Positions 1 through 64,000 of a stretch of DNA of 64,000 bases are shown here, piece by piece. How positions within the stretch are numbered: position 1 is the stretch's first letter; the number at the start of each line of letters is the position of its first letter. The translations under genes and the position numbers were made by a program. Under the pieces are notes generated by a model that did no database searches, was not told the DNA's origin, and saw only the letters and a program-made list of their open reading frames with translations. The stretch covers positions 1-64,000 of the IMG/VR virus record IMGVR_UViG_3300025853_000058; one strand, written 5' to 3'. The DNA is from a virus.

Positions 1-86
1 TGGTTCACTCAGCAGTTGAAGAAATAAAATCAGAGGAAATGGATAAGATTACAAAGAAAGCGGAGAATGCTAAATATGGTCGATGA
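1..86 (+). CDS. 3' end of a gene upstream of the tape measure gene (possible tail assembly chaperone), partial
   Basis: Open frame VHSAVEEIKSEEMDKITKKAENAKYGR* ending at TGA 84-86; function inferred from position only. Confidence 0.4.
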   Translation, partial: VHSAVEEIKSEEMDKITKKAENAKYGR

Positions 87-1851
87 AATTCAACGGGCTT
101 CGAGTTCTTTAAAAGAACTCAATGATAATGCTTTAGCCGGTGAAAAGATTTTTTCCGGCTTTCTTGGCACAATGGTTGAAGTTGCTGCTGGAACGGAAGG
201 AGCAAGTAAAGCATGGACTACTTTAAGTCGTTTAACTTCTGGAAGCCCGATATGGAAATTACAGAACAAAGCAAGAGCATACCTTTCTATCTTGGCTGGT
301 TTTCAAGAAAGAGCGTTAAGAGCAGAAAACGCACAAAGAATGCAAAATAAAGCGGCTGTTGATGCTATTCTTAATGTTGATAAATTAACAGAAGAATATA
401 GAAAGTTAAAATTAGCCGCAGGTTCTTATAATAAAGAGCAAGAAGAAGCATTACAAAGCACTGTTGCTTTTTCCGAGGCCATTATTTCTGGTAAAAGTAA
501 AAGCGAAGCATATAAATTATCTCTTGCGTCTTTGGGTGATTTGGTAAAAAACAATTCAAAGGAAGTCAATACTTTTTTAGCGGCTAGAAAAAAAGCCGCA
601 AAGTTTGAAGAAAATCTACAAACGGCTAAAGGAAGAGGAAGAATAAAGGCTGGAATACAAAGCCAAAAAAGAAAAGCATATTCTATGCTAACGGGCGAAG
701 GTTTTAACACAGGTAGTGTTAAAGGTGAGAGAGAATCTGTAAAAGGTGTTTTAAAAGCGATAGTTGGTACGCTTACGCCAAAAAAAGAAGAAACTCCTTT
801 TAGTAAAATATTTAAACTTTATAAATCAAGAAGTTCCTTTAGTGAAACTGTTAGTAAATTTTCATTAAAATTCCAAAAGAGAATGCTTAAAGTAGTTATG
901 GGCCTACAACCTTTATTTAAAATGGCATTTAATTTCCTTATATATGCGATGTTAGGAATTTTAGCCTTCCTTGTTTTTGCTAAAGTGGCATATGATATTT
1001 TTGATATAATTAAAGACTTTGGGGCATTAGATGATATAAACGCCATTATAACTTCAGCGGTGAGCATAGTAGGTAATTTATTTACTATTATTGGTGCATT
1101 CTTAAGTGGTGACTTTGAAACAATACTTAGTTCAGGTTTAGCCATAGTCAATAGCGTAATTGATATTGCTTACAAAGCAGGATTACTAGCAGCAAAGGCG
1201 GGATTAGCGATTCTTGTAGGGTTATTTTATTCATTACTTGACTTTATGGATTACTTCTTTTTTCAAGAAGGATATAAAGTGGTACTTCCCGCACTCTATA
1301 AAATAGGAAAGTTCTTACTTGCCGCTTATTTTGTTAGATGGATAGCAGGTCAAGCACTATTACTATTAGGAATTTATGCCTTACCTATTGGAATGGCTAT
1401 TGTTATAGGAGCCGCTTTCTTAGCATTTTATAGAAAGGTTGCAGGACACCCTGTTTTAGAAATGATTGTTTTTGGAATGACGGCAATTATTGGAATTTTA
1501 GCCTTTGTTGCTGGAGGTTGGATTATAGCAGCAGGGGCATTTGTTGGATTATTATTGATGGGGCTTGCTAAAAAATTCAAGTTCTTTGCTAAAGCAACAG
1601 GTGGTACAAGTCACGGAGGAATGACACTTGTTGGAGAGCAAGGGCCAGAATTAGTCAATTTACCTGCTGGCGCACAAGTTAAAACCAATTCGCAAACAAA
1701 TAGAATGATGGGTGGAACTACCGTAAATAACTACATTACCATCAATGCAAAAGATACATCTAAGGCAGAAATGCGTAGGATTGCGACTGAACTCGGTAAT
1801 ATGATTAACACCAAGATGAATAGAACAGGTGCTACTCGAACAATGAGATGA
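67..1851 (+). CDS. Tail tape measure protein (probable start ATG 76)
   Basis: Ala/Lys-rich helical N-half, long hydrophobic segments, C-terminal GG...LVGEQGPELV motif typical of tape measure proteins. Confidence 0.75.
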   Translation: MLNMVDEIQRASSSLKELNDNALAGEKIFSGFLGTMVEVAAGTEGASKAWTTLSRLTSGSPIWKLQNKARAYLSILAGFQERALRAENAQRMQNKAAVDAILNVDKLTEEYRKLKLAAGSYNKEQEEALQSTVAFSEAIISGKSKSEAYKLSLASLGDLVKNNSKEVNTFLAARKKAAKFEENLQTAKGRGRIKAGIQSQKRKAYSMLTGEGFNTGSVKGERESVKGVLKAIVGTLTPKKEETPFSKIFKLYKSRSSFSETVSKFSLKFQKRMLKVVMGLQPLFKMAFNFLIYAMLGILAFLVFAKVAYDIFDIIKDFGALDDINAIITSAVSIVGNLFTIIGAFLSGDFETILSSGLAIVNSVIDIAYKAGLLAAKAGLAILVGLFYSLLDFMDYFFFQEGYKVVLPALYKIGKFLLAAYFVRWIAGQALLLLGIYALPIGMAIVIGAAFLAFYRKVAGHPVLEMIVFGMTAIIGILAFVAGGWIIAAGAFVGLLLMGLAKKFKFFAKATGGTSHGGMTLVGEQGPELVNLPAGAQVKTNSQTNRMMGGTTVNNYITINAKDTSKAEMRRIATELGNMINTKMNRTGATRTMR

Positions 1852-1855
1852 TATT

Positions 1856-2488
1856 ATGGGCTATGTATATTTAAAAACACAAGCATACAGTGGCAGTGAC
1901 TTGTCCATTAACACAATACCATTAGATGTTTCTAGTGTTGGAATAAGTGTTTCTAAAACAATTCCTGCTTTCCCTGTTCCATTATCAGGTGTTGCTGTTG
2001 GCGAGTCTATTACTGCGGCTTTAGATTTAGGAATGGCAACAAAAAACATTTCTTTAAGTGGTACAATAACAGATACTTCAATTACAAAAACAATTGGAGG
2101 AACAAATACAACATTAACATTTACAGCACACGAAGTTGCACAAATGATTGCGGCTGGTGTTGATTCGACAGGTTTTGCTAAGAACCAAGCCTTTTCTGAA
2201 TTAGTTATTTTAATGCCATCATTTGTTGATAGTGAGTATTCTGCAAGAGCAGGAATAGACACAACTGATAGAAGTACGGGAACTTTAATTCCATTAACAT
2301 TCGGTTCAAGAGGTGGAGCAAATTCAAAGGATAATTTAGGCGTTCCCACTCCATTCTCAACATTTCCAGATGCTTCTACTGATATTGGCTTAACAGGATT
2401 CGTTAGAAGTTTTACTTGTAATTTTGAAGCAGAATCCTTTGATTTGACTTTTAGTTTAGAGTTTGAAGTTGCAAGTATTGTTCCTTGA
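1856..2488 (+). CDS. Tail protein (distal tail/hub-like)
   Basis: Directly follows the tape measure gene; S/T/G-rich beta-type composition. Confidence 0.5.
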   Translation: MGYVYLKTQAYSGSDLSINTIPLDVSSVGISVSKTIPAFPVPLSGVAVGESITAALDLGMATKNISLSGTITDTSITKTIGGTNTTLTFTAHEVAQMIAAGVDSTGFAKNQAFSELVILMPSFVDSEYSARAGIDTTDRSTGTLIPLTFGSRGGANSKDNLGVPTPFSTFPDASTDIGLTGFVRSFTCNFEAESFDLTFSLEFEVASIVP

Positions 2489-2497
2489 GGTGATTAA

Positions 2498-3601
2498 ATG
2501 TACGATGTATTAACAGGAAAACAAAGAGCATTAGTGTTCCCTGTTATGTGTAATGCAGATGTTAAGATTGATTACTCAGACAATGTTCCAGATTCAGCAG
2601 ATGATGTTGGTTATGGTATTTGGTCGCATGGTGGTGACTTTACCTTTGAGGCCATTGTGACTCCTTATGATATTAATGGGGCCGCTATTGCATCTTTAAG
2701 AGGAAGAACATTAAGCAATACTAAAAAAATAATGCCACATGCTGCTTCAAGTTCACAAAGCAATAGATACCTCCCAATAGCAGATGCTCTTACCCATGAA
2801 ATGAGAATCTTTTCTAGCACTAATTTTTACATTTCTCTTAAAAATGCAACGACAACCAATGCAAATCAACCTGCTGAATATAAAATTTTAGTTGGAATAA
2901 AATTAAGTAGTGGTGCAGTTCAAGAATTTACTACCGATAATGTTGTTATTATACCAACTAAGGATAGGGCTTGGACTTACACTTCAACAGGATTATATGG
3001 ATTTAATGAAGAAGGAAGAATTGAATATGATTTTGCCGCACTTGTGGATTCAAACTTTTCTTCGGGTGGAACTACAATTAGTTGTTCTTCGGTTGTTTCC
3101 GATACCATCTCCGAAGGTGAGCCGTTGTTCATCCGAGATGGGTACGATTTTACGGCCATAGGGACCGTTTCTTCGACTGATACCTCCGCCAACACCATCA
3201 CACTCGGCAGTGCCTACAATGCCGATATTTCCTCATCAACTCAATTACTACGAAGGACTTATGCCGACCCAACCTATATCAACAATTCATTTCATATCGC
3301 TTGCACCTATGATGAAACTGCTAAAGAATTAAACATTTACTTTAATGGCTTATTGGTTAAAACTGGAACTCATGCACAGTCCGGTACATTTTCATTTGAA
3401 GATGAAGATTTATTTATTGGGGCCAATGGTAATAGAGAAGTTGGTATGAGTTCAGCAATAGATAACAAACAATTTATGGGAGAAATGCATGAAATGTGTT
3501 TAACCTCAGTAATTCGCAGACGCTTTCCATCTATTACTAATTTACACCCGAATTATAACGATACATTATTTTACTTTAGATTTGAAGAGGTGGACTTATG
3601 A
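2498..3601 (+). CDS. LamG/concanavalin A-like domain virion protein
   Basis: FTFEAIV...HIACTYD...IYFNG...LFIGA...FMGEMHEM pattern of LamG_3 domains. Confidence 0.75.
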   Translation: MYDVLTGKQRALVFPVMCNADVKIDYSDNVPDSADDVGYGIWSHGGDFTFEAIVTPYDINGAAIASLRGRTLSNTKKIMPHAASSSQSNRYLPIADALTHEMRIFSSTNFYISLKNATTTNANQPAEYKILVGIKLSSGAVQEFTTDNVVIIPTKDRAWTYTSTGLYGFNEEGRIEYDFAALVDSNFSSGGTTISCSSVVSDTISEGEPLFIRDGYDFTAIGTVSSTDTSANTITLGSAYNADISSSTQLLRRTYADPTYINNSFHIACTYDETAKELNIYFNGLLVKTGTHAQSGTFSFEDEDLFIGANGNREVGMSSAIDNKQFMGEMHEMCLTSVIRRRFPSITNLHPNYNDTLFYFRFEEVDL

Positions 3602-6600
3602 CATTAGATGTATTTAATGAAGGTATGTTCGTCGCAACAAGCCAACCAAGTTCGGGAACAGTTGCCTCCTATAATTTTGATGTTCCTACAAATCCAGTAA
3701 TGACTACTCTCTCTACATCATTTACAAGTGGAGATGTTTTATTTTCTGCCATATATACCGATGATAGTGAAGAAAGTGCTTTTAATGAAGTAATAAGTAG
3801 TGCTACATTACAAGCAGAATACGAAAATCTATCAGTGACAAAAGGATTCAATATTCATTGTTTTGATACTGTTTCTTCAACAGGTGTTAGTTTAGCGACA
3901 ATAGATGCCGCAACCGGCTCACCTAATATAAACACTCACTATTACTTTGTTTTAATTCATTCCGACGACCATCTAAAACATCATTTTGCTAGAATTACAG
4001 AAATTAAAACTAGTGATGTATTAGGTGACTCTTTTGACTTTGAGCCAAAATTAGGAAATGAAATTGCTCAAGGAACTAAATTTAAATTATACAAAGGGCC
4101 GGCAATTACTTCAAAGGGCGTTGCTTTTTCAGCAGGTATTAAGCAAGACCTAAAGACTTCATTACAAGTAGCAAGACCTCACTTTTGGTTTGTTAATGAT
4201 TCTTTAGATAAAGATAATCAATTAGACCACAATACTAAATATTTTGCTAGAATAGATGGCGAGGGTGACGGAAGTAGCATTACATTAAATACTGCGGCAA
4301 ATAGAGTTGCATTCCTAACAGTTTCCGATTATAAAGAAAAGGTAGTTGATTACAGTAAATTTTCATTAAACGCCACTAGCCATGACACTTTAGAAAGACT
4401 AGATTATTTATTTCATAAGTATGGTAATACCTTTACTGCTACAACAGTAGCCGGTTCTGCTGAACTTACAATTACCGGCGGTAGTATGGATTCTACACTA
4501 ATGTTCAAAGGTTTATCATTACAAGGAACAGGTATTAAAACAGGAACTAGTGGAACAGGAACAAATAAGTTCTTGTCTTTAGATTCAAGTAGTTCAACTA
4601 ATAAAATAATTATGGAATTTGCAGCACATGGTAGTGCGACAATTACTGTGACAATGTTTGATAACGAAAGGTCTAATATTGGAACTGATGATGCAGATTA
4701 TGATAATTATATTGAACATGCAAATAGAGATGTTGCTGATGCTGATGCAAAGAATGACTTATCCGGCCCTACAAGATATTTACATTATGATTACTCTCCA
4801 ACTAAAAACAATTCTACTATTAATGTTGTTGATTTAGAAGTTCAAGAATCTATTGGCAACAAATCAAGTTATGCTGATTTAAAAATCTCCGACCCTTATC
4901 GTATCTTATCAAAGAAAATAATTAACTATGATGCCTTGCGAATAAGGCAAATGGTTCATAGGGGCGACTTTAATGATTGGATTTCATTTGGAGCAACAAT
5001 AACTTCATACACCTCTAAGAATGGTAGTAATCAACCACTTTATGCTATAAACACTCCTGTTGATTTAAGAGATTATTTAAATGTTAATGATGAAGTTTTA
5101 ATCAATTCTAGAGTAATGATTGTGGTTGATTTAGATGCATCAAATCTTAGATTTAGGACTGAGAGTAGATTAGAAACAGAATCTATATTTACTACTTCCA
5201 CTAACTTAGAATCAATTGCGGCAGATACTGAAATTTATAGAAGAGCATGGAATACAACAGATGGTACTCTTTTGACAGGAATGAAAATGATTGATGGTAG
5301 AGAGGGCGGTTTAACTATTTCTTTAATCAGTGATGAGTTTTCTCAATTAGAGGCAACAGTCACTTCGTATGTTTCTCAAACTGGATTATTAACCATATCT
5401 CTATTTAATCAAGGCTACGATACTAAGACAGCATTAGATAAAATGTCTGGGCAATATATGATTTACAATGAAAAATTAAATGGTAGGATTACAAACCTCA
5501 AACAAGAAAAAGTTGATGGTGCTACCATAATGAATATCAATGGTGCTGATAAACTTAAAGAATTACTTGACCCAATTATAGAAAAAAATACATTGTTCTC
5601 AAAAGATATTGTGTATTCAACGGACAGCCCATATAATAAAGTCACAGCATTAGGAGCAAATGCAACAACTGAATTTACAAACAATACTTTGACTTTAAGT
5701 GGAAGCACTACACTAATTACAGGGGATAAAATATTTGCTAAGACGACTAGTGGCTCAATGGTATATCTTGGAGAAATATCTTCCGGTGGAACAGGAACTT
5801 CCTTTTCATTTACTACTACCTGTAAAGGAGAAGTAGACACTAAAGCAGCATATAAAGCGTCAACAAAATATACGGTATTCAATAAAGCATTATCTTCTAA
5901 TGCATTTGTTTCTTCTGCTACTAGTCTTTATGGTACTGCAAATAAAGGTCTTTTCTTTGAAAGTGGTACTACATTAGTGGATGGCGTCGAAACTGTTTCT
6001 CTTCCACCATCTTCTATAAATACTACTAATCCAAAATCAAGGGGATATTACTTAAGTGAAGCAAAGAACATGAAATCAGATAATCTCTTCCAAGCAAGAT
6101 TAGATGATAATGCTTCAAGTAAATCATATTCCACCTTTGATACAGTTAATACACTTATTGATTTTAATATTCTTTCTATTCAAGAAGTAGAAGGAAACCA
6201 AGTTATTGAAATCGCTCCACACATTCCATTAACATTGGCTAGAGTAGATAATAACTTCGGTAATACACAAGATATTGATGTTAAAATTCCTTTAGGGACT
6301 TTAAGTTCTGCGGCTGTTGCTTCCAGTGGGAATACCTATTTAGAAACAACTTCAATTCTTAGTTTATCTAGCACAACATTCCCAAGAAGGTATCATGGAA
6401 AGCCTTTGTATATTTCTGATGTTTTTGCAGGATTCATAGTACAAGCCAATTATTTTGGTGGCAACACTACAATTAGAATTTATATTGATAGAGTAATACC
6501 CGATGCAGATAATGGCTCTACATTACACACATTAGATGGTGGTTTGTTAAGAGATGGTAATTCTACGACAAATACTACAAATGAAACGACTAAATTAACT

Positions 6601-9600
6601 CATGAACTTTCAATATTAAATGGAGCGCATTTACACGGTGGTAAGATTATTGCACCTTTACACCCAAGTAGGAGCGCATCTTCAAGTGATGATGGAATGT
6701 ATAACATTCTGGATATACCTTATTATTTTAATACGGGTACTTATTCAAAAACATTTGCTGATAGAACAGGTGCTTCGTATTACAGAATTATTAACTTAGA
6801 AAAAGGTAATGTGAATAACATTAAATCCAAAGTGACCTCTTATGCTGCATTTGGTGATTTAACTTATTATGCAAGTATTATCAATAAGATTCCATATTAC
6901 GCTTCTTCATATAAATTTAATCCTGCTTTCTATATTGATAGTGGATTACAAGATAATTTAACGGGTGTCAATAAAACAGATAATCCAGTTCGAGCGCACT
7001 CATTGATACAAACTAGGGGTTATGTTCCACCAAGCGGTTCTAAATTCTTTGATACTATTGTTCATCCAACGGGTTCTGCCGCACTATATCTTTTACCGCC
7101 CGACCCCCATACTAACACAAGTGAATTAAAAACACCCTATGTAGCCAAAGACATTATTCAACAACCTGACCCTAAAGTAGCAAGAATGTTTTTATTCGTA
7201 AATTCTGACTTAAGAGCATATTCATCAACAAGAAAAGACAGTCTATTGTATTCTGGACAAACTAGAGATATTACTTCTTATAACCTTCTTGCATTAACCG
7301 AACCAATAACAACTGAATCTTCAAACCCAAAAGATAATACTGGTGTCACAACTAAAACAATAACACATAAAGATGGTAATTATTCATCGACTTCAATTAT
7401 ATCCAGCGACAAAACACTTTCTTCCTTAAATCGCTTTAGTATGATGCGTTTAACTGAACTTTGTTTTGATTGGGCATTTAACCAATTTGACCCAGAAAAT
7501 CCCCCTGCTGGTAATAAAACTCTTCCTGTGTTTTATTATCCACATGTTAGTATTGTTAGTTTAGGAAATATTTCTAGTATCAGTGGAACTCAAATTGATA
7601 TGACCGCCATTATTACTATTGCTAATGGTGATTATATCTTGGATAGTGAAGGAAGGTATATAGGTACGGTTTCCTCTAGTTCTACAATTTCAGGTAGTTT
7701 TACAAGAATCGTGACTACCGCCACAGCATATAAAACAAATGGTAATGCTTACTTTACTGGCGCAGGTGCTCAAAAAGTAATAGTTGCTACTGCTGAAGAA
7801 AAGGCTTTAATTTCTGGACATGGAGAAGTAGATACCTTTGTTAGATTTGGTAAAGAAATACACATGCTTAGAAGTGCAGTTATTAACAATGCTGATGATG
7901 CTGTTAATAATGATATAGAAGGATATGGCACAAAAAAATCAGACGGCAGTAGTGGGGGTAGTGAATGGTCCGACCATTACGGCGTTGCTTTAGGGCATCA
8001 AAGCGCACCTGCTACAAAAGACCACAATACTTATGCTCCAATAGGAATAGAAGGAGATAGCAAATTAGCAGAATCTTCAGCACTAGACCATCATCCATCT
8101 AAACTTTTCCAATTATTTGATGATTTAGATGATTTTACTGCCAATACAGATGCGGCAGGAGTGACAAGTGCTGATGAACTGTATATTAAAAGTTGGTTGC
8201 CTGTATTTTTAGATAGATTTAAAATAGAAGGAGGAAGTCAATTAGTTGATTCTGGAATGGTTGGTGCTGAAATAACCGGTGCCAATAAGTATAGAGATAG
8301 CACTTCAACAAATAAAATAGGATTAGTTGGATTTGCATTAAATGAAAAATTTGCAGATAAAGAAACCTTGGACCATTCTGCAAATATAACTTATTCTAAT
8401 ACAGCAGATGGAGCGATGTTAGCATTCAAACCAAGACTAAAAATAGATACAAGTGCTCATTATGATGGTTCTAATAGCCCAGATAAAGCAATAGGAGCAT
8501 CCGATATTATTAGGTATTTTATTCCTGCAAGTGGTGAACATACTTGGCTAAAGTTTGTTGATTTAACTGGAACATATTTAGCATCAACAATAGGTAAATA
8601 TGTGGATAGCGGTGGAACACAGGGAAGTTTAACCACAGGCCAAACTAAAAGTCTTAATGACGCAACTCCAACAACATTAGCATATGTTATTTCTCACGAA
8701 ATAGACCACAGCAACGGAACTGAAACTCACATTATTGTCACGGATAGAAGTTTAACAAGTGATTATTATAGAGTCCTTCAACCAAATCATACTTTTTCAT
8801 ATGATTATTCACCCAAAAAGATACAACTAAATACTCTTTCTTCTTCTTATACTAAAAAACCATACTCTCAAGAAATGTATAGTGGAATCAATGCATATCA
8901 ATTACAAAATGCTAAAGGAGATAGGGATTTACAAGGAAATAATGAAGGTATTTTATCAATGTATGTTTTAGTAGACATTGAAAATTTATCCTCAGATACA
9001 GAAACTGTTGTCACTACTGACTCAATGGATAACATATTAGAAAATAAAAGTGGAAAGTATTGTGTGAGTGACGGAGAAAATGTATATTCTACTGAACTAA
9101 CATATGAAAGCGTTTCTTCACATGAAAAGTTTATTTCCTTTTCACAAATTAAAGAAACAATTGGTGTAGTTTCAGTTTCGGAAATTACATCAATTACGGT
9201 TGGTGGAGAGTCACCAATTGACACCAATTCAAAAAGAGCCATGATTGGTTCTGTCGTTAGTATTTGCCAAGAAGCAGACGACCTCATAGAAGAATTGCTT
9301 GAAGAACAAGACACACCATTTACTATCACAAAAGAAACTTATCCTCTTTTCGTTGCTCCTAACTTTGACGGCATCAGTATCTTTGAAGCAATTAACTTCT
9401 TGCTAAGAAAGAAAGAACAGACCCTAATACAAAAGAATGAAACCTTTGAAATAAAACCAAAAGACTCATCTGGCTTTTACAATGACCTACTCATTAGCGA
9501 TAACGGCGATATTAGAATCTATGAATACGAAGTGTTAGATAGCACATTTGAAGAATACAATGAAATCATAGTCAATGGTAAATCTCACAAATCTAAGAAA

Positions 9601-10164
9601 CAAGACCTAAGAAGCGTTAAGAAGGTTGGAAGAAAAACACTCAAGGTCTTTGAAAGAAAACTAACAACTCAAGAAGAAGTTGATACGAGAGCAAAGGAAC
9701 TTCTTATTCTACATAAAGGCGACAATAAAAAACTTAGAATTAAAATAGGACATAATAATATAAGCCAAATACAAGTTGGTGATGTTGTCAATGTAGAAGT
9801 TAAACAGGAAAACATACCTAGAAATCAATACATCGTTTTAGAAATTACCCACCTAATGACCGGCTTACTTGAATTAGAATTAGGTAAATACAGCAAACAG
9901 TTAGAAGATAGATTTTCCGAACTTACTGTTGATGTTGATACTGCTCAGACATTACAGAATACTAAAAACAATGAGCAATCAACTGTTCTTGGTTTCTTAG
10001 AAACTGTTAAAATTAAACCAATTAGATTATTAGTTCGCAAACGAGCAACAACGGGTTCAATGACACTTGGATTCACGACAGCATTAAATACAGGAACAGC
10101 ACCACTTGGATTCACAGGTGGGGCCACAATCACCTATACAGACTTAGTGGAGGAAGAATTTTGA
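3598..10164 (+). CDS. Large tail tip / host-specificity protein (2188 aa)
   Basis: Ser/Thr-rich beta composition; C-terminal region (NEIIVNG...IQVGDVVNV...IVLEITH) resembles tail hub/Tal domains; lies in the tail module. Confidence 0.6.
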   Translation: MTLDVFNEGMFVATSQPSSGTVASYNFDVPTNPVMTTLSTSFTSGDVLFSAIYTDDSEESAFNEVISSATLQAEYENLSVTKGFNIHCFDTVSSTGVSLATIDAATGSPNINTHYYFVLIHSDDHLKHHFARITEIKTSDVLGDSFDFEPKLGNEIAQGTKFKLYKGPAITSKGVAFSAGIKQDLKTSLQVARPHFWFVNDSLDKDNQLDHNTKYFARIDGEGDGSSITLNTAANRVAFLTVSDYKEKVVDYSKFSLNATSHDTLERLDYLFHKYGNTFTATTVAGSAELTITGGSMDSTLMFKGLSLQGTGIKTGTSGTGTNKFLSLDSSSSTNKIIMEFAAHGSATITVTMFDNERSNIGTDDADYDNYIEHANRDVADADAKNDLSGPTRYLHYDYSPTKNNSTINVVDLEVQESIGNKSSYADLKISDPYRILSKKIINYDALRIRQMVHRGDFNDWISFGATITSYTSKNGSNQPLYAINTPVDLRDYLNVNDEVLINSRVMIVVDLDASNLRFRTESRLETESIFTTSTNLESIAADTEIYRRAWNTTDGTLLTGMKMIDGREGGLTISLISDEFSQLEATVTSYVSQTGLLTISLFNQGYDTKTALDKMSGQYMIYNEKLNGRITNLKQEKVDGATIMNINGADKLKELLDPIIEKNTLFSKDIVYSTDSPYNKVTALGANATTEFTNNTLTLSGSTTLITGDKIFAKTTSGSMVYLGEISSGGTGTSFSFTTTCKGEVDTKAAYKASTKYTVFNKALSSNAFVSSATSLYGTANKGLFFESGTTLVDGVETVSLPPSSINTTNPKSRGYYLSEAKNMKSDNLFQARLDDNASSKSYSTFDTVNTLIDFNILSIQEVEGNQVIEIAPHIPLTLARVDNNFGNTQDIDVKIPLGTLSSAAVASSGNTYLETTSILSLSSTTFPRRYHGKPLYISDVFAGFIVQANYFGGNTTIRIYIDRVIPDADNGSTLHTLDGGLLRDGNSTTNTTNETTKLTHELSILNGAHLHGGKIIAPLHPSRSASSSDDGMYNILDIPYYFNTGTYSKTFADRTGASYYRIINLEKGNVNNIKSKVTSYAAFGDLTYYASIINKIPYYASSYKFNPAFYIDSGLQDNLTGVNKTDNPVRAHSLIQTRGYVPPSGSKFFDTIVHPTGSAALYLLPPDPHTNTSELKTPYVAKDIIQQPDPKVARMFLFVNSDLRAYSSTRKDSLLYSGQTRDITSYNLLALTEPITTESSNPKDNTGVTTKTITHKDGNYSSTSIISSDKTLSSLNRFSMMRLTELCFDWAFNQFDPENPPAGNKTLPVFYYPHVSIVSLGNISSISGTQIDMTAIITIANGDYILDSEGRYIGTVSSSSTISGSFTRIVTTATAYKTNGNAYFTGAGAQKVIVATAEEKALISGHGEVDTFVRFGKEIHMLRSAVINNADDAVNNDIEGYGTKKSDGSSGGSEWSDHYGVALGHQSAPATKDHNTYAPIGIEGDSKLAESSALDHHPSKLFQLFDDLDDFTANTDAAGVTSADELYIKSWLPVFLDRFKIEGGSQLVDSGMVGAEITGANKYRDSTSTNKIGLVGFALNEKFADKETLDHSANITYSNTADGAMLAFKPRLKIDTSAHYDGSNSPDKAIGASDIIRYFIPASGEHTWLKFVDLTGTYLASTIGKYVDSGGTQGSLTTGQTKSLNDATPTTLAYVISHEIDHSNGTETHIIVTDRSLTSDYYRVLQPNHTFSYDYSPKKIQLNTLSSSYTKKPYSQEMYSGINAYQLQNAKGDRDLQGNNEGILSMYVLVDIENLSSDTETVVTTDSMDNILENKSGKYCVSDGENVYSTELTYESVSSHEKFISFSQIKETIGVVSVSEITSITVGGESPIDTNSKRAMIGSVVSICQEADDLIEELLEEQDTPFTITKETYPLFVAPNFDGISIFEAINFLLRKKEQTLIQKNETFEIKPKDSSGFYNDLLISDNGDIRIYEYEVLDSTFEEYNEIIVNGKSHKSKKQDLRSVKKVGRKTLKVFERKLTTQEEVDTRAKELLILHKGDNKKLRIKIGHNNISQIQVGDVVNVEVKQENIPRNQYIVLEITHLMTGLLELELGKYSKQLEDRFSELTVDVDTAQTLQNTKNNEQSTVLGFLETVKIKPIRLLVRKRATTGSMTLGFTTALNTGTAPLGFTGGATITYTDLVEEEF

Positions 10165-10523
10165 TAACTGACTTATTACGAGATAAACTTGCGGCCTATA
10201 TTTTAACTTTAGCAAATCACACAAATGCAGAAGGTGATGTTGGATTAGGTGGTAATTCAACAAGTCCAGCCGCAACCACATTAGATGTTCCTTTAGGTGT
10301 CACTACTTCACAATATGTCGCAACACGCTCCGGCGACAATGTAATTGAAATTAAAATAATGGTTGAAGGTGCAAACATTACAGGTAAAGTTATTCGTGAA
10401 GCAAGTTTCGGAGGAAACGATGGTTCAACTGATGAAATGTTATCAAGAGTTAATTTTGAAGGTGTTGGCCCTTTTGCGTCAAACGAACAATTAGAAATAT
10501 TTTTAATGTTAGAGGTGGAATAA
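10161..10523 (+). CDS. Tail/baseplate protein
   Basis: VGLGG...IREASF...MLSRV pattern resembles fibre-attachment proteins; translationally coupled to neighbours. Confidence 0.45.
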   Translation: MITDLLRDKLAAYILTLANHTNAEGDVGLGGNSTSPAATTLDVPLGVTTSQYVATRSGDNVIEIKIMVEGANITGKVIREASFGGNDGSTDEMLSRVNFEGVGPFASNEQLEIFLMLEVE

Positions 10524-10524
10524 G

Positions 10525-12195
10525 ATGGTAGAAAATAACCCGCATAAGATTTCAACAATGGGAAGAGGAACTTTAGCAGCAATTACAGACGCTTCAGATT
10601 TTCCCCATACTGGTTTAATTAAAGGTCTTTCCCAAATGGCAAGACAAAATATAGTAGTAAAGGGGTCAAATGATTCGGCTTCACACGATTTCAATATAAC
10701 ACAGGCTACTAGCGGGAATGTTATTCAAGTTGCTCAAGGAAGTTATTTGAGAGATGGTAAATTATACACTGCAAGTGCGGCTAATTTTACTATTGGTACA
10801 ACAAGTAATGATACTAGTTTATTAGCCCATACAGAATTTGATAAGGGCTATCACTTATTGGTGATAAATTCTTCAAATGCTATAAAAATAAGACAACCAA
10901 CTGTGGCAGATAAAGTTCCCGATTATACCTCCGGCGACACAATTATTGCTATAATTGAAGTTTCTTCCACCACAGGTGATGGAACGAGAAATATTCAATT
11001 CTTAACAAGTGATAAAACAGATAACAGTGTAAGTATTGCCTATACTGCATCAAATACATATACAGAAACAATGTCTATTGTTGGAACTAATGATAGAACA
11101 GTATTTAGAAATACAATTGCTAATGCTGACATTAGATTCATATTGGCTGATAATACTGCCGATGAAAAGTTTGAGGTTGTGACTGATGATGATTCGGACG
11201 GAGATGGAGATACTACCGTCTTTTCAATTGACGGTCAAGGTTTAGTGAGTATTACAGGAGTTGATAAAAATGATGCTGACTTAGTTATTTCAAAAGATGT
11301 TGCTGGAAGTATTGGTAGGGCGGGTATTTCTTTAATTTCAGATAACTCAACAAATGGTCAATCTGGAAGATTAACTCTCGAAAGAACTGCCGGTTCCAGT
11401 TTTATTGGAATGGATATTGCTACTGATTCAAGAGATGGAATTAGAATTTTAACAGGAGATGGTTCGGAAACCGAAAGAATGAGAATAAACGATGATGGAA
11501 AAGTAGCGATAGGTACGGCTACCGTTGATACTAATTCTTTATTGGCAGTTGAAGGAGCCATTTCTCTTGATGAAATTAGCGCACCTACAAATACAGCAGA
11601 TAGAGGACAACTCTACACTAATGCAGATAATGAACTACACATGATTGACGGTGCGGGAACTGATACTGTTTTCTTAAAGAGTGGAAAGCATTCTATTTGG
11701 GTTCCTTCATCAGCCATGACCCCATTAACAACAAATGGTTGTTCTGTATTGACACAAGTTGAAATGACAGCAGGTAGGCCGGAACTACAAGTATTGGATT
11801 TTGCCGCAGATGCAGATGATTTTTGTCAATTTACGGTTGCATTCCCTAAATCTTGGAACGAAGGAACAGTGACATTTCAACCATTTTGGACTGTCACAGG
11901 AACAAATACAGGAACAGCCGTTTGGAATTTGACGGGTATAAGTGTTGATGATAACTATGCAATTAATAGCGGTTATCCTTCAATAGCCGCTACCGGAGCA
12001 AAAGCACATAGCGGTACTTCTAATGACCTCAATACTAGTCCAGAAAGCGGAGCATTAACAATAACAAATGCTTCTGTTGATAGTGTGACCTACTTTAGAT
12101 TAAGTTTAGATACGAGTTCTAGTTCACAAACAGGAACAGTTCGTCTTATTGGCCTTAAATTATTCTATGATATTAATGCGGGGAATGACGAGTGA
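10525..12195 (+). CDS. Tail fibre protein
   Basis: ERMRINDDGKVAIGT fibre repeat motif; T/S/G/D-rich. Confidence 0.65.
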   Translation: MVENNPHKISTMGRGTLAAITDASDFPHTGLIKGLSQMARQNIVVKGSNDSASHDFNITQATSGNVIQVAQGSYLRDGKLYTASAANFTIGTTSNDTSLLAHTEFDKGYHLLVINSSNAIKIRQPTVADKVPDYTSGDTIIAIIEVSSTTGDGTRNIQFLTSDKTDNSVSIAYTASNTYTETMSIVGTNDRTVFRNTIANADIRFILADNTADEKFEVVTDDDSDGDGDTTVFSIDGQGLVSITGVDKNDADLVISKDVAGSIGRAGISLISDNSTNGQSGRLTLERTAGSSFIGMDIATDSRDGIRILTGDGSETERMRINDDGKVAIGTATVDTNSLLAVEGAISLDEISAPTNTADRGQLYTNADNELHMIDGAGTDTVFLKSGKHSIWVPSSAMTPLTTNGCSVLTQVEMTAGRPELQVLDFAADADDFCQFTVAFPKSWNEGTVTFQPFWTVTGTNTGTAVWNLTGISVDDNYAINSGYPSIAATGAKAHSGTSNDLNTSPESGALTITNASVDSVTYFRLSLDTSSSSQTGTVRLIGLKLFYDINAGNDE

Positions 12196-12662
12196 GTTTT
12201 GGTTATGTTGTTCTTGGTTTCAATTCTTATCCTAAAAGGGGAGAAGCCGCACCTTCTTCTCTTTTAATACAAGATGCCGCAGGTAATGATAATAGATTTA
12301 CTACTACTATCGGAGCATCTGTCGCACATGATAATGATTTTTCAAATCCCTATATTGTAGCGGGATTAGCAGGTTCTACTATTACTTTTGGATTTTATTC
12401 ACAAGTTGTAGGAAATGTAAATACTTTTCAATGGTCTGTTTTGAATATTAACGACCCGCAAGGAGTTATTGCTTCATATAGTTCAACTCCAAGTAGCGGG
12501 AGTATTACAGGCCCAACAACTGTTAATTGGACAAATTTAGCAATTACCTTAGCCGGTTCTATAAGTGGTGGTTCTATGGCAGAATTTGAAGTTAGAGTCG
12601 TTGCTACCAATGATGGCGGCTCAGATACATCGAACTATACATTAACTTTCTTAAGTCCATGA
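12192..12662 (+). CDS. Virion/fibre-associated protein with an Ig-like beta domain
   Basis: MSFGYVVLGF start, beta-rich, last gene of the tail operon. Confidence 0.45.
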   Translation: MSFGYVVLGFNSYPKRGEAAPSSLLIQDAAGNDNRFTTTIGASVAHDNDFSNPYIVAGLAGSTITFGFYSQVVGNVNTFQWSVLNINDPQGVIASYSSTPSSGSITGPTTVNWTNLAITLAGSISGGSMAEFEVRVVATNDGGSDTSNYTLTFLSP

Positions 12663-12795
12663 TAAAAAAAGAATTAATCATAAAGATGTTGCTATTTATA
12701 ATTGCAATATCTTACTTCATTTTTCTTTGGATAGGCCCTACCTTAGTGGGCAATCGTTATGGTTAGTAAAGTAAGAAGTTCAAAAATTTTTGCAT

Positions 12796-12831
12796 AAAAA
12801 AAGGCGAGCCGACCCGTTAGGGCCGACCCGC
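12796..12831 (-). terminator. Hairpin plus U-tract terminator closing the minus-strand block
   Basis: Minus strand gcgggtcggccc-TAAC-gggtcggctcgcc followed by T7, at the convergence of two gene blocks. Confidence 0.7.
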
Positions 12832-12975
12832 TATTTCTGTTTTTACACTCCAAATACTCCTACACTCTCTACATTCCCACAATTTTACTTGGTCACTTGA
12901 ACCAACATAAAACCCTAAGATACGCTTCGCAAGCGTATTCTTTCCGCAATACTTACAAGTTTGTTTTAAACTCAT
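12817..12975 (-). CDS. Small zinc-ribbon protein (52 aa, not in ORF track)
   Basis: MSLKQTCKYCGKNTLAKRILGFYVGSSDQVKLWECRECRSIWSVKTEIAGRP; two CxxC pairs; ATGA-coupled to the upstream gene. Confidence 0.65.
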   Translation of the reverse strand: MSLKQTCKYCGKNTLAKRILGFYVGSSDQVKLWECRECRSIWSVKTEIAGRP

Positions 12976-13127
12976 TTATTCTCGCCTTGTTTATCTTCAC
13001 CAAGTAGTCTGCTAATGTACTCTTCCACGCTTTTTTCAGTGATATTAGAACCACCAAATGCTGCGAAGAATAGTAACGAAACTACTATCAAGAAGATAAA
13101 CAAGCCAAACCATTCTGCTGTGGACAT
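12972..13127 (-). CDS. Small single-pass membrane protein (51 aa, not in ORF track)
   Basis: MSTAEWFGLFIFLIVVSLLFFAAFGG...; start and stop overlap neighbouring genes. Confidence 0.6.
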   Translation of the reverse strand: MSTAEWFGLFIFLIVVSLLFFAAFGGSNITEKSVEEYISRLLGEDKQGENK

Positions 13128-13729
13128 TACCAATCAACTCCTAAATCTATAAACTCTTCTTTTTCAATAGAGAATGCTTTTACTATGCCGTTTTCTTTAC
13201 CATAACTCCAAAGGTCATAAACTAATTGAGTATCTTTCATACAATACTCAACCACTTCATCGTATTTACCCATTTTCCATAACTTAGGAGCATCTGCACT
13301 ATCCATCAGTTTGAAATCATCCATAGTACATTTGACTAAGTTCTTCAGTTGAAACCTTTCGCCATGACCCTTGAGTAAATCTTTGCTTGTGTCTATGTAT
13401 TTATTTTCCTTTAAATATTTATGAATACAGTATATATCCATAGAATCCCTAAGTATAGGCAAATCAAATGCCGCTAAATTATGACCTAATAATTTACCAC
13501 CCTTTTGAAGATGTTCGTCTAAGTCATACTTTAACTGTTGTAAAGACTTTACAATGTGACCGCTTTTGGCGAAAGAATCAACAGGTTCATCAACATAAAC
13601 AGTTCCTGTATTTCCATCCCAAGTGGCAACTGTTGAAACTTGAAACATATGAGTATTAGCAAATCCGCCAATCTCATGTGACATATTCTTTGTTTCAATA
13701 TCTAATGCTAAAACGGACATTGAAATCAC
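13127..13729 (-). CDS. DEDD-family 3'-5' exonuclease (RNase H-like fold)
   Basis: LDIET, GHN..FDLP and YCMKD Exo I/II/III motifs. Confidence 0.8.
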   Translation of the reverse strand: MISMSVLALDIETKNMSHEIGGFANTHMFQVSTVATWDGNTGTVYVDEPVDSFAKSGHIVKSLQQLKYDLDEHLQKGGKLLGHNLAAFDLPILRDSMDIYCIHKYLKENKYIDTSKDLLKGHGERFQLKNLVKCTMDDFKLMDSADAPKLWKMGKYDEVVEYCMKDTQLVYDLWSYGKENGIVKAFSIEKEEFIDLGVDW

Positions 13730-13947
13730 GAACCGTTAGTCCATAGTTTAGAAATCTTTGCGCTTTCTTCATCAACGGGTTCTTCTACGCCAATTCTGCG
13801 TTTAAGGAATGCCACAATGTTTGTGTTTGCTACTGATAGCATACTGCAACATTCCCAACCCTCATCACCGTAAGTATCTAATGTTTCTATAATAACTTTC
13901 GGTCCCTTCGTAATGTCAAAAACGACATATGTATTTTCGTATTTCAT
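13726..13947 (-). CDS. DUF4177-like small protein
   Basis: KYE...LDTYGDEGWE...AFLKR pattern. Confidence 0.5.
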   Translation of the reverse strand: MKYENTYVVFDITKGPKVIIETLDTYGDEGWECCSMLSVANTNIVAFLKRRIGVEEPVDEESAKISKLWTNGS

Positions 13948-15455
13948 CTGCTTTCCTCCTTTAGTTTCAAATATGGTGAACGACCTATCTTTTTCATATC
14001 AAAGAACCTTTCATATTCATTCCATATCCTGTATATTTGAGCCTGTGATTTACCTATTGCAGTTTGAAGTTCCTGTAAGAATAAAGTCTTGTTGATGTAT
14101 GGTTCCTTTACTGTTGCCATTTTGTCATAAACATTGATAAACTCTTCTTTATGGGAGATTACAGAAGACTTCGGCCCTTGCTGTCGTAGGCTTCGCTCAA
14201 GCCATTCAACCAATGTCTTATAACATTGTCGGGTAATGGCCCCTGCTTGCCTAACATTTTGACCTGTCACACGGTATCTTAGGTCTTTATTTTTAATAGC
14301 CGGTGCTTGAGCAATACTACATAGCACTGACATTTTAATTAAAATTTTAAGTAGCCGAGTAATAAAATTGCTAGCGACTTCTCTTACGAACAAACCGCTA
14401 GAATTAATAAAGTTCATCATGCTTTCATATTCTAACATTAGAACTTCTCTAAAATCATCTGTATAAACCATTGTGTCCATAGCAGTTCCTCCATCTTCAA
14501 GAACTTCCTTATAGTGCGCTTGTAGCGTATTATAAATGTTCATAATTGCCTTTGTAAAGTCTTCGATTGGCCCTTCAACATCTTCATAAATACCGGCTTT
14601 GAGTATCTGTTGCTTTCTCATTTTATCTAAAACGGCTTCGGGAACTTCCCAAATAAAGCATAGCATTCTTTGAAGGAGTCCCTTTTCAGTCATAATAGAA
14701 TTTAGTTCCTTTGGTGGATAAGTCATAGCAAGAACACTTCTTTCAGAAAAGCACTCGATTAAGTTTCCATCCACTAAAATTTTACGCATAACCCAACTCT
14801 CACCGTGTAAAGTATTCATCATAGTATTCAATAAAACCACAGTATCTTGCTGGTGTTGGCTAGGGCTAAATACGCCGGAATATTCAAACTCATCGTAATG
14901 GACAAAACCATGCCCTTGTAAGGCTCCCGAAAAGAATTTCTCCACCCATCTTCCGGTAGGTCTTTCATTCCCTTCATCGTCTTCGTCCATTACTTGTATG
15001 TTTTTCCATGTTCCTATTAAAGCCGCACTTGTAGCGACTTGAACGGAAAAGGTATCAAATTGCTTTGCTTTAGAATTACCGTCTTCGTCAATAACATTTC
15101 TATCTATTGGATGAGTCCCTTGTTTATTTATTCTGGCAAATACATTTTTTGCAATAGGCCCAGTAAAATTATACAATGTTGACTTACCTGAACCGGAAGT
15201 TTGTATTTGACACGAATGTATTCGTGTATCTTCAATATTTCTACCATTTGGTATCTTCACAAAGTCTTTACATATTTGTCCAAGCAAAGCAAAGAAATTA
15301 ATCACTGCTGGTACTTCATTAAAGTGAGCAACCTTTACTGCTGACTCTTGATAAAGTCTAACAATTTCAGGTAGTTTCTCACTAAAAGATGCTGTATTTT
15401 CTTCGTGGTTTTTTAGGAAAGTTTCTTCCCATTCTTCATCATAATCTTCATTCAT
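13944..15455 (-). CDS. MCM-like AAA+ helicase (divergent)
   Basis: Walker A SGSGKST, Walker B HYDEFE, LLQR arginine finger, probable C-terminal wHTH; near primase. Confidence 0.6.
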   Translation of the reverse strand: MNEDYDEEWEETFLKNHEENTASFSEKLPEIVRLYQESAVKVAHFNEVPAVINFFALLGQICKDFVKIPNGRNIEDTRIHSCQIQTSGSGKSTLYNFTGPIAKNVFARINKQGTHPIDRNVIDEDGNSKAKQFDTFSVQVATSAALIGTWKNIQVMDEDDEGNERPTGRWVEKFFSGALQGHGFVHYDEFEYSGVFSPSQHQQDTVVLLNTMMNTLHGESWVMRKILVDGNLIECFSERSVLAMTYPPKELNSIMTEKGLLQRMLCFIWEVPEAVLDKMRKQQILKAGIYEDVEGPIEDFTKAIMNIYNTLQAHYKEVLEDGGTAMDTMVYTDDFREVLMLEYESMMNFINSSGLFVREVASNFITRLLKILIKMSVLCSIAQAPAIKNKDLRYRVTGQNVRQAGAITRQCYKTLVEWLERSLRQQGPKSSVISHKEEFINVYDKMATVKEPYINKTLFLQELQTAIGKSQAQIYRIWNEYERFFDMKKIGRSPYLKLKEESR

Positions 15456-16147
15456 ATTTTCACCTTCTTTTCGGAATTTAGAGTGTTTAAAATTCGTGAA
15501 GCCAATACTTGACCCACTCCATCGAGGTACTGCAATTCCTCTTCTGTTTGTTCTCCTATCTCCATGATAGAACCATATTCTTTAATTAAGATTTTGGCTT
15601 TTTTAATTGATACTCCTTTAATACTTGTGAGAACATCAAGTCTTAAGTCGTCTGTGCTGACCCGTTTGAATACTTCGGGTCGTATAACATCTCGCTGTAT
15701 AGGTTTCATTTTACAAATTGCTGTAATAATCAAAGATGCTTCTTCTTCGGTTGGAACCCAAAACGCCTTTACATCAGTATCTAATGTTATTCTGCCTATT
15801 GCTCCTAGAAATTTATTATTTAACATAATACTTCTAGCAGGTTCCTGTATCTTAGCCTTGCTATATTTTTTAACATTAAATATTGCTTCGGCAATATCAC
15901 CATATATAATAACAATATTAGTTTTGTAATGTCTATCCATGTTATCTATTTGTGTCCACAATCTTTTACTTATTACGGAACCCAAAAAATCAGTTGTTGA
16001 TTTTGCTTCAAAACAAACATCGTCAAAAACATAATCTCCAATTTCTAACCATTTCTTTTCAGTTTGAATATTCAAACCCTTCGCTTTACTCTCAACTAGT
16101 TTTACTAGTTTAGAACCTTCTTTTTCTCTACTGTCTATAATTAACAT
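15452..16147 (-). CDS. ERCC4/XPF (Hef-type) nuclease with HhH motifs
   Basis: IDSRE, GDYV, EAKS..DF motifs; IKGVS and LDGVG helix-hairpin-helix motifs. Confidence 0.85.
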   Translation of the reverse strand: MLIIDSREKEGSKLVKLVESKAKGLNIQTEKKWLEIGDYVFDDVCFEAKSTTDFLGSVISKRLWTQIDNMDRHYKTNIVIIYGDIAEAIFNVKKYSKAKIQEPARSIMLNNKFLGAIGRITLDTDVKAFWVPTEEEASLIITAICKMKPIQRDVIRPEVFKRVSTDDLRLDVLTSIKGVSIKKAKILIKEYGSIMEIGEQTEEELQYLDGVGQVLASRILNTLNSEKKVKI

Positions 16148-17223
16148 ACTTGTTCCTCCTTATCTAAAAAGGTCGGGTATCGCCAACACTTCCCCACGCA
16201 ATACCCATCGGGGATTAGCACTGTTTTACAGAATGGTGTTTTGTAATTACCAAACACTGTAAATCGTGCGTGTTTTCTTGTTTCATATTCATTCCAATCT
16301 AGCCAAATCTCTTCATTCTCTTGTACTAATTCTTTAATTTCTTTTACTATTATGTCTAATACTTTTTGTTTTTCTGCTATTGTTTGTAATGGTCTTCGTT
16401 GTGTTAGTAAATCTCTATACCAAGAAACTAAATATGCTCTCGCCATGTGCGATGGATTCTCAACCATAATAGCACTGTGCAAACAAGGCAGTATTGGCAA
16501 TTTACCAGAATAATTAGGTACTGAAATCTCACCTTCAACCGCTTCGATAGGGGGTGCGATGGGAAACTTGGCCTTGATTTTGCCACCCTTCTTGAAGGGT
16601 ATAAGCCTCATACTTGATGCTAAAGAAAGAATGTGGCTTACATCGTTTGAAAGGTCTTCTTCGACTAGAGGAATACAAAAATAAGGATTGCCTTCATTAT
16701 CAGAAGAAGACATATTAACTGTATTTGGCACACGCCTTAATCGTGTTGTTTGTCCGACCCTATCATCAAGCGTTATGTCCTCACCTACTTTTGAAATCAA
16801 GTATTTTTTAATTTGACGAAAAAAGGTTTGAATACTTCTCATATCTTCTGCGGGTTCTCCAAAAATAAACATATGAAAACCACGACCTGAGAAAAATAAA
16901 GTATATTCAAATTGTTGTTCTAATACTAATTCCATAACAATACACACATCACGGTAGGCTTTCTCAATCTTTTCTCCATGTGCATCAAAGTCTAAGAATA
17001 TTCTATCTAGTATAACTGAGGAATCTATTTTTGCAGTTTCAGAAAAATGCTCAAAATCATAAACAGTAGTATAAACATTCGTCCTATTGTTTTGTGCATT
17101 CACAAAATTGATATACTCATTCTTCGAGAATACTATTTTTCTTTTCATCTGTGGTGCGTTCTTGATGTGGCTCCCCGCCCATACTTCCCTCGGATATTTC
17201 ATTTTCATTACCTCCAAAATCAA
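16141..17223 (-). CDS. Archaeo-eukaryotic primase, PriS-PriL fusion
   Basis: FLDFD and SGRGFH AEP motifs; C-terminal Cys cluster (PC...FC...YCVGKC) like the PriL Fe-S domain. Confidence 0.8.
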   Translation of the reverse strand: MILEVMKMKYPREVWAGSHIKNAPQMKRKIVFSKNEYINFVNAQNNRTNVYTTVYDFEHFSETAKIDSSVILDRIFLDFDAHGEKIEKAYRDVCIVMELVLEQQFEYTLFFSGRGFHMFIFGEPAEDMRSIQTFFRQIKKYLISKVGEDITLDDRVGQTTRLRRVPNTVNMSSSDNEGNPYFCIPLVEEDLSNDVSHILSLASSMRLIPFKKGGKIKAKFPIAPPIEAVEGEISVPNYSGKLPILPCLHSAIMVENPSHMARAYLVSWYRDLLTQRRPLQTIAEKQKVLDIIVKEIKELVQENEEIWLDWNEYETRKHARFTVFGNYKTPFCKTVLIPDGYCVGKCWRYPTFLDKEEQVC

Positions 17224-17506
17224 CTGTTGCTGTGTTCAGCATTATTCTAATTACTCCGGCAATTTCACCGGAGAGTTTTGTTTTTATTGCATTTCGCATA
17301 ACATCTTCAAATGTATGTCCAACGAAACCTTCGTTTATTTTTATTTCTCTGATTAAGTCAAACCTCTCACTAAGTTTCGACTCGCTATAAATTTCATTAG
17401 CGAGCGAGTCGATAGTTTGTTTGAGATTAGATATTTCTGAGAATGTCCAAGACCTTGCCAATACCTTTAATTTGATTATTTCATTGTTCATATTTAATCG
17501 CCTCAA
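17117..17506 (-). CDS. Hypothetical protein
   Basis: ORF co-oriented within the replication block. Confidence 0.45.
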   Translation of the reverse strand: MRRLNMNNEIIKLKVLARSWTFSEISNLKQTIDSLANEIYSESKLSERFDLIREIKINEGFVGHTFEDVMRNAIKTKLSGEIAGVIRIMLNTATVDFGGNENEISEGSMGGEPHQERTTDEKKNSILEE

Positions 17507-17619
17507 ATCTATTTAGAAGTGCCTCAGCATATCCTCTAATATCATCATCGTATCTTCCTAAGTGGGAAAGGATGGTTATTGCGTCTTCTGCTATTTTATA
17601 CATATTATCAGACATAATA

Positions 17620-18549
17620 TCAAACCCATGTGTCTTCTTGTGCCGCTTCACAAATTCCAAAGAAACTACAAAAGGAACAAGTCTTGTAATAGAATTTTGT
17701 AGGAAATTGCTTCATTTCATAGGCTCTTAGTAATTTTGCGATACTATACATAACCGAAGTCATTGACCGTTTCTTAACAGGTTGTGCAAAGACATAGTTT
17801 GATACAGGATAATACCAACCCCAATGAGTCACCGGTATATTCGGGTCAAGTCCATTCTTAATTAAGACTTCGGGTTCTGCATTTTCAATAAGCAATTGAT
17901 AAAATGCCATCTCTTTACGCATCATTCCCGCCTTATAATCTTTCCACGGACCTGTTTTAAATTCAAAAGGAACATAGCCACCGTTTTCTAGGAAGATTCT
18001 ATCAATAATTCCTTGAATATGAATCTTATAATCCCTTTGTAAAGTGAATGGTTCATAACCAAGTGACGCATCTCCCTTATATGGGCCTTGAGGAATGGTT
18101 ATTTCCGCATCGAATTTACCTTCATTACAAACAGGTAAATATTCTTCTGTCTTATTTTCAGTTCTCGATTCCAAGTATCGGCTAGTTTCAAACGATGCTA
18201 TGTTTAGAGAAATATCATAGTATTCATCAATGGGTGTTAATGCTGTAATGTATTCACCTACTTCATCAGCACTCATACCTTCTGCTTTTTTAACATCGAA
18301 CTCATTAAAAAAGTCCTCTCTATGATTATGCAAGACCGTTCCTTTACGCATAGCCTCCGTTTGGTCTTGAGGCAAACGCTGGATATAAGAAAAGTCATAC
18401 TTTTTATTGCACCAATCAAAGGAGCCAAGAGAAGACTTGGTTATTTTTAAGATAGGCTTTGTCGGGTCACTGTAATTTTCAGGTTTCCAATCGTATGTAA
18501 ATTCATCCATTGATTTAATCACTGCTTCATATTTTTCATCATCGTTCAT
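17620..18549 (-). CDS. Cas4-like PD-(D/E)xK nuclease
   Basis: N-terminal Cys, GIIDRI, EFKTG, YQ and C-terminal CSFCSFFGIC Fe-S motif. Confidence 0.8.
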   Translation of the reverse strand: MNDDEKYEAVIKSMDEFTYDWKPENYSDPTKPILKITKSSLGSFDWCNKKYDFSYIQRLPQDQTEAMRKGTVLHNHREDFFNEFDVKKAEGMSADEVGEYITALTPIDEYYDISLNIASFETSRYLESRTENKTEEYLPVCNEGKFDAEITIPQGPYKGDASLGYEPFTLQRDYKIHIQGIIDRIFLENGGYVPFEFKTGPWKDYKAGMMRKEMAFYQLLIENAEPEVLIKNGLDPNIPVTHWGWYYPVSNYVFAQPVKKRSMTSVMYSIAKLLRAYEMKQFPTKFYYKTCSFCSFFGICEAAQEDTWV

Positions 18550-19446
18550 TTAAAACCACTCATCCAATTTTTTTTGTATTTTTCCTGTTCTTATGCTAGA
18601 TAAGTCCCAACCCATCGCTCGATAAATCGGCTCGGCCTTTTTCAAGACCTGTTGTGCATAGTGTTCCCAATCTGGTTCACAAGCACTAAAGTCTTCGTAA
18701 GTTATGCCTGAAATGTATTCAGCATTTCTTTTCTCCTTTGTTAAAGGATGGATGAAGGTGTCCATTGATTTAATTTTTAGATACAAATAAGTATCATCAA
18801 AATCAGTTTGATTTTTCTGCTGAACATATAGAACTCCAGCAATACCCGAACCTATGCTCGGTTTCTTTCCAGAAAAGGTCACAAAGTTTTTCGTGTCTTC
18901 TCCGCATTTTTTACACCACTTTAAATCTAAACATTCATTCAAGTGGTATTTACTACCACATTCATTACATTTAACATTAAAGCGTTCCTTTCTCAATCGG
19001 CTTCTTTTTATAACTGATTCTATTTCTAATTGTCCAGAAATTACTGACGAATAAACTGCATTTAACTTAGCATTAATCTTAGAAAGGGGTTCTTGATTGA
19101 CCCACATTTTAAGAACATCTGTTTGAACTGACTTAGATAATTTTGTTTCGCTCACTCTTTTAGCAGTGAAGCCGGTCATTGTAAATTTAGGCTTTTCTAA
19201 CCATTCTCCATCATCCCAAGCAACCATTCCTGCATTTCTGTTTTTCGTAGTTCCTACACCTAAAGCAGAATAATACTTCTCGAACTCCAATACAACAGGG
19301 TGTTGCTCTAATCCCATTACATTAGGAAAGTGTTCCCTAACAGACGATTCAATTTCTTTGATGGCAACTTTAGCCGACTCAACAGAATCTATTTGAACAT
19401 AGATTGAATCCGTATGTCCATAAACCACTTTCATTTTACTCACCAA
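18550..19446 (-). CDS. polB: Family B DNA polymerase, C-terminal subunit (probable start ATG 19434)
   Basis: Begins with motif C variant YGHTDS; LEFEKYY, KNRNAG; inserted CNEC...CKKC zinc finger. Confidence 0.85.
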   Translation of the reverse strand: MVSKMKVVYGHTDSIYVQIDSVESAKVAIKEIESSVREHFPNVMGLEQHPVVLEFEKYYSALGVGTTKNRNAGMVAWDDGEWLEKPKFTMTGFTAKRVSETKLSKSVQTDVLKMWVNQEPLSKINAKLNAVYSSVISGQLEIESVIKRSRLRKERFNVKCNECGSKYHLNECLDLKWCKKCGEDTKNFVTFSGKKPSIGSGIAGVLYVQQKNQTDFDDTYLYLKIKSMDTFIHPLTKEKRNAEYISGITYEDFSACEPDWEHYAQQVLKKAEPIYRAMGWDLSSIRTGKIQKKLDEWF

Positions 19447-19960
19447 TTAAAGATAACATAGCCCCTATTGGGGCCACTATTGTAATAATAATAATTGCAA
19501 AAATAATTTCAATAAACTTACCTATCATTTAATCACCTCAAGTAATATGCGAACTTAGAAGCAGGAGCCTCATGTTCTTGTTGTAGTTCTTGAATTGCTT
19601 TATACATCTTAACAAGATGTTCGTTCTCTTTATAGAGAACCTCCAATTCTTCTTCAAGCCTCTTAAGTTTCTTTTCTATTTCTTTTATTCCTATTTCTTT
19701 CATATTATCACCGTCATTATGGTTATAATGGTTGCTATATTTACGATATTTACCATCATCAATATCTTATTGCTTTTAGCAATCATTAGAAGAAGTTCTT
19801 CTAGTAATTCGTTGGTTTTATCCATCATCATACATCTTCCTCCTTGAGAATTATAGCGTTCCTCTTTAAGTTGTTCATCATCTTAAGAATGTCACGAATT
19901 TCTTCTTTCGTGATTTCCCAAGTTTCATCAGTATCATACGATACTTTTACTGTAATTAAT

Positions 19961-20185
19961 TTAGTCTTCATCCGTTTTCCTCCAATACCTATTTGCTTTT
20001 CCAATTCTCTTCTTGACACAGATTTGGTTTAGGTAGTAAGCAACAGACCACGGACTAGAAACATAATTCGTATTTTTACGATTATCTAAAATTATTCCAT
20101 GAATTTCTTTTGCTGTAAAAGGCTCAGGTACATCGACAATTGCCTGTTCAATCCAAACTTTCATTCTATTGTTAATCTTTGTCAT
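19961..20185 (-). CDS. Small wHTH-like protein (start re-called at MTKINN)
   Basis: WIEQA..FTAKEI..VAYYL pattern; similar to 20187-20378. Confidence 0.5.
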   Translation of the reverse strand: MTKINNRMKVWIEQAIVDVPEPFTAKEIHGIILDNRKNTNYVSSPWSVAYYLNQICVKKRIGKANRYWRKTDED

Positions 20186-20186
20186 T

Positions 20187-20378
20187 TTACTTCCTCCTAT
20201 AAACTCCATCATCAACTTTTCTTGCGTGTCTTTTACAATAGTGTGCCAACTGTGTTCTATTTCCAATATAGATACTCTTGCCTTTCTTGTTAATAATAGC
20301 ACCCCTAAGTTCATCAAGGGTAAATGAACCACTAAATGTGTCCATCGCTTCTAATATCCATCGTTCTATTAATTTCAT
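20187..20378 (-). CDS. Small wHTH-like protein
   Basis: WILEA..FTLDEL..LAHY pattern. Confidence 0.5.
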   Translation of the reverse strand: MKLIERWILEAMDTFSGSFTLDELRGAIINKKGKSIYIGNRTQLAHYCKRHARKVDDGVYRRK

Positions 20379-20744
20379 TCTTCTTCACCCGTTATTTCTT
20401 TTATTATTCTTTCGGCTTCACATAATTTACAGTGAATCCTTGCCTCGAATTGAGGATTGTGTTTTAATGGTTTTTTACATTTCATACTTTCATCTCCTTT
20501 ATGTTCTCTATTGTTTTATAGAAAGGGGCTAACAATTTATCATCTGCAAAATGAATAGTTGCTAATGTCGTAAAAATAAAATCCCAATGAGGATTTAACT
20601 CCCATTTACTCTCAACTGTTTTGTATTCTGTCCACTTAGGTTCTAGTAGTTTATGAACTTCTTCTCCTAAAAGATTCTTCCAATCAGTTTCGGGAGAGTG
20701 TGTTAATTCACACATAGTTGCTAAAAAACTGTAAATGTCACTTC

Positions 20745-22394
20745 TCATCCTTCCATCTCCTTTGCTTTAAATGCCGCTAATCTAATTGCTTCTCTAGCAC
20801 TAGCAGTAATACTAGCGGCTAAATCTACATCAGCCCAACCAAATCCTTGATAGGCTACAATTCCGTAAAATGAAGCCATTAGGCGTTTTACTGCCATTTG
20901 ATTGTTATGCCACTTTACTTCTTCCTTAGAATCTCCGGCCTCTCTTGCCTGTCGCATGAGCCGCTTATATTCATTCCGCAAAGTCTTCAATTCAAGAACG
21001 GCTCTTGGCAATAAACCAAGTTTATCTGTTTTGTAATAAAGTGTGTGTTCTCTTGTTGTTTCTGAGAAATCTCTTGGTGTTAGAATATTAACACCAAATT
21101 CAGTAGGTTCGTTTGATTTAGTTTCCCATGAAATATTGCGAGCAATCATCATTGATGGGTACAATCCTGCAAAATCAAAAGCCGCTACATTAAGATGTAG
21201 TCCGTTCGTTCCTTCACTAAGAGGGTCATAAATCATAGCACCTTCATAATCCTGTCTTTCAATATTTTTATCACCCGTTGGTGCTTTCCAAGTAGCATTC
21301 CTCATAAAATATATCGAACCCATATTACTTGCATAGAAACAAGATTCAAACGGAGCGCACAGTAATCGCTGTAATGAGATAATTGCTTCGCTACAAAAGT
21401 TTGTTTCATCAATTTCAACCATTAACTCAACATCAACTAAAGCATATTTAAGATATGTTTCTGTATCTTCGAGCCAAGCCCTGCGATAAAATTCATTTGG
21501 GTCTGGGAATTTCTTAGACACTAACTTAGTTTTACCAAGAACTTCTTCAGAAATATAGTTTAAAGACATTGATGGTAATGTTCCTCTTTGTGAATCATTC
21601 CACTGTCGCTCAAAAGCAAGGTCTAAATTGAGGGTTATGCGGCCCCCTATGGGCTGTTGGACCGGACTGAACCCACTTTCACCTTTAGTGAAAACAAGGC
21701 CGTTAGGGGTCTTCTTTACCCCTTCTATGCGGTTAATTGGTGACATGAGCATGGGGTTAATTCCCAAAGCACAGCACCTTTCAAGCAATTTTGGAATATC
21801 TGCAAAATTACCAAACCATGCAATTAACATATCGGGGTCTTTATTTACCATAACTCGAATAAAGGATTCAATCATTTCCTTTTCATCATCAAAGAACAAC
21901 GGTTGCTCTCCTTCATAATTAGGGAACCAAGCCCATTGATAGTATTCTTTATCATAATTATCGTACATTACAATAGTAGTAATTTCATCATGGTGTTCTC
22001 CACCTTGTTGCCATTCCATATCCCAATACCATTTACGAAGTTCGTATTCCGGCATTTCGTGAATCTTATCAACAGCATATCTGTTAGTAATAGAAACATC
22101 TGCTTCAAAGGTCTTGTTCCATTTTTTACGGGCTTTGTAAATATCACTAGCCTTTTCAACAACAACCTTTTGTAAAGGCTTACCTTGCAAAGAAACCCAA
22201 TCGCCTTTAATATACTTAAATGGTCGGGTAATGTGACGGCTTGCTGAATAATCATCAAACCTAAACTCTCCGTCTTCTATAAAGAAGTAAGGGTCGAAAG
22301 CCTCAAGTTTAAATTTACGCTCGCCATTTTCTCGCCATGCTGTGTATATGTGTTTTTCGTCTAAGCATTTACTAATTATCATTTTAATTACCAC
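20745..22394 (-). CDS. polB: Family B DNA polymerase, N-terminal subunit (exonuclease plus motifs A and B)
   Basis: ExoI WDME, ExoIII YALVD, motif A DFAGLYPS, motif B KRLMASFYG; ends just before motif C. Confidence 0.9.
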   Translation of the reverse strand: MVIKMIISKCLDEKHIYTAWRENGERKFKLEAFDPYFFIEDGEFRFDDYSASRHITRPFKYIKGDWVSLQGKPLQKVVVEKASDIYKARKKWNKTFEADVSITNRYAVDKIHEMPEYELRKWYWDMEWQQGGEHHDEITTIVMYDNYDKEYYQWAWFPNYEGEQPLFFDDEKEMIESFIRVMVNKDPDMLIAWFGNFADIPKLLERCCALGINPMLMSPINRIEGVKKTPNGLVFTKGESGFSPVQQPIGGRITLNLDLAFERQWNDSQRGTLPSMSLNYISEEVLGKTKLVSKKFPDPNEFYRRAWLEDTETYLKYALVDVELMVEIDETNFCSEAIISLQRLLCAPFESCFYASNMGSIYFMRNATWKAPTGDKNIERQDYEGAMIYDPLSEGTNGLHLNVAAFDFAGLYPSMMIARNISWETKSNEPTEFGVNILTPRDFSETTREHTLYYKTDKLGLLPRAVLELKTLRNEYKRLMRQAREAGDSKEEVKWHNNQMAVKRLMASFYGIVAYQGFGWADVDLAASITASAREAIRLAAFKAKEMEG

Positions 22395-23151
22395 CGGTAT
22401 AGGGTGCTTTTAATATCTTTCTGTTGTTGGCTACAATGAGCAAAGGAAACTCATCTTTTACATAAAAGTTAAGTTCTTGTCCTTTCTCAAAGAATCTGTG
22501 TAATGGGCCGGAATATTCCAATGTTGCCGCATCTCCAATATGTGATTCTAATTCGAATTTTTCTTCGTATTTGTTAGAAACACTAGTCGTGCTTGAGAAG
22601 GTTAATTCACCATTTTCAAAGTTCAATTTGAATACTCCACTCTTAACTAATTCACAAAGACTAATTGCTTCATTGAAATCATCTCTATTTAATTTAAAAG
22701 CACCTTCAAACTTTGAAGAACCAAAAGCCCAAAGTTTTTCTAGTTCCTCTTCATAAGAAATATGTTTTACCATTTCACGAATACGGGTGATGGCTTCCAT
22801 GTTTGGGTGATTAACAACCATAGGTAAAGAAGCAACTTTACTTCCAGAAGTTAATTTCAAAAAGTCACCGGTTTCAAAATGTACTGCTTCACCAAACTTT
22901 TTCAAATAAGGAATAATTAAATCTGCATTACCTATGAAAGAACCATTCTCAATACCAGCAACCGTTAAAGTGATATTCATACCGAATGTCAAGTCACCAT
23001 TCCACAAATCTAAATTGTTTCCTTCGAGTACCATATAAAAATAGTTTCCCATTTTAGATGAACTAAGACCACCATTACCAAGATACTTTCCTTTACCCTG
23101 AATGTCTGTCAAAGCATTTTCCATCTGTTTGTTATCTACTGCAAATTTCAA
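22384..23151 (-). CDS. pcn: Sliding clamp (PCNA-like)
   Basis: 255 aa, C-terminal FPLLI...LKAP typical of PCNA; adjacent to polB. Confidence 0.7.
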   Translation of the reverse strand: MKFAVDNKQMENALTDIQGKGKYLGNGGLSSSKMGNYFYMVLEGNNLDLWNGDLTFGMNITLTVAGIENGSFIGNADLIIPYLKKFGEAVHFETGDFLKLTSGSKVASLPMVVNHPNMEAITRIREMVKHISYEEELEKLWAFGSSKFEGAFKLNRDDFNEAISLCELVKSGVFKLNFENGELTFSSTTSVSNKYEEKFELESHIGDAATLEYSGPLHRFFEKGQELNFYVKDEFPLLIVANNRKILKAPYTGGN

Positions 23152-23921
23152 ATCTTTCCCTCCCTTAATTCAGGAACACCGTTCCATTGAATATTAGGGG
23201 GAGTTCCTTCACGCACAGTCCATTTCTTTCCAACTAAATTACCGTTGGTTCTAGAAGCCATTAATTCAGCAGTAAAATGCAACTCGTTCTTTACCTTCTT
23301 CTTTGAGCAGTAAATCTCTTGTTCCAACATTCCTCCCCAATTTCTCCAAACAGGTCGCACACCAACAGCAATATTATCAATATACTTTTCTGCTTCATGG
23401 GTAATATAAACTACATCGCAATTCATATTGAAAATCATCCTCATTAAAGTATCGAATGTTTTATTCCTATTACCATACTGAAACGGCATAATCTTTGTCA
23501 CCACTCTTGGGTTAGGATTAACTTTTAACATACAACTTTCAAACCAAGTATCGACGCCATCTATGACGAATACAATATCTTCACCTGCTTCCATTTGTTC
23601 TTTAGCAAAGGTAATAAAATCCTCGGAATTTTTTTCACTTTTATCAAAATCTATAATGTTATCTTTTCGCATTACAATAGGGCAATATACATTGATTCGT
23701 TCTGTTGCATCATGACAGGTTTTATGTGTTGAATCTGCGCCATTATCCCAATCAAGAACATAAATGTTCTTATCGGGGAAGTCTAATGCAATTCCTGTTT
23801 TTCCGGTTTTGGGTTCTCCCCAAATACCTAATACCAATCGTGGTTTTCGTTGCGCTCTTTTTTGAGCCATCAATTCTTTAAAATTTGTTTTTTCTTTCTT
23901 ATTCCCTAGCAAGCCAATCAC
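23148..23921 (-). CDS. RecA-fold ATPase (Sak4/AAA_24/RadB-like)
   Basis: GEPKTGKT, LDWDNG, VIDG and YITHE motifs. Confidence 0.7.
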   Translation of the reverse strand: MIGLLGNKKEKTNFKELMAQKRAQRKPRLVLGIWGEPKTGKTGIALDFPDKNIYVLDWDNGADSTHKTCHDATERINVYCPIVMRKDNIIDFDKSEKNSEDFITFAKEQMEAGEDIVFVIDGVDTWFESCMLKVNPNPRVVTKIMPFQYGNRNKTFDTLMRMIFNMNCDVVYITHEAEKYIDNIAVGVRPVWRNWGGMLEQEIYCSKKKVKNELHFTAELMASRTNGNLVGKKWTVREGTPPNIQWNGVPELREGKI

Positions 23922-24165
23922 CTATATCATTTTCATCTATATCTACATCTTTACCATTAGCGGCACACCAAGATTTGATAATACCAAGTAGTTCATTCTT
24001 CGATGAGCAAATAAACCTTGTTTCCTTAGTTCCAATGTGGAACTTCATAAAGTATTCACCCTTCCTTTTATCATTTTCATTCCAAGTTAAAAAGTCAACC
24101 TTTTGCAAATCTGCAATATAACTTTCTCCCTTTAGAATGAATTTATTTTCTATTACATCATTCAT
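23899..24165 (-). CDS. Hypothetical protein
   Basis: ORF with GGAGG RBS. Confidence 0.55.
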   Translation of the reverse strand: MNDVIENKFILKGESYIADLQKVDFLTWNENDKRKGEYFMKFHIGTKETRFICSSKNELLGIIKSWCAANGKDVDIDENDIGDWLARE

Positions 24166-24262
24166 TTATTTTTCCTCCTTAGAGAGTAGGCATCGCACCT
24201 ACCCGAATGTCATTCATTGGAATACACTTACACACGCACTTAAGAATATTAGTTTAACTTAC

Positions 24263-25486
24263 TCAAAACCAATCGTAAGATTCTTCAACCGGAGAATTGA
24301 CTTCAACCGGAGAACCTCGCTTTTCAGTCACAAGAACTGCTGATACATTGATAGTCACAGGTTCTGCAACGCCATCAATCATTCTTTGAGAAGTTCTACC
24401 AACAACAATAACTGAAGAACCAATACCAAAATCAATATCAATGTGTTCAGGAATCCAACAAGTAGTCATGTTAGATTCATTCTCGTAGTCAAATTCAGCA
24501 TTCAAATCAGTAATATTCAAAATACGATTGCCGTTTGAAGTAGGCATCATATTCATATTACACACAGTACCATCGGTGACGACAAAGCGTTCCTTTGAAG
24601 GAAGAGTTTGCATTGTGATATGCGCCCTATCAATTTCAACTAATGGTGATAGATGCTTTTCATACGCTTGAGCAAGCGTACTAACAAAGTCAAATTCAGA
24701 AACATCTCGATAGTCTGAGTTTTCTGGGTCCAATTCAGAATTGGCAATTAGACTGTTCTTTGTTGTCATAGTCATTCCGTAGAGATTAGTTCCGTCATCG
24801 GAAGGAATTGCAACAAAGTGCATGAACTCATAACAATTAGGAGTAAATTCAACTCCGCCTTGATTCTTGTATGAGAATTGATATGACTTCATTTCGCCAC
24901 CATCAACACTTCCATAGAAGATACCACTTCGTCGCATTTGTTCCAAAGGCAAAGGCTTACCATAATTACGGTTTTCTCCACCATTCATGTATGCTTTGGT
25001 ATTATCCAAAGGAATGACCATTACACCATCTGGCATTTCTTCCGCACCTTCCGGTAAATCAGCAACCATTCGTTCTTGATATTCACCATTATGATAACGG
25101 CTAATCATCCACTTACCCAAAGCATTTTGAGTAGCAATTGCTACATGGCCTTCATTCAAAGCATTATCCGAATCACGGTTGTATTCTTCCTTTGCTCTAT
25201 TACGGTTCCAACTCATCATATCTCTTGGTGCTTCCAAAGCAACAAAGAAACCAAAGCACTGCTTAGTTAGAGAATTACTTCCAGAACTTTGCGTTGTTTG
25301 ACCTTGTTTTGAGCGACGAATAACTTGTGCGGCAAAATTTCGCCAAAGGCCCAAACCTAAGTTATCATTTACCTCAATGTTATTCTCAGCACAAATGCTG
25401 GTGTATTTTTCAGTTGCTTCCTCCACAGTCATATTCATGTGTTGTGCGCTCTTTTCTATTTCGTTTTGCATTATTTCGCTTAACAT
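24263..25486 (-). CDS. RPA-like single-stranded DNA-binding protein
   Basis: C-terminal OB-fold-like region (DGTV...ITD...GSSVIVVGRT) and acidic-aromatic tail EESYDWF. Confidence 0.6.
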   Translation of the reverse strand: MLSEIMQNEIEKSAQHMNMTVEEATEKYTSICAENNIEVNDNLGLGLWRNFAAQVIRRSKQGQTTQSSGSNSLTKQCFGFFVALEAPRDMMSWNRNRAKEEYNRDSDNALNEGHVAIATQNALGKWMISRYHNGEYQERMVADLPEGAEEMPDGVMVIPLDNTKAYMNGGENRNYGKPLPLEQMRRSGIFYGSVDGGEMKSYQFSYKNQGGVEFTPNCYEFMHFVAIPSDDGTNLYGMTMTTKNSLIANSELDPENSDYRDVSEFDFVSTLAQAYEKHLSPLVEIDRAHITMQTLPSKERFVVTDGTVCNMNMMPTSNGNRILNITDLNAEFDYENESNMTTCWIPEHIDIDFGIGSSVIVVGRTSQRMIDGVAEPVTINVSAVLVTEKRGSPVEVNSPVEESYDWF

Positions 25487-25505
25487 ATTTTCACTTCCTT
25501 TTTTT

Positions 25506-26426
25506 TCAGATTAGTTGTCCAACCATCCATGATAGTAATACTTTCGGAGTCATGGTAGTTGAACGATATTCGCTTTCTCCGACTGTTCTTAACAGTTTAT
25601 ACTTGGTAGTATTATCCAAGCCATCCGAAGCAATTACAGCATTATGCAAACCTAAACAGATTTGTTTAACGCTACGACCTTCATAAATAATTTTATGAAG
25701 GTCTGCAAGTGCTTTGTTTGGATTCTTATTTAAGATTTCAATTAGTATTTCATTGTATTCCTGATGAGATGTTTCGATTTGTTTTGATAACGAGAAGCCC
25801 GATGATTTGGCCGCTTGTATCTCAGTAATCGCCCTGCGTAAGTCACCATCCACCTCATATATGAAGGTTGCCAACTCATCATCAGCAAAGACATTTATTT
25901 GCTCTTTTTGAAGTATTGATTTGATTACTTCAAAAATGACTTCATTAGTGAGTGGCTTAAAATGATAGTTAGCACACCTGCTTTGTAATGCGTGGATGAT
26001 TTTACTTCTATCATTACAAGTGATAATGAATCTAATATTAGACGCATAACGCTCCATGATTCTTTTCAGTGCGTTCTGTGCATCATTAGTCATACCATCC
26101 ATCTCATCTAATAACATTATTCTAAATGCTACATCTCCTATTGTTCCACTTTGTGCAACATTTTTAATCATAGTTCTAACTGTTTCAAGTCGTCTATCAT
26201 CGGAAGCATTTACTTCTACATAGTTATCTTTGAATCTATCCTTCAAGAAATCCTTCGCTAACGCAATTGCCGCACCTGTTTTACCATTTCCGGGATTTCC
26301 GTATAATAAAACATTAGGCATATTATTTTCTTCAACCCAACTTTGGGCATCCATAACAAAGTGTTCTTGTCCTACAATTTCTCCAATCTTATTGGGCCGG
26401 TATTTTTCTGTCCATAACATTTTCAT
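25506..26426 (-). CDS. rfcS: Replication factor C small subunit
   Basis: WTEKYRP, GNPGNGKT, NASDDR, LDEMD, SRC and GDLR RFC boxes. Confidence 0.93.
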   Translation of the reverse strand: MKMLWTEKYRPNKIGEIVGQEHFVMDAQSWVEENNMPNVLLYGNPGNGKTGAAIALAKDFLKDRFKDNYVEVNASDDRRLETVRTMIKNVAQSGTIGDVAFRIMLLDEMDGMTNDAQNALKRIMERYASNIRFIITCNDRSKIIHALQSRCANYHFKPLTNEVIFEVIKSILQKEQINVFADDELATFIYEVDGDLRRAITEIQAAKSSGFSLSKQIETSHQEYNEILIEILNKNPNKALADLHKIIYEGRSVKQICLGLHNAVIASDGLDNTTKYKLLRTVGESEYRSTTMTPKVLLSWMVGQLI

Positions 26427-26685
26427 CTTCCTCTTTTAATTTCCATATTGTTTGTTTGGTTTCATTACAGAAACCGTTTTTAGTTGCCATACCTCTAAGA
26501 AGCATAGCAAGTTGTGTGATAGTCGGGTTATCATGCCTTGTGTTAGTTTTCAATTTTTTTCTTCCCTTTCTATATCCTGTAATAGAAGGTCTAGTTTCTA
26601 ACTCAAACATAACTTCCGATGTTGTTAGTTCTCTATTTTCTTCTAAAATAATTTTTATTCTTTCTTTAAGTCTTTTTTGTTTCAT
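26389..26685 (-). CDS. wHTH-like DNA-binding protein
   Basis: Basic protein with LTTSEV...TQLAMLL...IWKL pattern. Confidence 0.45.
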   Translation of the reverse strand: MKQKRLKERIKIILEENRELTTSEVMFELETRPSITGYRKGRKKLKTNTRHDNPTITQLAMLLRGMATKNGFCNETKQTIWKLKEEDENVMDRKIPAQ

Positions 26686-27536
26686 AGGTAATCCCCCAAT
26701 GTTGTTTGCTGAACCTTAATAGGGTCAGTCTTTTTTCTTCTTCTCTTTTCTCCTAATTTTAGGATACGACATTCGCCGTTATTTAACTTAGATTTTGCAT
26801 ACGCTACAAATTCTTCGTCCTTAACAAATTGCTTAAGCAATCTTTCTTCCCCTGTTTTAATACCCACTCTCTTAATTAGTTTGGGTTTCTGTGAATACTT
26901 CCCACGCTTAGGCATTTTTACCTGTCCTAAAGTTTTACCTCCATGACAGTATGCCAACATTTCGTAAAAGTAAATCTGTGACCATCTTCGTTTAACTACA
27001 CCATCAACAAATAATAATTTGTTTGGGTGCATATTCTCAACTAACCAAGACAACACTTGAGTATCGGAAGGTTTGTTGTGTTTTAATATCTTTGCCACTA
27101 AATCTCTATCTGATTCTTTTAGAAACATAGAAACCAATGAATAGGTGTCTTGGTCAAGAGTTAGAGGTTCTTGTGAGCGAGGTGCTATATCTAATACTTT
27201 CTCTCTAAGAAACTTATTAGAACCTGCTCTTTTAATCTGACACATTGCTTTAATGTCTTTAGGTACAGACTTCTCATTCAAAGAAGTGATTATAACTTGA
27301 CCTCTAAACTTTCTAAGAACATTGAGAATAGCATCCTTCTTTGGTTTAATATGAATATCTTCAATAATGATACCGTTATCTATTGGTAGAGAGCCTAAAT
27401 CTTTAATGTCCATTTCATCAGCATAGCAAAGAAAAGCATCGGGTAGCATACTTCTTGCCTTTGTAGTTTTACCTGTGCCTGTCTTTCCGGTTAAGAGTAT
27501 TGGTCTTTTTAAATCCATTGTTGTAAATCCCAACAT
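26682..27536 (-). CDS. Clamp loader large-subunit-like AAA+ protein
   Basis: GKTGTGKTT, IIIED, C-terminal QQTTLGDYL PIP-box-like motif; near rfcS. Confidence 0.65.
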   Translation of the reverse strand: MLGFTTMDLKRPILLTGKTGTGKTTKARSMLPDAFLCYADEMDIKDLGSLPIDNGIIIEDIHIKPKKDAILNVLRKFRGQVIITSLNEKSVPKDIKAMCQIKRAGSNKFLREKVLDIAPRSQEPLTLDQDTYSLVSMFLKESDRDLVAKILKHNKPSDTQVLSWLVENMHPNKLLFVDGVVKRRWSQIYFYEMLAYCHGGKTLGQVKMPKRGKYSQKPKLIKRVGIKTGEERLLKQFVKDEEFVAYAKSKLNNGECRILKLGEKRRRKKTDPIKVQQTTLGDYL

Positions 27537-27937
27537 TAAACCCCCTTCAACTCAAAAAGTCTTTCAAGACCTTCTAATTGCAAGTGGCGACCATTGGAAA
27601 CAATGTCCACACATTCTCTAAATGTAGTCCACTCATTGTTAGCATCAGGTAGTTCTTCGGGTACTAACTGCATCAACTTAAACAATGTCTTTATTCCCCC
27701 TATTCTAAGGATAGGTCTTGGCCTACCTTTATGTTCTGCTTCTTTATACTTAGAATCAATTTGATGTTGTTCAAGACTTCTCTTTATAGCAAGAAGAAAA
27801 TCACTGTCTGCTCTCAAGTTAATTCTAAGTCTTACTCTATACCCTATTTGAGAAGTATCATTTTTTTCTAGGTAAATGTCAGTTTTAGACATTCCTAACA
27901 TAATTCCTATTAACATATCTTTACTATACATATTCAT
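27536..27937 (-). CDS. LAGLIDADG-like protein (degenerate)
   Basis: GYRVRLRI...HLQLEGLERL pattern; first motif reads LIGIMLGMS without the acidic residue. Confidence 0.6.
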   Translation of the reverse strand: MNMYSKDMLIGIMLGMSKTDIYLEKNDTSQIGYRVRLRINLRADSDFLLAIKRSLEQHQIDSKYKEAEHKGRPRPILRIGGIKTLFKLMQLVPEELPDANNEWTTFRECVDIVSNGRHLQLEGLERLFELKGV

Positions 27938-28383
27938 TCCTCTTTCTTTGCATAATCATTATGGTCGGGCCAATAGCCTTCAACTTGCATATTAGTTTCC
28001 AACCAAAAGAAGTGAGCCGCTTCAATGGTATCTTTACCACGAATTACAGCATTTCTTTCAGCATTAGCAACCATGTTTCGTATGGCGGTATCTGTCCATT
28101 CCTTCAATAGCCTAATTGCACCATGACTGATTGATAAATCAGTTTCACTCGTAGCAATCTTACGAAGACTGAAAGTAGTATTCATCTTGTATTTTTCAGC
28201 AGGTTCCGGTTCGGGTGTAATAAACTCTTTATCTTTGAAATAAGGAACAAGCGTTGCCTTCATCTTTTTTGGCCTACCTTGTGTTGTAGTCACATCTTTT
28301 AAATGAGCATACCCGTCTTTATCAATATCAATACATGAGTATGTCTTAAAGTCAATTACTGTTAATCCTCCTACTTCAATCAT
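27934..28383 (-). CDS. Protein with C-terminal histone fold
   Basis: LRKIA..ISHGAIRLLKEW..AERNAVIRGKDTIEAAHF matches the archaeal histone alpha1-L1-alpha2-L2-alpha3 pattern. Confidence 0.65.
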   Translation of the reverse strand: MIEVGGLTVIDFKTYSCIDIDKDGYAHLKDVTTTQGRPKKMKATLVPYFKDKEFITPEPEPAEKYKMNTTFSLRKIATSETDLSISHGAIRLLKEWTDTAIRNMVANAERNAVIRGKDTIEAAHFFWLETNMQVEGYWPDHNDYAKKEE

Positions 28384-29909
28384 TTCAATCTCTCCACATC
28401 TTCAATAGTGTTAATGTCTGCTACGAACTTATCGTCACGGATTCTTTTCATCCGAGGGAAACGCAAACCAATATTTCCCTTTGCATCAGTGCTAACCAAA
28501 TCGGCCTTTACTTCCAAAACAATTCTTGGAAGGAACTCATATCGTCCATCAGAAAAGTTTTCCACAATCTTTCTAAGTTGTCCGGTTAATGTAATTAGTT
28601 GTAAATCGGAAAAGCCCGTACCAATTGAACCTATGTTTGTAAAACCATTATCAGACTTTACTCCGATTTCAAATGTACCAAATACATTTGACCTACGACC
28701 TTCCCCATAAGATGCCGCAAGAATAACCACATCTAATTCAATTTGTGGCGGTTTGTATTTTGCCCAACCTGTGCTTCTTTTGCCCGCTTCGTATGGCATA
28801 GAAGCATCCTTTACAATAATACCTTCAAACCCATCATTTATTGCTTGATGGTAAAAAGCCATAACATCTCCTTCTTTATCCATACGGTGCGCTTGGTCTG
28901 GGTTTGATTTAAAAATCTCTAATCGTTCAAAATAAGATAAGTCCATAAGGGTGCGCTCTCCCCACTTCAAACAGTCGAAGATAACCCACCGTACCGGCAC
29001 TCTATTCATGGCCTCGGTATGGTCTTTAGAATGCACTCTCGTACCCATTTTCTTATGCTCATCGGGCGTTCCGTCCTCTTTGATTGGGTAGATTTCACCG
29101 TCGAAAATCGCTTGCATAACTTCGTAATTACTTATGAGTTCTGCAACATCAGCGAATTGAGGGGTCACGATATTACCTTTACGATTAAAGATAATTACAT
29201 CTTCTCCATCTTTGTGGATTTGATACCTATTACCATCATACTTATAATCAACGATTCTGTTTTTAGGCCACTTATTCATAGGCACTTCTTTTGCTAGCAT
29301 AGGTTTAATGAACTTACCATGAGTTAAATTACACGGAGGTTCTTCTCCACGCTCATAGTGAGATACTACGCTTTCGATTGAATTAAAATTACAATGCTTC
29401 TTAACGATAGCCTGTTTCTTATTAAAGTGCTTTGCAATAATTTTCTTTACTACTCCATCCCGCAAACCATTTCTTGTTGTTTTCAACCAATAGCGAATGA
29501 ACCATTTTGCTTCTAAGGCAGATAAGTCTGCTAAGAAAGAATCAACTGTTCTATACGCCTCGGAATCTACACCTGCACAATCTAATGAAAGAATCCTGTA
29601 AAATGTAGCAAGACTGTGTTCTGTTTGAGTCACTGCTGATGGGTCAAGATAATAAATAGCATCGCCTAAATCATCATGGACATTATATTCTTGTTCGATT
29701 TCATCATCAAAACAGTTATACATTTTAGTTAGCCACTTCTTTGCTTTCGCAAGCCCAATATTATTGGATGGGTATTCTTGCGAAAGAATAGCAAAGAATG
29801 TTGCTTTGTCTTCAAAATTCTCCAGTTCCCTCGAAATTAGCGTTGCTTGTTGTGTTGGAGTCAATAACTCCGTCGCTTCTAATAATCTCGTAAATTTTTT
29901 CATTGTCAT
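28380..29909 (-). CDS. lig: ATP-dependent DNA ligase
   Basis: KYDGNR, DGEI, EGIIVK, WAKYK and LRFPR motifs. Confidence 0.95.
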   Translation of the reverse strand: MTMKKFTRLLEATELLTPTQQATLISRELENFEDKATFFAILSQEYPSNNIGLAKAKKWLTKMYNCFDDEIEQEYNVHDDLGDAIYYLDPSAVTQTEHSLATFYRILSLDCAGVDSEAYRTVDSFLADLSALEAKWFIRYWLKTTRNGLRDGVVKKIIAKHFNKKQAIVKKHCNFNSIESVVSHYERGEEPPCNLTHGKFIKPMLAKEVPMNKWPKNRIVDYKYDGNRYQIHKDGEDVIIFNRKGNIVTPQFADVAELISNYEVMQAIFDGEIYPIKEDGTPDEHKKMGTRVHSKDHTEAMNRVPVRWVIFDCLKWGERTLMDLSYFERLEIFKSNPDQAHRMDKEGDVMAFYHQAINDGFEGIIVKDASMPYEAGKRSTGWAKYKPPQIELDVVILAASYGEGRRSNVFGTFEIGVKSDNGFTNIGSIGTGFSDLQLITLTGQLRKIVENFSDGRYEFLPRIVLEVKADLVSTDAKGNIGLRFPRMKRIRDDKFVADINTIEDVERLK

Positions 29910-30045
29910 CTATAATCACTTCTCCTTTGTTTATTTTTATAATTAATTCTTTTAGAAGGTTGCTTATCTTTCCTTCGTTCTTTTCTGAATAAGACCACAT
30001 AGCGTTTGCTAAGTATTCCCAATCACTCTTCTTCACTAAGACCAC
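29812..30045 (-). CDS. Hypothetical protein
   Basis: Co-oriented ORF overlapping neighbours. Confidence 0.4.
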   Translation of the reverse strand: MVLVKKSDWEYLANAMWSYSEKNEGKISNLLKELIIKINKGEVIIDDNEKIYEIIRSDGVIDSNTTSNANFEGTGEF

Positions 30046-30358
30046 CTATTAATCTTGTGAAATTAACATTCATCATGTGAACAGCATTTGCTTCTTGGAC
30101 TTTATTAAGTGTTAGAAACTTATCTGCCATTGTCATTAGTGTTGCTTGACTGATAAAAATCGCATACTTAGAAAGTTCTTCGTCTGTTTGTATTTCCCAA
30201 TACATAACATATGTTGATTTGGTGTATTGGTTAGATTTACTCATTGTAGCAAATTGCTGATTGAATAAATCAAGCCATCTACCTTCAAGTTTCTTTCTCA
30301 TTCCTTTAGCCCAAATGTTCATGGACTTATCTGTTTGCCAATGTTCTTCATAATTCAT
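30023..30358 (-). CDS. Hypothetical protein
   Basis: ATGA-coupled ORF. Confidence 0.55.
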   Translation of the reverse strand: MNYEEHWQTDKSMNIWAKGMRKKLEGRWLDLFNQQFATMSKSNQYTKSTYVMYWEIQTDEELSKYAIFISQATLMTMADKFLTLNKVQEANAVHMMNVNFTRLIGGLSEEE

Positions 30359-30681
30359 TCTTCTTCCTCCTTATTTTGATTTAGTGCTTGCTTCACAAGA
30401 GCCACATTTGTTCTTTCCTGTTCCATGAACAAATTTATGACATTCATAAATTTAATTGAACAACTCTCAATGTGATGCTTTTGAACTCTACAACCCTTGC
30501 CTGTGTTTGTTTCGTAAAGCATTTGTTCTTCAACATACTGAGCAAATAAATCTACAATAGCACTTGCCTTTGAAGCAAATCTAGGAACAGCACCGTTTCC
30601 ATATTGCCTATTTTGATTTGCCTTGCGAACACTTTTTCTTGCCTGTGATTCTGCTATTCTTTTTTCTTGAAATTCACTCAT
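30355..30681 (-). CDS. Hypothetical protein, possible divergent histone fold
   Basis: ARKSVRKA..YGNGAVPRFASKASAIVDLFAQYV..RVQKHHI helix spacing. Confidence 0.4.
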   Translation of the reverse strand: MSEFQEKRIAESQARKSVRKANQNRQYGNGAVPRFASKASAIVDLFAQYVEEQMLYETNTGKGCRVQKHHIESCSIKFMNVINLFMEQERTNVALVKQALNQNKEEEE

Positions 30682-30877
30682 CTAAAACCCTCTTTAGTAC
30701 ACTTAATAGTTTCTTTGCTTCTTCCATATTCAAACGAATACCTTTCCTTGTTGGCTTGTTGTTAGAGTGCCAACGAATATCCAAGACTTTGATATTGTAA
30801 TACTCTCCTGTTTTAACAAGAATCTCATCTGTTGAGTTTCTTGCTATTGTTCCTTTGGTTTCAAAATCATCACTCAT
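30674..30877 (-). CDS. PC4-like ssDNA-binding protein
   Basis: LDIRW...PTRKGIRL motif. Confidence 0.75.
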   Translation of the reverse strand: MSDDFETKGTIARNSTDEILVKTGEYYNIKVLDIRWHSNNKPTRKGIRLNMEEAKKLLSVLKRVLDE

Positions 30878-31295
30878 TAAACCACCCCTGTTTGAATTTA
30901 TCTAATTCCTTTCTTGAAGTAAAGTATCTTGGTGTATCTAAATCATCAAGTCTATTAACAATCCAACAAGCACCACCTAAAGAAGATACTTGAACTACCT
31001 CATATTGCCCATCATTTACATTAATTACTTCAATAGTATTCATTTCTGGAACTAAACCATAAGTCTTTGTGATTTCACTTGCTACTTCATGGATATTATC
31101 AACAACATACTTAATGATGTGCGCTCGCTGAATAGGAATCTTAGGAGCAACCTTGATTGATAACTTACCTTTCATTCCACAAACCTTACATTTGTTTCCT
31201 TCACAAATAGGACAAGGTATTTCAGCATTATGAGGTGCTGGTAATGTCACTGTCACTGCTCTCTTTTTCATATTATTCCTCCAAAAGAACAGCAA
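30870..31295 (-). CDS. DnaJ-type zinc finger protein
   Basis: CPICEG..CKVCG.KG; adjacent to groEL. Confidence 0.5.
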   Translation of the reverse strand: MLFFWRNNMKKRAVTVTLPAPHNAEIPCPICEGNKCKVCGMKGKLSIKVAPKIPIQRAHIIKYVVDNIHEVASEITKTYGLVPEMNTIEVINVNDGQYEVVQVSSLGGACWIVNRLDDLDTPRYFTSRKELDKFKQGWFNE

Positions 31296-32784
31296 CTTCA
31301 GTAGTTAAGAACAATGAAGCAATTGAAATAGCCGCATTAAAACTTCCCTTAGTCACCTTTACAGGGTCAATAACTCCCGCTTCAAACAAATCTTCATACT
31401 TTTCAGTAAGAGCATTATAACCATAGTGCGGGTTTCCATTTTGGAATACAGGAAAAGGTACATCACCATGACCACCATTTTGCAGTAAAACTTCGGCAGG
31501 TTCAGACAGTGCATCATAAACAATCTTATGTCCGGTCTTTTCAATTGCTAGGTTCTTTCTAGCATTTAGCAAACCATATCCACCACCAACAATAATGCCT
31601 TCAGCAAGTGCGGCCTTAGTTGCATTTAGAGCATCATCCAACCGTTCTTTCTTTTCACGCATTTCAAGAGATGAAGATGCACCAATTTGAATTGTAGCGA
31701 TACCTCCACTCAATCGAGAGATTCGCTTCTTCAAACGCTTCTTATCAAAATCATCATCAATTGTATCGAATACTGACTTAAGAGTATTGATTCTCTCATC
31801 AGCAGAATTACCTCCAATAATAGTAGTGGATTCTTTTGTAATGATAATCTTCTCACAACTACCAAGTTCATCAAGAGTCACCAATTCGGGGTCGTCTTTG
31901 CTTTCATCAGTATAAAGTCTACCACCAACAATAGAAACAATGTCACCAAGTTCATCTAATTGAGCATCACCAAAATTAGGTGCGGTGACAACAGCAACTT
32001 CAATTGTCTTTTGTAGAATATTCATAATGATATTGTTTAATGCTGTACCATCCATTCCTTTAACGAATAGAACAATTGGTCGCTTTTCTACTGCGGCCAT
32101 TTCCAACATTGGCAATACTTCTGAAAAATTCTTCATAGCCAAATTAGAAGTAAAGATAAGAGGGTTAGTGAATGTTGTTTTACCATCTTCACCATTAGCC
32201 ATTAAATGACTTAAGTACCCTTCATCAATCTCCAAACCTTTACGAATAACCATACTCGTTCTATGGCTATTTGATTCTTCAACAGTAATAATTCCATCAC
32301 GCCCGACTCCTTCCAAAGCAGTGCTAATTAGACCACCAAGATATGCGTCATTGTTTGCGGCAATAGTAGCGACATTCATAATATCAGCATCACCAATATC
32401 ACAAGCCATCATTTCAAGGTGTTCAATAACAATGTTCTGTGCTTCTTTCAATTCCCTAGAAAGAGTATGAAGGTTCGCAACATCAGCATTATTGATTTGT
32501 TCACACAATGCTCTCGCAATAACACAAGCAGTTGTTGTTCCATCACCGGAATTGTCTTGTGCTTTATTTGCCAAGTTTTGAACCATTTGAACACCCATTT
32601 GAACATAAGGGTCTTCATGTGAAACATACTTCGTAATAGTCACACCATCGTTAATAATGACAGGCGGACTACCTTGAAGAATTACTGTCTTTGCTTGTGG
32701 CCCAAGTGTAGGTAATACTGTATCAGCAACCAAATTAATTCCTTGTAGTAGTTTTTCTTTAACTTTTTCTCCATGTATAATCAT
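31273..32784 (-). CDS. groEL: Group I chaperonin GroEL (Cpn60)
   Basis: TLGP, NDGVTI, GDGTTT, APNFGD, GIIVGGG and GVIDPVKV motifs; no C-terminal GGM tail. Confidence 0.93.
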   Translation of the reverse strand: MIIHGEKVKEKLLQGINLVADTVLPTLGPQAKTVILQGSPPVIINDGVTITKYVSHEDPYVQMGVQMVQNLANKAQDNSGDGTTTACVIARALCEQINNADVANLHTLSRELKEAQNIVIEHLEMMACDIGDADIMNVATIAANNDAYLGGLISTALEGVGRDGIITVEESNSHRTSMVIRKGLEIDEGYLSHLMANGEDGKTTFTNPLIFTSNLAMKNFSEVLPMLEMAAVEKRPIVLFVKGMDGTALNNIIMNILQKTIEVAVVTAPNFGDAQLDELGDIVSIVGGRLYTDESKDDPELVTLDELGSCEKIIITKESTTIIGGNSADERINTLKSVFDTIDDDFDKKRLKKRISRLSGGIATIQIGASSSLEMREKKERLDDALNATKAALAEGIIVGGGYGLLNARKNLAIEKTGHKIVYDALSEPAEVLLQNGGHGDVPFPVFQNGNPHYGYNALTEKYEDLFEAGVIDPVKVTKGSFNAAISIASLFLTTEVAVLLEE

Positions 32785-32797
32785 ATCTTATTCCTCC

Positions 32798-33130
32798 TTA
32801 AAACGATTTGCCATGCATATATTCACGGCTTTGATTGTATTCAATCTTAGCGAGAATCGCACCCGCTATATCCAAATCCATACCAAACGAATAATCCATA
32901 ATACGAATTACAGCGTCGGCTAATTCTTCTTCAAGAGAAGAAAACTCAATAATCTTACTTGATGAAGGGTTTCCATCTCTAAGAGCCTCAAGTGCTTCAC
33001 TAATTTCAGCATGGATTAAAGCCATGCGTTCACCATCATTAGGTTCTTCTTTCCAAAAACCATGATTAACGGCATTCATATAGACTTTCTTTGATACACT
33101 ATTCCAATGTCTTTCAAAATGACTCATCAT
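32798..33130 (-). CDS. MazG-like NTP pyrophosphatase
   Basis: EISEALE...EELAD motif. Confidence 0.8.
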   Translation of the reverse strand: MMSHFERHWNSVSKKVYMNAVNHGFWKEEPNDGERMALIHAEISEALEALRDGNPSSSKIIEFSSLEEELADAVIRIMDYSFGMDLDIAGAILAKIEYNQSREYMHGKSF

Positions 33131-33363
33131 TCATCACCTTCATAGGCATAAATCTTAGTAAAGGGTACAACAGTTAAAGAACCAATCATTTGATACTTAG
33201 TTCCTGTATTATCAAAATACACTGTTTTACCTACCAAGTATTCGTATTCCTTGCTAGTGCTTAGACACTTACCTTTATTATCGGCTTTGCTAATAATACC
33301 ACTACTTCGACTTGTTTGTTCTGTTTCAACAAGAATCCAATCTCCGCAACCTCTTAAAATCAT
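33127..33363 (-). CDS. groES: GroES-like co-chaperonin
   Basis: LRGCGDWILVE...GII...VGKTVYF...IYA pattern, 78 aa, near groEL. Confidence 0.6.
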   Translation of the reverse strand: MILRGCGDWILVETEQTSRSSGIISKADNKGKCLSTSKEYEYLVGKTVYFDNTGTKYQMIGSLTVVPFTKIYAYEGDE

Positions 33364-33645
33364 TCAATCCATCCCCCGTCGTTGAGGCCAAGAAGATGCT
33401 AAGTTTGTTTCAGCGATTACTCGAAGCGATGCAAATAACTTTTTACGCTTATCTTCTGCTTTCTCAGAATTATCTGACAAAGTGCTTTCTAATTCATCTA
33501 CAATCCTATGGATAATTGTCGCAGTTTCTTCATCTATATCATCATAGCCATTTTCTTCTACGGTATTAATCCAATTAAATAATTGTGCAATTCTTTCTTC
33601 CCAATTAATCATTCTTCTTCCTCCTTTCCAGCAATTCGAACCCAA
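33364..33645 (-). CDS. Hypothetical protein (probable start MINWEE)
   Basis: ATGA-coupled ORF. Confidence 0.45.
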   Translation of the reverse strand: MGSNCWKGGRRMINWEERIAQLFNWINTVEENGYDDIDEETATIIHRIVDELESTLSDNSEKAEDKRKKLFASLRVIAETNLASSWPQRRGMD

Positions 33646-33881
33646 GCCTTATTCATGTCTTTATCAACAAATGTATAAACATGGGTCTTATAGAACTTTT
33701 TGAGTTCTGCTGTCCTTTTGCCAGCCTTTCCCCAAGTCACCCCACGCTCGGTTTTGGGAACATTGGAATCTGAGGGATGCCGACTCGAATGTTTTTCTGC
33801 CCTTTCAGTTAAGGTAATAAATTCATATTCCTGCATTGGCCTATCTTGATTTTTGTACATTGTGCTAATTCCTTCTTTCAT
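33609..33881 (-). CDS. Hypothetical protein
   Basis: ATGA-coupled to the JAB gene. Confidence 0.5.
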   Translation of the reverse strand: MKEGISTMYKNQDRPMQEYEFITLTERAEKHSSRHPSDSNVPKTERGVTWGKAGKRTAELKKFYKTHVYTFVDKDMNKAWVRIAGKEEEE

Positions 33882-34414
33882 TCTTCTTCACTTCCATTCT
33901 TGTATTGTGTTGTGTATAATCCATTTTTATGAATACATAATTCATTTGGGGTGGATTGTTCCCAATGTCCGAAATGTTCGGGACCACCTAAAACATAGGC
34001 ACTTTCCATCAATGGTTCCCAAATAGAAACAGTTCTCCAATCAGTACCACTGAAATATGCGGCTCCAAAAGGATGAGTATGAATCCAGCACTTTACAGGT
34101 AGTTTCATACCAACAGGGTCAATCTTAAAATCAACAAAACCTGCTGTTCCGTAAGAGATATGTAGTTTATCTCCACCATCAACAACTACTTGAACTTCAA
34201 GCCCATTTAGAATAACAGTTGATGCTTTCCAAATAGAAAGGTGAAAGAACTCATTCGTAAAGTCCTTGTCTGCTCTAATGTATTCTTCCATAATAGAAGA
34301 TTCAATAGCATCTTGAAAGAATGCTCGTTCTTCCACCATATCCTCAAATGCTTGAATACTTTGCTTATCCATCTCTTCCAAATAATCAGGGTCATAACTA
34401 CTCATTTTAAACAC
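33878..34414 (-). CDS. JAB/MPN+ (JAMM) metalloprotease
   Basis: Upstream Glu (GLEVQV) and HTHPFGAAYFSGTD, an exact HxH-x7-S-x2-D motif. Confidence 0.85.
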   Translation of the reverse strand: MFKMSSYDPDYLEEMDKQSIQAFEDMVEERAFFQDAIESSIMEEYIRADKDFTNEFFHLSIWKASTVILNGLEVQVVVDGGDKLHISYGTAGFVDFKIDPVGMKLPVKCWIHTHPFGAAYFSGTDWRTVSIWEPLMESAYVLGGPEHFGHWEQSTPNELCIHKNGLYTTQYKNGSEEE

Positions 34415-35546
34415 CTCGCAACTTGTTCAACTTCTTCTCCAACTTGGCCGCCTTCTTAGCCTTTCGTGCTATTCTACGACGCTTCCAACGGCTCATATTG
34501 GTATTCTTAGCCTCTTCCTTCTTTCGCTTTGAAATGACTTTAGCGGCCTTCTTAAGCATAGCAATATGTTCAGGTTGTTCACTATCAACAATCATTTCTA
34601 ACCTTTGAGCAAGTGAAGCATAACTTCGACCAAATTGATTTCTTGCTTCATCAATTGACAATTCATAGAAATTACACAAGAGTTCAAATTCCTCTTCATT
34701 TTTCCAATGCTTTTGGCTTCTTTCGTGCTTTCGTTCTGGAAGTGCTTCCAATACTTCATTTACTTCCCTAAACATTTTCTTCTCAGCGTTTGAAAGATGG
34801 CGAGTGGTTGGATTACCATGCTTTTCAACAAAGACTTCAATCTTTTCAGGTAGTGTTTCCGCCTTTGGCCTAATCTCATTTTTCTTAACTAGAATATCCT
34901 TAATCATTTGACGCTTAAAAGAAATATACTTTGAAGTTTGTCCACCTTTCTTAAGTTTAGACCATCGAGCAGAAATCGAAAACTTAGTCCTGTTATCGAA
35001 TGAATCAACGAGTTCTTCGCAAACAGACTTTTTCATTCCGTTTGTGATTTCACAATCATACATTTTTTGAAGCAAAATTTTGTCTTCTGCGGCACTCCAT
35101 CTTTTTTGATTTCTTGGTGTGTGTTTACTAACAACCTTTACAGTAGATTTTTTCGTTTGTTGGTTTTCACCAACAAGTTCGGAAATTGCGTTTCGCAGGA
35201 ATGATTTACTCAACTGTCCTTTAAGTGAACTAGAGTACAATGTGTTAGTAATAGTATTAATATCCTTCTTGGTAGTATTATCGTCAGTTGTTAGGTTGGC
35301 GTAGTATCTACACTGTTTCTTTGTTGCTGGCTCATAATTTTCTGGTATTTTCATTTCTTCTTCCTCCTTATTTTGATTTTGTTTTTCGACGAACCATACT
35401 ATTTTATTACGGATATTCGCCCCTGTTTTCTTAACAGAATATGTTTGTTCTAACCTCCTTGCAATAGCGTTCCAAGTTAATCCTTCTTCTCTTAATTTTA
35501 AAACAAATTCAATTTGTTCGTCTGTCCATTTATTATATTTATTCAT
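34407..35546 (-). CDS. Multi-domain Myb/HTH repeat protein
   Basis: Repeated KWTDEQ, RWSAAED and HWKNEEE...GRSYASL Myb-like motifs. Confidence 0.6.
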   Translation of the reverse strand: MNKYNKWTDEQIEFVLKLREEGLTWNAIARRLEQTYSVKKTGANIRNKIVWFVEKQNQNKEEEEMKIPENYEPATKKQCRYYANLTTDDNTTKKDINTITNTLYSSSLKGQLSKSFLRNAISELVGENQQTKKSTVKVVSKHTPRNQKRWSAAEDKILLQKMYDCEITNGMKKSVCEELVDSFDNRTKFSISARWSKLKKGGQTSKYISFKRQMIKDILVKKNEIRPKAETLPEKIEVFVEKHGNPTTRHLSNAEKKMFREVNEVLEALPERKHERSQKHWKNEEEFELLCNFYELSIDEARNQFGRSYASLAQRLEMIVDSEQPEHIAMLKKAAKVISKRKKEEAKNTNMSRWKRRRIARKAKKAAKLEKKLNKLRGV

Positions 35547-36100
35547 ACATTCACAACCTTATATTGGCATACTTCTTCTTGATTCATATATCTTTGAATC
35601 CATTGTGCGCCCATTCCTGCAATAACAATTTGCATAAAATGAACGGCTTTGTTTGTTCCATCCCAAGAATCTCCTTGACAACTAAATGACCCATCTTTAC
35701 CTGCTAAAAGCGTATCGTACATTTTGGGGTCGGCTTGATAACTAACAAGGGCGGCGTTCCTACCTTGCGCCCGTAAGTCTAACCACTTAATACTTGTGTT
35801 GTAAAGGGTTCGTCTAACCGACAAATTATCCACACAACAGATAACCAAGTCATAACCAGACATTTGCTTTTCAGTCAGTATTGGGAACTTTGAGTAGTGG
35901 TTCACTGATTCATATTCATTCATCATAACACTAGCCTTATTCTGCCCAACATGACCTCTCTTAAAGTTTTGATATGTTAAGTTCTTTGTTTCTACAATAT
36001 CGGGGTCTGCAACAGTAATGTTGTATAGTCCGACTTTATCTAAGTATTGAGTCAAGAATGACCCAATGCCGCCTGTTCCAATTATTAGTATTTTTCTCAT
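35543..36100 (-). CDS. E1/ThiF-family adenylating enzyme
   Basis: GTGGIG, DPDIVETKNL.YQ, NKA, CCVDN..R motifs and downstream Cys in FSCQ. Confidence 0.9.
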   Translation of the reverse strand: MRKILIIGTGGIGSFLTQYLDKVGLYNITVADPDIVETKNLTYQNFKRGHVGQNKASVMMNEYESVNHYSKFPILTEKQMSGYDLVICCVDNLSVRRTLYNTSIKWLDLRAQGRNAALVSYQADPKMYDTLLAGKDGSFSCQGDSWDGTNKAVHFMQIVIAGMGAQWIQRYMNQEEVCQYKVVNV

Positions 36101-36102
36101 AT

Positions 36103-36594
36103 TTATTCCTCCTTATATTTCATTCTTTGTTCTCTCATTTTTTTGTCGTAGTTTTCTTCCCACTTCAAATAGTCCTCTTCCCACAATATGTGCATATGCC
36201 AATCAGCAGAATGTTCTTTCAAACCTTTCCAATCAACTTCCATTGAACAATATTCACAATTTTTATCATCACATAGTTCGCCGCTTCTTTCTTCTGTGTC
36301 AAAACAAAGATAAGAGTCATATTTGAAATAGTATTCAACATGATACCCCTGCTCTCTCCTTTCTTTTACCCACTTACTTTCAGGAGTAAGAGGCAAAACA
36401 TCATATTCAGCAACTATGTGAATTTCACAAACAGGACAATCCCATTCAGTTTCTGCCAAATGCCATTCTTCAATAGGCATAGTGTGGGTTCTTAGAAGAA
36501 CTTCTGCCTTTTCACGACAATATGGGCAATCACTTTGTAGGTTTTTCATAGTCTCAACTATGTTGTTTTCCCTTTCAATCTCAAATTCATTCAT
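36103..36594 (-). CDS. Cys-rich zinc-finger protein
   Basis: CPYC, CPVC and C..CEYC motifs. Confidence 0.55.
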   Translation of the reverse strand: MNEFEIERENNIVETMKNLQSDCPYCREKAEVLLRTHTMPIEEWHLAETEWDCPVCEIHIVAEYDVLPLTPESKWVKERREQGYHVEYYFKYDSYLCFDTEERSGELCDDKNCEYCSMEVDWKGLKEHSADWHMHILWEEDYLKWEENYDKKMREQRMKYKEE

Positions 36595-37453
36595 TCTTAT
36601 TCTCTCCTAATTCACTAAATTGTTTGCCTTTTACTTGGGCACAAGTTGAAAGACCTATTAATCCTAAAAGGTCTTTCGTTTGTTGTTGTATTGCTGACCT
36701 TGAAACTTCTGTCTTTTCAGAAATAATAGTCAGTGTTATTTTTGGATAAACAAAGATATTCTTTGAAATCCAACAAATGCTTTCATAGTAAGCATTTCTT
36801 TTATTATATTCTCGCTTTATAACAATAGACTCAAAGAACTCTAAAGTTTCCAGACATTGTGAAACGAATACTAAATCGCTACTTATTTGATTAGCCGATT
36901 TCTTTAGAAGAAACATAGGGTCTGGTTGCATATGCTTGGCATTACCACCATAATGTTTCTTGATTCTTCTAATCAATCGGTTTATGCTTTTTCCGCCACA
37001 GTTAAATTCTTCACACGCCGCTTTCAACTTAACAGGTGTTCTATTCTCAAATAAAACAAACCAAGCCACAGCAGTTCCTCTTACTTCCAAAGAAGCAGAA
37101 GAAAAGATATTCTTAGCGTGTAATTCACGATACAGAATACCGGCTCTATCTCTTAGAGATGTTTCAGTCACACCTAAAGAAGAAAGAACTATTTGTGAAA
37201 ATACAACACCTTTTCTTAGGTGTCCATCCTTTGATACAAAACGGTTTTGAGTATTTGCTAACTTGCTATATCCTTTAATGTTGCTTCCTAAGATACCTTT
37301 GTCTGGTGAGCGTGTCACTTCTTCATTGGTTTGTATTCTTACAGACTGTTCAAACAACTCGGTTGCTACTATCAGCCCACAGTATTGACAGGCAGTTTCG
37401 CCTATAATTTCATCATACTCAAAATCATTCCCTTTGCATTCTACACATCTCAT
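36587..37453 (-). CDS. tfb: Transcription initiation factor B (TFB/TFIIB-like)
   Basis: N-terminal CVEC...GETACQYCGLI zinc ribbon followed by two cyclin-like helical repeats. Confidence 0.75.
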   Translation of the reverse strand: MRCVECKGNDFEYDEIIGETACQYCGLIVATELFEQSVRIQTNEEVTRSPDKGILGSNIKGYSKLANTQNRFVSKDGHLRKGVVFSQIVLSSLGVTETSLRDRAGILYRELHAKNIFSSASLEVRGTAVAWFVLFENRTPVKLKAACEEFNCGGKSINRLIRRIKKHYGGNAKHMQPDPMFLLKKSANQISSDLVFVSQCLETLEFFESIVIKREYNKRNAYYESICWISKNIFVYPKITLTIISEKTEVSRSAIQQQTKDLLGLIGLSTCAQVKGKQFSELGENKNE

Positions 37454-38588
37454 TAAAATCCTTCCTATTTTTATTTGGTTCCGATACTATGTATCGCTTA
37501 ATTGTATTTACAATCTGTATTGTCATATTGTCATTTAATAGAGCCATCGCTCTTGCGGCAAATTGGTCGCCAAGAGATGAACCCCTTGACATATTATCAA
37601 TACATATTGGTCCCTTCCAAACCCACTTACATAAGTCTATGGGTATTGGTTGGTTGCCTTCATCTAATTCCATTTTAGGTTGCGAAACAAAAGTTGAAAC
37701 CTTTTGTATATCGCTTTTAAATTGGTTGTCTGAAATAAGCCAATCATAATGATTACCTTTAATATACAAAGCAGTAGGGTTTTTACCGTCTTCCATAATC
37801 AATTTTAGCCTTTCGCTGTATTGTTCTGCCATTTCAGTTAGAAGTTGAACGGCTCTTTCTTCAACAATATCTTGCTGTCTGTTTTGCTTAAGAAATTCCC
37901 TCATCAAATGAAGTTCATTTTCAGTAGGTTCCCTACCAATAACGAAAGTATAAAGTTTCTTTATACCGAAATAGGCAAATTTTGATTTTTTCCTACCATC
38001 AATAAAGAACTTGCACATATTATCCAAATCTCGATTTTTGATAGTACCCCAAACACCATCGGATATTTCAATCGCACATTCTTTATCCGAAATTTGTTGA
38101 ACTGCTAACCTAACCTCAATCTTTTTGAAGTCACTAAAGAAGTGATAAGGCATTCTGTTTTCAAGACAATACTTAGTACGCTCGCTCAAAGATAGAACAG
38201 TCATTAAAGACTTCATTAATTTAACACTATCTGTTTCTCTAATAGCAGAAAAGGTCACTCTTGCTAAAGCATTTGTGATAGTGCTTAGTGCTTCACCTTT
38301 ACCGTTCAAATAATATCTATTTCCTTTCAATTCTAAAGCCACAGGCAACGAACCAATGTATATTAGAAATGGCCCTTTTGACCAACGAACATTATTCCTT
38401 TGGTCTTTTCTAGATAATATCTTTCTCCACCAACCAACTAGTCCTGAATGAACAGGGTCTTTATCGTTTCTGTTATATGTGACAAACTGTTCTTTTGAGT
38501 ACCAATGTATATTTTCGGAGGAAATTTCAACAGGGTTAAAATAATCTCTACTATCATCGGGTTTTTTAATTTTTAATTTTATTGTCAT
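37425..38588 (-). CDS. Hypothetical protein (387 aa) with C-terminal GPICID motif
   Basis: Long ORF coupled to tfb; function unresolved. Confidence 0.6.
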   Translation of the reverse strand: MTIKLKIKKPDDSRDYFNPVEISSENIHWYSKEQFVTYNRNDKDPVHSGLVGWWRKILSRKDQRNNVRWSKGPFLIYIGSLPVALELKGNRYYLNGKGEALSTITNALARVTFSAIRETDSVKLMKSLMTVLSLSERTKYCLENRMPYHFFSDFKKIEVRLAVQQISDKECAIEISDGVWGTIKNRDLDNMCKFFIDGRKKSKFAYFGIKKLYTFVIGREPTENELHLMREFLKQNRQQDIVEERAVQLLTEMAEQYSERLKLIMEDGKNPTALYIKGNHYDWLISDNQFKSDIQKVSTFVSQPKMELDEGNQPIPIDLCKWVWKGPICIDNMSRGSSLGDQFAARAMALLNDNMTIQIVNTIKRYIVSEPNKNRKDFNEMCRMQRE

Positions 38589-38592
38589 GTAA

Positions 38593-38763
38593 TCACATCA
38601 TATATATATTGTCAATTTTATTATTACTCGCACATTCTATGTGCATTTCTTTTTTAATTTCTTCTGGTAATAACAACTGCCCACCACAAATGCGGCAAGA
38701 GGTCGCTATTCTTTTTTTGTAGGCTCTATGGCTTGTGGTGTATTTAGGGTCTTTTTCTTTCAT
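38593..38763 (-). CDS. Small zinc-finger protein (56 aa, not in ORF track)
   Basis: MKEKDPKY...CRICGGQ...HIEC; ATGA-coupled. Confidence 0.5.
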   Translation of the reverse strand: MKEKDPKYTTSHRAYKKRIATSCRICGGQLLLPEEIKKEMHIECASNNKIDNIYMM

Positions 38764-39095
38764 CTATTCCACCTGTAATTTCCTTTACACAATTTGCATT
38801 CGTGTCCACATTCGCCTTCATTTGAGGAATGATACATAATAGCATGGTGTCTTACCAAGAGGTTATCATTTAACCATGTGTCAAATCCAATTTTTACAGC
38901 ATCTTCAAATTCCCAAAGAGCCGTATATAGGGTTTGTCTTAGTCTAAATTTTCTATCATCCTCATCATCTAGTTCATCACATACTTCTAATGCTAGCAGA
39001 AGTTTAATTCGTGAAACATGGGAAAAGTCATCCATTACAGTTAGCAGGCTATTTTTTTGATGGGTGTATGGAAGTTTAATCCATCTTTCTTCCAT
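38760..39095 (-). CDS. Hypothetical protein
   Basis: ORF downstream of RNR. Confidence 0.5.
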   Translation of the reverse strand: MEERWIKLPYTHQKNSLLTVMDDFSHVSRIKLLLALEVCDELDDEDDRKFRLRQTLYTALWEFEDAVKIGFDTWLNDNLLVRHHAIMYHSSNEGECGHECKLCKGNYRWNR

Positions 39096-39104
39096 AAGCC
39101 CACC

Positions 39105-40979
39105 TCAAATTTCACAAAGCCCGCCAGCGCAAGCAAGTTCACCGGATAAATCAGTATTATCTTCCGACTCAATCACTTTAGTCAAATCAATATCTTCCAA
39201 AAGGTTATACATTTCTTCGTATTGTTCTTTAGTAATTGTTTCAAATGGTGCTTGTTTATAAGTTCCACCATCATAAGGAAGAACAGCAAGACCGTTGTAG
39301 TAATGTCGATTAAACCACATCCATTCTGCAACATCATCCCATTCATCATCTTTGATTGAGATAGTAGCAGAAACATTATGAGTGTTCATACCATCAACAT
39401 GACCGTTGCGAACCCAACGAATGCTAAATTGTTTTACTCTTTCAAGTAATTCAAATACACTTTCACTTCGAGTAGTGGCTCCTTCCGGTGCTTTTTGTGG
39501 AATGCTAATCACTGCTTGTTCAGTAGGGTTAAAGTATTCATCTTCTACTAATTCAGGATGATTGTTAAGTAGATAACCATAAATTGCTTCGTTTTTACCT
39601 ACACGAATACGACGAATATAGTTTTCGTCATGCCAAGCATGAATACCACTACTTGTTCCAAGAACAAGAGAAGTCGTTCCTGCCGGTTTAACGCAAGTAA
39701 TTCGGCTTGCTTCATTAATTCCAATTATCTTAGCGATTCTATGATTTTCAAGTTTTGCTTGAAGTGACGCAGATTCAATATCTAACTTTTCAACAACATT
39801 AGAAGCAATACCTGTCATAGATACACCAAGCAAAGAATCTTTTTCAGTAGTCTTTCGCCAAATATCACGAAGGTAGTGGAAGTCTGTATATCCAGCCTGT
39901 AATGTTCCTAAGAAAGCGGCGGCTTTAACACGGTCTTCTAAATCCTTTTGTCCTTCAACAGTAGAAGCATTTACTTCTGTTAGATTACAGAATTGGAAAG
40001 GTCTTAGTGCAATTTCACAACAAGGATTAGTTCCCCAATCTTTATCATTACTAAAATAAATTCCGGGTTCTCCAGAACCACTTAATTGAATCCTTTCCCA
40101 AACTTGCATAAAAAATTCTTTATTAATTCTATGTCGTAGTAATACTGCTGAGTTGTTTGCTCTACCCCGTTGTGGATTATTAACATACCATTCACCTGCT
40201 TTACAAGCAAGCATTTTAGAATCATCAGCACTAAACAGGCTAATCATAGCGGCACGACGAATACCTCCTGCGAGGACAGCATCAGCCAAATGGCACATAA
40301 TATCATGTGCTTGAAGCGAATCAAGTTTAGAACCATTAGGTAGGTTTTGTAAAATACCTTCGACCTTTACTAAACATTCACGCAAAGGTTGAGGGCCGGG
40401 TGCTTTTCCACCAGAAGTCTTTAATAAAGAACCTTTAGGTCTAATATCAGAATAGTCAAACTTAGGACTATCTTTCTTTACACCCATATAACATTCCATA
40501 AGAACCTTTACTGCGTCAGCCCAACCTTCAATTGAATCATTAATTAAATAGCGGCGTTGTCGAGTATTGTTAGGTTGTCTTATTTCGGGTAATTGCTCAA
40601 TATGGTGACGCTGGACAGAATACCCAACCCCCGTTCCACCGAGAAGTAAAAACATAGATTCACTAAAAGCAATATAGGAGTCAATAGGCAAATAAGCGCA
40701 GTTATAAACCCTATTTGGGCTAATCTCCACAGGCTTTCCGCCAAATTGCATAGAACGCATGGACGGTAGAATCTTCCTTGTTCTAACATAATTTTTGTAT
40801 ATCTCATTTATTTCCTCTCCTAGTTCGGGATATGTTTTGATGTGCATATTTTTATTTCGGGTGACTATCTCATCCCATGTTTCTCTTCGTTCACTTTCCG
40901 GTAAAAACCTTGCATATTTCATATGTACGGTAATATCGGAGAGTATCTGTATTGCTTTGTTTTCAGTCATAATTAACAC
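39105..40979 (-). CDS. nrdJ: Class II (adenosylcobalamin-dependent) ribonucleotide reductase
   Basis: YNC, GGTGVGYS, GGIRRAA, NPCCEI, TCVKPAGT and C-terminal CAGGLCEI; no NrdB in window. Confidence 0.9.
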   Translation of the reverse strand: MLIMTENKAIQILSDITVHMKYARFLPESERRETWDEIVTRNKNMHIKTYPELGEEINEIYKNYVRTRKILPSMRSMQFGGKPVEISPNRVYNCAYLPIDSYIAFSESMFLLLGGTGVGYSVQRHHIEQLPEIRQPNNTRQRRYLINDSIEGWADAVKVLMECYMGVKKDSPKFDYSDIRPKGSLLKTSGGKAPGPQPLRECLVKVEGILQNLPNGSKLDSLQAHDIMCHLADAVLAGGIRRAAMISLFSADDSKMLACKAGEWYVNNPQRGRANNSAVLLRHRINKEFFMQVWERIQLSGSGEPGIYFSNDKDWGTNPCCEIALRPFQFCNLTEVNASTVEGQKDLEDRVKAAAFLGTLQAGYTDFHYLRDIWRKTTEKDSLLGVSMTGIASNVVEKLDIESASLQAKLENHRIAKIIGINEASRITCVKPAGTTSLVLGTSSGIHAWHDENYIRRIRVGKNEAIYGYLLNNHPELVEDEYFNPTEQAVISIPQKAPEGATTRSESVFELLERVKQFSIRWVRNGHVDGMNTHNVSATISIKDDEWDDVAEWMWFNRHYYNGLAVLPYDGGTYKQAPFETITKEQYEEMYNLLEDIDLTKVIESEDNTDLSGELACAGGLCEI

Positions 40980-41362
40980 CTATATTTACTTGCTTTTGGT
41001 AATTCTAGAAGAGAAGAAAAAGAATGGAGCCATTCACCATTTTTGTAAATGACCCACTCTTTTTCTTCTATAAACTTCCATTCATCAAAGTCTTCGATTG
41101 CTGAATTACCATGCTTAGAGAAAAGCATTTCAACACTCTCGAAGATATTACCCCGATAATTTATTTTTGATTGGCCCTTAGCGCAAATTTTCCCGTGTTT
41201 GCCTTGCGCTATCATATACATCTCTTCATAAAAATCTGGCTTAAATAAAGCCAATTCTTCATATATGATTGGTTGAAGCATTTTCCAGCCTTTTGTTTCC
41301 AAAAAGAGTTTCAATGCTTCTGCTGATACAAAGTTGCGAATGTCCATAGTTGCCACACCCAA
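40973..41362 (-). CDS. Hypothetical protein
   Basis: ORF coupled to nrdJ. Confidence 0.55.
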   Translation of the reverse strand: MGVATMDIRNFVSAEALKLFLETKGWKMLQPIIYEELALFKPDFYEEMYMIAQGKHGKICAKGQSKINYRGNIFESVEMLFSKHGNSAIEDFDEWKFIEEKEWVIYKNGEWLHSFSSLLELPKASKYRC

Positions 41363-41400
41363 AAAAGGGTAGGGTACAGCCTAACGGCCATACCCCACCC
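41361..41400 (-). terminator. Hairpin plus U-tract downstream of the Ubl gene
   Basis: Minus strand gggtggggtatggcc-gtta-ggctgtaccctaccc followed by T6. Confidence 0.65.
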
Positions 41401-41436
41401 AAATTTTGCAACTTGCAAACGGTTTAAGAACCTTGC

Positions 41437-41637
41437 TTATCCGCCGACGATGGCAGGTACTAAATCAACATTTTGAACAGTTTCCCAATTAATATCAGTG
41501 ATTGATTCCCTTGCTACCATATCACCGTCAATAAAGACCCAATGGGTAGGGTGTGTGTCAATTTGTTCAATAACCGACTCACTAACTAAAGTGAGGTCGG
41601 TGTGGCCTGTTTCGTTCAAAATTCGTAGTTTAATCAT
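41437..41637 (-). CDS. Ubiquitin-like (beta-grasp, SAMP/ThiS-like) protein
   Basis: 66 aa, WVFIDG...VDLVPAIVGG with free C-terminal GG; own TATA element and GGAGG RBS. Confidence 0.8.
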   Translation of the reverse strand: MIKLRILNETGHTDLTLVSESVIEQIDTHPTHWVFIDGDMVARESITDINWETVQNVDLVPAIVGG

Positions 41638-41657
41638 TGTGATTCCTCCGTTGTGTT

Positions 41658-41683
41658 CTCTCCACTGTCTGTACCCTTATAAA
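41658..41683 (-). promoter_or_regulatory. Promoter TTTATA-N5-ACAGACA-N-TGGAGAG upstream of the Ubl gene
   Basis: TATA-like box; same motif and spacing at 48795-48820. Confidence 0.6.
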
Positions 41684-41748
41684 CCGATGCGGTTCGGGCT
41701 GTCTTTTCATTTTTCTTCATTTTCTTGTTATTCATTTTTTTCACTTCC

Positions 41749-42015
41749 TTAAAAGTTATCCTCATATTCTCTATCTTCTTTCTCAAACTTTCGCTGTTCT
41801 TCAAGATAGCCGGTAAGAATCATGTCCATCTTATCCTGCATATCATGTATAATTCCAGCAATAGTTCGTCGTTTTAGGCTAATCCAAATGCGGTGATAAG
41901 TATTGATAATCACCACAGGTAAATCGTCTTCATTTGCTTTGATAATAATAGGGGGTAATTCCCTATCATCAACAAATCTCATCTCAACCTTTGTTTCTCT
42001 TTCTAATGTATTCAT
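41749..42015 (-). CDS. Hypothetical protein
   Basis: Coupled ORF. Confidence 0.55.
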   Translation of the reverse strand: MNTLERETKVEMRFVDDRELPPIIIKANEDDLPVVIINTYHRIWISLKRRTIAGIIHDMQDKMDMILTGYLEEQRKFEKEDREYEDNF

Positions 42016-42398
42016 TCGTATTCCTCCATATCAAAATTTGGTAGCACTAAGGCAACTACCTCTCCGTTTTCGTCGTATTCCTTTTGCATAATCTGGTCAA
42101 ATACCCACTTAGCATCATCACTGATAACTAATCGAGTTTCATCGGACCTTGCTGAGAATAATGCACATTCTACATTCTTAAGGAATCGTTCTTGTAAAAG
42201 CCTTACACAGTTCTCACTGTATATAATAAGACTTTCATCATCTAAATATAACTCACTTTCTTTGACAACTTCAATAACTTGGTCCAAAGTAAGGTAGCCT
42301 TGATTATACAGCAAGTTTAGCAGGTTTCTGTCAATTAGGCCCATCATGTCATATTCCTCATTTGTAATTTTGATGGTCATGCCAACACCTGCAACCAT
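42012..42398 (-). CDS. Hypothetical protein
   Basis: Coupled ORF. Confidence 0.5.
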   Translation of the reverse strand: MVAGVGMTIKITNEEYDMMGLIDRNLLNLLYNQGYLTLDQVIEVVKESELYLDDESLIIYSENCVRLLQERFLKNVECALFSARSDETRLVISDDAKWVFDQIMQKEYDENGEVVALVLPNFDMEEYE

Positions 42399-42676
42399 GC
42401 TACGAGGTAGTCTTTGTTCTTTGCGCCTACAAGTGACTCAAGCCTACCATAATTAGGATATTCTTCTTTATCCAATATAGCAATCATAGTGTCAGCAAGC
42501 AATTTAGCCATAAATGTCGGACTTAATTCAACAAAGACCTTTGAAAGTTCCCTGCTTATTTCCATCTTCATATTCTCATGTGCCAAACATTGAACACATT
42601 GAACACGCATCATCACATCATGTTGATAATCGGCTTTCATAATGTGTCCTACATTATTACATTCTTCACAAATCAT
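42377..42676 (-). CDS. Zinc-ribbon protein
   Basis: CEECNN...CVQC. Confidence 0.5.
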   Translation of the reverse strand: MICEECNNVGHIMKADYQHDVMMRVQCVQCLAHENMKMEISRELSKVFVELSPTFMAKLLADTMIAILDKEEYPNYGRLESLVGAKNKDYLVAWLQVLA

Positions 42677-42839
42677 TCTTCTTCACCTTTCCAATACCAA
42701 GTTTGTTGACCAAGTTCATCAACTGTCATTCCCAATTGTTTAGCAATAACATCCATTGGTACACACATATACCAACCGATTTCACGACTTTGGCCGTTGT
42801 AGCCTTTGTAGTGCTTTCTCATAAATTCAATAATTTCAT

Positions 42840-43058
42840 TCATTCTTCCTCATCTCCAAATAAGTCAGCATAAGAACCGTCTTCTTCGTGCGCTTCACGG
42901 AGTACGCTTTCATAATCGCTCATTCCAACTTCGTATGCGATTCTGTCCATTCTATACAAGGTTAATGAAGCACTGCATTCAATACCACATACATCAATTG
43001 TGCCATATAGTTCATCGAGCATATCATCATAGTATTCTCTCATAATATTCATATTCAT
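42840..43058 (-). CDS. Small acidic protein
   Basis: About 20 D/E in 72 aa. Confidence 0.5.
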   Translation of the reverse strand: MNMNIMREYYDDMLDELYGTIDVCGIECSASLTLYRMDRIAYEVGMSDYESVLREAHEEDGSYADLFGDEEE

Positions 43059-43137
43059 TCTTCTTCACCTGCTCCAAGATGGTCTTTCAATTCTCGCAGT
43101 TCTTGTAAAATCAAGTATAGTATTTGTTCCATTGTGT

Positions 43138-43320
43138 TCATTCTTCTTCCTCCTTTTTTGTTTTTAACCCATAAGTTTTAACTACTGCACAAAACTCTTG
43201 ATGGGCATATAATAAATCCCAATCAATGTCTTCTTGGTAATCAACAAGTGGTGTTTCATAACCACAAATACATTCTGCACTAAGTTTCATTCTTCTTCCT
43301 CCATTTTCACAAAAGCCCAT
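43138..43320 (-). CDS. Hypothetical small protein (probable start MKLSAEC)
   Basis: Flanked by GGAGGAAGAAGAATGA junctions. Confidence 0.45.
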   Translation of the reverse strand: MGFCENGGRRMKLSAECICGYETPLVDYQEDIDWDLLYAHQEFCAVVKTYGLKTKKEEEE

Positions 43321-43423
43321 TCAAGACCTTCATCTGTGTTTAGATTCATTGTAGTATCGTGCATTAGTTCAAAAAACCAACCCATGTCACTTGTTCTTAA
43401 TTCAATTGTAATTTTATATTTAT

Positions 43424-44062
43424 TCATTCTTCTTCCTCCAATTTGGCATTATATGTTTGGTTGAATGCTGCAACCTTTTTTGCCATCATATTATCATAAT
43501 GGTCTTTAGGCCACCATTCAGGTGACTTTGTTTTCCAAGTGGCAAATTCCCACTTTCCTTCGAGATAGTAATGTCGATAAGACCGAATAACAAAATCCCA
43601 AGTATGTTTTTCTTGGGGTAGTCGGTATTTATCAAGCATAGCAATAGTCACAGGGGTTAAGCCTTTGACGGGATATTTGTGTTGTAATACAATATCATCA
43701 TAGATATAACAATCTTTAATCCTTATATGAGAGCCATGTTCTTTACCGTAGCGACGAGTATATTCTTCACAAAGATGTAATCCATGTTCAAATAACCATT
43801 GAAGATTCTCAAAAGATTGCCTCGCCCAAATGGTTGAGGGGTGGTTTAACATGGCTGGCTTCATCAATGGCGAGTCATTATACCAATGAAATGCCTTAAG
43901 TCCGCTAAGGGTCGGCGAAAAACCATATTTTTCAATGTATTCCATGTAAAGAATGTTAGTATGCAACATTTGACAGGTTTCAGTAGGCATTTTGACAATA
44001 TGTTTGTCAAGCATTTCTATTGCTGATTGACTTGGGCTTTCTGATAGTGCAAAGATATTCAT
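43424..44062 (-). CDS. Pyrimidine-dimer DNA glycosylase-like (DenV-family) protein
   Basis: MNIF.L...DKHIVKM..E..QML, NHPSTIWAR, EEYTRRYGKEH and YR.YY motifs. Confidence 0.7.
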   Translation of the reverse strand: MNIFALSESPSQSAIEMLDKHIVKMPTETCQMLHTNILYMEYIEKYGFSPTLSGLKAFHWYNDSPLMKPAMLNHPSTIWARQSFENLQWLFEHGLHLCEEYTRRYGKEHGSHIRIKDCYIYDDIVLQHKYPVKGLTPVTIAMLDKYRLPQEKHTWDFVIRSYRHYYLEGKWEFATWKTKSPEWWPKDHYDNMMAKKVAAFNQTYNAKLEEEE

Positions 44063-44216
44063 TCTTCTTCCTCACAGTGAATATCAAGCAATTTGTTCAT
44101 TATGTCTACAATCATATCGTTTACTTCGTAATCCATACCATTCACTCGTTCTCTTGCTACTTCTTTAATGTAGCAAAGTAGAGAAAATTCGGCATCTGTT
44201 ATTTTTATTAATTCTT

Positions 44217-44408
44217 TCATAATTTTAATCTCCTTATTGATTTTTGGTATGCTTCATAGTGGCGCATACCATTAGCCACATATTGTTTGAACAGTATTAC
44301 TCGCTGTTCTTCGAGGGCTATTAGCCTATTCAAGAACTTTTGCTTGAACAGGCGGTGGGAGCCAATTGGGATTATATCTTTCATATATTTCTTCATAACA
44401 ACCATCAC
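44217..44408 (-). CDS. Hypothetical protein
   Basis: Short ORF overlapping its neighbour. Confidence 0.3.
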   Translation of the reverse strand: MMVVMKKYMKDIIPIGSHRLFKQKFLNRLIALEEQRVILFKQYVANGMRHYEAYQKSIRRLKL

Positions 44409-44565
44409 ATATTTTTATCATTATTTTTTCTTCTATTTCAATTAGTTCAAGAGTCTGGAACTCTATAAACATATATTTTGTTGCCCCAAGTCCACAAGAT
44501 GAACATTTAGGGCGTTTATTTGATTTGCCTTCTATTACGAAGAACTTCTTTATCCAATTTATCAT
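44326..44565 (-). CDS. Zinc-finger small protein
   Basis: CSSCG...ICDGCY. Confidence 0.55.
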   Translation of the reverse strand: MINWIKKFFVIEGKSNKRPKCSSCGLGATKYMFIEFQTLELIEIEEKIMIKICDGCYEEIYERYNPNWLPPPVQAKVLE

Positions 44566-44686
44566 ATTAAAACCTCAAGTATTTTGGGGGAAGGATTGGA
44601 CGAACCACCACCCGTCAAGAACCACATAAAGTGTGGAGTGAAAACTTTTCCTTCATTACCCTATAAAACCCAAATACCTGCCAGAA

Positions 44687-45826
44687 TTAACCGGCTGGAT
44701 TACTCTTGTTAAATATTCGCCTAAGCGTAGCCAAATGTCCTGCACTTAACTCCGTTCCTACGGCTAACATATCTTTAATCGTCGCTAAACTCCGAATTTC
44801 GTGACTTTGCAGTTTATCAATATCATAGTCAGGAAATCCATAATAGTCTTTCATGTCTTCAAATGTTTCATCTACCCTTTCTAAGATAGCCAATGCTTGC
44901 TTTTGTTTTCTTTCTAAGCGAATCAGTCGAAGTTTTTCGTTTTCGGCTTGCTGTATTTTAGCAAGTCGCTCTCTTTCTTCACGACCTGCTTCCCATGCAA
45001 GGTTCTGCAAACGACGCTTTTCACGGTATTCTTCTGCTTTCTTGGCTTCTCTTTCCATTTGAACCCTACGCATATCATCGTGTCTTTTTATCATTTCATT
45101 CTCTTTATCAACAACTGCTTGGTGAACTGCACGAAGAGCATAGAACAAGTTCAAATCTGCCCAAAGTCGGTCATTAGGATAACCATACTTTGTCACTTGA
45201 TTCTTTGGATTATCGACATGATTCCATCGCCAAACAATAGATGCCATTTTATATCCATGGTCACCAAACTTGCCCTTTGCTCTTGTCATTAATCTTGAAT
45301 ACATATAATATCCCGCATTATTCCTTGCCAAATTTTTATCCTTGACATTGATTCGTGCGTCAAGGTCTTGAATTGCTGTGAACATCTCATTAAAATGCTC
45401 ACCGTTTTCTTCCCACCAAGCATCGCTTTTCATTGTTTGAATGCGGTTTTTAAGCCAATCCTCAACCATAGCATCGGTAATATCCTCTTGCTTTAGATTC
45501 GTATTTTTCATAATTTGACGAATGATGAGGTATGAACCGATGTGGTCGGAACCAACTACTTCTTTAACGCCGGTCACAGTATTCTCAACTTGGAAATGAT
45601 ATGCAATATTACGACCACATAGGCAATAGCCCAAATGCCCTGTATCTTGAACCCAATCAGGTTCTTGACCATAATGAGTATGCTTATACACTTTACCGGT
45701 AGTTTCCCACTCATCCTTTGCTTCTTCATAATTGTCTGCGAATGATAGTTCAACCATCTTTCGTTTTAGGATTTTATCCCATCGACCATTACCTAGACTT
45801 CTTTTTGCTTCAATAATTTCTTCCAT
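44687..45826 (-). CDS. Hypothetical protein with a metal-binding motif and coiled coil
   Basis: CLCG...VGSDHI motif; charged C-terminal coil. Confidence 0.6.
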   Translation of the reverse strand: MEEIIEAKRSLGNGRWDKILKRKMVELSFADNYEEAKDEWETTGKVYKHTHYGQEPDWVQDTGHLGYCLCGRNIAYHFQVENTVTGVKEVVGSDHIGSYLIIRQIMKNTNLKQEDITDAMVEDWLKNRIQTMKSDAWWEENGEHFNEMFTAIQDLDARINVKDKNLARNNAGYYMYSRLMTRAKGKFGDHGYKMASIVWRWNHVDNPKNQVTKYGYPNDRLWADLNLFYALRAVHQAVVDKENEMIKRHDDMRRVQMEREAKKAEEYREKRRLQNLAWEAGREERERLAKIQQAENEKLRLIRLERKQKQALAILERVDETFEDMKDYYGFPDYDIDKLQSHEIRSLATIKDMLAVGTELSAGHLATLRRIFNKSNPAG

Positions 45827-45835
45827 TTTAATTCC

Positions 45836-47284
45836 TCAATTCTTTGGTCTTGGACCAACATAGTATAGATTCTTTTTAGCCCTTGTAATTGCAACATAAC
45901 AAATATTGCGTTCTTCTTGCATATTGGTTGCCTTCGGGTGTGGCATCCTTTCAGTAGCAAGGATATAAACATTGTCTGCTTCTAATCCTTTTGCTTTATG
46001 AACAGTAGAGAGCATAATATCTCCCTTTTGATTACCGTTGAATACTCGCTTAATTTCAGCGATGATTCCACGAACGGTATCGGCACGACTAGCAAAAATC
46101 ATAATACATTTCTGTTTGTCTTCCAAGTTGTTTGCTTGGTTTTGCTTCTTTGCCTTGAGAAGTCGTTGCTTTTGCGTATTAAAATGCGTTTCAGCAAGTT
46201 CAACAAATTCATTTGTAGGCATTCCTTCCTTTTTTGTGATGTTATGTATTGCTGTAATCAATCCTTTGTGCATATCTCTTCCGAGAACATACGCTGATTT
46301 GCCTTGAGTTAGCATCTCATAGAAAGCACTCACCAATGGAGCATTGTATCTACAAAGAACAATGTCATTCTTCTTTGGATTAAAGTGCGAATTAACATGA
46401 ACCGCACCATCTTCGGCAGTATCAAGGCAATTAAATTCCTTGACATATCGGTTTGCTTCAGCAACAACAGACTTTGGGCATCTCCATGTAAGAGTCATTG
46501 GGAAATACTTCACTGTTTTACCCATCTCCTCCAATCGCTTGGAAAAAATAGTCATTGAATTAGAATCTGCTCCACGGAATCCGTAAATCGCTTGATTTTT
46601 ATCACCCACAATGATACATCTTCCACTTTTAGTGCATCGAACAATGAGTTCTCTTTGCATTTCATTGAAGTCTTGTGCTTCATCAACGAATAGCACATCA
46701 AATTGAGGCCAAGCCCAATCAAGGACAAGAGGCATCCAAATCATATCATCAAAATCAATTTGACGAGTATCACTCTTACACTCATCAAGAATGTTGCAAA
46801 TGTTCTCAACTGACAAATCTTCATCAAGTGTTGTTTGGAACTTAATATCATAATAATCAATAATATTGCGGATAGCATCTTCATTAGTACAGTCAATCAT
46901 AGAACCTTTCACAAGGCTGACTAACTTAACAAGTTGGCTAACACTTTTGAAATCTCTTCCTAGTGCTGGCATTTCGTCGATAATGTTCTTTACCTTCCAC
47001 TTATTAACTTTAGGCTTAATTCCTTGCTTAAAGAAAGCACCAAAACCTAGTGCATGGAAAGTTTTTGCTTCTACTCCTTCGGGTAGTCGCTCTTGTAGTT
47101 CTGTTTGAATAGACTTGTTAAAACAAAGAAATCCTCGCTTTAGGTAAGTTGGTAGTCTTCCTGATGCTTCTACAATAGTAAATGTTTTACCGGTTCCTGC
47201 ACCAGCACCTACTACAATATCATCATTTGTGTTTTCAATGGCATTCCAAATCGCTTCTTGTTCTGTGGTTCCTGTTATATTCAT
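45836..47284 (-). CDS. UvrD/Rep superfamily 1 helicase
   Basis: GAGTGKT, DEAQD, GDKNQAIYGFRGA, STVHKAKGLE and YVAITRAK motifs. Confidence 0.93.
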   Translation of the reverse strand: MNITGTTEQEAIWNAIENTNDDIVVGAGAGTGKTFTIVEASGRLPTYLKRGFLCFNKSIQTELQERLPEGVEAKTFHALGFGAFFKQGIKPKVNKWKVKNIIDEMPALGRDFKSVSQLVKLVSLVKGSMIDCTNEDAIRNIIDYYDIKFQTTLDEDLSVENICNILDECKSDTRQIDFDDMIWMPLVLDWAWPQFDVLFVDEAQDFNEMQRELIVRCTKSGRCIIVGDKNQAIYGFRGADSNSMTIFSKRLEEMGKTVKYFPMTLTWRCPKSVVAEANRYVKEFNCLDTAEDGAVHVNSHFNPKKNDIVLCRYNAPLVSAFYEMLTQGKSAYVLGRDMHKGLITAIHNITKKEGMPTNEFVELAETHFNTQKQRLLKAKKQNQANNLEDKQKCIMIFASRADTVRGIIAEIKRVFNGNQKGDIMLSTVHKAKGLEADNVYILATERMPHPKATNMQEERNICYVAITRAKKNLYYVGPRPKN

Positions 47285-47286
47285 TT

Positions 47287-47643
47287 TTATTCCTCCTCGT
47301 TTGTGAATGGTGGGAATTGGTATAATTGACCAATCATTTCTCCCATCTCATCATATTGTGGTACTGCGTAATTAAACCCAATGTACCTAATTGCTTCTTC
47401 TGTAATTCCATAGTCGGTTCCTGCTGGACCGCCAATGTTGATTGTGTATAGTTCAAAGCCCAAATGCTTACATTTAATCTTCAAAGCAATCATTCCTGCT
47501 CTAACTGCATTCTTTACAGGCAAAGGGTCTATTTCACAATGACCGTTTGCAATCAACGCATCTGCTAACATTTGCTTAGATACAGATTGCTTGTTCATTA
47601 ATTCATTTATTAGTATTCGTTGTTCAATTTGTGGTATGTTCAT
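47287..47643 (-). CDS. Hypothetical protein
   Basis: ORF with GAGG RBS. Confidence 0.55.
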   Translation of the reverse strand: MNIPQIEQRILINELMNKQSVSKQMLADALIANGHCEIDPLPVKNAVRAGMIALKIKCKHLGFELYTINIGGPAGTDYGITEEAIRYIGFNYAVPQYDEMGEMIGQLYQFPPFTNEEE

Positions 47644-47713
47644 ATTTATTCCTCTTGTTTAACAGTTTGTTTCTTTATAGTCTTGGGAACTGTTAGTCCC
47701 AATGTGATGAGGA

Positions 47714-47795
47714 GGGCGTAGGAGATACGAATTAAATTGATTAACAATAACTGCTTCAATAGTCGCCCCGTTTCGTGTAGTTCTCAACTACGCCC
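47714..47795 (-). ncRNA. Candidate structured small RNA directly downstream of the tRNAs
   Basis: Terminal GGGCGTAG/CTACGCCC stem plus GAGA/TCTC and ACGAA/TTCGT inner stems. Confidence 0.4.
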
Positions 47796-47800
47796 ATGAA

Positions 47801-47878
47801 TGGTGGAACTTATCGGATTTGAACCGATGGTCGCTTGGTTATGAGCCAAGTGCATTAACCAAACTATGCTAAAGTTCC
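47801..47878 (-). tRNA. tRNA with CAT anticodon (Ile2 more likely than Met), CCA encoded
   Basis: GGAACTT/AAGTTCC acceptor stem, CTTGG-CTCATAA-CCAAG anticodon arm, GGTTCAAATCC T-arm. Confidence 0.9.
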
Positions 47879-47885
47879 ATAAAGG

Positions 47886-47969
47886 TGTCGGGTGCAGGAT
47901 TTGAACCTGCGAACACAATTGTGACAGGAGTTTAAGCCCTGCGCCTTTGACCAACTCAGCCAACCCGAC
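47886..47969 (-). tRNA. tRNA-Leu(TAA)
   Basis: GTCGGGT/ACCCGAC acceptor stem, CAGGG-CTTAAAC-TCCTG anticodon arm, long variable arm, GGTTCAAATCC T-arm. Confidence 0.9.
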
Positions 47970-48201
47970 TTTTTGTTTAATTACTGTTTTATTGCTCAAA
48001 ATGGTTCGATTGATGCAACAATGCCAAACAGCACTTATAGGGGTCCAATGGGTACTTAAAGGTGTGGCCCCTTCTGGAGTGGTGACTTTTGAGCGTTCAA
48101 TAGAATGAACAATGCTACGACTAGGAACTTCACAGGCGGAAAGAAAACCTTACCGGAGATGGATGCTGGTTTTTTTACTGGTCGCAAACTTTCCATTTGT
48201 G

Positions 48202-48241
48202 AAAAAAAAGAAACAAAGGGGGGCGAACCCCCCAATGTTTC
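48202..48241 (-). terminator. Hairpin plus U-tract terminator
   Basis: Minus strand gaaacattgggggg-ttcg-cccccctttgtttc followed by T8. Confidence 0.7.
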
Positions 48242-48290
48242 GGCTCTCTTAATCCTCAGATTAAGTGTTTAACTTCTAAGTGAATTAAAT

Positions 48291-48767
48291 TCACTCTTCG
48301 GTTGTTTCCGAAGAAAGGAGCGAATTAACGCTTCCGTCCCATGTACCATCACGGTATAAAGACGAAAGTTTGTTTCGCATCTTCTTAGTTTGAGCAGATG
48401 CAAATTCGTCTGCATCTTCGTAAAGGCCGCCACCGGACTTGGTGTGCTTAAACGACAATGAGGCGATAATGCCATCATGGTTGTAATAAGCCATGTTTGC
48501 TTCATTCACAACACCGCAAATTCGGTCAATTGCGACACGAACGCTTGCTGGCACACTGCTTTTTTGTCCACGGCGGAACGGAGTTCCGTCACGACCCTTA
48601 AGGAGAGCCTTTAGCGCATTTTGCGCCGCTTCTCGCTCGTTGGGGTTTTCCTGTCCTACTTGGAGGTGCAATTCAACAACTTGTCGAAGTGCGGCATCCA
48701 ATGTTTCATCTGCTTCTAAATAATCGTTAATCTCTATAACTAGAGAGTCCCACTTTACTTGTTCCAT
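48291..48767 (-). CDS. Hypothetical protein, paralog of 49971-50486 (start re-called at MEQVKW)
   Basis: Own promoter and terminator; P.RRG..SS and WDG motifs. Confidence 0.7.
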   Translation of the reverse strand: MEQVKWDSLVIEINDYLEADETLDAALRQVVELHLQVGQENPNEREAAQNALKALLKGRDGTPFRRGQKSSVPASVRVAIDRICGVVNEANMAYYNHDGIIASLSFKHTKSGGGLYEDADEFASAQTKKMRNKLSSLYRDGTWDGSVNSLLSSETTEE

Positions 48768-48794
48768 ATTTTTTATCCTGCCCTGTTGGGCAAA

Positions 48795-48820
48795 CTCTCC
48801 AATGTCTGTGGGTATATAAA
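48795..48820 (-). promoter_or_regulatory. Promoter TTTATA-N5-ACAGACA-N-TGGAGAG
   Basis: Same architecture as 41658-41683. Confidence 0.6.
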
Positions 48821-49003
48821 CAAAGGCACTTTGAACCATTGGAATGAATACTACATCACAATGAATCAAATATTATCCTTTGACAGCAGGTTGATTGTGA
48901 CGAAAGCAAAAACGCCTCGTTTTTCTTGACTCAAGCATTAACAGCATCAAGTAAAGGCGTTTAATCACATATCTTCATATTTGATTTTGCGAAGTTGATA
49001 TTG

Positions 49004-49310
49004 TTCTCATCCGATATTCGCACCATTTGATAACAATAAACGGGGTACTGCGAGCCTATTTCTCAAATTCTCATTATTCTCATGGGGGTCCGGTAGGGGG
49101 GGGGGTAAGAGAGAGAGAACCCCCCCCCCAATGATATGATATGATAATAATGATAATATGATAATAATATAATTTCTTAGACTATCCTCCTTGCTTGTGG
49201 TCATAACCCTCTGTATTTTTTGAGGTTAGGATTCTCATGCTTGAGAAAGATAGTGAGAATTTGAAATTTTGCTAATATAGTATAGTATAGTTATATGATA
49301 TACAGTATAA
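49004..49310. repeat. Non-coding repeat region: TTCTCA/TGAGAA repeats, G10/C10 inverted runs and AT-rich microrepeats (candidate origin)
   Basis: TTCTCA at 49004, 49060, 49068, 49077, 49232; TGAGAA at 49242, 49254; G10 at 49096-49105; C10 at 49120-49129. Confidence 0.55.
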
Positions 49311-49433
49311 GGGCAATAGGAATCAATACTATGAAATCAATACGATTACTGGGTTAAATATATTGTACCCAAATGCTGCTTACTAAAGACTATGTAATTT
49401 GGTCGTGCTTTGATTCATGCGACCCCAAAAACC

Positions 49434-49476
49434 AAAAAAAATAGGAGAAAACCGGCCCGAAAGCCGATTTCCTCCT
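49434..49476 (-). terminator. Hairpin plus U-tract terminator
   Basis: GC-rich stem followed by a T-run after 49503-49805. Confidence 0.6.
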
Positions 49477-49502
49477 TTATCCACGCTTTTTGACGGTTAA
49501 TT

Positions 49503-49805
49503 TCACCACTCCACCTTGATTAGTGAGCCATCCCACAATTCGCCATTCAAATACCACTCAAAGTCTTTTTGAACAATGTTCACCATATTGAAACCGTTCA
49601 AGCGTTCCTTAGTTGTCACGGTTTGCCATCCAGCATCGCAAATCCACAATTCGCCGTGTGGGGTCATTTCAGCAATAACATTACCATGCAAATGAAGGAA
49701 TCTTCGCCCATGTGTAATTTGAACCCAAGTATTTCCGCGCTTGAATGGTTGATTGTTCCTAAAGGCTCTAATTGCATCTTCTGTTATCTTTCGCATTGTT
49801 TCCAC
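49503..49805 (-). CDS. Phage-type hypothetical protein
   Basis: MRKIT..GNT..LHGN.IA..GWQT.TTKERLN; own promoter and terminator. Confidence 0.65.
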   Translation of the reverse strand: METMRKITEDAIRAFRNNQPFKRGNTWVQITHGRRFLHLHGNVIAEMTPHGELWICDAGWQTVTTKERLNGFNMVNIVQKDFEWYLNGELWDGSLIKVEW

Positions 49806-49832
49806 TACTCCAATATTAACCTAATAATAAGG

Positions 49833-49867
49833 TTAAAACTGGGGTTTCCAAAGTATTACCATATGGT
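49833..49867 (-). promoter_or_regulatory. ACCATATGGT-anchored promoter, copy 1
   Basis: Minus strand ACCATATGGT-aata-CTTTGGAAACCCC-ag-TTTTAA. Confidence 0.65.
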
Positions 49868-49899
49868 ACTGCTTTGCGCCGCAGGTGTACCCCAAATCG

Positions 49900-49940
49900 A
49901 AAAAAAAACCCCTTCCAGCCCGTTTGGGCCGGAAAGGGGG
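49900..49940 (-). terminator. Hairpin plus U-tract terminator
   Basis: GC stem followed by T9 downstream of 49971-50486. Confidence 0.65.
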
Positions 49941-49970
49941 CGACACCGGCGAAAGCATCAATCACTCAAT

Positions 49971-50486
49971 TCACTCGGAGTCGGAAACCTCCGAGTTGTC
50001 GGTCTTTGGGGCAGGAAGAGCCATTCCTGTGAGATTGTCGCTGTTAAGCAACCCGTCCCAACGGTTGTCCTTGATTGCGGCCATCAACTTTCTTTTGACG
50101 GAAGCCGCTTGGTCTGCGGCCCATGATTCAATTGAATCATAGTGGCCGATTGAGTCACCTCGCTGGCGAGGGTGCATTACATCAAGAATGAGGTCTGCTT
50201 CACCAATTGAAGCAAAGGCATTCTCGATACGATTGATGACAGAATCCACACAGGCATTCATCTCCGCCGTGAGGCTGGATTGGATGCCTCGGCGAATCGG
50301 CGATTTTGGGAGTGTACCACACAATGAACGAACGGAAGCCCAAAACTTATCTCGGTCTTCATCGGTCGTCGCTGTCATTCCTGCTTGAAGTGTTGCTTCG
50401 ATAACCGGCCCAAGTGCGCCAGCATCATTATGTTCAAGCCAAGTTAAAATCTCGTTTGCTTTTGTTGCGTATTTTTGTTGTTCCAT
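49971..50486 (-). CDS. Hypothetical protein, paralog of 48291-48767
   Basis: MEQ start, PIRRGIQSS and RWDG motifs, acidic tail. Confidence 0.7.
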   Translation of the reverse strand: MEQQKYATKANEILTWLEHNDAGALGPVIEATLQAGMTATTDEDRDKFWASVRSLCGTLPKSPIRRGIQSSLTAEMNACVDSVINRIENAFASIGEADLILDVMHPRQRGDSIGHYDSIESWAADQAASVKRKLMAAIKDNRWDGLLNSDNLTGMALPAPKTDNSEVSDSE

Positions 50487-50565
50487 GTTTTTTCACCTGT
50501 CCTATTCGTTTGTGAACGAATGAGTGATGCTTCGCCGGTGAAGCACTCCTATGGTTGTAATAGGA

Positions 50566-50627
50566 CTATAAATGGGGTTACCAAAGTACAACCATATGGT
50601 TTAACTTTGAATACCCCGACTTTAACC
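50566..50627. promoter_or_regulatory. Bidirectional ACCATATGGT-anchored promoter, copy 2
   Basis: Palindrome at 50591-50600 with CTTTG...ACCCC...TTTA(T/A) on both sides facing divergent genes. Confidence 0.7.
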
Positions 50628-50654
50628 CTATTGTAATTATATGATTGAACAGGA

Positions 50655-50879
50655 GTGAAACCTATGATAGAAGCCCTACAAAGATACCTAAGCCAAGCAA
50701 TCAGCAACCTTCACATTATGAAGGCTGTTGAATTTGAATACGAAGATGAATACAACCCCGAACCGCCCATTTGGTACACGGATGAGTATTCGATGGAATA
50801 CTTCAAGATTGCCATGCAATTGGTCACTGATGAAGCATCTCGCCAATACCTTGAACACTACTACGGGGTGGAACAATGA
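50655..50879 (+). CDS. Hypothetical acidic protein
   Basis: First gene of a small plus-strand operon. Confidence 0.55.
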   Translation: MKPMIEALQRYLSQAISNLHIMKAVEFEYEDEYNPEPPIWYTDEYSMEYFKIAMQLVTDEASRQYLEHYYGVEQ

Positions 50880-51076
50880 GGACGAAGTATTCAATTAGTC
50901 ACTTTGGCGTTGAATTGTCAATCTTTGAAAGATTGATTGAATTTCATCCCAAAGGTGAATACCGTGACTTAGGAGACTCTTGCATTGTATTCAAACTTGA
51001 CCATACAGATGAATTTCAAGAAAGTTGGTTCATTGAAGATGTTGATGTTAAGGCATGGCGAGGTGAAGAAGAATGA
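50876..51076 (+). CDS. Hypothetical protein
   Basis: ATGA-coupled, ends GEEE. Confidence 0.55.
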   Translation: MRTKYSISHFGVELSIFERLIEFHPKGEYRDLGDSCIVFKLDHTDEFQESWFIEDVDVKAWRGEEE

Positions 51077-51149
51077 AGGAATGGATAACATGCAAAAGCG
51101 GAGAATGCTCAACTTGGTTCAATGGTTCATCAGTGGCCTTTGTTGACTC

Positions 51150-51404
51150 TTGGAGGAAACTCCAAACATTCTGCAAATGCGAGGTGAGCGAATGACTAAA
51201 ATTTGCGTTGAACATAACGGTGAATTTGACGATAACGACGGAAAGGACATTTGTAAGACTTGCGAAGATTGGTTGAGTGTGCCGGAGAAGTGTGCAATCT
51301 GCGAACTTGACGATTATCACGATTCGGAGCAATACATTTGCGATGATTGTTTTCGAGAGTTGGAGTCGTTGAAAGCCGACCAATTAGCATCGAGGTGGGA
51401 TTGA
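51150..51404 (+). CDS. Cys-rich zinc-finger protein
   Basis: Multiple CxxC motifs. Confidence 0.5.
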   Translation: MEETPNILQMRGERMTKICVEHNGEFDDNDGKDICKTCEDWLSVPEKCAICELDDYHDSEQYICDDCFRELESLKADQLASRWD

Positions 51405-51405
51405 A

Positions 51406-51624
51406 ATGGATTTTGGAACAGCAAAAGCATGGAAACAAATTAATTTGGCTCATGGTGAACACAAATACGAAAAGGTGTGGGTTGGAGGCCAGCGCACTGA
51501 TGATGCAATGATTATGTTTAGCGACTCCTATGGGGACATTTTGGTTGAAATCGTGTTCACTAACACAAGGGGTCCAAAATTCTTCACGATACCAATTGTG
51601 CATCAATTGATTGAGTTGGTTTGA
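51406..51624 (+). CDS. Hypothetical protein
   Basis: GAGGTG RBS, followed by a terminator. Confidence 0.55.
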   Translation: MDFGTAKAWKQINLAHGEHKYEKVWVGGQRTDDAMIMFSDSYGDILVEIVFTNTRGPKFFTIPIVHQLIELV

Positions 51625-51650
51625 GTTGGTTTAGGGCGTTTGATTGGGTA

Positions 51651-51687
51651 ATGGGGGTGGGGCTACGGCTCCGCCCCTATTTTTTTT
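51651..51687 (+). terminator. Hairpin plus U-tract terminator
   Basis: gggggtggggc-tacg-gctccgcccc followed by a T-run. Confidence 0.7.
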
Positions 51688-51707
51688 ACTGTTTCGAGGT
51701 TCATAAA

Positions 51708-51730
51708 TACCCAAAGTTGAACCATATGGT
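51708..51730. promoter_or_regulatory. ACCATATGGT palindrome, copy 3
   Basis: Minus strand ACCATATGGT-tcaa-CTTTGGGTA; lies between two terminators. Confidence 0.5.
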
Positions 51731-51779
51731 TGTAATACGGGGCTTTGCTGACATTCTTTACAAACTCAAAAAATGACAT

Positions 51780-51821
51780 AAAAAAAGACCCACACCCCGC
51801 CGAGGCGGGATGCAGGTCGGC
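51780..51821 (-). terminator. Hairpin plus U-tract terminator
   Basis: GC-rich stem then T7 downstream of 51867-52133. Confidence 0.6.
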
Positions 51822-51866
51822 TCTCGACCCCGCAGGGTCGTGTTTTCGTCAATTCGTCGAATTGAT

Positions 51867-52133
51867 TCACCAAGAGGTGTTCAACCGAGTCGTTTCGATG
51901 ATGTATCGAGGGTTGGCGACGGATTCAACTGCTTCGTTGAATTTATCTTTGTTTTTGCCACGAACGGTTCCGGTCATCTTTTGAACGGTTCTCATGATTT
52001 GGCGAACATGGGCCTTCATCATTCGATTGACTTCCTTTTGCGCTCCACTACGATTTTGGTAGGGGGTGGTTGAACAGTAGGCATCTTTGTTTTGTGTGTC
52101 AATTATCGTGTAAATTTCTCTCATCGGTTTCAC
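51867..52133 (-). CDS. Hypothetical basic protein
   Basis: Own promoter and terminator. Confidence 0.6.
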   Translation of the reverse strand: MKPMREIYTIIDTQNKDAYCSTTPYQNRSGAQKEVNRMMKAHVRQIMRTVQKMTGTVRGKNKDKFNEAVESVANPRYIIETTRLNTSW

Positions 52134-52155
52134 TCCAACACTATGACAACAATAC

Positions 52156-52192
52156 GGTTAAGTATTGGGGTTATCAAAGCATACCATATGGT
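52156..52192 (-). promoter_or_regulatory. ACCATATGGT-anchored promoter, copy 4
   Basis: Minus strand ACCATATGGT-atg-CTTTGATAACCCC-aata-CTTAACC. Confidence 0.65.
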
Positions 52193-52587
52193 TGTGGAAT
52201 AGATTATCTATATAGTTCTATGTAATGGAGTATATTAGCATTTGTTTTGATTATAATTCATTGATTCTATTGAAGTTTATCCTCTTCGTTTGGATAGTTT
52301 TGACTCATATTGAGTCTATTGCTATTTATATTTAGATAAACTATAGTATCTATATATATCTATGATATTGAGTCTATTGTCATATACTCCATCTACAACC
52401 ATATGGCTTTGCATAAATTTTTTATTTTTAATTAAGTTAATTGTTTTAGTTAATTTAATGCTTATTTAATGATAATAACTATCAATTAGAGTTAATTGAA
52501 CCATTAATACTAGCATAGATTAACTTGTAGCCCTCAAAAACGATACACTTAATACCTCACAGCAATAGCAATAGGCAGGGGAGTCCT

Positions 52588-52812
52588 ATGAGTAGTGAAG
52601 ATAGTGTATTAGAACAACTATCGTCCATTGTTGAATCTATTAACCCTATACTCGAAGATATACGAGCAAACTCATCAAAGCGTAATATACAGACTACTGA
52701 AGAGAATAAGGTTATATTGAGAGAAATAGCATACAAACTACGGTTATTAAAGAATGATGTTATTACTATCATGCACCCTAATAAAACAACACAAACAAAA
52801 CTATTCAATTAA
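52588..52812 (+). CDS. Hypothetical protein
   Basis: GGGGAG RBS, helical. Confidence 0.5.
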   Translation: MSSEDSVLEQLSSIVESINPILEDIRANSSKRNIQTTEENKVILREIAYKLRLLKNDVITIMHPNKTTQTKLFN

Positions 52813-52943
52813 GTATTATTAAAATAACTATTTTTAAACTGGGAATAGATAATAAAACAATTAAAAAAAAACGCTAGTCCCACAAAAATTCCGCCACAAT
52901 TTTTCAAAAACGACTTTTCATTAAATTTAATAGGGGATATAGC

Positions 52944-53195
52944 ATGAGTTGGAAAGATATACTTAAAGATGAAGGAAAAAGATATAGAACTCTTAATTCA
53001 GCCGAAACTCCTGACCCTGATGAAAAAGATAGATTTGAAATTGATGAAGGGGATTTTTGTATTAACTGTGGTAATGAATTAAAAGAAGATGAAGGATTTA
53101 CTAATACTAGACTTGGGCGAAAGTATGATGATATTTGTGATGCTTGTAAGCGTCTTTCCCCACATGACCCAAATTCGCCTTATCACGGGAGTTGA
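52944..53195 (+). CDS. WxxILK-leader protein with zinc finger
   Basis: Starts MSWKDILKD; CINC...CDAC. Confidence 0.65.
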   Translation: MSWKDILKDEGKRYRTLNSAETPDPDEKDRFEIDEGDFCINCGNELKEDEGFTNTRLGRKYDDICDACKRLSPHDPNSPYHGS

Positions 53196-53200
53196 GCAAT

Positions 53201-53461
53201 ATGACTTGGCAAAACATACTAAAAGAACTTACCCCTAAGCAGAAGAAATTAGACCGTAATAAAAACGGTGAAATTGATGGTGAGGACTTTGCCATGCTTA
53301 GAGAAGAAGGGGTTAATAAAGAAATGAAAACATTCGAGAAGGATAAGAACGAGGCTGCATCAGCAGCAAGTTTGTCCGATTTAAAGGAGCAATTAAAAGA
53401 TGCTCCTAAATACATTAAGACAGCATTAAACGAAATTGAAAGATATTTACAAGGTGAATGA
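53201..53461 (+). CDS. WxxILK-leader protein with EF-hand-like motif
   Basis: Starts MTWQNILKE; DRNKNGEIDGEDF. Confidence 0.65.
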   Translation: MTWQNILKELTPKQKKLDRNKNGEIDGEDFAMLREEGVNKEMKTFEKDKNEAASAASLSDLKEQLKDAPKYIKTALNEIERYLQGE

Positions 53462-53462
53462 T

Positions 53463-53780
53463 ATGACTTGGGATTATTACAACGAAGATACAGTAGAAAA
53501 AGGAATGAAAGATAAAGTAAAGGCATTAATCAAAAGAATGAAAGATGCTTCCTTTAAGAGAAAAATGAAGAAGTTCTTAAGAAATAATTTAATTGTAGAT
53601 TATAAGGGTGAGGGCTATAAGCACCCCGAAGGATATGTATTTAATAGAACTACTGATAGAGAACAGTCACTAACAGAAGCAAAGCAACTTCTTTTAAAAA
53701 TAGTAGAAGAATCATGGGATGAAACTTTTCCTGAAAGGAAAGTAGTCCAGCCCTATGATGATTCCGGCGGAGAACTCTAA
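53463..53780 (+). CDS. MTW-leader protein (divergent leader)
   Basis: Starts MTWDYY after the GGTGAATGATATG junction. Confidence 0.6.
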   Translation: MTWDYYNEDTVEKGMKDKVKALIKRMKDASFKRKMKKFLRNNLIVDYKGEGYKHPEGYVFNRTTDREQSLTEAKQLLLKIVEESWDETFPERKVVQPYDDSGGEL

Positions 53781-53793
53781 GGAAGTGAATGAT

Positions 53794-54228
53794 ATGACTT
53801 GGGAAGATATATTAAAAGTTAAAGACATGAATACCGGCGAAATGCTAAAGGTTGATATTGCAGAATTTGTTGCTGAATTAAAGTCTAATTTAAAAGATGC
53901 AGCGTTAGGATTTGAAGGATTAGTTGAATCTGGTAGAAAAGCCAGATTTGAAGTAAGAAAGGTTAATGGTAGTCAAACAAGACCACGACTTGACAATGAT
54001 GTTGGTTGTGGTGTTAGGATTATTGCAAGAAACTTAGGTGAAGAATTGATTAGGTATGATATACAAATTCGATTTGACCCTAGAGATACAACCAAAGGTA
54101 CTGTTGCATTAGTTAATGGTAATGAACTTAAATTGCTTATGAATGATGAAGTTAATGGAACCGGTGGTTTAACAAACAGAATTAAAGAAGCCATTAAGGA
54201 TTCAGTAAATAAAAGCCGGAGAGTTTAA
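53794..54228 (+). CDS. WxxILK-leader protein
   Basis: Starts MTWEDILKV. Confidence 0.65.
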   Translation: MTWEDILKVKDMNTGEMLKVDIAEFVAELKSNLKDAALGFEGLVESGRKARFEVRKVNGSQTRPRLDNDVGCGVRIIARNLGEELIRYDIQIRFDPRDTTKGTVALVNGNELKLLMNDEVNGTGGLTNRIKEAIKDSVNKSRRV

Positions 54229-54229
54229 T

Positions 54230-54931
54230 ATGACTTGGGAAGATATACTAAAAGCAGACTTCTCTTTTAGAGATGTAATTAAAAATTCAAGAGGCGTATA
54301 TGCTGGTATTTTTGACCGTATTCAAATGACACCCGACCTTAGCAAATTAGGCGGTGCGGTTTTAGGAGATGCTCTTAAAGTGCTTGAAGATATTGAAGGT
54401 ATGACTGTCGCTGATAAAAGAAAAGCGGCTGAAGTTGTTTTAATAGAACCTATGCTCATAGGTCTTGATATGATGAATGACCCTTCAATGGATAAAGAAC
54501 TTGACAATTTGATGGAAATGAGAGTGACACAAATAGTTGAAGATAAAGATAGTGAAGAAGAAGATGAAGCATTATCTCCAGAACAAATAGATACTATTCA
54601 ACAAATTGCTGATAAATCAGTAAATGCTGTTCGTGATGAAATGAAAGCATCTATTGATGAAACTCTTAGCAAAAAATTTGGAGAAGAATTACTTGGGGCC
54701 GAGAAACAAGAAGTGATGCAAGGTCTTACGGAAATAGTTTCAAGTAAAGAATTTGTAGGATATATCGCAGTATTGTTAAACGCTTTAATTATTAAAGTTG
54801 CTAACGAGTCAAGAGAAAAGGCAAAGGAATCGGATGATGAAGTTGAAGTTAATCCTGATGAAGACTTCCCACCATCTTTCTATGAAAGAGAAAGTACAAT
54901 GAAATCTTGGTTTGATAGTGTTAAGCGGTGA
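54230..54931 (+). CDS. WxxILK-leader acidic protein
   Basis: Starts MTWEDILKA; C-terminal KSWFDSVKR. Confidence 0.7.
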   Translation: MTWEDILKADFSFRDVIKNSRGVYAGIFDRIQMTPDLSKLGGAVLGDALKVLEDIEGMTVADKRKAAEVVLIEPMLIGLDMMNDPSMDKELDNLMEMRVTQIVEDKDSEEEDEALSPEQIDTIQQIADKSVNAVRDEMKASIDETLSKKFGEELLGAEKQEVMQGLTEIVSSKEFVGYIAVLLNALIIKVANESREKAKESDDEVEVNPDEDFPPSFYERESTMKSWFDSVKR

Positions 54932-55626
54932 TTTCCTTGTGGTGGGAGATTCTTAAAAATGCTAAGATTAGTGGTAAAGCCACTGGTCAAGGCAAATCTT
55001 TGGATGCTTCTAAAATTAAAATCAATATAGATAAAGAAGATTGCAATAAGAAATTAAAGGAACTTCAAAGGTTCTTAAAGTCTTATGGTACAAAAATTGA
55101 ATCTGTGTTAAAAAGAACAATAGAAAAAATTAACAAGGATAACCCCCCAACAAATAAAGAAACTAAAGAGGATAATATTTCTGGAACCGCCCCTCTAAGA
55201 TTTCATAAAGAGGTGGGGGAACATTATAAGGGAATGGTAGAATACAGAATTGCAACAAGAATTAATCGAAGTACTTTGCGTATTTTGGTATATTATGAAT
55301 ATAAGCCTATACCTGAAGAAATGGCTTGTAAATTAATAGACCTGTACAATTCGCCAGAATCAGATGATTTGAATATGAATTCAGATTATGAAAATGACCC
55401 CCACTTACACGCTCATCGTAAAAAAGGTAATTCAAGATTAAAGTATGATGCGCCTAGAGTGTTTTTGTCTGCCGGAGCATACTTTCCAGCAATACTGAAA
55501 TTAGGTGTTGAAATGAGTAATGGATATTTTTCAAATTATGATAATCAAGATGAACATCTTAAAGAAATATATGATGCTATTCGACTATTAGATGCTAGTA
55601 ATAAGATTGAGGCTATTCTTAGGTGA
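54928..55626 (+). CDS. Long-leader paralog 1
   Basis: WWEILKNAKISGKA...DASKIKINIDKEDC. Confidence 0.7.
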   Translation: MISLWWEILKNAKISGKATGQGKSLDASKIKINIDKEDCNKKLKELQRFLKSYGTKIESVLKRTIEKINKDNPPTNKETKEDNISGTAPLRFHKEVGEHYKGMVEYRIATRINRSTLRILVYYEYKPIPEEMACKLIDLYNSPESDDLNMNSDYENDPHLHAHRKKGNSRLKYDAPRVFLSAGAYFPAILKLGVEMSNGYFSNYDNQDEHLKEIYDAIRLLDASNKIEAILR

Positions 55627-56117
55627 TTTACTTGTGGTGGGAGATTCTTAAGAATGCCAAGTTGTCTGGAAAGGCAAAAGGTAAATCTTTTGATGCTTCT
55701 AAAATTAAGATTAATATTGATAAAAATGATTGTAAGGAAAGATTAAGAAAACTAATTTGGTTTAATACAACAGAACCAGCACCTAATAAATGGTTTCAAT
55801 CAGTTGGTAAAGCACCCTCACAGGGAAGTTATATGGTTAACACTCCATCATTTAATAAAATTCCTGAAAAAACAGCCTGCAATATATTACAAGCAATGAA
55901 ATCCATTGATTTAAATAATATAGAAGATAGTGAATTTGTAAGACAAGGGGAAGTATTACATAAAGATTTTAATGTAGGGGAAGGTTATGCGGTACATCTT
56001 GAAGTAGATGAAGAAGATAATGTTATTAGGTATTTCATTGGAGAAATTGGAATTACAGATGCCGCTTGGATTATGTTTTCTTTTTCCGACATTAAAAAAT
56101 GGATGGCTGCATTATGA
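55623..56117 (+). CDS. Long-leader paralog 2
   Basis: WWEILKNAKLSGKAKGKSFDASKIKINIDKNDC. Confidence 0.7.
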   Translation: MIYLWWEILKNAKLSGKAKGKSFDASKIKINIDKNDCKERLRKLIWFNTTEPAPNKWFQSVGKAPSQGSYMVNTPSFNKIPEKTACNILQAMKSIDLNNIEDSEFVRQGEVLHKDFNVGEGYAVHLEVDEEDNVIRYFIGEIGITDAAWIMFSFSDIKKWMAAL

Positions 56118-56791
56118 ATTGGTGGGACATACTCAAGAACGCCAAACTTAGCGGTAAGGCTAAGGGTAAAGGTACTTCTTTCGATGCTTCTAAGATTAAG
56201 ATTAATATTGATGAAGATGATAAATGTAATAAGAAACTTCAAGAGTGGGCAAATAAATTAAAGAATTATACTTTGTTAATGGAAATGCGCTTTAAAAGAA
56301 TGAAACTTCTTCAAAAACATTTTGAAATTGTGGAAGACACATCTTCATCCTTGAAAGGAGTTGAATTAAAACAAAAAAAGACTAGTCAAAAATATATCTA
56401 TGAAGGTATAATGGTGGGCTTACATGAGAGTGTTAGGTTTCTCTACAATCCTGTACCTGAAGAGGTCGCTTGTAAAGCAATTGATATGCTTAAAAAATCT
56501 ACAACAATTGATGACTACGATGTAGACAATAGTTCGATTGATGCTAAAGGATTGCCTTATTTAATTAGTGTAGTAAATAGGCAGACATATGCAAGCAATC
56601 TGTGTGGATTGTCTATTAGTGTTCAAGGAAAGATATTAGTTTCGCTTTCTTGGAGTAATGGAAAAAATCTTGTTACTGGAACTAATGAATTTAATAGGGA
56701 CTTAAAGAGTGATAGTGATAAGAATAAGAATGTCTATCATTTATCTGGATATTATGAAGCAGGGAAATTTGGATATAGTTGGTGGAAGTAA
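56114..56791 (+). CDS. Long-leader paralog 3
   Basis: MNWWDILKNAKLSGKAKGKGTSFDASKIKINID. Confidence 0.7.
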   Translation: MNWWDILKNAKLSGKAKGKGTSFDASKIKINIDEDDKCNKKLQEWANKLKNYTLLMEMRFKRMKLLQKHFEIVEDTSSSLKGVELKQKKTSQKYIYEGIMVGLHESVRFLYNPVPEEVACKAIDMLKKSTTIDDYDVDNSSIDAKGLPYLISVVNRQTYASNLCGLSISVQGKILVSLSWSNGKNLVTGTNEFNRDLKSDSDKNKNVYHLSGYYEAGKFGYSWWK

Positions 56792-57372
56792 TGTGGTGGG
56801 ATATTCTTAAAGCCGCCAAGGTTAGCGGTAAAGCGAAGGGGAAGGGAACTTCATTTGATGCCTCCAAGATTAAGATTAACATAGATAAACCCGATGATTG
56901 CATAAAAAGAATGAAAGATATATTAGAAGGGACTTATGCTAATTTTCTTGATAATAGAATCGAAATTTATGATGATTTATTCTCGTTTGAACCTACGGAA
57001 CTTAAAAAACGAATATATAAGTTCATAGAGGATGCAGGGGAATCTACTATTTGTAAGATTCTTCGGTTTATAGATAGTTATGATTTGGAAGGCGGTTTGA
57101 AAAAATATTTAGACATGAGCCAAGATGAATTGAAAAAGGTGAGTGAAGGTGATGGCAAGTGGCAAGAAACATCTATTAAAAAGGAAAAAATAGATGGCTA
57201 CGATGTTGAAATTAATCTTACGGCAGGGATGAATGTAAGTAGAAGTATTGATATTAGTTTTAATTGTACAATTAACAATTCAATGGCCCGTGAAGCGCTT
57301 ATTTTTAACCAATGGGCTACAATGAAACTAAATCCTAATAGAATGTTGACTAATAATGATTGGAGGAAATGA
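56791..57372 (+). CDS. Long-leader paralog 4
   Basis: MWWDILKAAKVSGKAKGKGTSFDASKIKINID. Confidence 0.7.
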   Translation: MWWDILKAAKVSGKAKGKGTSFDASKIKINIDKPDDCIKRMKDILEGTYANFLDNRIEIYDDLFSFEPTELKKRIYKFIEDAGESTICKILRFIDSYDLEGGLKKYLDMSQDELKKVSEGDGKWQETSIKKEKIDGYDVEINLTAGMNVSRSIDISFNCTINNSMAREALIFNQWATMKLNPNRMLTNNDWRK

Positions 57373-57373
57373 T

Positions 57374-57538
57374 ATGAAATGGTGGAATATAATTAAAGGC
57401 TCATGTTGCGATGCTTGCGGCAACTTGAATAAGGAGAGCGGGGGTGTAGCGTTTGGTGGTCATGGCAACGACCCATCCAAGTTCAACATAAAGTACGGAG
57501 GTGACAAAGATGCCGAAGACGAAGAAAGCGACGATTAA
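57374..57538 (+). CDS. Small WxxIIK-leader protein
   Basis: Starts MKWWNIIKG; CCDAC. Confidence 0.55.
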   Translation: MKWWNIIKGSCCDACGNLNKESGGVAFGGHGNDPSKFNIKYGGDKDAEDEESDD

Positions 57539-58646
57539 CCTTAATGGTAGTAGTATTGAAATAGATGAATATAACTTTAAAAAGGACTACTTAATATGGA
57601 AAAAACAGTGTGAATCTGTTAGTAGCGAAGTTATGGCTAGCACCGGTAGTCCTCACATGAGAGGCGCATCTAAAAGAGGAAAATATCCTAAAAATTTATA
57701 TCTTCAAATGAAAGCCCATGTTGTAAAGTATTTAAGGTCAACTTCTAAAAATCCGGGAAATACCGGAACTTCTACAGTAATTGACCAGATAGATGAAAGC
57801 ATTTTAAATGTAGAAGTTTATACTCTTAAGCAACTAGATTTTCTAGAAGATTTATCTGTGGAGTTAGATGAAATATTAGATGTTGACAACATAAATCCCA
57901 GAAATACTTTATTTACTAGTATGAAGGGAGCAAAGCGTGGAGAAAAAATAAAATCTAAAGATGGCGAATCTGTTAGAGCCAAGTATAAAATGGAAGGTGG
58001 TGAAGAAGTACCCATTTATGGTCATTACCGTGACCCTTACTTTGAATTGAAATATGGGGAACCTGAAAAGAAAGGCTGGTGGTCTTATGAAAAAAATACT
58101 GCTAATCCACCATTAGCACAGGCTATTTATGGTAGCGGTGGTAAAGGAGAAAGTGTAGGAATCACCAAAGGGCTTGTTCAAATTTTAGAAGAAGCCTTAG
58201 AAGAAATACCTAAAAAGGGAAGCAACATAAACTTATCAGTTCAAAGAAAGTCGGGTTCTTTAGCGGCAATACCATCCGTTAGAAAAGCAGTATTTTCTTT
58301 ATTAGGTCGTGCTGATTTATTTTCAGGAGGAAAACCTAAACTAAAGCAAATGTCTTCTATATTACAAGGCATGGATTTTGTTGTGGGTGATAAATCTTAC
58401 GGCAGAAGAACTGCTAGTCCTTCTAATATCGTGACTTATGTTGGTAATTTACCAAAATTAGCAGGACCGGTAGATACCTTTAGACTTAATAGATTCGGTG
58501 CAACTGCTATGGCTTCTTTAATTTTGGCTGTTATAGGAAAGAAAACCTATCGCCTAAAAAATAATAACTACTTGGATATTAAAGGAAAAACTATTGTACC
58601 TAAAGAAGTAAAGAAGTCTTGGTCGGAAATGCTTTGGAGAGATTGA
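57501..58646 (+). CDS. Hypothetical basic protein (possible head protein)
   Basis: 381 aa ORF; C-terminal KKSWSEMLW echoes the leader motif. Confidence 0.6.
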   Translation: MTKMPKTKKATINLNGSSIEIDEYNFKKDYLIWKKQCESVSSEVMASTGSPHMRGASKRGKYPKNLYLQMKAHVVKYLRSTSKNPGNTGTSTVIDQIDESILNVEVYTLKQLDFLEDLSVELDEILDVDNINPRNTLFTSMKGAKRGEKIKSKDGESVRAKYKMEGGEEVPIYGHYRDPYFELKYGEPEKKGWWSYEKNTANPPLAQAIYGSGGKGESVGITKGLVQILEEALEEIPKKGSNINLSVQRKSGSLAAIPSVRKAVFSLLGRADLFSGGKPKLKQMSSILQGMDFVVGDKSYGRRTASPSNIVTYVGNLPKLAGPVDTFRLNRFGATAMASLILAVIGKKTYRLKNNNYLDIKGKTIVPKEVKKSWSEMLWRD

Positions 58647-58647
58647 T

Positions 58648-59307
58648 ATGACTATAACCCGCAAACGATGTGCCTTTTGTCAGCACGAACAAAGAGAAGA
58701 ACTTGAAGCGGCCATTGAGCAAGGCATGGCAAGTTGTGACGATTTAGATTCAAGAAACAATTGGAGAAGTGGTACTGCGGCCCAACATCAAAGAAATCAC
58801 ATGGGAGAATACACAAACAGTAGTAATCCAAAATGCAAGTTGTGTACCGACCCTATGAGAAAACACTACGAAGAAGCCCTTTCCAACGGTAATATTACAA
58901 CTGAGGCTATTTCTTCCGTCCTAGACCTCTCAAAAACACAGGTGCAACGCCACATGAAGCACCACTTGGCCCCATTGGTACAGCAATCTGCGGCCACCAT
59001 GATAGCGAAAAAGGAAGTAAATGAGATTGATTTGCTGAGTACGAATGTTCAACGATTAGATGACAAATTAAATGAACTATTCCTTAATACAGAATTAGAA
59101 CCAAGAGAGATTGATAGTCTTACTAAACTCGCAAAAGAAGTACGGGAGTCGCTAAAGTACCTTCTTGAGTTCAAAGGCAAACTTATTCACAAGCGACAAG
59201 ATACAATTATTGTCGCACAAATGCAGGTTGTTCAAGAAGTGTTAGCACAGAACAATCCTGAGATTTGGCTCGATATTAAGAAAAAGATGCAGGAGAGATT
59301 ACAATGA
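58648..59307 (+). CDS. Tandem Zn-HTH protein with coiled coil (possible terminase small subunit)
   Basis: Two CxxC...HxxxH units each containing an HTH-like segment, followed by helical oligomerisation-like region. Confidence 0.45.
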   Translation: MTITRKRCAFCQHEQREELEAAIEQGMASCDDLDSRNNWRSGTAAQHQRNHMGEYTNSSNPKCKLCTDPMRKHYEEALSNGNITTEAISSVLDLSKTQVQRHMKHHLAPLVQQSAATMIAKKEVNEIDLLSTNVQRLDDKLNELFLNTELEPREIDSLTKLAKEVRESLKYLLEFKGKLIHKRQDTIIVAQMQVVQEVLAQNNPEIWLDIKKKMQERLQ

Positions 59308-59504
59308 GTTGGAAAGAAGAAATTAAGAAAGAAGATTCAAAGACGAGTTTAGAAAGTTTGTTGCGAGAGATAAATAGAGATATGCAAAACCTTGACTCAA
59401 ATCCCGAAAAAGAATATAATTCAAGAATTATTAAAATTAAAATGTCAAGTTATAAGGAACAAGTAGAAAGAATTTTACAAAAAATGCAGGAGAGATTACA
59501 ATGA
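59304..59504 (+). CDS. W-leader cassette protein
   Basis: MSWKEEIKK...MQERLQ. Confidence 0.6.
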   Translation: MSWKEEIKKEDSKTSLESLLREINRDMQNLDSNPEKEYNSRIIKIKMSSYKEQVERILQKMQERLQ

Positions 59505-59782
59505 GTTGGAAAGAAGAAATTAAAAAACAGCCCGAACCCAAACATAAGTTTAGAGGTGGAAGTGCAGAATGCAAACAATGTAAAAACTTCTTTCCTTCTT
59601 CTACAAGAGAAAGTTCTCAAGAAGTCAAAGATAACTATAAATCTATGATGCAAACAGGAATGTGTAAGAAGTGTTTAGATAAGAGAATAGAGCGTAGCAA
59701 AGACACTACTACTGAATGGCCTATTGATAGGTTCGGTAATATGAAAGGACAGTGGCCTTCAAGAAGTAAGTTTAACAACTAA
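59501..59782 (+). CDS. W-leader cassette protein with zinc finger
   Basis: Starts MSWKEEIKK; CKQC...CKKC. Confidence 0.6.
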   Translation: MSWKEEIKKQPEPKHKFRGGSAECKQCKNFFPSSTRESSQEVKDNYKSMMQTGMCKKCLDKRIERSKDTTTEWPIDRFGNMKGQWPSRSKFNN

Positions 59783-59794
59783 GGAGAGATTACA

Positions 59795-60097
59795 ATGAAA
59801 TGGGAAGATATATTGAAAGAAGAAAAGAGAAGTGCAGAAGAAATTCTATCGGACTTAGCCGTAGATATGGCCTTTGGCGAGAATGATTTAGACGATGTGG
59901 CTAGAAATTTTAAAAGAAAGGGGTTCAAAACTTCTTTGGAATCTAATGAAATGATTAGTCTTTCCAAGAATGGAAAGTTGATTGGAACAATTGTGTTCAA
60001 TATGCCTTTGGATGAAAAAGGCTACCATGACGACCCAATAGAGGATATTTTAATGGGCGAAGAGGAAAGAAAAAATACTCTTGAAATGTTAGGTTGA
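59795..60097 (+). CDS. W-leader cassette protein
   Basis: Starts MKWEDILKE. Confidence 0.6.
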   Translation: MKWEDILKEEKRSAEEILSDLAVDMAFGENDLDDVARNFKRKGFKTSLESNEMISLSKNGKLIGTIVFNMPLDEKGYHDDPIEDILMGEEERKNTLEMLG

Positions 60098-60113
60098 TGC
60101 AGGAGAGATTACA

Positions 60114-60374
60114 ATGAGTTGGAAAGATATAATTAAAGAAGAAAGATATTTAAATCCAAAGGCTAAATCATTTGAACGCCGTTTTGGTGCTGATAATAAT
60201 ATGAAATTTATTATACAACAAAGGAATTTTTTAGAAGATACTTCTGCATTAACAAAAGAGCAGAAATTAAAATTGTTTGATGCTCTTGATGCTATGCGGC
60301 CCTTTGTTGGAAGAGATGATTTTTACGCAAAATACATAAAACCTTATCTTGAGATGCAGGAGAGATTACAATGA
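60114..60374 (+). CDS. W-leader cassette protein
   Basis: MSWKDIIKE...MQERLQ. Confidence 0.6.
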   Translation: MSWKDIIKEERYLNPKAKSFERRFGADNNMKFIIQQRNFLEDTSALTKEQKLKLFDALDAMRPFVGRDDFYAKYIKPYLEMQERLQ

Positions 60375-60742
60375 GTTGGAAAAATATATTGAAAGAAGAA
60401 AGAAACGAATATTCACAAAAAGATATTCTATTTCAAATAAACGAAATACCTTATGGGCAAACCACCGAACACGGCCCATTAGTCAGTGCTACTATTGATA
60501 GAGATGAATTAAGATTCGGTGTAGAGCAATCGGTAATAGGTAAAGTCATTAAATTACTGAAAGAGAATAAAAACGCTTACGAGAGGTTTGATAAAAAAAT
60601 GAGAGATAATTCTTATTCAATACTTGTTCGATATTCTAAGGATTTGGAAGAATCCGATGAACAATATGTTAAATTAGATAGGCTATTAAAACAAATAGTG
60701 GCTATTCTTAAAAGTTCTAAATACACTAAGAAGGTAATGTAA
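60371..60742 (+). CDS. W-leader cassette protein
   Basis: Starts MSWKNILKE. Confidence 0.6.
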   Translation: MSWKNILKEERNEYSQKDILFQINEIPYGQTTEHGPLVSATIDRDELRFGVEQSVIGKVIKLLKENKNAYERFDKKMRDNSYSILVRYSKDLEESDEQYVKLDRLLKQIVAILKSSKYTKKVM

Positions 60743-60776
60743 TTATTTTGGAGAAATAATTACAGGAGAGATTACT

Positions 60777-62738
60777 ATGATTCCCGAACCTAGTATCTTT
60801 TTTACTTGGCTTTCAGAAGAAAGCACAGTGAAAATTATCCTTGCTGGTAAAAAGGATGAAACACTTGGAACAAAAAACCAAGCATGGTTAAAAAAAATAA
60901 TAAATGAATTTGAATATGTTAATACTGTTAGTCAATTTTTTAATGAGTTAAAGAATTCATCAAACAATGATGCTCAAAAGATGTGGTTAGACTATACAAA
61001 ATTGAATAGTAAACTTTCTGGTAAAGACGCTAAGAAAAATTTAAGAAAAAAACTCTTTGATAATTTTAATAGAGTTGCTGATTCCATTTCAAGGACTCAA
61101 TACAGAAAAACATTCCAAGAATCAAAAAAAATTACTTTAGAGAATCCAAATAAGTCTAACCTAGAACAATTTTTCAATAAGATTGCCGAACAACTTAAAT
61201 TATCTTCACCGACTATTAGATACCCTTATGGTGAAAGACTCTCTAGATTATTTAGTAATGCTAAAGGCTTTCCAAGAGAGCAAAGAACTAAGGTATATTC
61301 TGCTTTTGTGAAAGAATTTACCTCAGATAATTCTGTGGATAATTTTTTAAATGTAAAAAACCCTACATTTGGTCATGTTTTGTTCTCTTTTTTTCTAAGT
61401 GAAGAATCTGGTATTAATAGCATAAGTGGATTTACTAAAGGAAGAGGTAAAGTTTTAACAGAAACAGGAACAAGTTCTTTAGAACTAGAAGTTTGGAGAA
61501 AAGTAGAGAGTTCTAGAGTAAAAAGTATAGAACTCCCTAAAAAATTAAAAGATGTTATTCGTAAAAAAGATATAACTTTGAGAACTTTTAGGCAAGAGTC
61601 TTTATTAGATAGACTTTTGCTAGATAGAGATACAAAATCTGCAAAATTAGATGAAGTTTCTGCTCAAGAATTGGAAACTAAGGAATATGATGCTAAAACA
61701 GGTTTAACTTCTCAAGATTTAGACAATTATTTTCACATTATGATGCACTATGTTGATAAAAAGGCAAAAGTTAGGCGTTTAGCACTGGTTCCTCGCTTAA
61801 ATTCAGTAAATATGGATAAAGTCGTAACATTTGGCAATAATAAATCCATTAGAACTTTACCTTTTATTAAATCTTTATTAGTTTTGCCAAATACTAACAG
61901 ATTATTTGAAAATTCAGCGAAGGATTTGTTGTCAAGTGGCTCTTTTAGTGTAGAACAGTTTGAAAACTACTTTAAAACTAAAAACCCTAAATATAATAAG
62001 TTTAACGATACTGAAAGGGACGGTATGCTTAGAGAATTTAGAACAATAAGACAGGAATCCGAGCAAAAATTAAAAATTCAACAGAATTTGATTATACCCA
62101 AAGAATATTTATTGGGTGAAACCTTAGATGAAGAAGAACAAGAACTGCTTAATAGCATGGATAAGATAGGTGACTCTTACTTAGCCACCACTAGAGAACA
62201 AAAAGAACTATATAGTGACTTAAAAGCAGACTTCGACAGAAAACAATCTAAGAACTCTTTCGCAATTGACTACAATACTGACCAAATTACAGAACTTTCC
62301 ATTGTTTCTATGATAGAACTTGCTAGAAAAAAGACCTCTAGCCTCAAAGATTTATTAAATATTAGAGATTTAAGGCAGTTTGAAGGTAAATCAGTGTCTA
62401 AGGCAGAAGCCATGATTATATCATTGTTTATAATTAATAAGATATTAGGGGTAAATATTGATAAAGAGGTGCAAAAAATTGACTCTTTGCTACCGGACTC
62501 CGCACAACCCTTAAGCGGTGGTACTCAATCCTTAGAACAAGCCGTTAATTCGTTAGCGAACAAGGTCGAAACTAACTTAAAACTGTTTCAAACTCAATAT
62601 ATTAAAGCATTAGAACAGCATTTGGTTAGTATTGTTCAAAATAAAGACAAATATGCAGGTATTTTAACAGGTAAAACCGCAGAACAACTAATAAAAGAAG
62701 GGCTATTAATAGAAAAAGGGGGTGAAAATGATGTATGA
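60777..62738 (+). CDS. Large Lys-rich hypothetical protein
   Basis: 653 aa ORF with GGAG RBS. Confidence 0.65.
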   Translation: MIPEPSIFFTWLSEESTVKIILAGKKDETLGTKNQAWLKKIINEFEYVNTVSQFFNELKNSSNNDAQKMWLDYTKLNSKLSGKDAKKNLRKKLFDNFNRVADSISRTQYRKTFQESKKITLENPNKSNLEQFFNKIAEQLKLSSPTIRYPYGERLSRLFSNAKGFPREQRTKVYSAFVKEFTSDNSVDNFLNVKNPTFGHVLFSFFLSEESGINSISGFTKGRGKVLTETGTSSLELEVWRKVESSRVKSIELPKKLKDVIRKKDITLRTFRQESLLDRLLLDRDTKSAKLDEVSAQELETKEYDAKTGLTSQDLDNYFHIMMHYVDKKAKVRRLALVPRLNSVNMDKVVTFGNNKSIRTLPFIKSLLVLPNTNRLFENSAKDLLSSGSFSVEQFENYFKTKNPKYNKFNDTERDGMLREFRTIRQESEQKLKIQQNLIIPKEYLLGETLDEEEQELLNSMDKIGDSYLATTREQKELYSDLKADFDRKQSKNSFAIDYNTDQITELSIVSMIELARKKTSSLKDLLNIRDLRQFEGKSVSKAEAMIISLFIINKILGVNIDKEVQKIDSLLPDSAQPLSGGTQSLEQAVNSLANKVETNLKLFQTQYIKALEQHLVSIVQNKDKYAGILTGKTAEQLIKEGLLIEKGGENDV

Positions 62739-64000
62739 GAACCTAGAAAAGTACCTAAATGACTATGAAAAGACACTAAAAAGTCGAAAATATAAGGCTT
62801 TATATACAAAATATGCATCAAATCTTTCCACTCTTAACGCCAATCTTAGTGAATTTGTCAGTGATTTGAGAGAAGAAGACTTAATGAATGATGATTTTAA
62901 TAATCTAAGCAGGTCAGAAAAAAGAAGTATTATGAATAAAATGAAGTCTGAGATAAAAAGATTTTATTCTAAAGAATCCCCTGTTAAACCAGCCCAATCA
63001 ACTGCAACTGCATCAATAAATGTACTAAATGAGTTTTTAAGAAAAAACCCTATAAGGACTTTGCTCAGTAGTTCTATTGTTAAATACAGTGGTAAAAAAA
63101 TAGATGCTAACTCTTTAGCAAGTCCTGATTTTAACCCTAATAATTTATCCGTTAGAAAGCCAAAGGAATTAGAAGTTCCTGAAATTAAAGAAGCAATTAA
63201 TAACTTTTTGAAAAATCCAGCGACTAAAGAATCACTTTTGAATATTAATGATTATGTTGAAGATAATTTAAGAAAACTAATTAGAGAGTTATCTGATTTA
63301 GTTAAGGATAACAAAATATTAATCCAAGATGTTGAAATTTTAGGAGATTTTGACCTTAATTTAAAAACAATATTTAACGACAGAACATTAAGAAGTTTTG
63401 ATAAAAGGTCAGAAACATATAATTATTGGCGAGGAATATTTGGTAGAATTGATAATAAACTAATTCCAACTCTCAAAAAATTATCAGCCGAGTTAGAAAA
63501 AACTAATTCTGAAGAAAAAGCATTAGTTGATATGAAAAGGTTTCTCGATGGCGACATTAGTGATTTAAATTATGTTTCTAAATATGAATACTCTATGGTG
63601 GGAGTTAAAGACTTAGATGTTTTGGCTTGGGAATTATTTTCAAGGTATTTAACTTTGATTGGTGGAATAATGGAATCCACCAAAAATAGAAATCCTACTG
63701 AAGCCATAAGAGGTTTTGTTCGTGATGCAAATAGGGCCGCAGTTGCAAGTGGCGACCAACGAGAAGATGAAGATTATGATGAAGCAACGGGTGAAAGGTT
63801 AGAAGACATTGCTAATGACCGAGTTAAGGAGTTTAGAAATGATATGGAACAGCAACCTATGGACCCATTAGCAATAATTTACTTGGATGAAGTTTTAGAA
63901 GGAGTAGGTACGGTTTCTGGAAATGTGGTTTCATTAAAAAACAAAATGCGAAAATATTTTGACGACCTCTATGAAAATAATGATAAGCCTAAATTAGAAG
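62728..64000 (+). CDS. Large hypothetical protein, 3'-partial (not in ORF track)
   Basis: GGTGA RBS, MMYENLEKYLND...; frame appears open to the window end. Confidence 0.65.
   Translation, partial: MMYENLEKYLNDYEKTLKSRKYKALYTKYASNLSTLNANLSEFVSDLREEDLMNDDFNNLSRSEKRSIMNKMKSEIKRFYSKESPVKPAQSTATASINVLNEFLRKNPIRTLLSSSIVKYSGKKIDANSLASPDFNPNNLSVRKPKELEVPEIKEAINNFLKNPATKESLLNINDYVEDNLRKLIRELSDLVKDNKILIQDVEILGDFDLNLKTIFNDRTLRSFDKRSETYNYWRGIFGRIDNKLIPTLKKLSAELEKTNSEEKALVDMKRFLDGDISDLNYVSKYEYSMVGVKDLDVLAWELFSRYLTLIGGIMESTKNRNPTEAIRGFVRDANRAAVASGDQREDEDYDEATGERLEDIANDRVKEFRNDMEQQPMDPLAIIYLDEVLEGVGTVSGNVVSLKNKMRKYFDDLYENNDKPKLE

Follow-up and report, generated by a model that had tools for sequence, protein, structure and literature searches.

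Ubiquitin-like systems of prokaryotes

Sampylation in the archaeon Haloferax volcanii makes use of the ubiquitin-like proteins (Ubls) SAMP1-3, the E1 UbaA and the protease HvJAMM1. UbaA is a full MoeB-type E1 with an N-terminal RYxRQ region and CxxC pairs for zinc; it also serves sulfur transfer. Tailed Ubls trimmed by a JAB protease are likewise found in pure sulfur-carrier pathways, i.e., CysO/Mec+ and QbsE/QbsD.

The type I Bub operons of bacteria correspond to class 6E of Iyer, Burroughs and Aravind 2006 (PMC1779556; Ye et al. 2024, PMC11601596). Their Ubl consists of one to three beta-grasp units, is fused to a UBC-like E2 (BubAB) and is released by a JAB after a conserved glycine; their E1 is a minimal adenylation domain of the ThiF/UBA5 type, fused to the JAB in the order JAB-E1. 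The Bil system (BilABCD, PMC10557695) combines in one gene set a Ubl, a JAB that pre-processes the C-terminus of the Ubl, and an E1. As to viruses, ThiF/E1-like genes of the Helarchaeota 'Nidhogg' viruses were proposed to exploit ubiquitin-like modification; these are E1-like homologues only, the Ubl and the E2 being assumed to be supplied by the host (bioRxiv 10.1101/2021.07.29.454249).

In contrast to the Nidhogg viruses, the virus described here has its own Ubl, E1 and JAB. The DNA analysed, henceforth the window, comprises the first 64,000 nucleotides of the IMG/VR record IMGVR_UViG_3300025853_000058; the full record has 76 kb and is 81% complete. It belongs to a magrovirus, i.e., a virus of the Poseidoniales (Marine Group II archaea) of the ocean, and Haloferax is therefore only a surrogate host. 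The virus is not a halovirus. Neither the Marine Group II archaea nor their magroviruses have been grown in culture. By Pfam scan, the window contains genes of replication, repair and a chaperonin. No description of a Ubl/E1/JAB gene set in magroviruses and their hosts was found in the literature searched, and a key-word search of the magrovirus papers PMC5434244, PMC10160649 and PMC11706807 yielded no mention of ubiquitin, ThiF or JAB.

An earlier note on the window had named three genes of one strand as Ubl, E1/ThiF and JAB. The reading frames and their coordinates were confirmed (Table 1). With moderate confidence we read them as a minimal module for the activation and conjugation of a Ubl, the counterpart of a module in the chromosome of the Poseidoniales.

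Table 1. Features of the locus and the evidence on which they rest
Feature	Position	Strand	Basis
JAB/JAMM zinc metalloprotease, 178 aa, N-terminal helical extension	33878..34414	minus	motif, AF2, fold matches
Compact E1-like adenylating enzyme (predicted), 185 aa, single Rossmann domain, invariant Cys141	35543..36100	minus	Pfam ThiF, conservation, PDB profile
387-aa protein, invariant W-x-G-x-I-C-I-D-N ... G-D-Q ... N-D	37425..38588	minus	every magrovirus locus reaching that far
Two small Cys/His-rich ORFs, 111 aa and 56 aa	38593..39095	minus	always between the Ubl side and the 387-aa gene
Terminator-like hairpin, 15 pairs (9 G-C), then TTTTTT	41367..41400	minus	37 nt past the Ubl stop
Ubl, 66 aa, mature C-terminus ...AIVGG	41437..41637	minus	ORF, homologues, AF2, Foldseek, VIA-align

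The three proteins

The Ubl ends with VDLVPAIVGG, and AIVGG is invariant in its family of 358 homologues. What follows the GG differs: 80 of 120 listed relatives have one to four extra, variable residues, while the other 40 end at the GG. The AF2 model (pLDDT 92.8) is a beta-grasp with the order strand-strand-helix-strand-strand-helix-strand, as a Ubl should be, and its top Foldseek matches are ubiquitin (probability 0.98). VIA-align puts MoaD chains first (Z 5.6 and 5.3, modest values for a domain of 66 aa), followed by the bacterial Bil Ubl (8tyz_B, Z 5.2); ISG15, ThiS, SAMP1 and TtuB are also listed, ThiS and TtuB ranking below MoaD. All the top matches of both programs are ubiquitin, MoaD, ThiS, ISG15 or SAMP proteins. 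At the level of sequence, Pfam detects neither ThiS nor MoaD in the Ubl family and yields no recurrent match, and the Ubl profile finds no match among PDB sequences. The diverse Ubl alignment (A4) varies too much to yield a pattern for scanning.

Where a terminator had been attributed to the Ubl gene, a terminator-like hairpin with a T-run is found just 3' of the stop; terminator-like sites are enriched in the region (14 found versus 4.7 expected from shuffles). At its other end, the Ubl gene overlaps the stop of an upstream ORF of 56 aa in an ATGA, and a GGAGGA motif precedes the ATG. For the promoter that had likewise been attributed to the gene, a sigma-70 scan, a model ill-suited to an archaeal virus, gave 31 sites versus 28.5 expected, i.e., chance level.

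The E1 scores 73.4 bits with Pfam ThiF (PF00899; cut-off 28.1, E 2e-20, residues 3-175). Its motifs GTGGIG, DPD, CVDN..R and SCQG, which had been read from the single sequence, turned out to be invariant or nearly so in 40 homologues; G8, G10, G11, G13, D32, K55 and D91 (in CVDN) do not vary at all. Nucleotide loop (GxGxxG), acidic residue past strand 2 and Mg-binding Asp are all present. Cys141 (in SCQG) is invariant, is conserved also in the host and fused E1s and lies 50 residues past the Mg-binding Asp. The crossover-loop Cys of ThiF and MoeB has the same distance from that Asp; judged from the sequence, Cys141 thus stands at the crossover-loop spacing. The 185-aa sequence contains no CxxC, and hence the enzyme lacks a structural zinc site of the MoeB/ThiF/UbaA type. 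Also absent is the N-terminal helix with the Arg finger (RYxRQ), the protein beginning at strand 1 (MRKILIIG), and the Arg of NLxRQ in the E1s of the PDB is aligned with an invariant Tyr43. Because of these two deviations, the catalytic competence of the E1 is assumed.

In the JAB, none of the residues E73, H112-x-H114, S122 and D125 varies among 50 homologues, and the JAMM motif (E ... HxH-x7-S-x2-D) is complete, as had been claimed. Pfam Prok-JAB covers the motif region only and stays below its cut-off (17.7 versus 25 bits). The AF2 model (pLDDT 81) finds nothing but JAB/MPN folds by VIA-align (RadC JAB, Z 8.0; PfJAMM1, 7.2; AfJAMM, 6.6; Rpn11, 6.3) and almost exclusively JAB/MPN proteins by Foldseek; the Bil DUB (8tyy_B) is among its structural matches. 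The genes of GroES and GroEL lie directly 3' of the JAB gene. Fold or family of Ubl, E1 and JAB and their catalytic motifs are herewith established, in agreement with the identities first proposed.

The earlier note had further seen in the JAB a deconjugase only, because the Ubl ends at GG and needs no maturation. For the viral Ubl of the window this ending is correct, and deconjugation is possible. Most of the listed Ubl relatives, however, carry a tail, and the tandem and fused Ubls of the hosts (see below) need a cut at GG. Probably, therefore, the JAB is a maturase as well.

Linkage of the genes in viruses and hosts

In the window the three genes are spread over 7.8 kb among genes of RNR, TFIIB-like and Myb-like proteins, and close relatives share the synteny of the entire block, so that co-occurrence there is weak evidence by itself. 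One might regard them as unrelated neighbours in a conserved replication block, with an incidental GG at the end of one product. We strongly disfavour this reading and would be very surprised if it were correct. A GG that persists in more than 350 relatives while the tails behind it vary argues against it. So do gene fusions, Ubl-E1 (P0404) and Ubl-Ubl-E1 (P0370, L062); the viral E1 is 31% identical to the E1 part of P0404 over its full length (E 5e-19). In lineage L109 the set of Ubl, 387-aa protein, E1 and JAB is found within 4.4 kb; an unrelated phage-like contig, L031, packs into 4.2 kb the genes of Ubl, JAB and E1 together with that of a 685-aa protein bearing the same Cys motif. The phyletic patterns in the hosts, given below, also match.

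The order Ubl, 387-aa gene, E1, JAB is constant in those magrovirus loci that reach far enough, both in a set of 29 anchored at the E1 and in one of 63 anchored at GroEL, the latter with one distant exception. Co-occurrence in relatives, which had been named as a check, is thus found, and few genes of the block are better conserved than E1 (72-93% identity) and Ubl (64-86%). Viral contigs scanned singly with P0370 and P0405 gave no match. An E1-like gene of a crAss-like phage was dropped as a close analogue, since HMMs detected no Ubl or JAB nearby.

Homologous genes are also found in the hosts. In 81 genomes of Poseidoniales, E1 is present in 49, JAB in 49 and Ubl in 48; 46 genomes have all three and 31 none (Fisher P ~1e-19 for each gene pair, a value that overstates independence, as the genomes are akin). 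E1 and JAB adjoin wherever both positions are listed and form one reading frame in four genomes. The host relatives of the Ubl comprise tandem double or triple Ubls, each repeat ending with (L/I/M)VGG; in host and metagenomic relatives the Ubl is also seen fused to a domain of about 300 aa with one Cys, here called X. Fusions, fixed synteny, the independent phage cluster and host co-occurrence together establish the genetic linkage and bear out the idea that the three genes form one functional module.

With a homologous set present on the host chromosome, the virus could realistically hijack or mimic a pathway of the host. The viral JAB could strip host conjugates or waste poly-Ubl, and the viral Ubl and E1 could act as decoys or usurp host carriers or targets; the host set would then respond to stress or to viruses in the manner of Bil or Bub, both of which have been linked to antiphage immunity (PMC10557695, PMC11601596). 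In favour of this reading, the Ubls of virus and host can be aligned over their whole length with the GG termini in register (23-31% identity), and the JABs share 41% identity over the catalytic core (E 4e-20). The E1s, however, form separate deep viral and host clades, so that cross-reaction may fail. Also, the virus keeps the complete set, not the protease alone, and the surroundings of the host E1-JAB pair are constant across several species, with a radical-SAM gene that by eye resembles Taw1 and a conserved gene that by eye reads as an enoyl-CoA hydratase; this is unlike a typical defence island. We rate interference as quite improbable; it overlaps with a viral conjugation module rather than excluding it.

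A possible fourth component

The 387-aa protein is a candidate for a fourth component, a one-cysteine partner or carrier. In compact lineages its gene is found close downstream of the Ubl gene, with two small ORFs in between. An hhalign comparison with seven sequences of the host X domain yielded E 0.0011 and a probability of 20% over 124 columns, the Cys motif included; with smaller alignments (A6 versus A7) the result was not significant (E 0.043, probability 1%), and BLASTP detected no similarity to P0405. Given the weak hhalign result and the missing BLASTP match, a relationship of the 387-aa protein to X is a hypothesis, suggested mainly by gene position and the common Cys motif. The 387-aa protein, X and the 685-aa protein of L031 have no match in Pfam, PDB sequence profiles, the ESM Atlas or, by tblastn, GenBank phages.

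The 111-aa and 56-aa ORFs occur in all loci that reach them and are contiguous with Ubl and the 387-aa gene in L109. They may encode accessory zinc-binding proteins; for the 111-aa ORF there is no Pfam match.

Comparison with the known systems

The viral set shares with sampylation the archaeal setting, a small beta-grasp protein with a GG end, a single E1 without a recognisable E2 and a JAMM protease, the second-best structural match of which is PfJAMM1 (5ld9). It differs by an E1 of 185 aa that is devoid of the RYxRQ region and CxxC pairs of UbaA, by the separate MoeB/UbaA-like enzyme in the hosts and by a Ubl family without a Pfam signal of ThiS or MoaD. With Bil it has in common the composition, a probable JAB pre-processing of the Ubl C-terminus included, and structural matches of Ubl and DUB; its E1, in contrast, is a single domain, and PF00179, PF14457 and PF14461 find no match.

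The parallels to Bub are Ubls of one to three units, fusion of the Ubl to a partner (here in host proteins, from which JAB would release it after the glycine) and a minimal E1 coupled to JAB, here as a neighbour or, in some hosts, by fusion. The differences are manifold. The viral Ubl, E1 and JAB are separate genes, and the host fusions have the order E1-JAB. The viral Ubl stands alone, Ubl-X fusions being seen in host and metagenomic relatives, and neither X nor the viral 387-aa protein has a sequence match to E2s or a detectable similarity to UBC. Every repeat of the host poly-Ubls ends in GG. Judged by spacing, the invariant Cys of the E1 takes the crossover-loop position, and the partner domain has an invariant Cys too, where Bub has Tyr and Ser (oxyesters; PMC11601596). 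DUF6527 (BubE, PF20137) has no match at E <= 1 in the 76-kb record, 81% complete. Finally, the present set belongs to archaea and their viruses.

Conjugation or sulfur transfer

Is the set a sulfur carrier? In this case, the E1 would adenylate the Ubl, the resulting thiocarboxylate would pass its sulfur to a cofactor, a nucleoside or a small molecule, and the JAB would only trim the precursor, as Mec+ does with CysO. JAB-processed sulfur carriers are known, MoaD heads the VIA-align list of the Ubl, and the best NCBIfam matches of the E1 are ThiF and MoeB models, though all far below their cut-offs. Moreover, the possible E2 of the earlier note was not found: Pfam models of UBC and Prok-E2 (PF00179, PF14457, PF14461) detected no E2. 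Yet HMM searches of the whole 76-kb record confirmed that no sulfur-relay partner is recognisable, be it rhodanese (PF00581), ThiG (PF05690), MoaE (PF02391), PP-loop thiolase (PF01171) or PAPS reductase (PF01507); as the record is 81% complete, genes counted as absent may sit in the missing part, and such partners could possibly be encoded by the host. The Pfam-scanned neighbourhood of replication, repair and chaperonin genes does not fit either. The hosts already have a separate canonical E1 of the MoeB/UbaA type, the C-terminal motif of which looks rhodanese-like by eye, and by PDB profile the viral E1 matches Cap2, UBA3, MccB, UBA5 and MoeB, with MoeB no closer than Cap2, UBA3 or UBA5. To our knowledge, tandem poly-Ubls and fusions of a Ubl to a one-Cys domain are not features of sulfur carriers. 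All in all, we consider a mere sulfur carrier unlikely, if less so than mere interference.

Conjugation of the Ubl to proteins, in turn, is likely, though unproven. The Ubl would be made mature, as in the window, or with a short tail, and in the hosts as tandem poly-Ubl or fusion, to be cut after the GG by the JAB zinc protease. Probably as a homodimer, in which it would resemble ThiF, MoeB and UBA5, the compact E1 would use ATP to adenylate the C-terminal Gly, and the Ubl would then probably be taken over by the invariant Cys141. From there it might be transferred to lysines in proteins of the virus or the host, either without an intermediary, as sampylation in archaea proceeds without an E2, or via the 387-aa protein. 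Removal of the tag may be a further task of the JAB. What we infer here are the two steps at the E1 (adenylation and formation of a thioester), conjugation, the part played by the 387-aa protein and all targets.

A more far-reaching idea, which we can offer only tentatively, is that Marine Group II and the magroviruses share an undescribed minimal Ubl pathway with poly- or single Ubl, an E1 of 185-220 aa with a crossover Cys, a JAB as maturase or eraser and a one-cysteine carrier without sequence similarity to UBC E2s. The diverged viral copy might serve during infection to tag proteins of the host or of the virus itself, perhaps in concert with GroES/GroEL.

Significance

With a tag of 66 aa, an E1 of 185 aa and a protease of 178 aa the system is very small and should be easy to reconstitute. 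It could reveal by what chemistry an E1 acts when the usual arginine finger and zinc site are missing, and whether there is a carrier that is not related to UBC. If our reading is true, the Ubl system, kept by all magroviruses sampled and by 46 of the 81 host genomes sampled, would amount to a major but unstudied level at which proteins are regulated and virus and host conflict in the ocean.

Gene content of the virus

The window (G+C 36%) is the first 64 kb of an IMG/VR record of 76,276 bp, the completeness of which is estimated at 81%. One homologue of the 66-aa Ubl bears the name of a gene product of Poseidoniales virus YSH_150918; the window is thus that of a magrovirus, i.e. a virus of Marine Group II (Poseidoniales), and not of a halovirus. 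Its replication and repair genes are compiled in the table; large tailed viruses of archaea typically have such a set. Two ORFs, separated by about 1.3 kb of small ORFs, encode the family B DNA polymerase; they may represent a split gene, what is left of an intein or insertion, or two subunits. The plus-strand block comprises a 2188-aa ORF without any Pfam match and also encodes a protein with a concanavalin-like lectin domain; it is presumably the tail or fibre region.

Features of the window and of the contigs compared with it
Feature	Location	Strand	Remark
Ubl, 66 aa	41437-41637	-	
387-aa protein	37425-38588	-	candidate fourth component
163-aa protein	36103-36594	-	immediately upstream of E1; CPYC, CPVC, C..C, C..C
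E1	35543-36100	-	
JAB	33878-34414	-	
Glu run at JAB end	33878-33895	-	
78-aa protein and Cpn60/GroEL	31273-33363	-	downstream of JAB
Hairpin-plus-T-run sites	33500-42200		enriched
Family B DNA polymerase, two ORFs	18550-22394	-	replication/repair set
Polymerase first ORF	20745-22394	-	exonuclease and N-terminal polymerase part
Polymerase second ORF	18550-19446	-	C-terminal polymerase part
RFC-like clamp loader	window		replication/repair set
ATP-dependent DNA ligase	window		replication/repair set
XPF/ERCC4 nuclease and PD-(D/E)XK nuclease	window		replication/repair set
UvrD-like helicase and pyrimidine-dimer glycosylase	window		replication/repair set
Class II ribonucleotide reductase	window		replication/repair set
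Cpn60 chaperonin	window		replication/repair set
Protein with TFIIB-like zinc ribbon	window		replication/repair set
2188-aa ORF	3598-10164	+	plus-strand block
Ubl/JAB/E1 cluster, phage-like contig	L031:9923-14097		4.2 kb
GroES-like and GroEL genes, compact magrovirus	L109:9400-11290		directly after JAB
E1-like gene, crAss-like phage	L030:5650-6660		Bacteroides phage DAC15

Ubl, E1 and JAB

The ORFs of Ubl, E1 and JAB are present as the earlier note had described them. The Ubl has 358 homologues; searches of Pfam, PHROGs, NCBIfam, PADLOC and PDB sequences gave no match. Its predicted model is a beta-grasp (pLDDT 92.8), which structurally matches ubiquitin (Foldseek probability 0.98), MoaD, the Bil Ubl, ISG15, ThiS and SAMP1. 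AIVGG is invariant in the family. In 80 of the 120 relatives listed, one to four variable residues (NY, NL, SY, Q and others) extend past the GG, which is the mark of a protease-trimmed precursor. The tail of the Ubl has no Arg or Lys close by.

The gene had been credited with its own promoter and terminator. The terminator, a strong hairpin plus T-run 3' of the gene, was found; a promoter of its own is at most putative: the start codon, preceded by a GGAGGA motif, shares bases with the stop of an upstream small ORF. Sites of the hairpin-plus-T-run type number 14 in the surrounding region, as against 4.7 expected from shuffles, and may be transcription stops between genes. Overlap of a gene end with the next start codon is common in the window, and many of its proteins close with a run of Glu (EEE or EEEE), which in the case of JAB is conserved across the family. 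Like the motif before the Ubl start, the codons of these Glu runs may serve at the same time as GGAGGA-type ribosome-binding sites of the genes that follow.

The compact E1/ThiF enzyme scores 73.4 bits with Pfam ThiF (cut-off 28.1). Its nucleotide loop, D32, K55, D91 (in CVDN), R96 and Cys141 (in SCQG) are invariant in 40 homologues, and a CxxC zinc site is absent, as the earlier note had stated. Since the protein begins only with strand 1 of the Rossmann fold, it lacks the N-terminal arginine-finger helix; an invariant Tyr43 occupies the position of the NLxRQ arginine of other E1s. Judged by these features, it is a stripped-down E1. Its profile is about equally distant from Cap2, UBA3, MccB, UBA5 and MoeB. 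In the tree, the split between the compact E1s and host MoeB has 100/100 support. Among the compact E1s, those of hosts and those of viruses are placed in different subclades, which are less well supported (85/68 and 89/84), and the placement of the long-branch L031 and crAss-like sequences is unsure.

The 163-aa protein with four Cys pairs was detected by tblastn in only 8 of 29 related loci and may be a lineage-specific zinc-finger accessory protein. A protein of crAss-like phages, about 336 aa long and frequently annotated as 'thiamine biosynthesis protein', can be aligned in its C-terminal part with the entire compact E1 (27-28% identity). HMM searches detected neither Ubl nor JAB in its 12.5-kb neighbourhood.

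JAB stays below the Pfam cut-off (17.7 bits). Its motif, E73, H112-x-H114, S122 and D125, is invariant in 50 homologues. The predicted model (pLDDT 81) matches almost only JAB/MPN proteins, with Z scores of 8.0 for RadC, 7.2 for PfJAMM1, 6.6 for AfJAMM, 6.3 for Rpn11, 5.8 for Cap3 and 5.6 for the Bil DUB. The 78-aa protein downstream is GroES-like by eye and has no Pfam match at E ≤ 0.001; a GroES-like gene and GroEL directly follow JAB in compact magrovirus lineages. This arrangement suggests that the Ubl genes and the viral chaperonin form one proteostasis block.

Linkage of the three genes

Ubl, E1 and JAB work together. Five independent lines support this: the processing signature, fusions and tandem repeats, synteny, an independent cluster and the phyletic pattern in hosts. 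That they are unlinked genes is very unlikely.

Among 1.8 billion representative proteins, a profile search revealed tandem triple and double Ubls, every repeat of which closes in (L/I/M)VGG, fusions of the types Ubl-E1 and Ubl-Ubl-E1, and Ubl fused to a domain X of about 300 aa. The E1 part of the Ubl-E1 fusions is 31% identical to the window E1 over its full length (E 5e-19).

Among magroviruses (29 loci reached via E1, 63 via GroEL), the order Ubl, 387-aa gene, E1, JAB is identical in every locus that extends far enough; the sole locus without these genes has a GroEL of just 31% identity. In the present window the set is spread out by an RNR gene and a Myb-like gene. In some lineages it is compact: locus L109 has Ubl, two small Cys-rich ORFs, the 387-aa gene, a TFIIB-like gene, two small ORFs, E1 and JAB within 4.4 kb, directly followed by the chaperonin genes.

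The contig L031 (IMGVR_UViG_3300042515_002448) is phage-like, with PolA and a DnaB-like helicase, and different from magroviruses. It has a tight cluster of a Ubl ending in GGGLLN, a 685-aa protein, an RNase H-like gene, JAB and E1, so that the set occurs beyond magroviruses as well.

A counterpart set in the host

The 320 members of the triple-Ubl cluster bear names from Candidatus Poseidoniales MAGs and lie on contigs of up to 789 kb; contigs with Ubl-X fusions reach 2 Mb. When species-representative genomes were scanned, 32 MAG contigs proved to carry the triple Ubl; the labels of nearly all of these are Poseidoniales or Euryarchaeota/Methanobacteriota, those of two bacterial. In each of five triple-Ubl genomes, the viral E1 profile has a single strong match (E ~1e-25), which lies beside one JAB (E ~1e-18). 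The conserved neighbours of this pair are, by eye, what we take to be a Taw1-type radical-SAM gene and an enoyl-CoA hydratase. The same genomes have a second, canonical E1 of the MoeB/UbaA type with RYxRH and, at the C-terminus, a motif that is rhodanese-like by eye. An acidic conserved protein of about 80 aa, with only weak Pfam matches, follows the host E1-JAB pair (loci L066, L067, L068 and L062; genomes G001, G002, G004 and G005) and adjoins the radical-SAM gene, Taw1-like by eye.

Of 81 evenly sampled Poseidoniales genomes, 49 have E1, 49 JAB and 48 Ubl; 46 of them have all three and 31 none, a pattern for which Fisher tests overstate independence, the genomes being mutually related. E1 and JAB share one reading frame in four host genomes. 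Viral and host proteins are clearly related but, by their identities (Ubl 23-31%, JAB core 41%), distant. The virus might interfere with the homologous pathway of its host; we rate this as rather improbable, and it would be compatible with the reading favoured below.

A candidate fourth component

The Cys of a C-I-Q motif is invariant in domain X; D and N-D positions further on are conserved. With a narrow profile X was found in 21 of the 81 host genomes, all 21 E1-positive (Fisher P 3e-6, genomes related); X, E1 and JAB are contiguous in one of them. The viral 387-aa protein has an invariant motif, W-x-G-x-I-C-I-D-N ... G-D-Q ... N-D, and a similar one closes the 685-aa protein of L031. Profile-profile comparison of X with the 387-aa family gave E 0.0011 and 20% probability over 124 columns including the Cys motif, and was not significant with fewer X sequences. 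None of the three matched a known family or solved structure, and UBC-type E2 models had no match in the record. We see the 387-aa protein as a candidate for a carrier or partner and do not count it as an established E2.

Comparison with known systems

The nearest described systems are the type I Bub operons, class 6E of Iyer et al. 2006 (PMC1779556; Ye et al. 2024, PMC11601596). Their Ubl consists of one to three beta-grasp units, is made as a fusion and is freed by a JAB fused to a minimal E1 (PMC11601596). The present set, in contrast, has invariant cysteines in place of the Tyr and Ser of Bub, lacks DUF6527 (no match in the record), keeps its genes separate or fused in the opposite order, has a partner without detectable UBC similarity, and occurs in archaea and their viruses. 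With sampylation it shares the archaeal, E2-free logic; the E1 of sampylation, however, is a full MoeB-type enzyme. Bil systems differ by a large multi-domain E1 and a clear E2 (PMC10557695). From Helarchaeota viruses only E1-like genes were reported (bioRxiv 10.1101/2021.07.29.454249). Key-word searches of magrovirus papers (PMC5434244, PMC10160649, PMC11706807) and of an archaeal Caudoviricetes survey revealed no mention of Ubl, E1 or JAB genes, nor did a full-text literature search reveal any report of such a set from Poseidoniales or from viruses of archaea.

Possible function

The set could serve as a sulfur-carrier system. Host enzymes could complete such a pathway, and sulfur carriers with JAB-trimmed ends exist. 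However, rhodanese, ThiG, MoaE, PP-loop thiolase and PAPS reductase were not found in the record; moreover, the hosts have their separate canonical MoeB, and the poly-Ubl and Ubl-X architectures also speak against this role, which we consider unlikely.

Most likely, the three proteins make up a minimal module for Ubl activation and conjugation, a reading we hold with some confidence. JAB would expose the GG of the Ubl, which E1 would adenylate, probably with a thioester at Cys141. From there the Ubl would reach lysines, with the one-cysteine protein as an intermediate or, in the manner of sampylation, without any; JAB may also remove the tag again.
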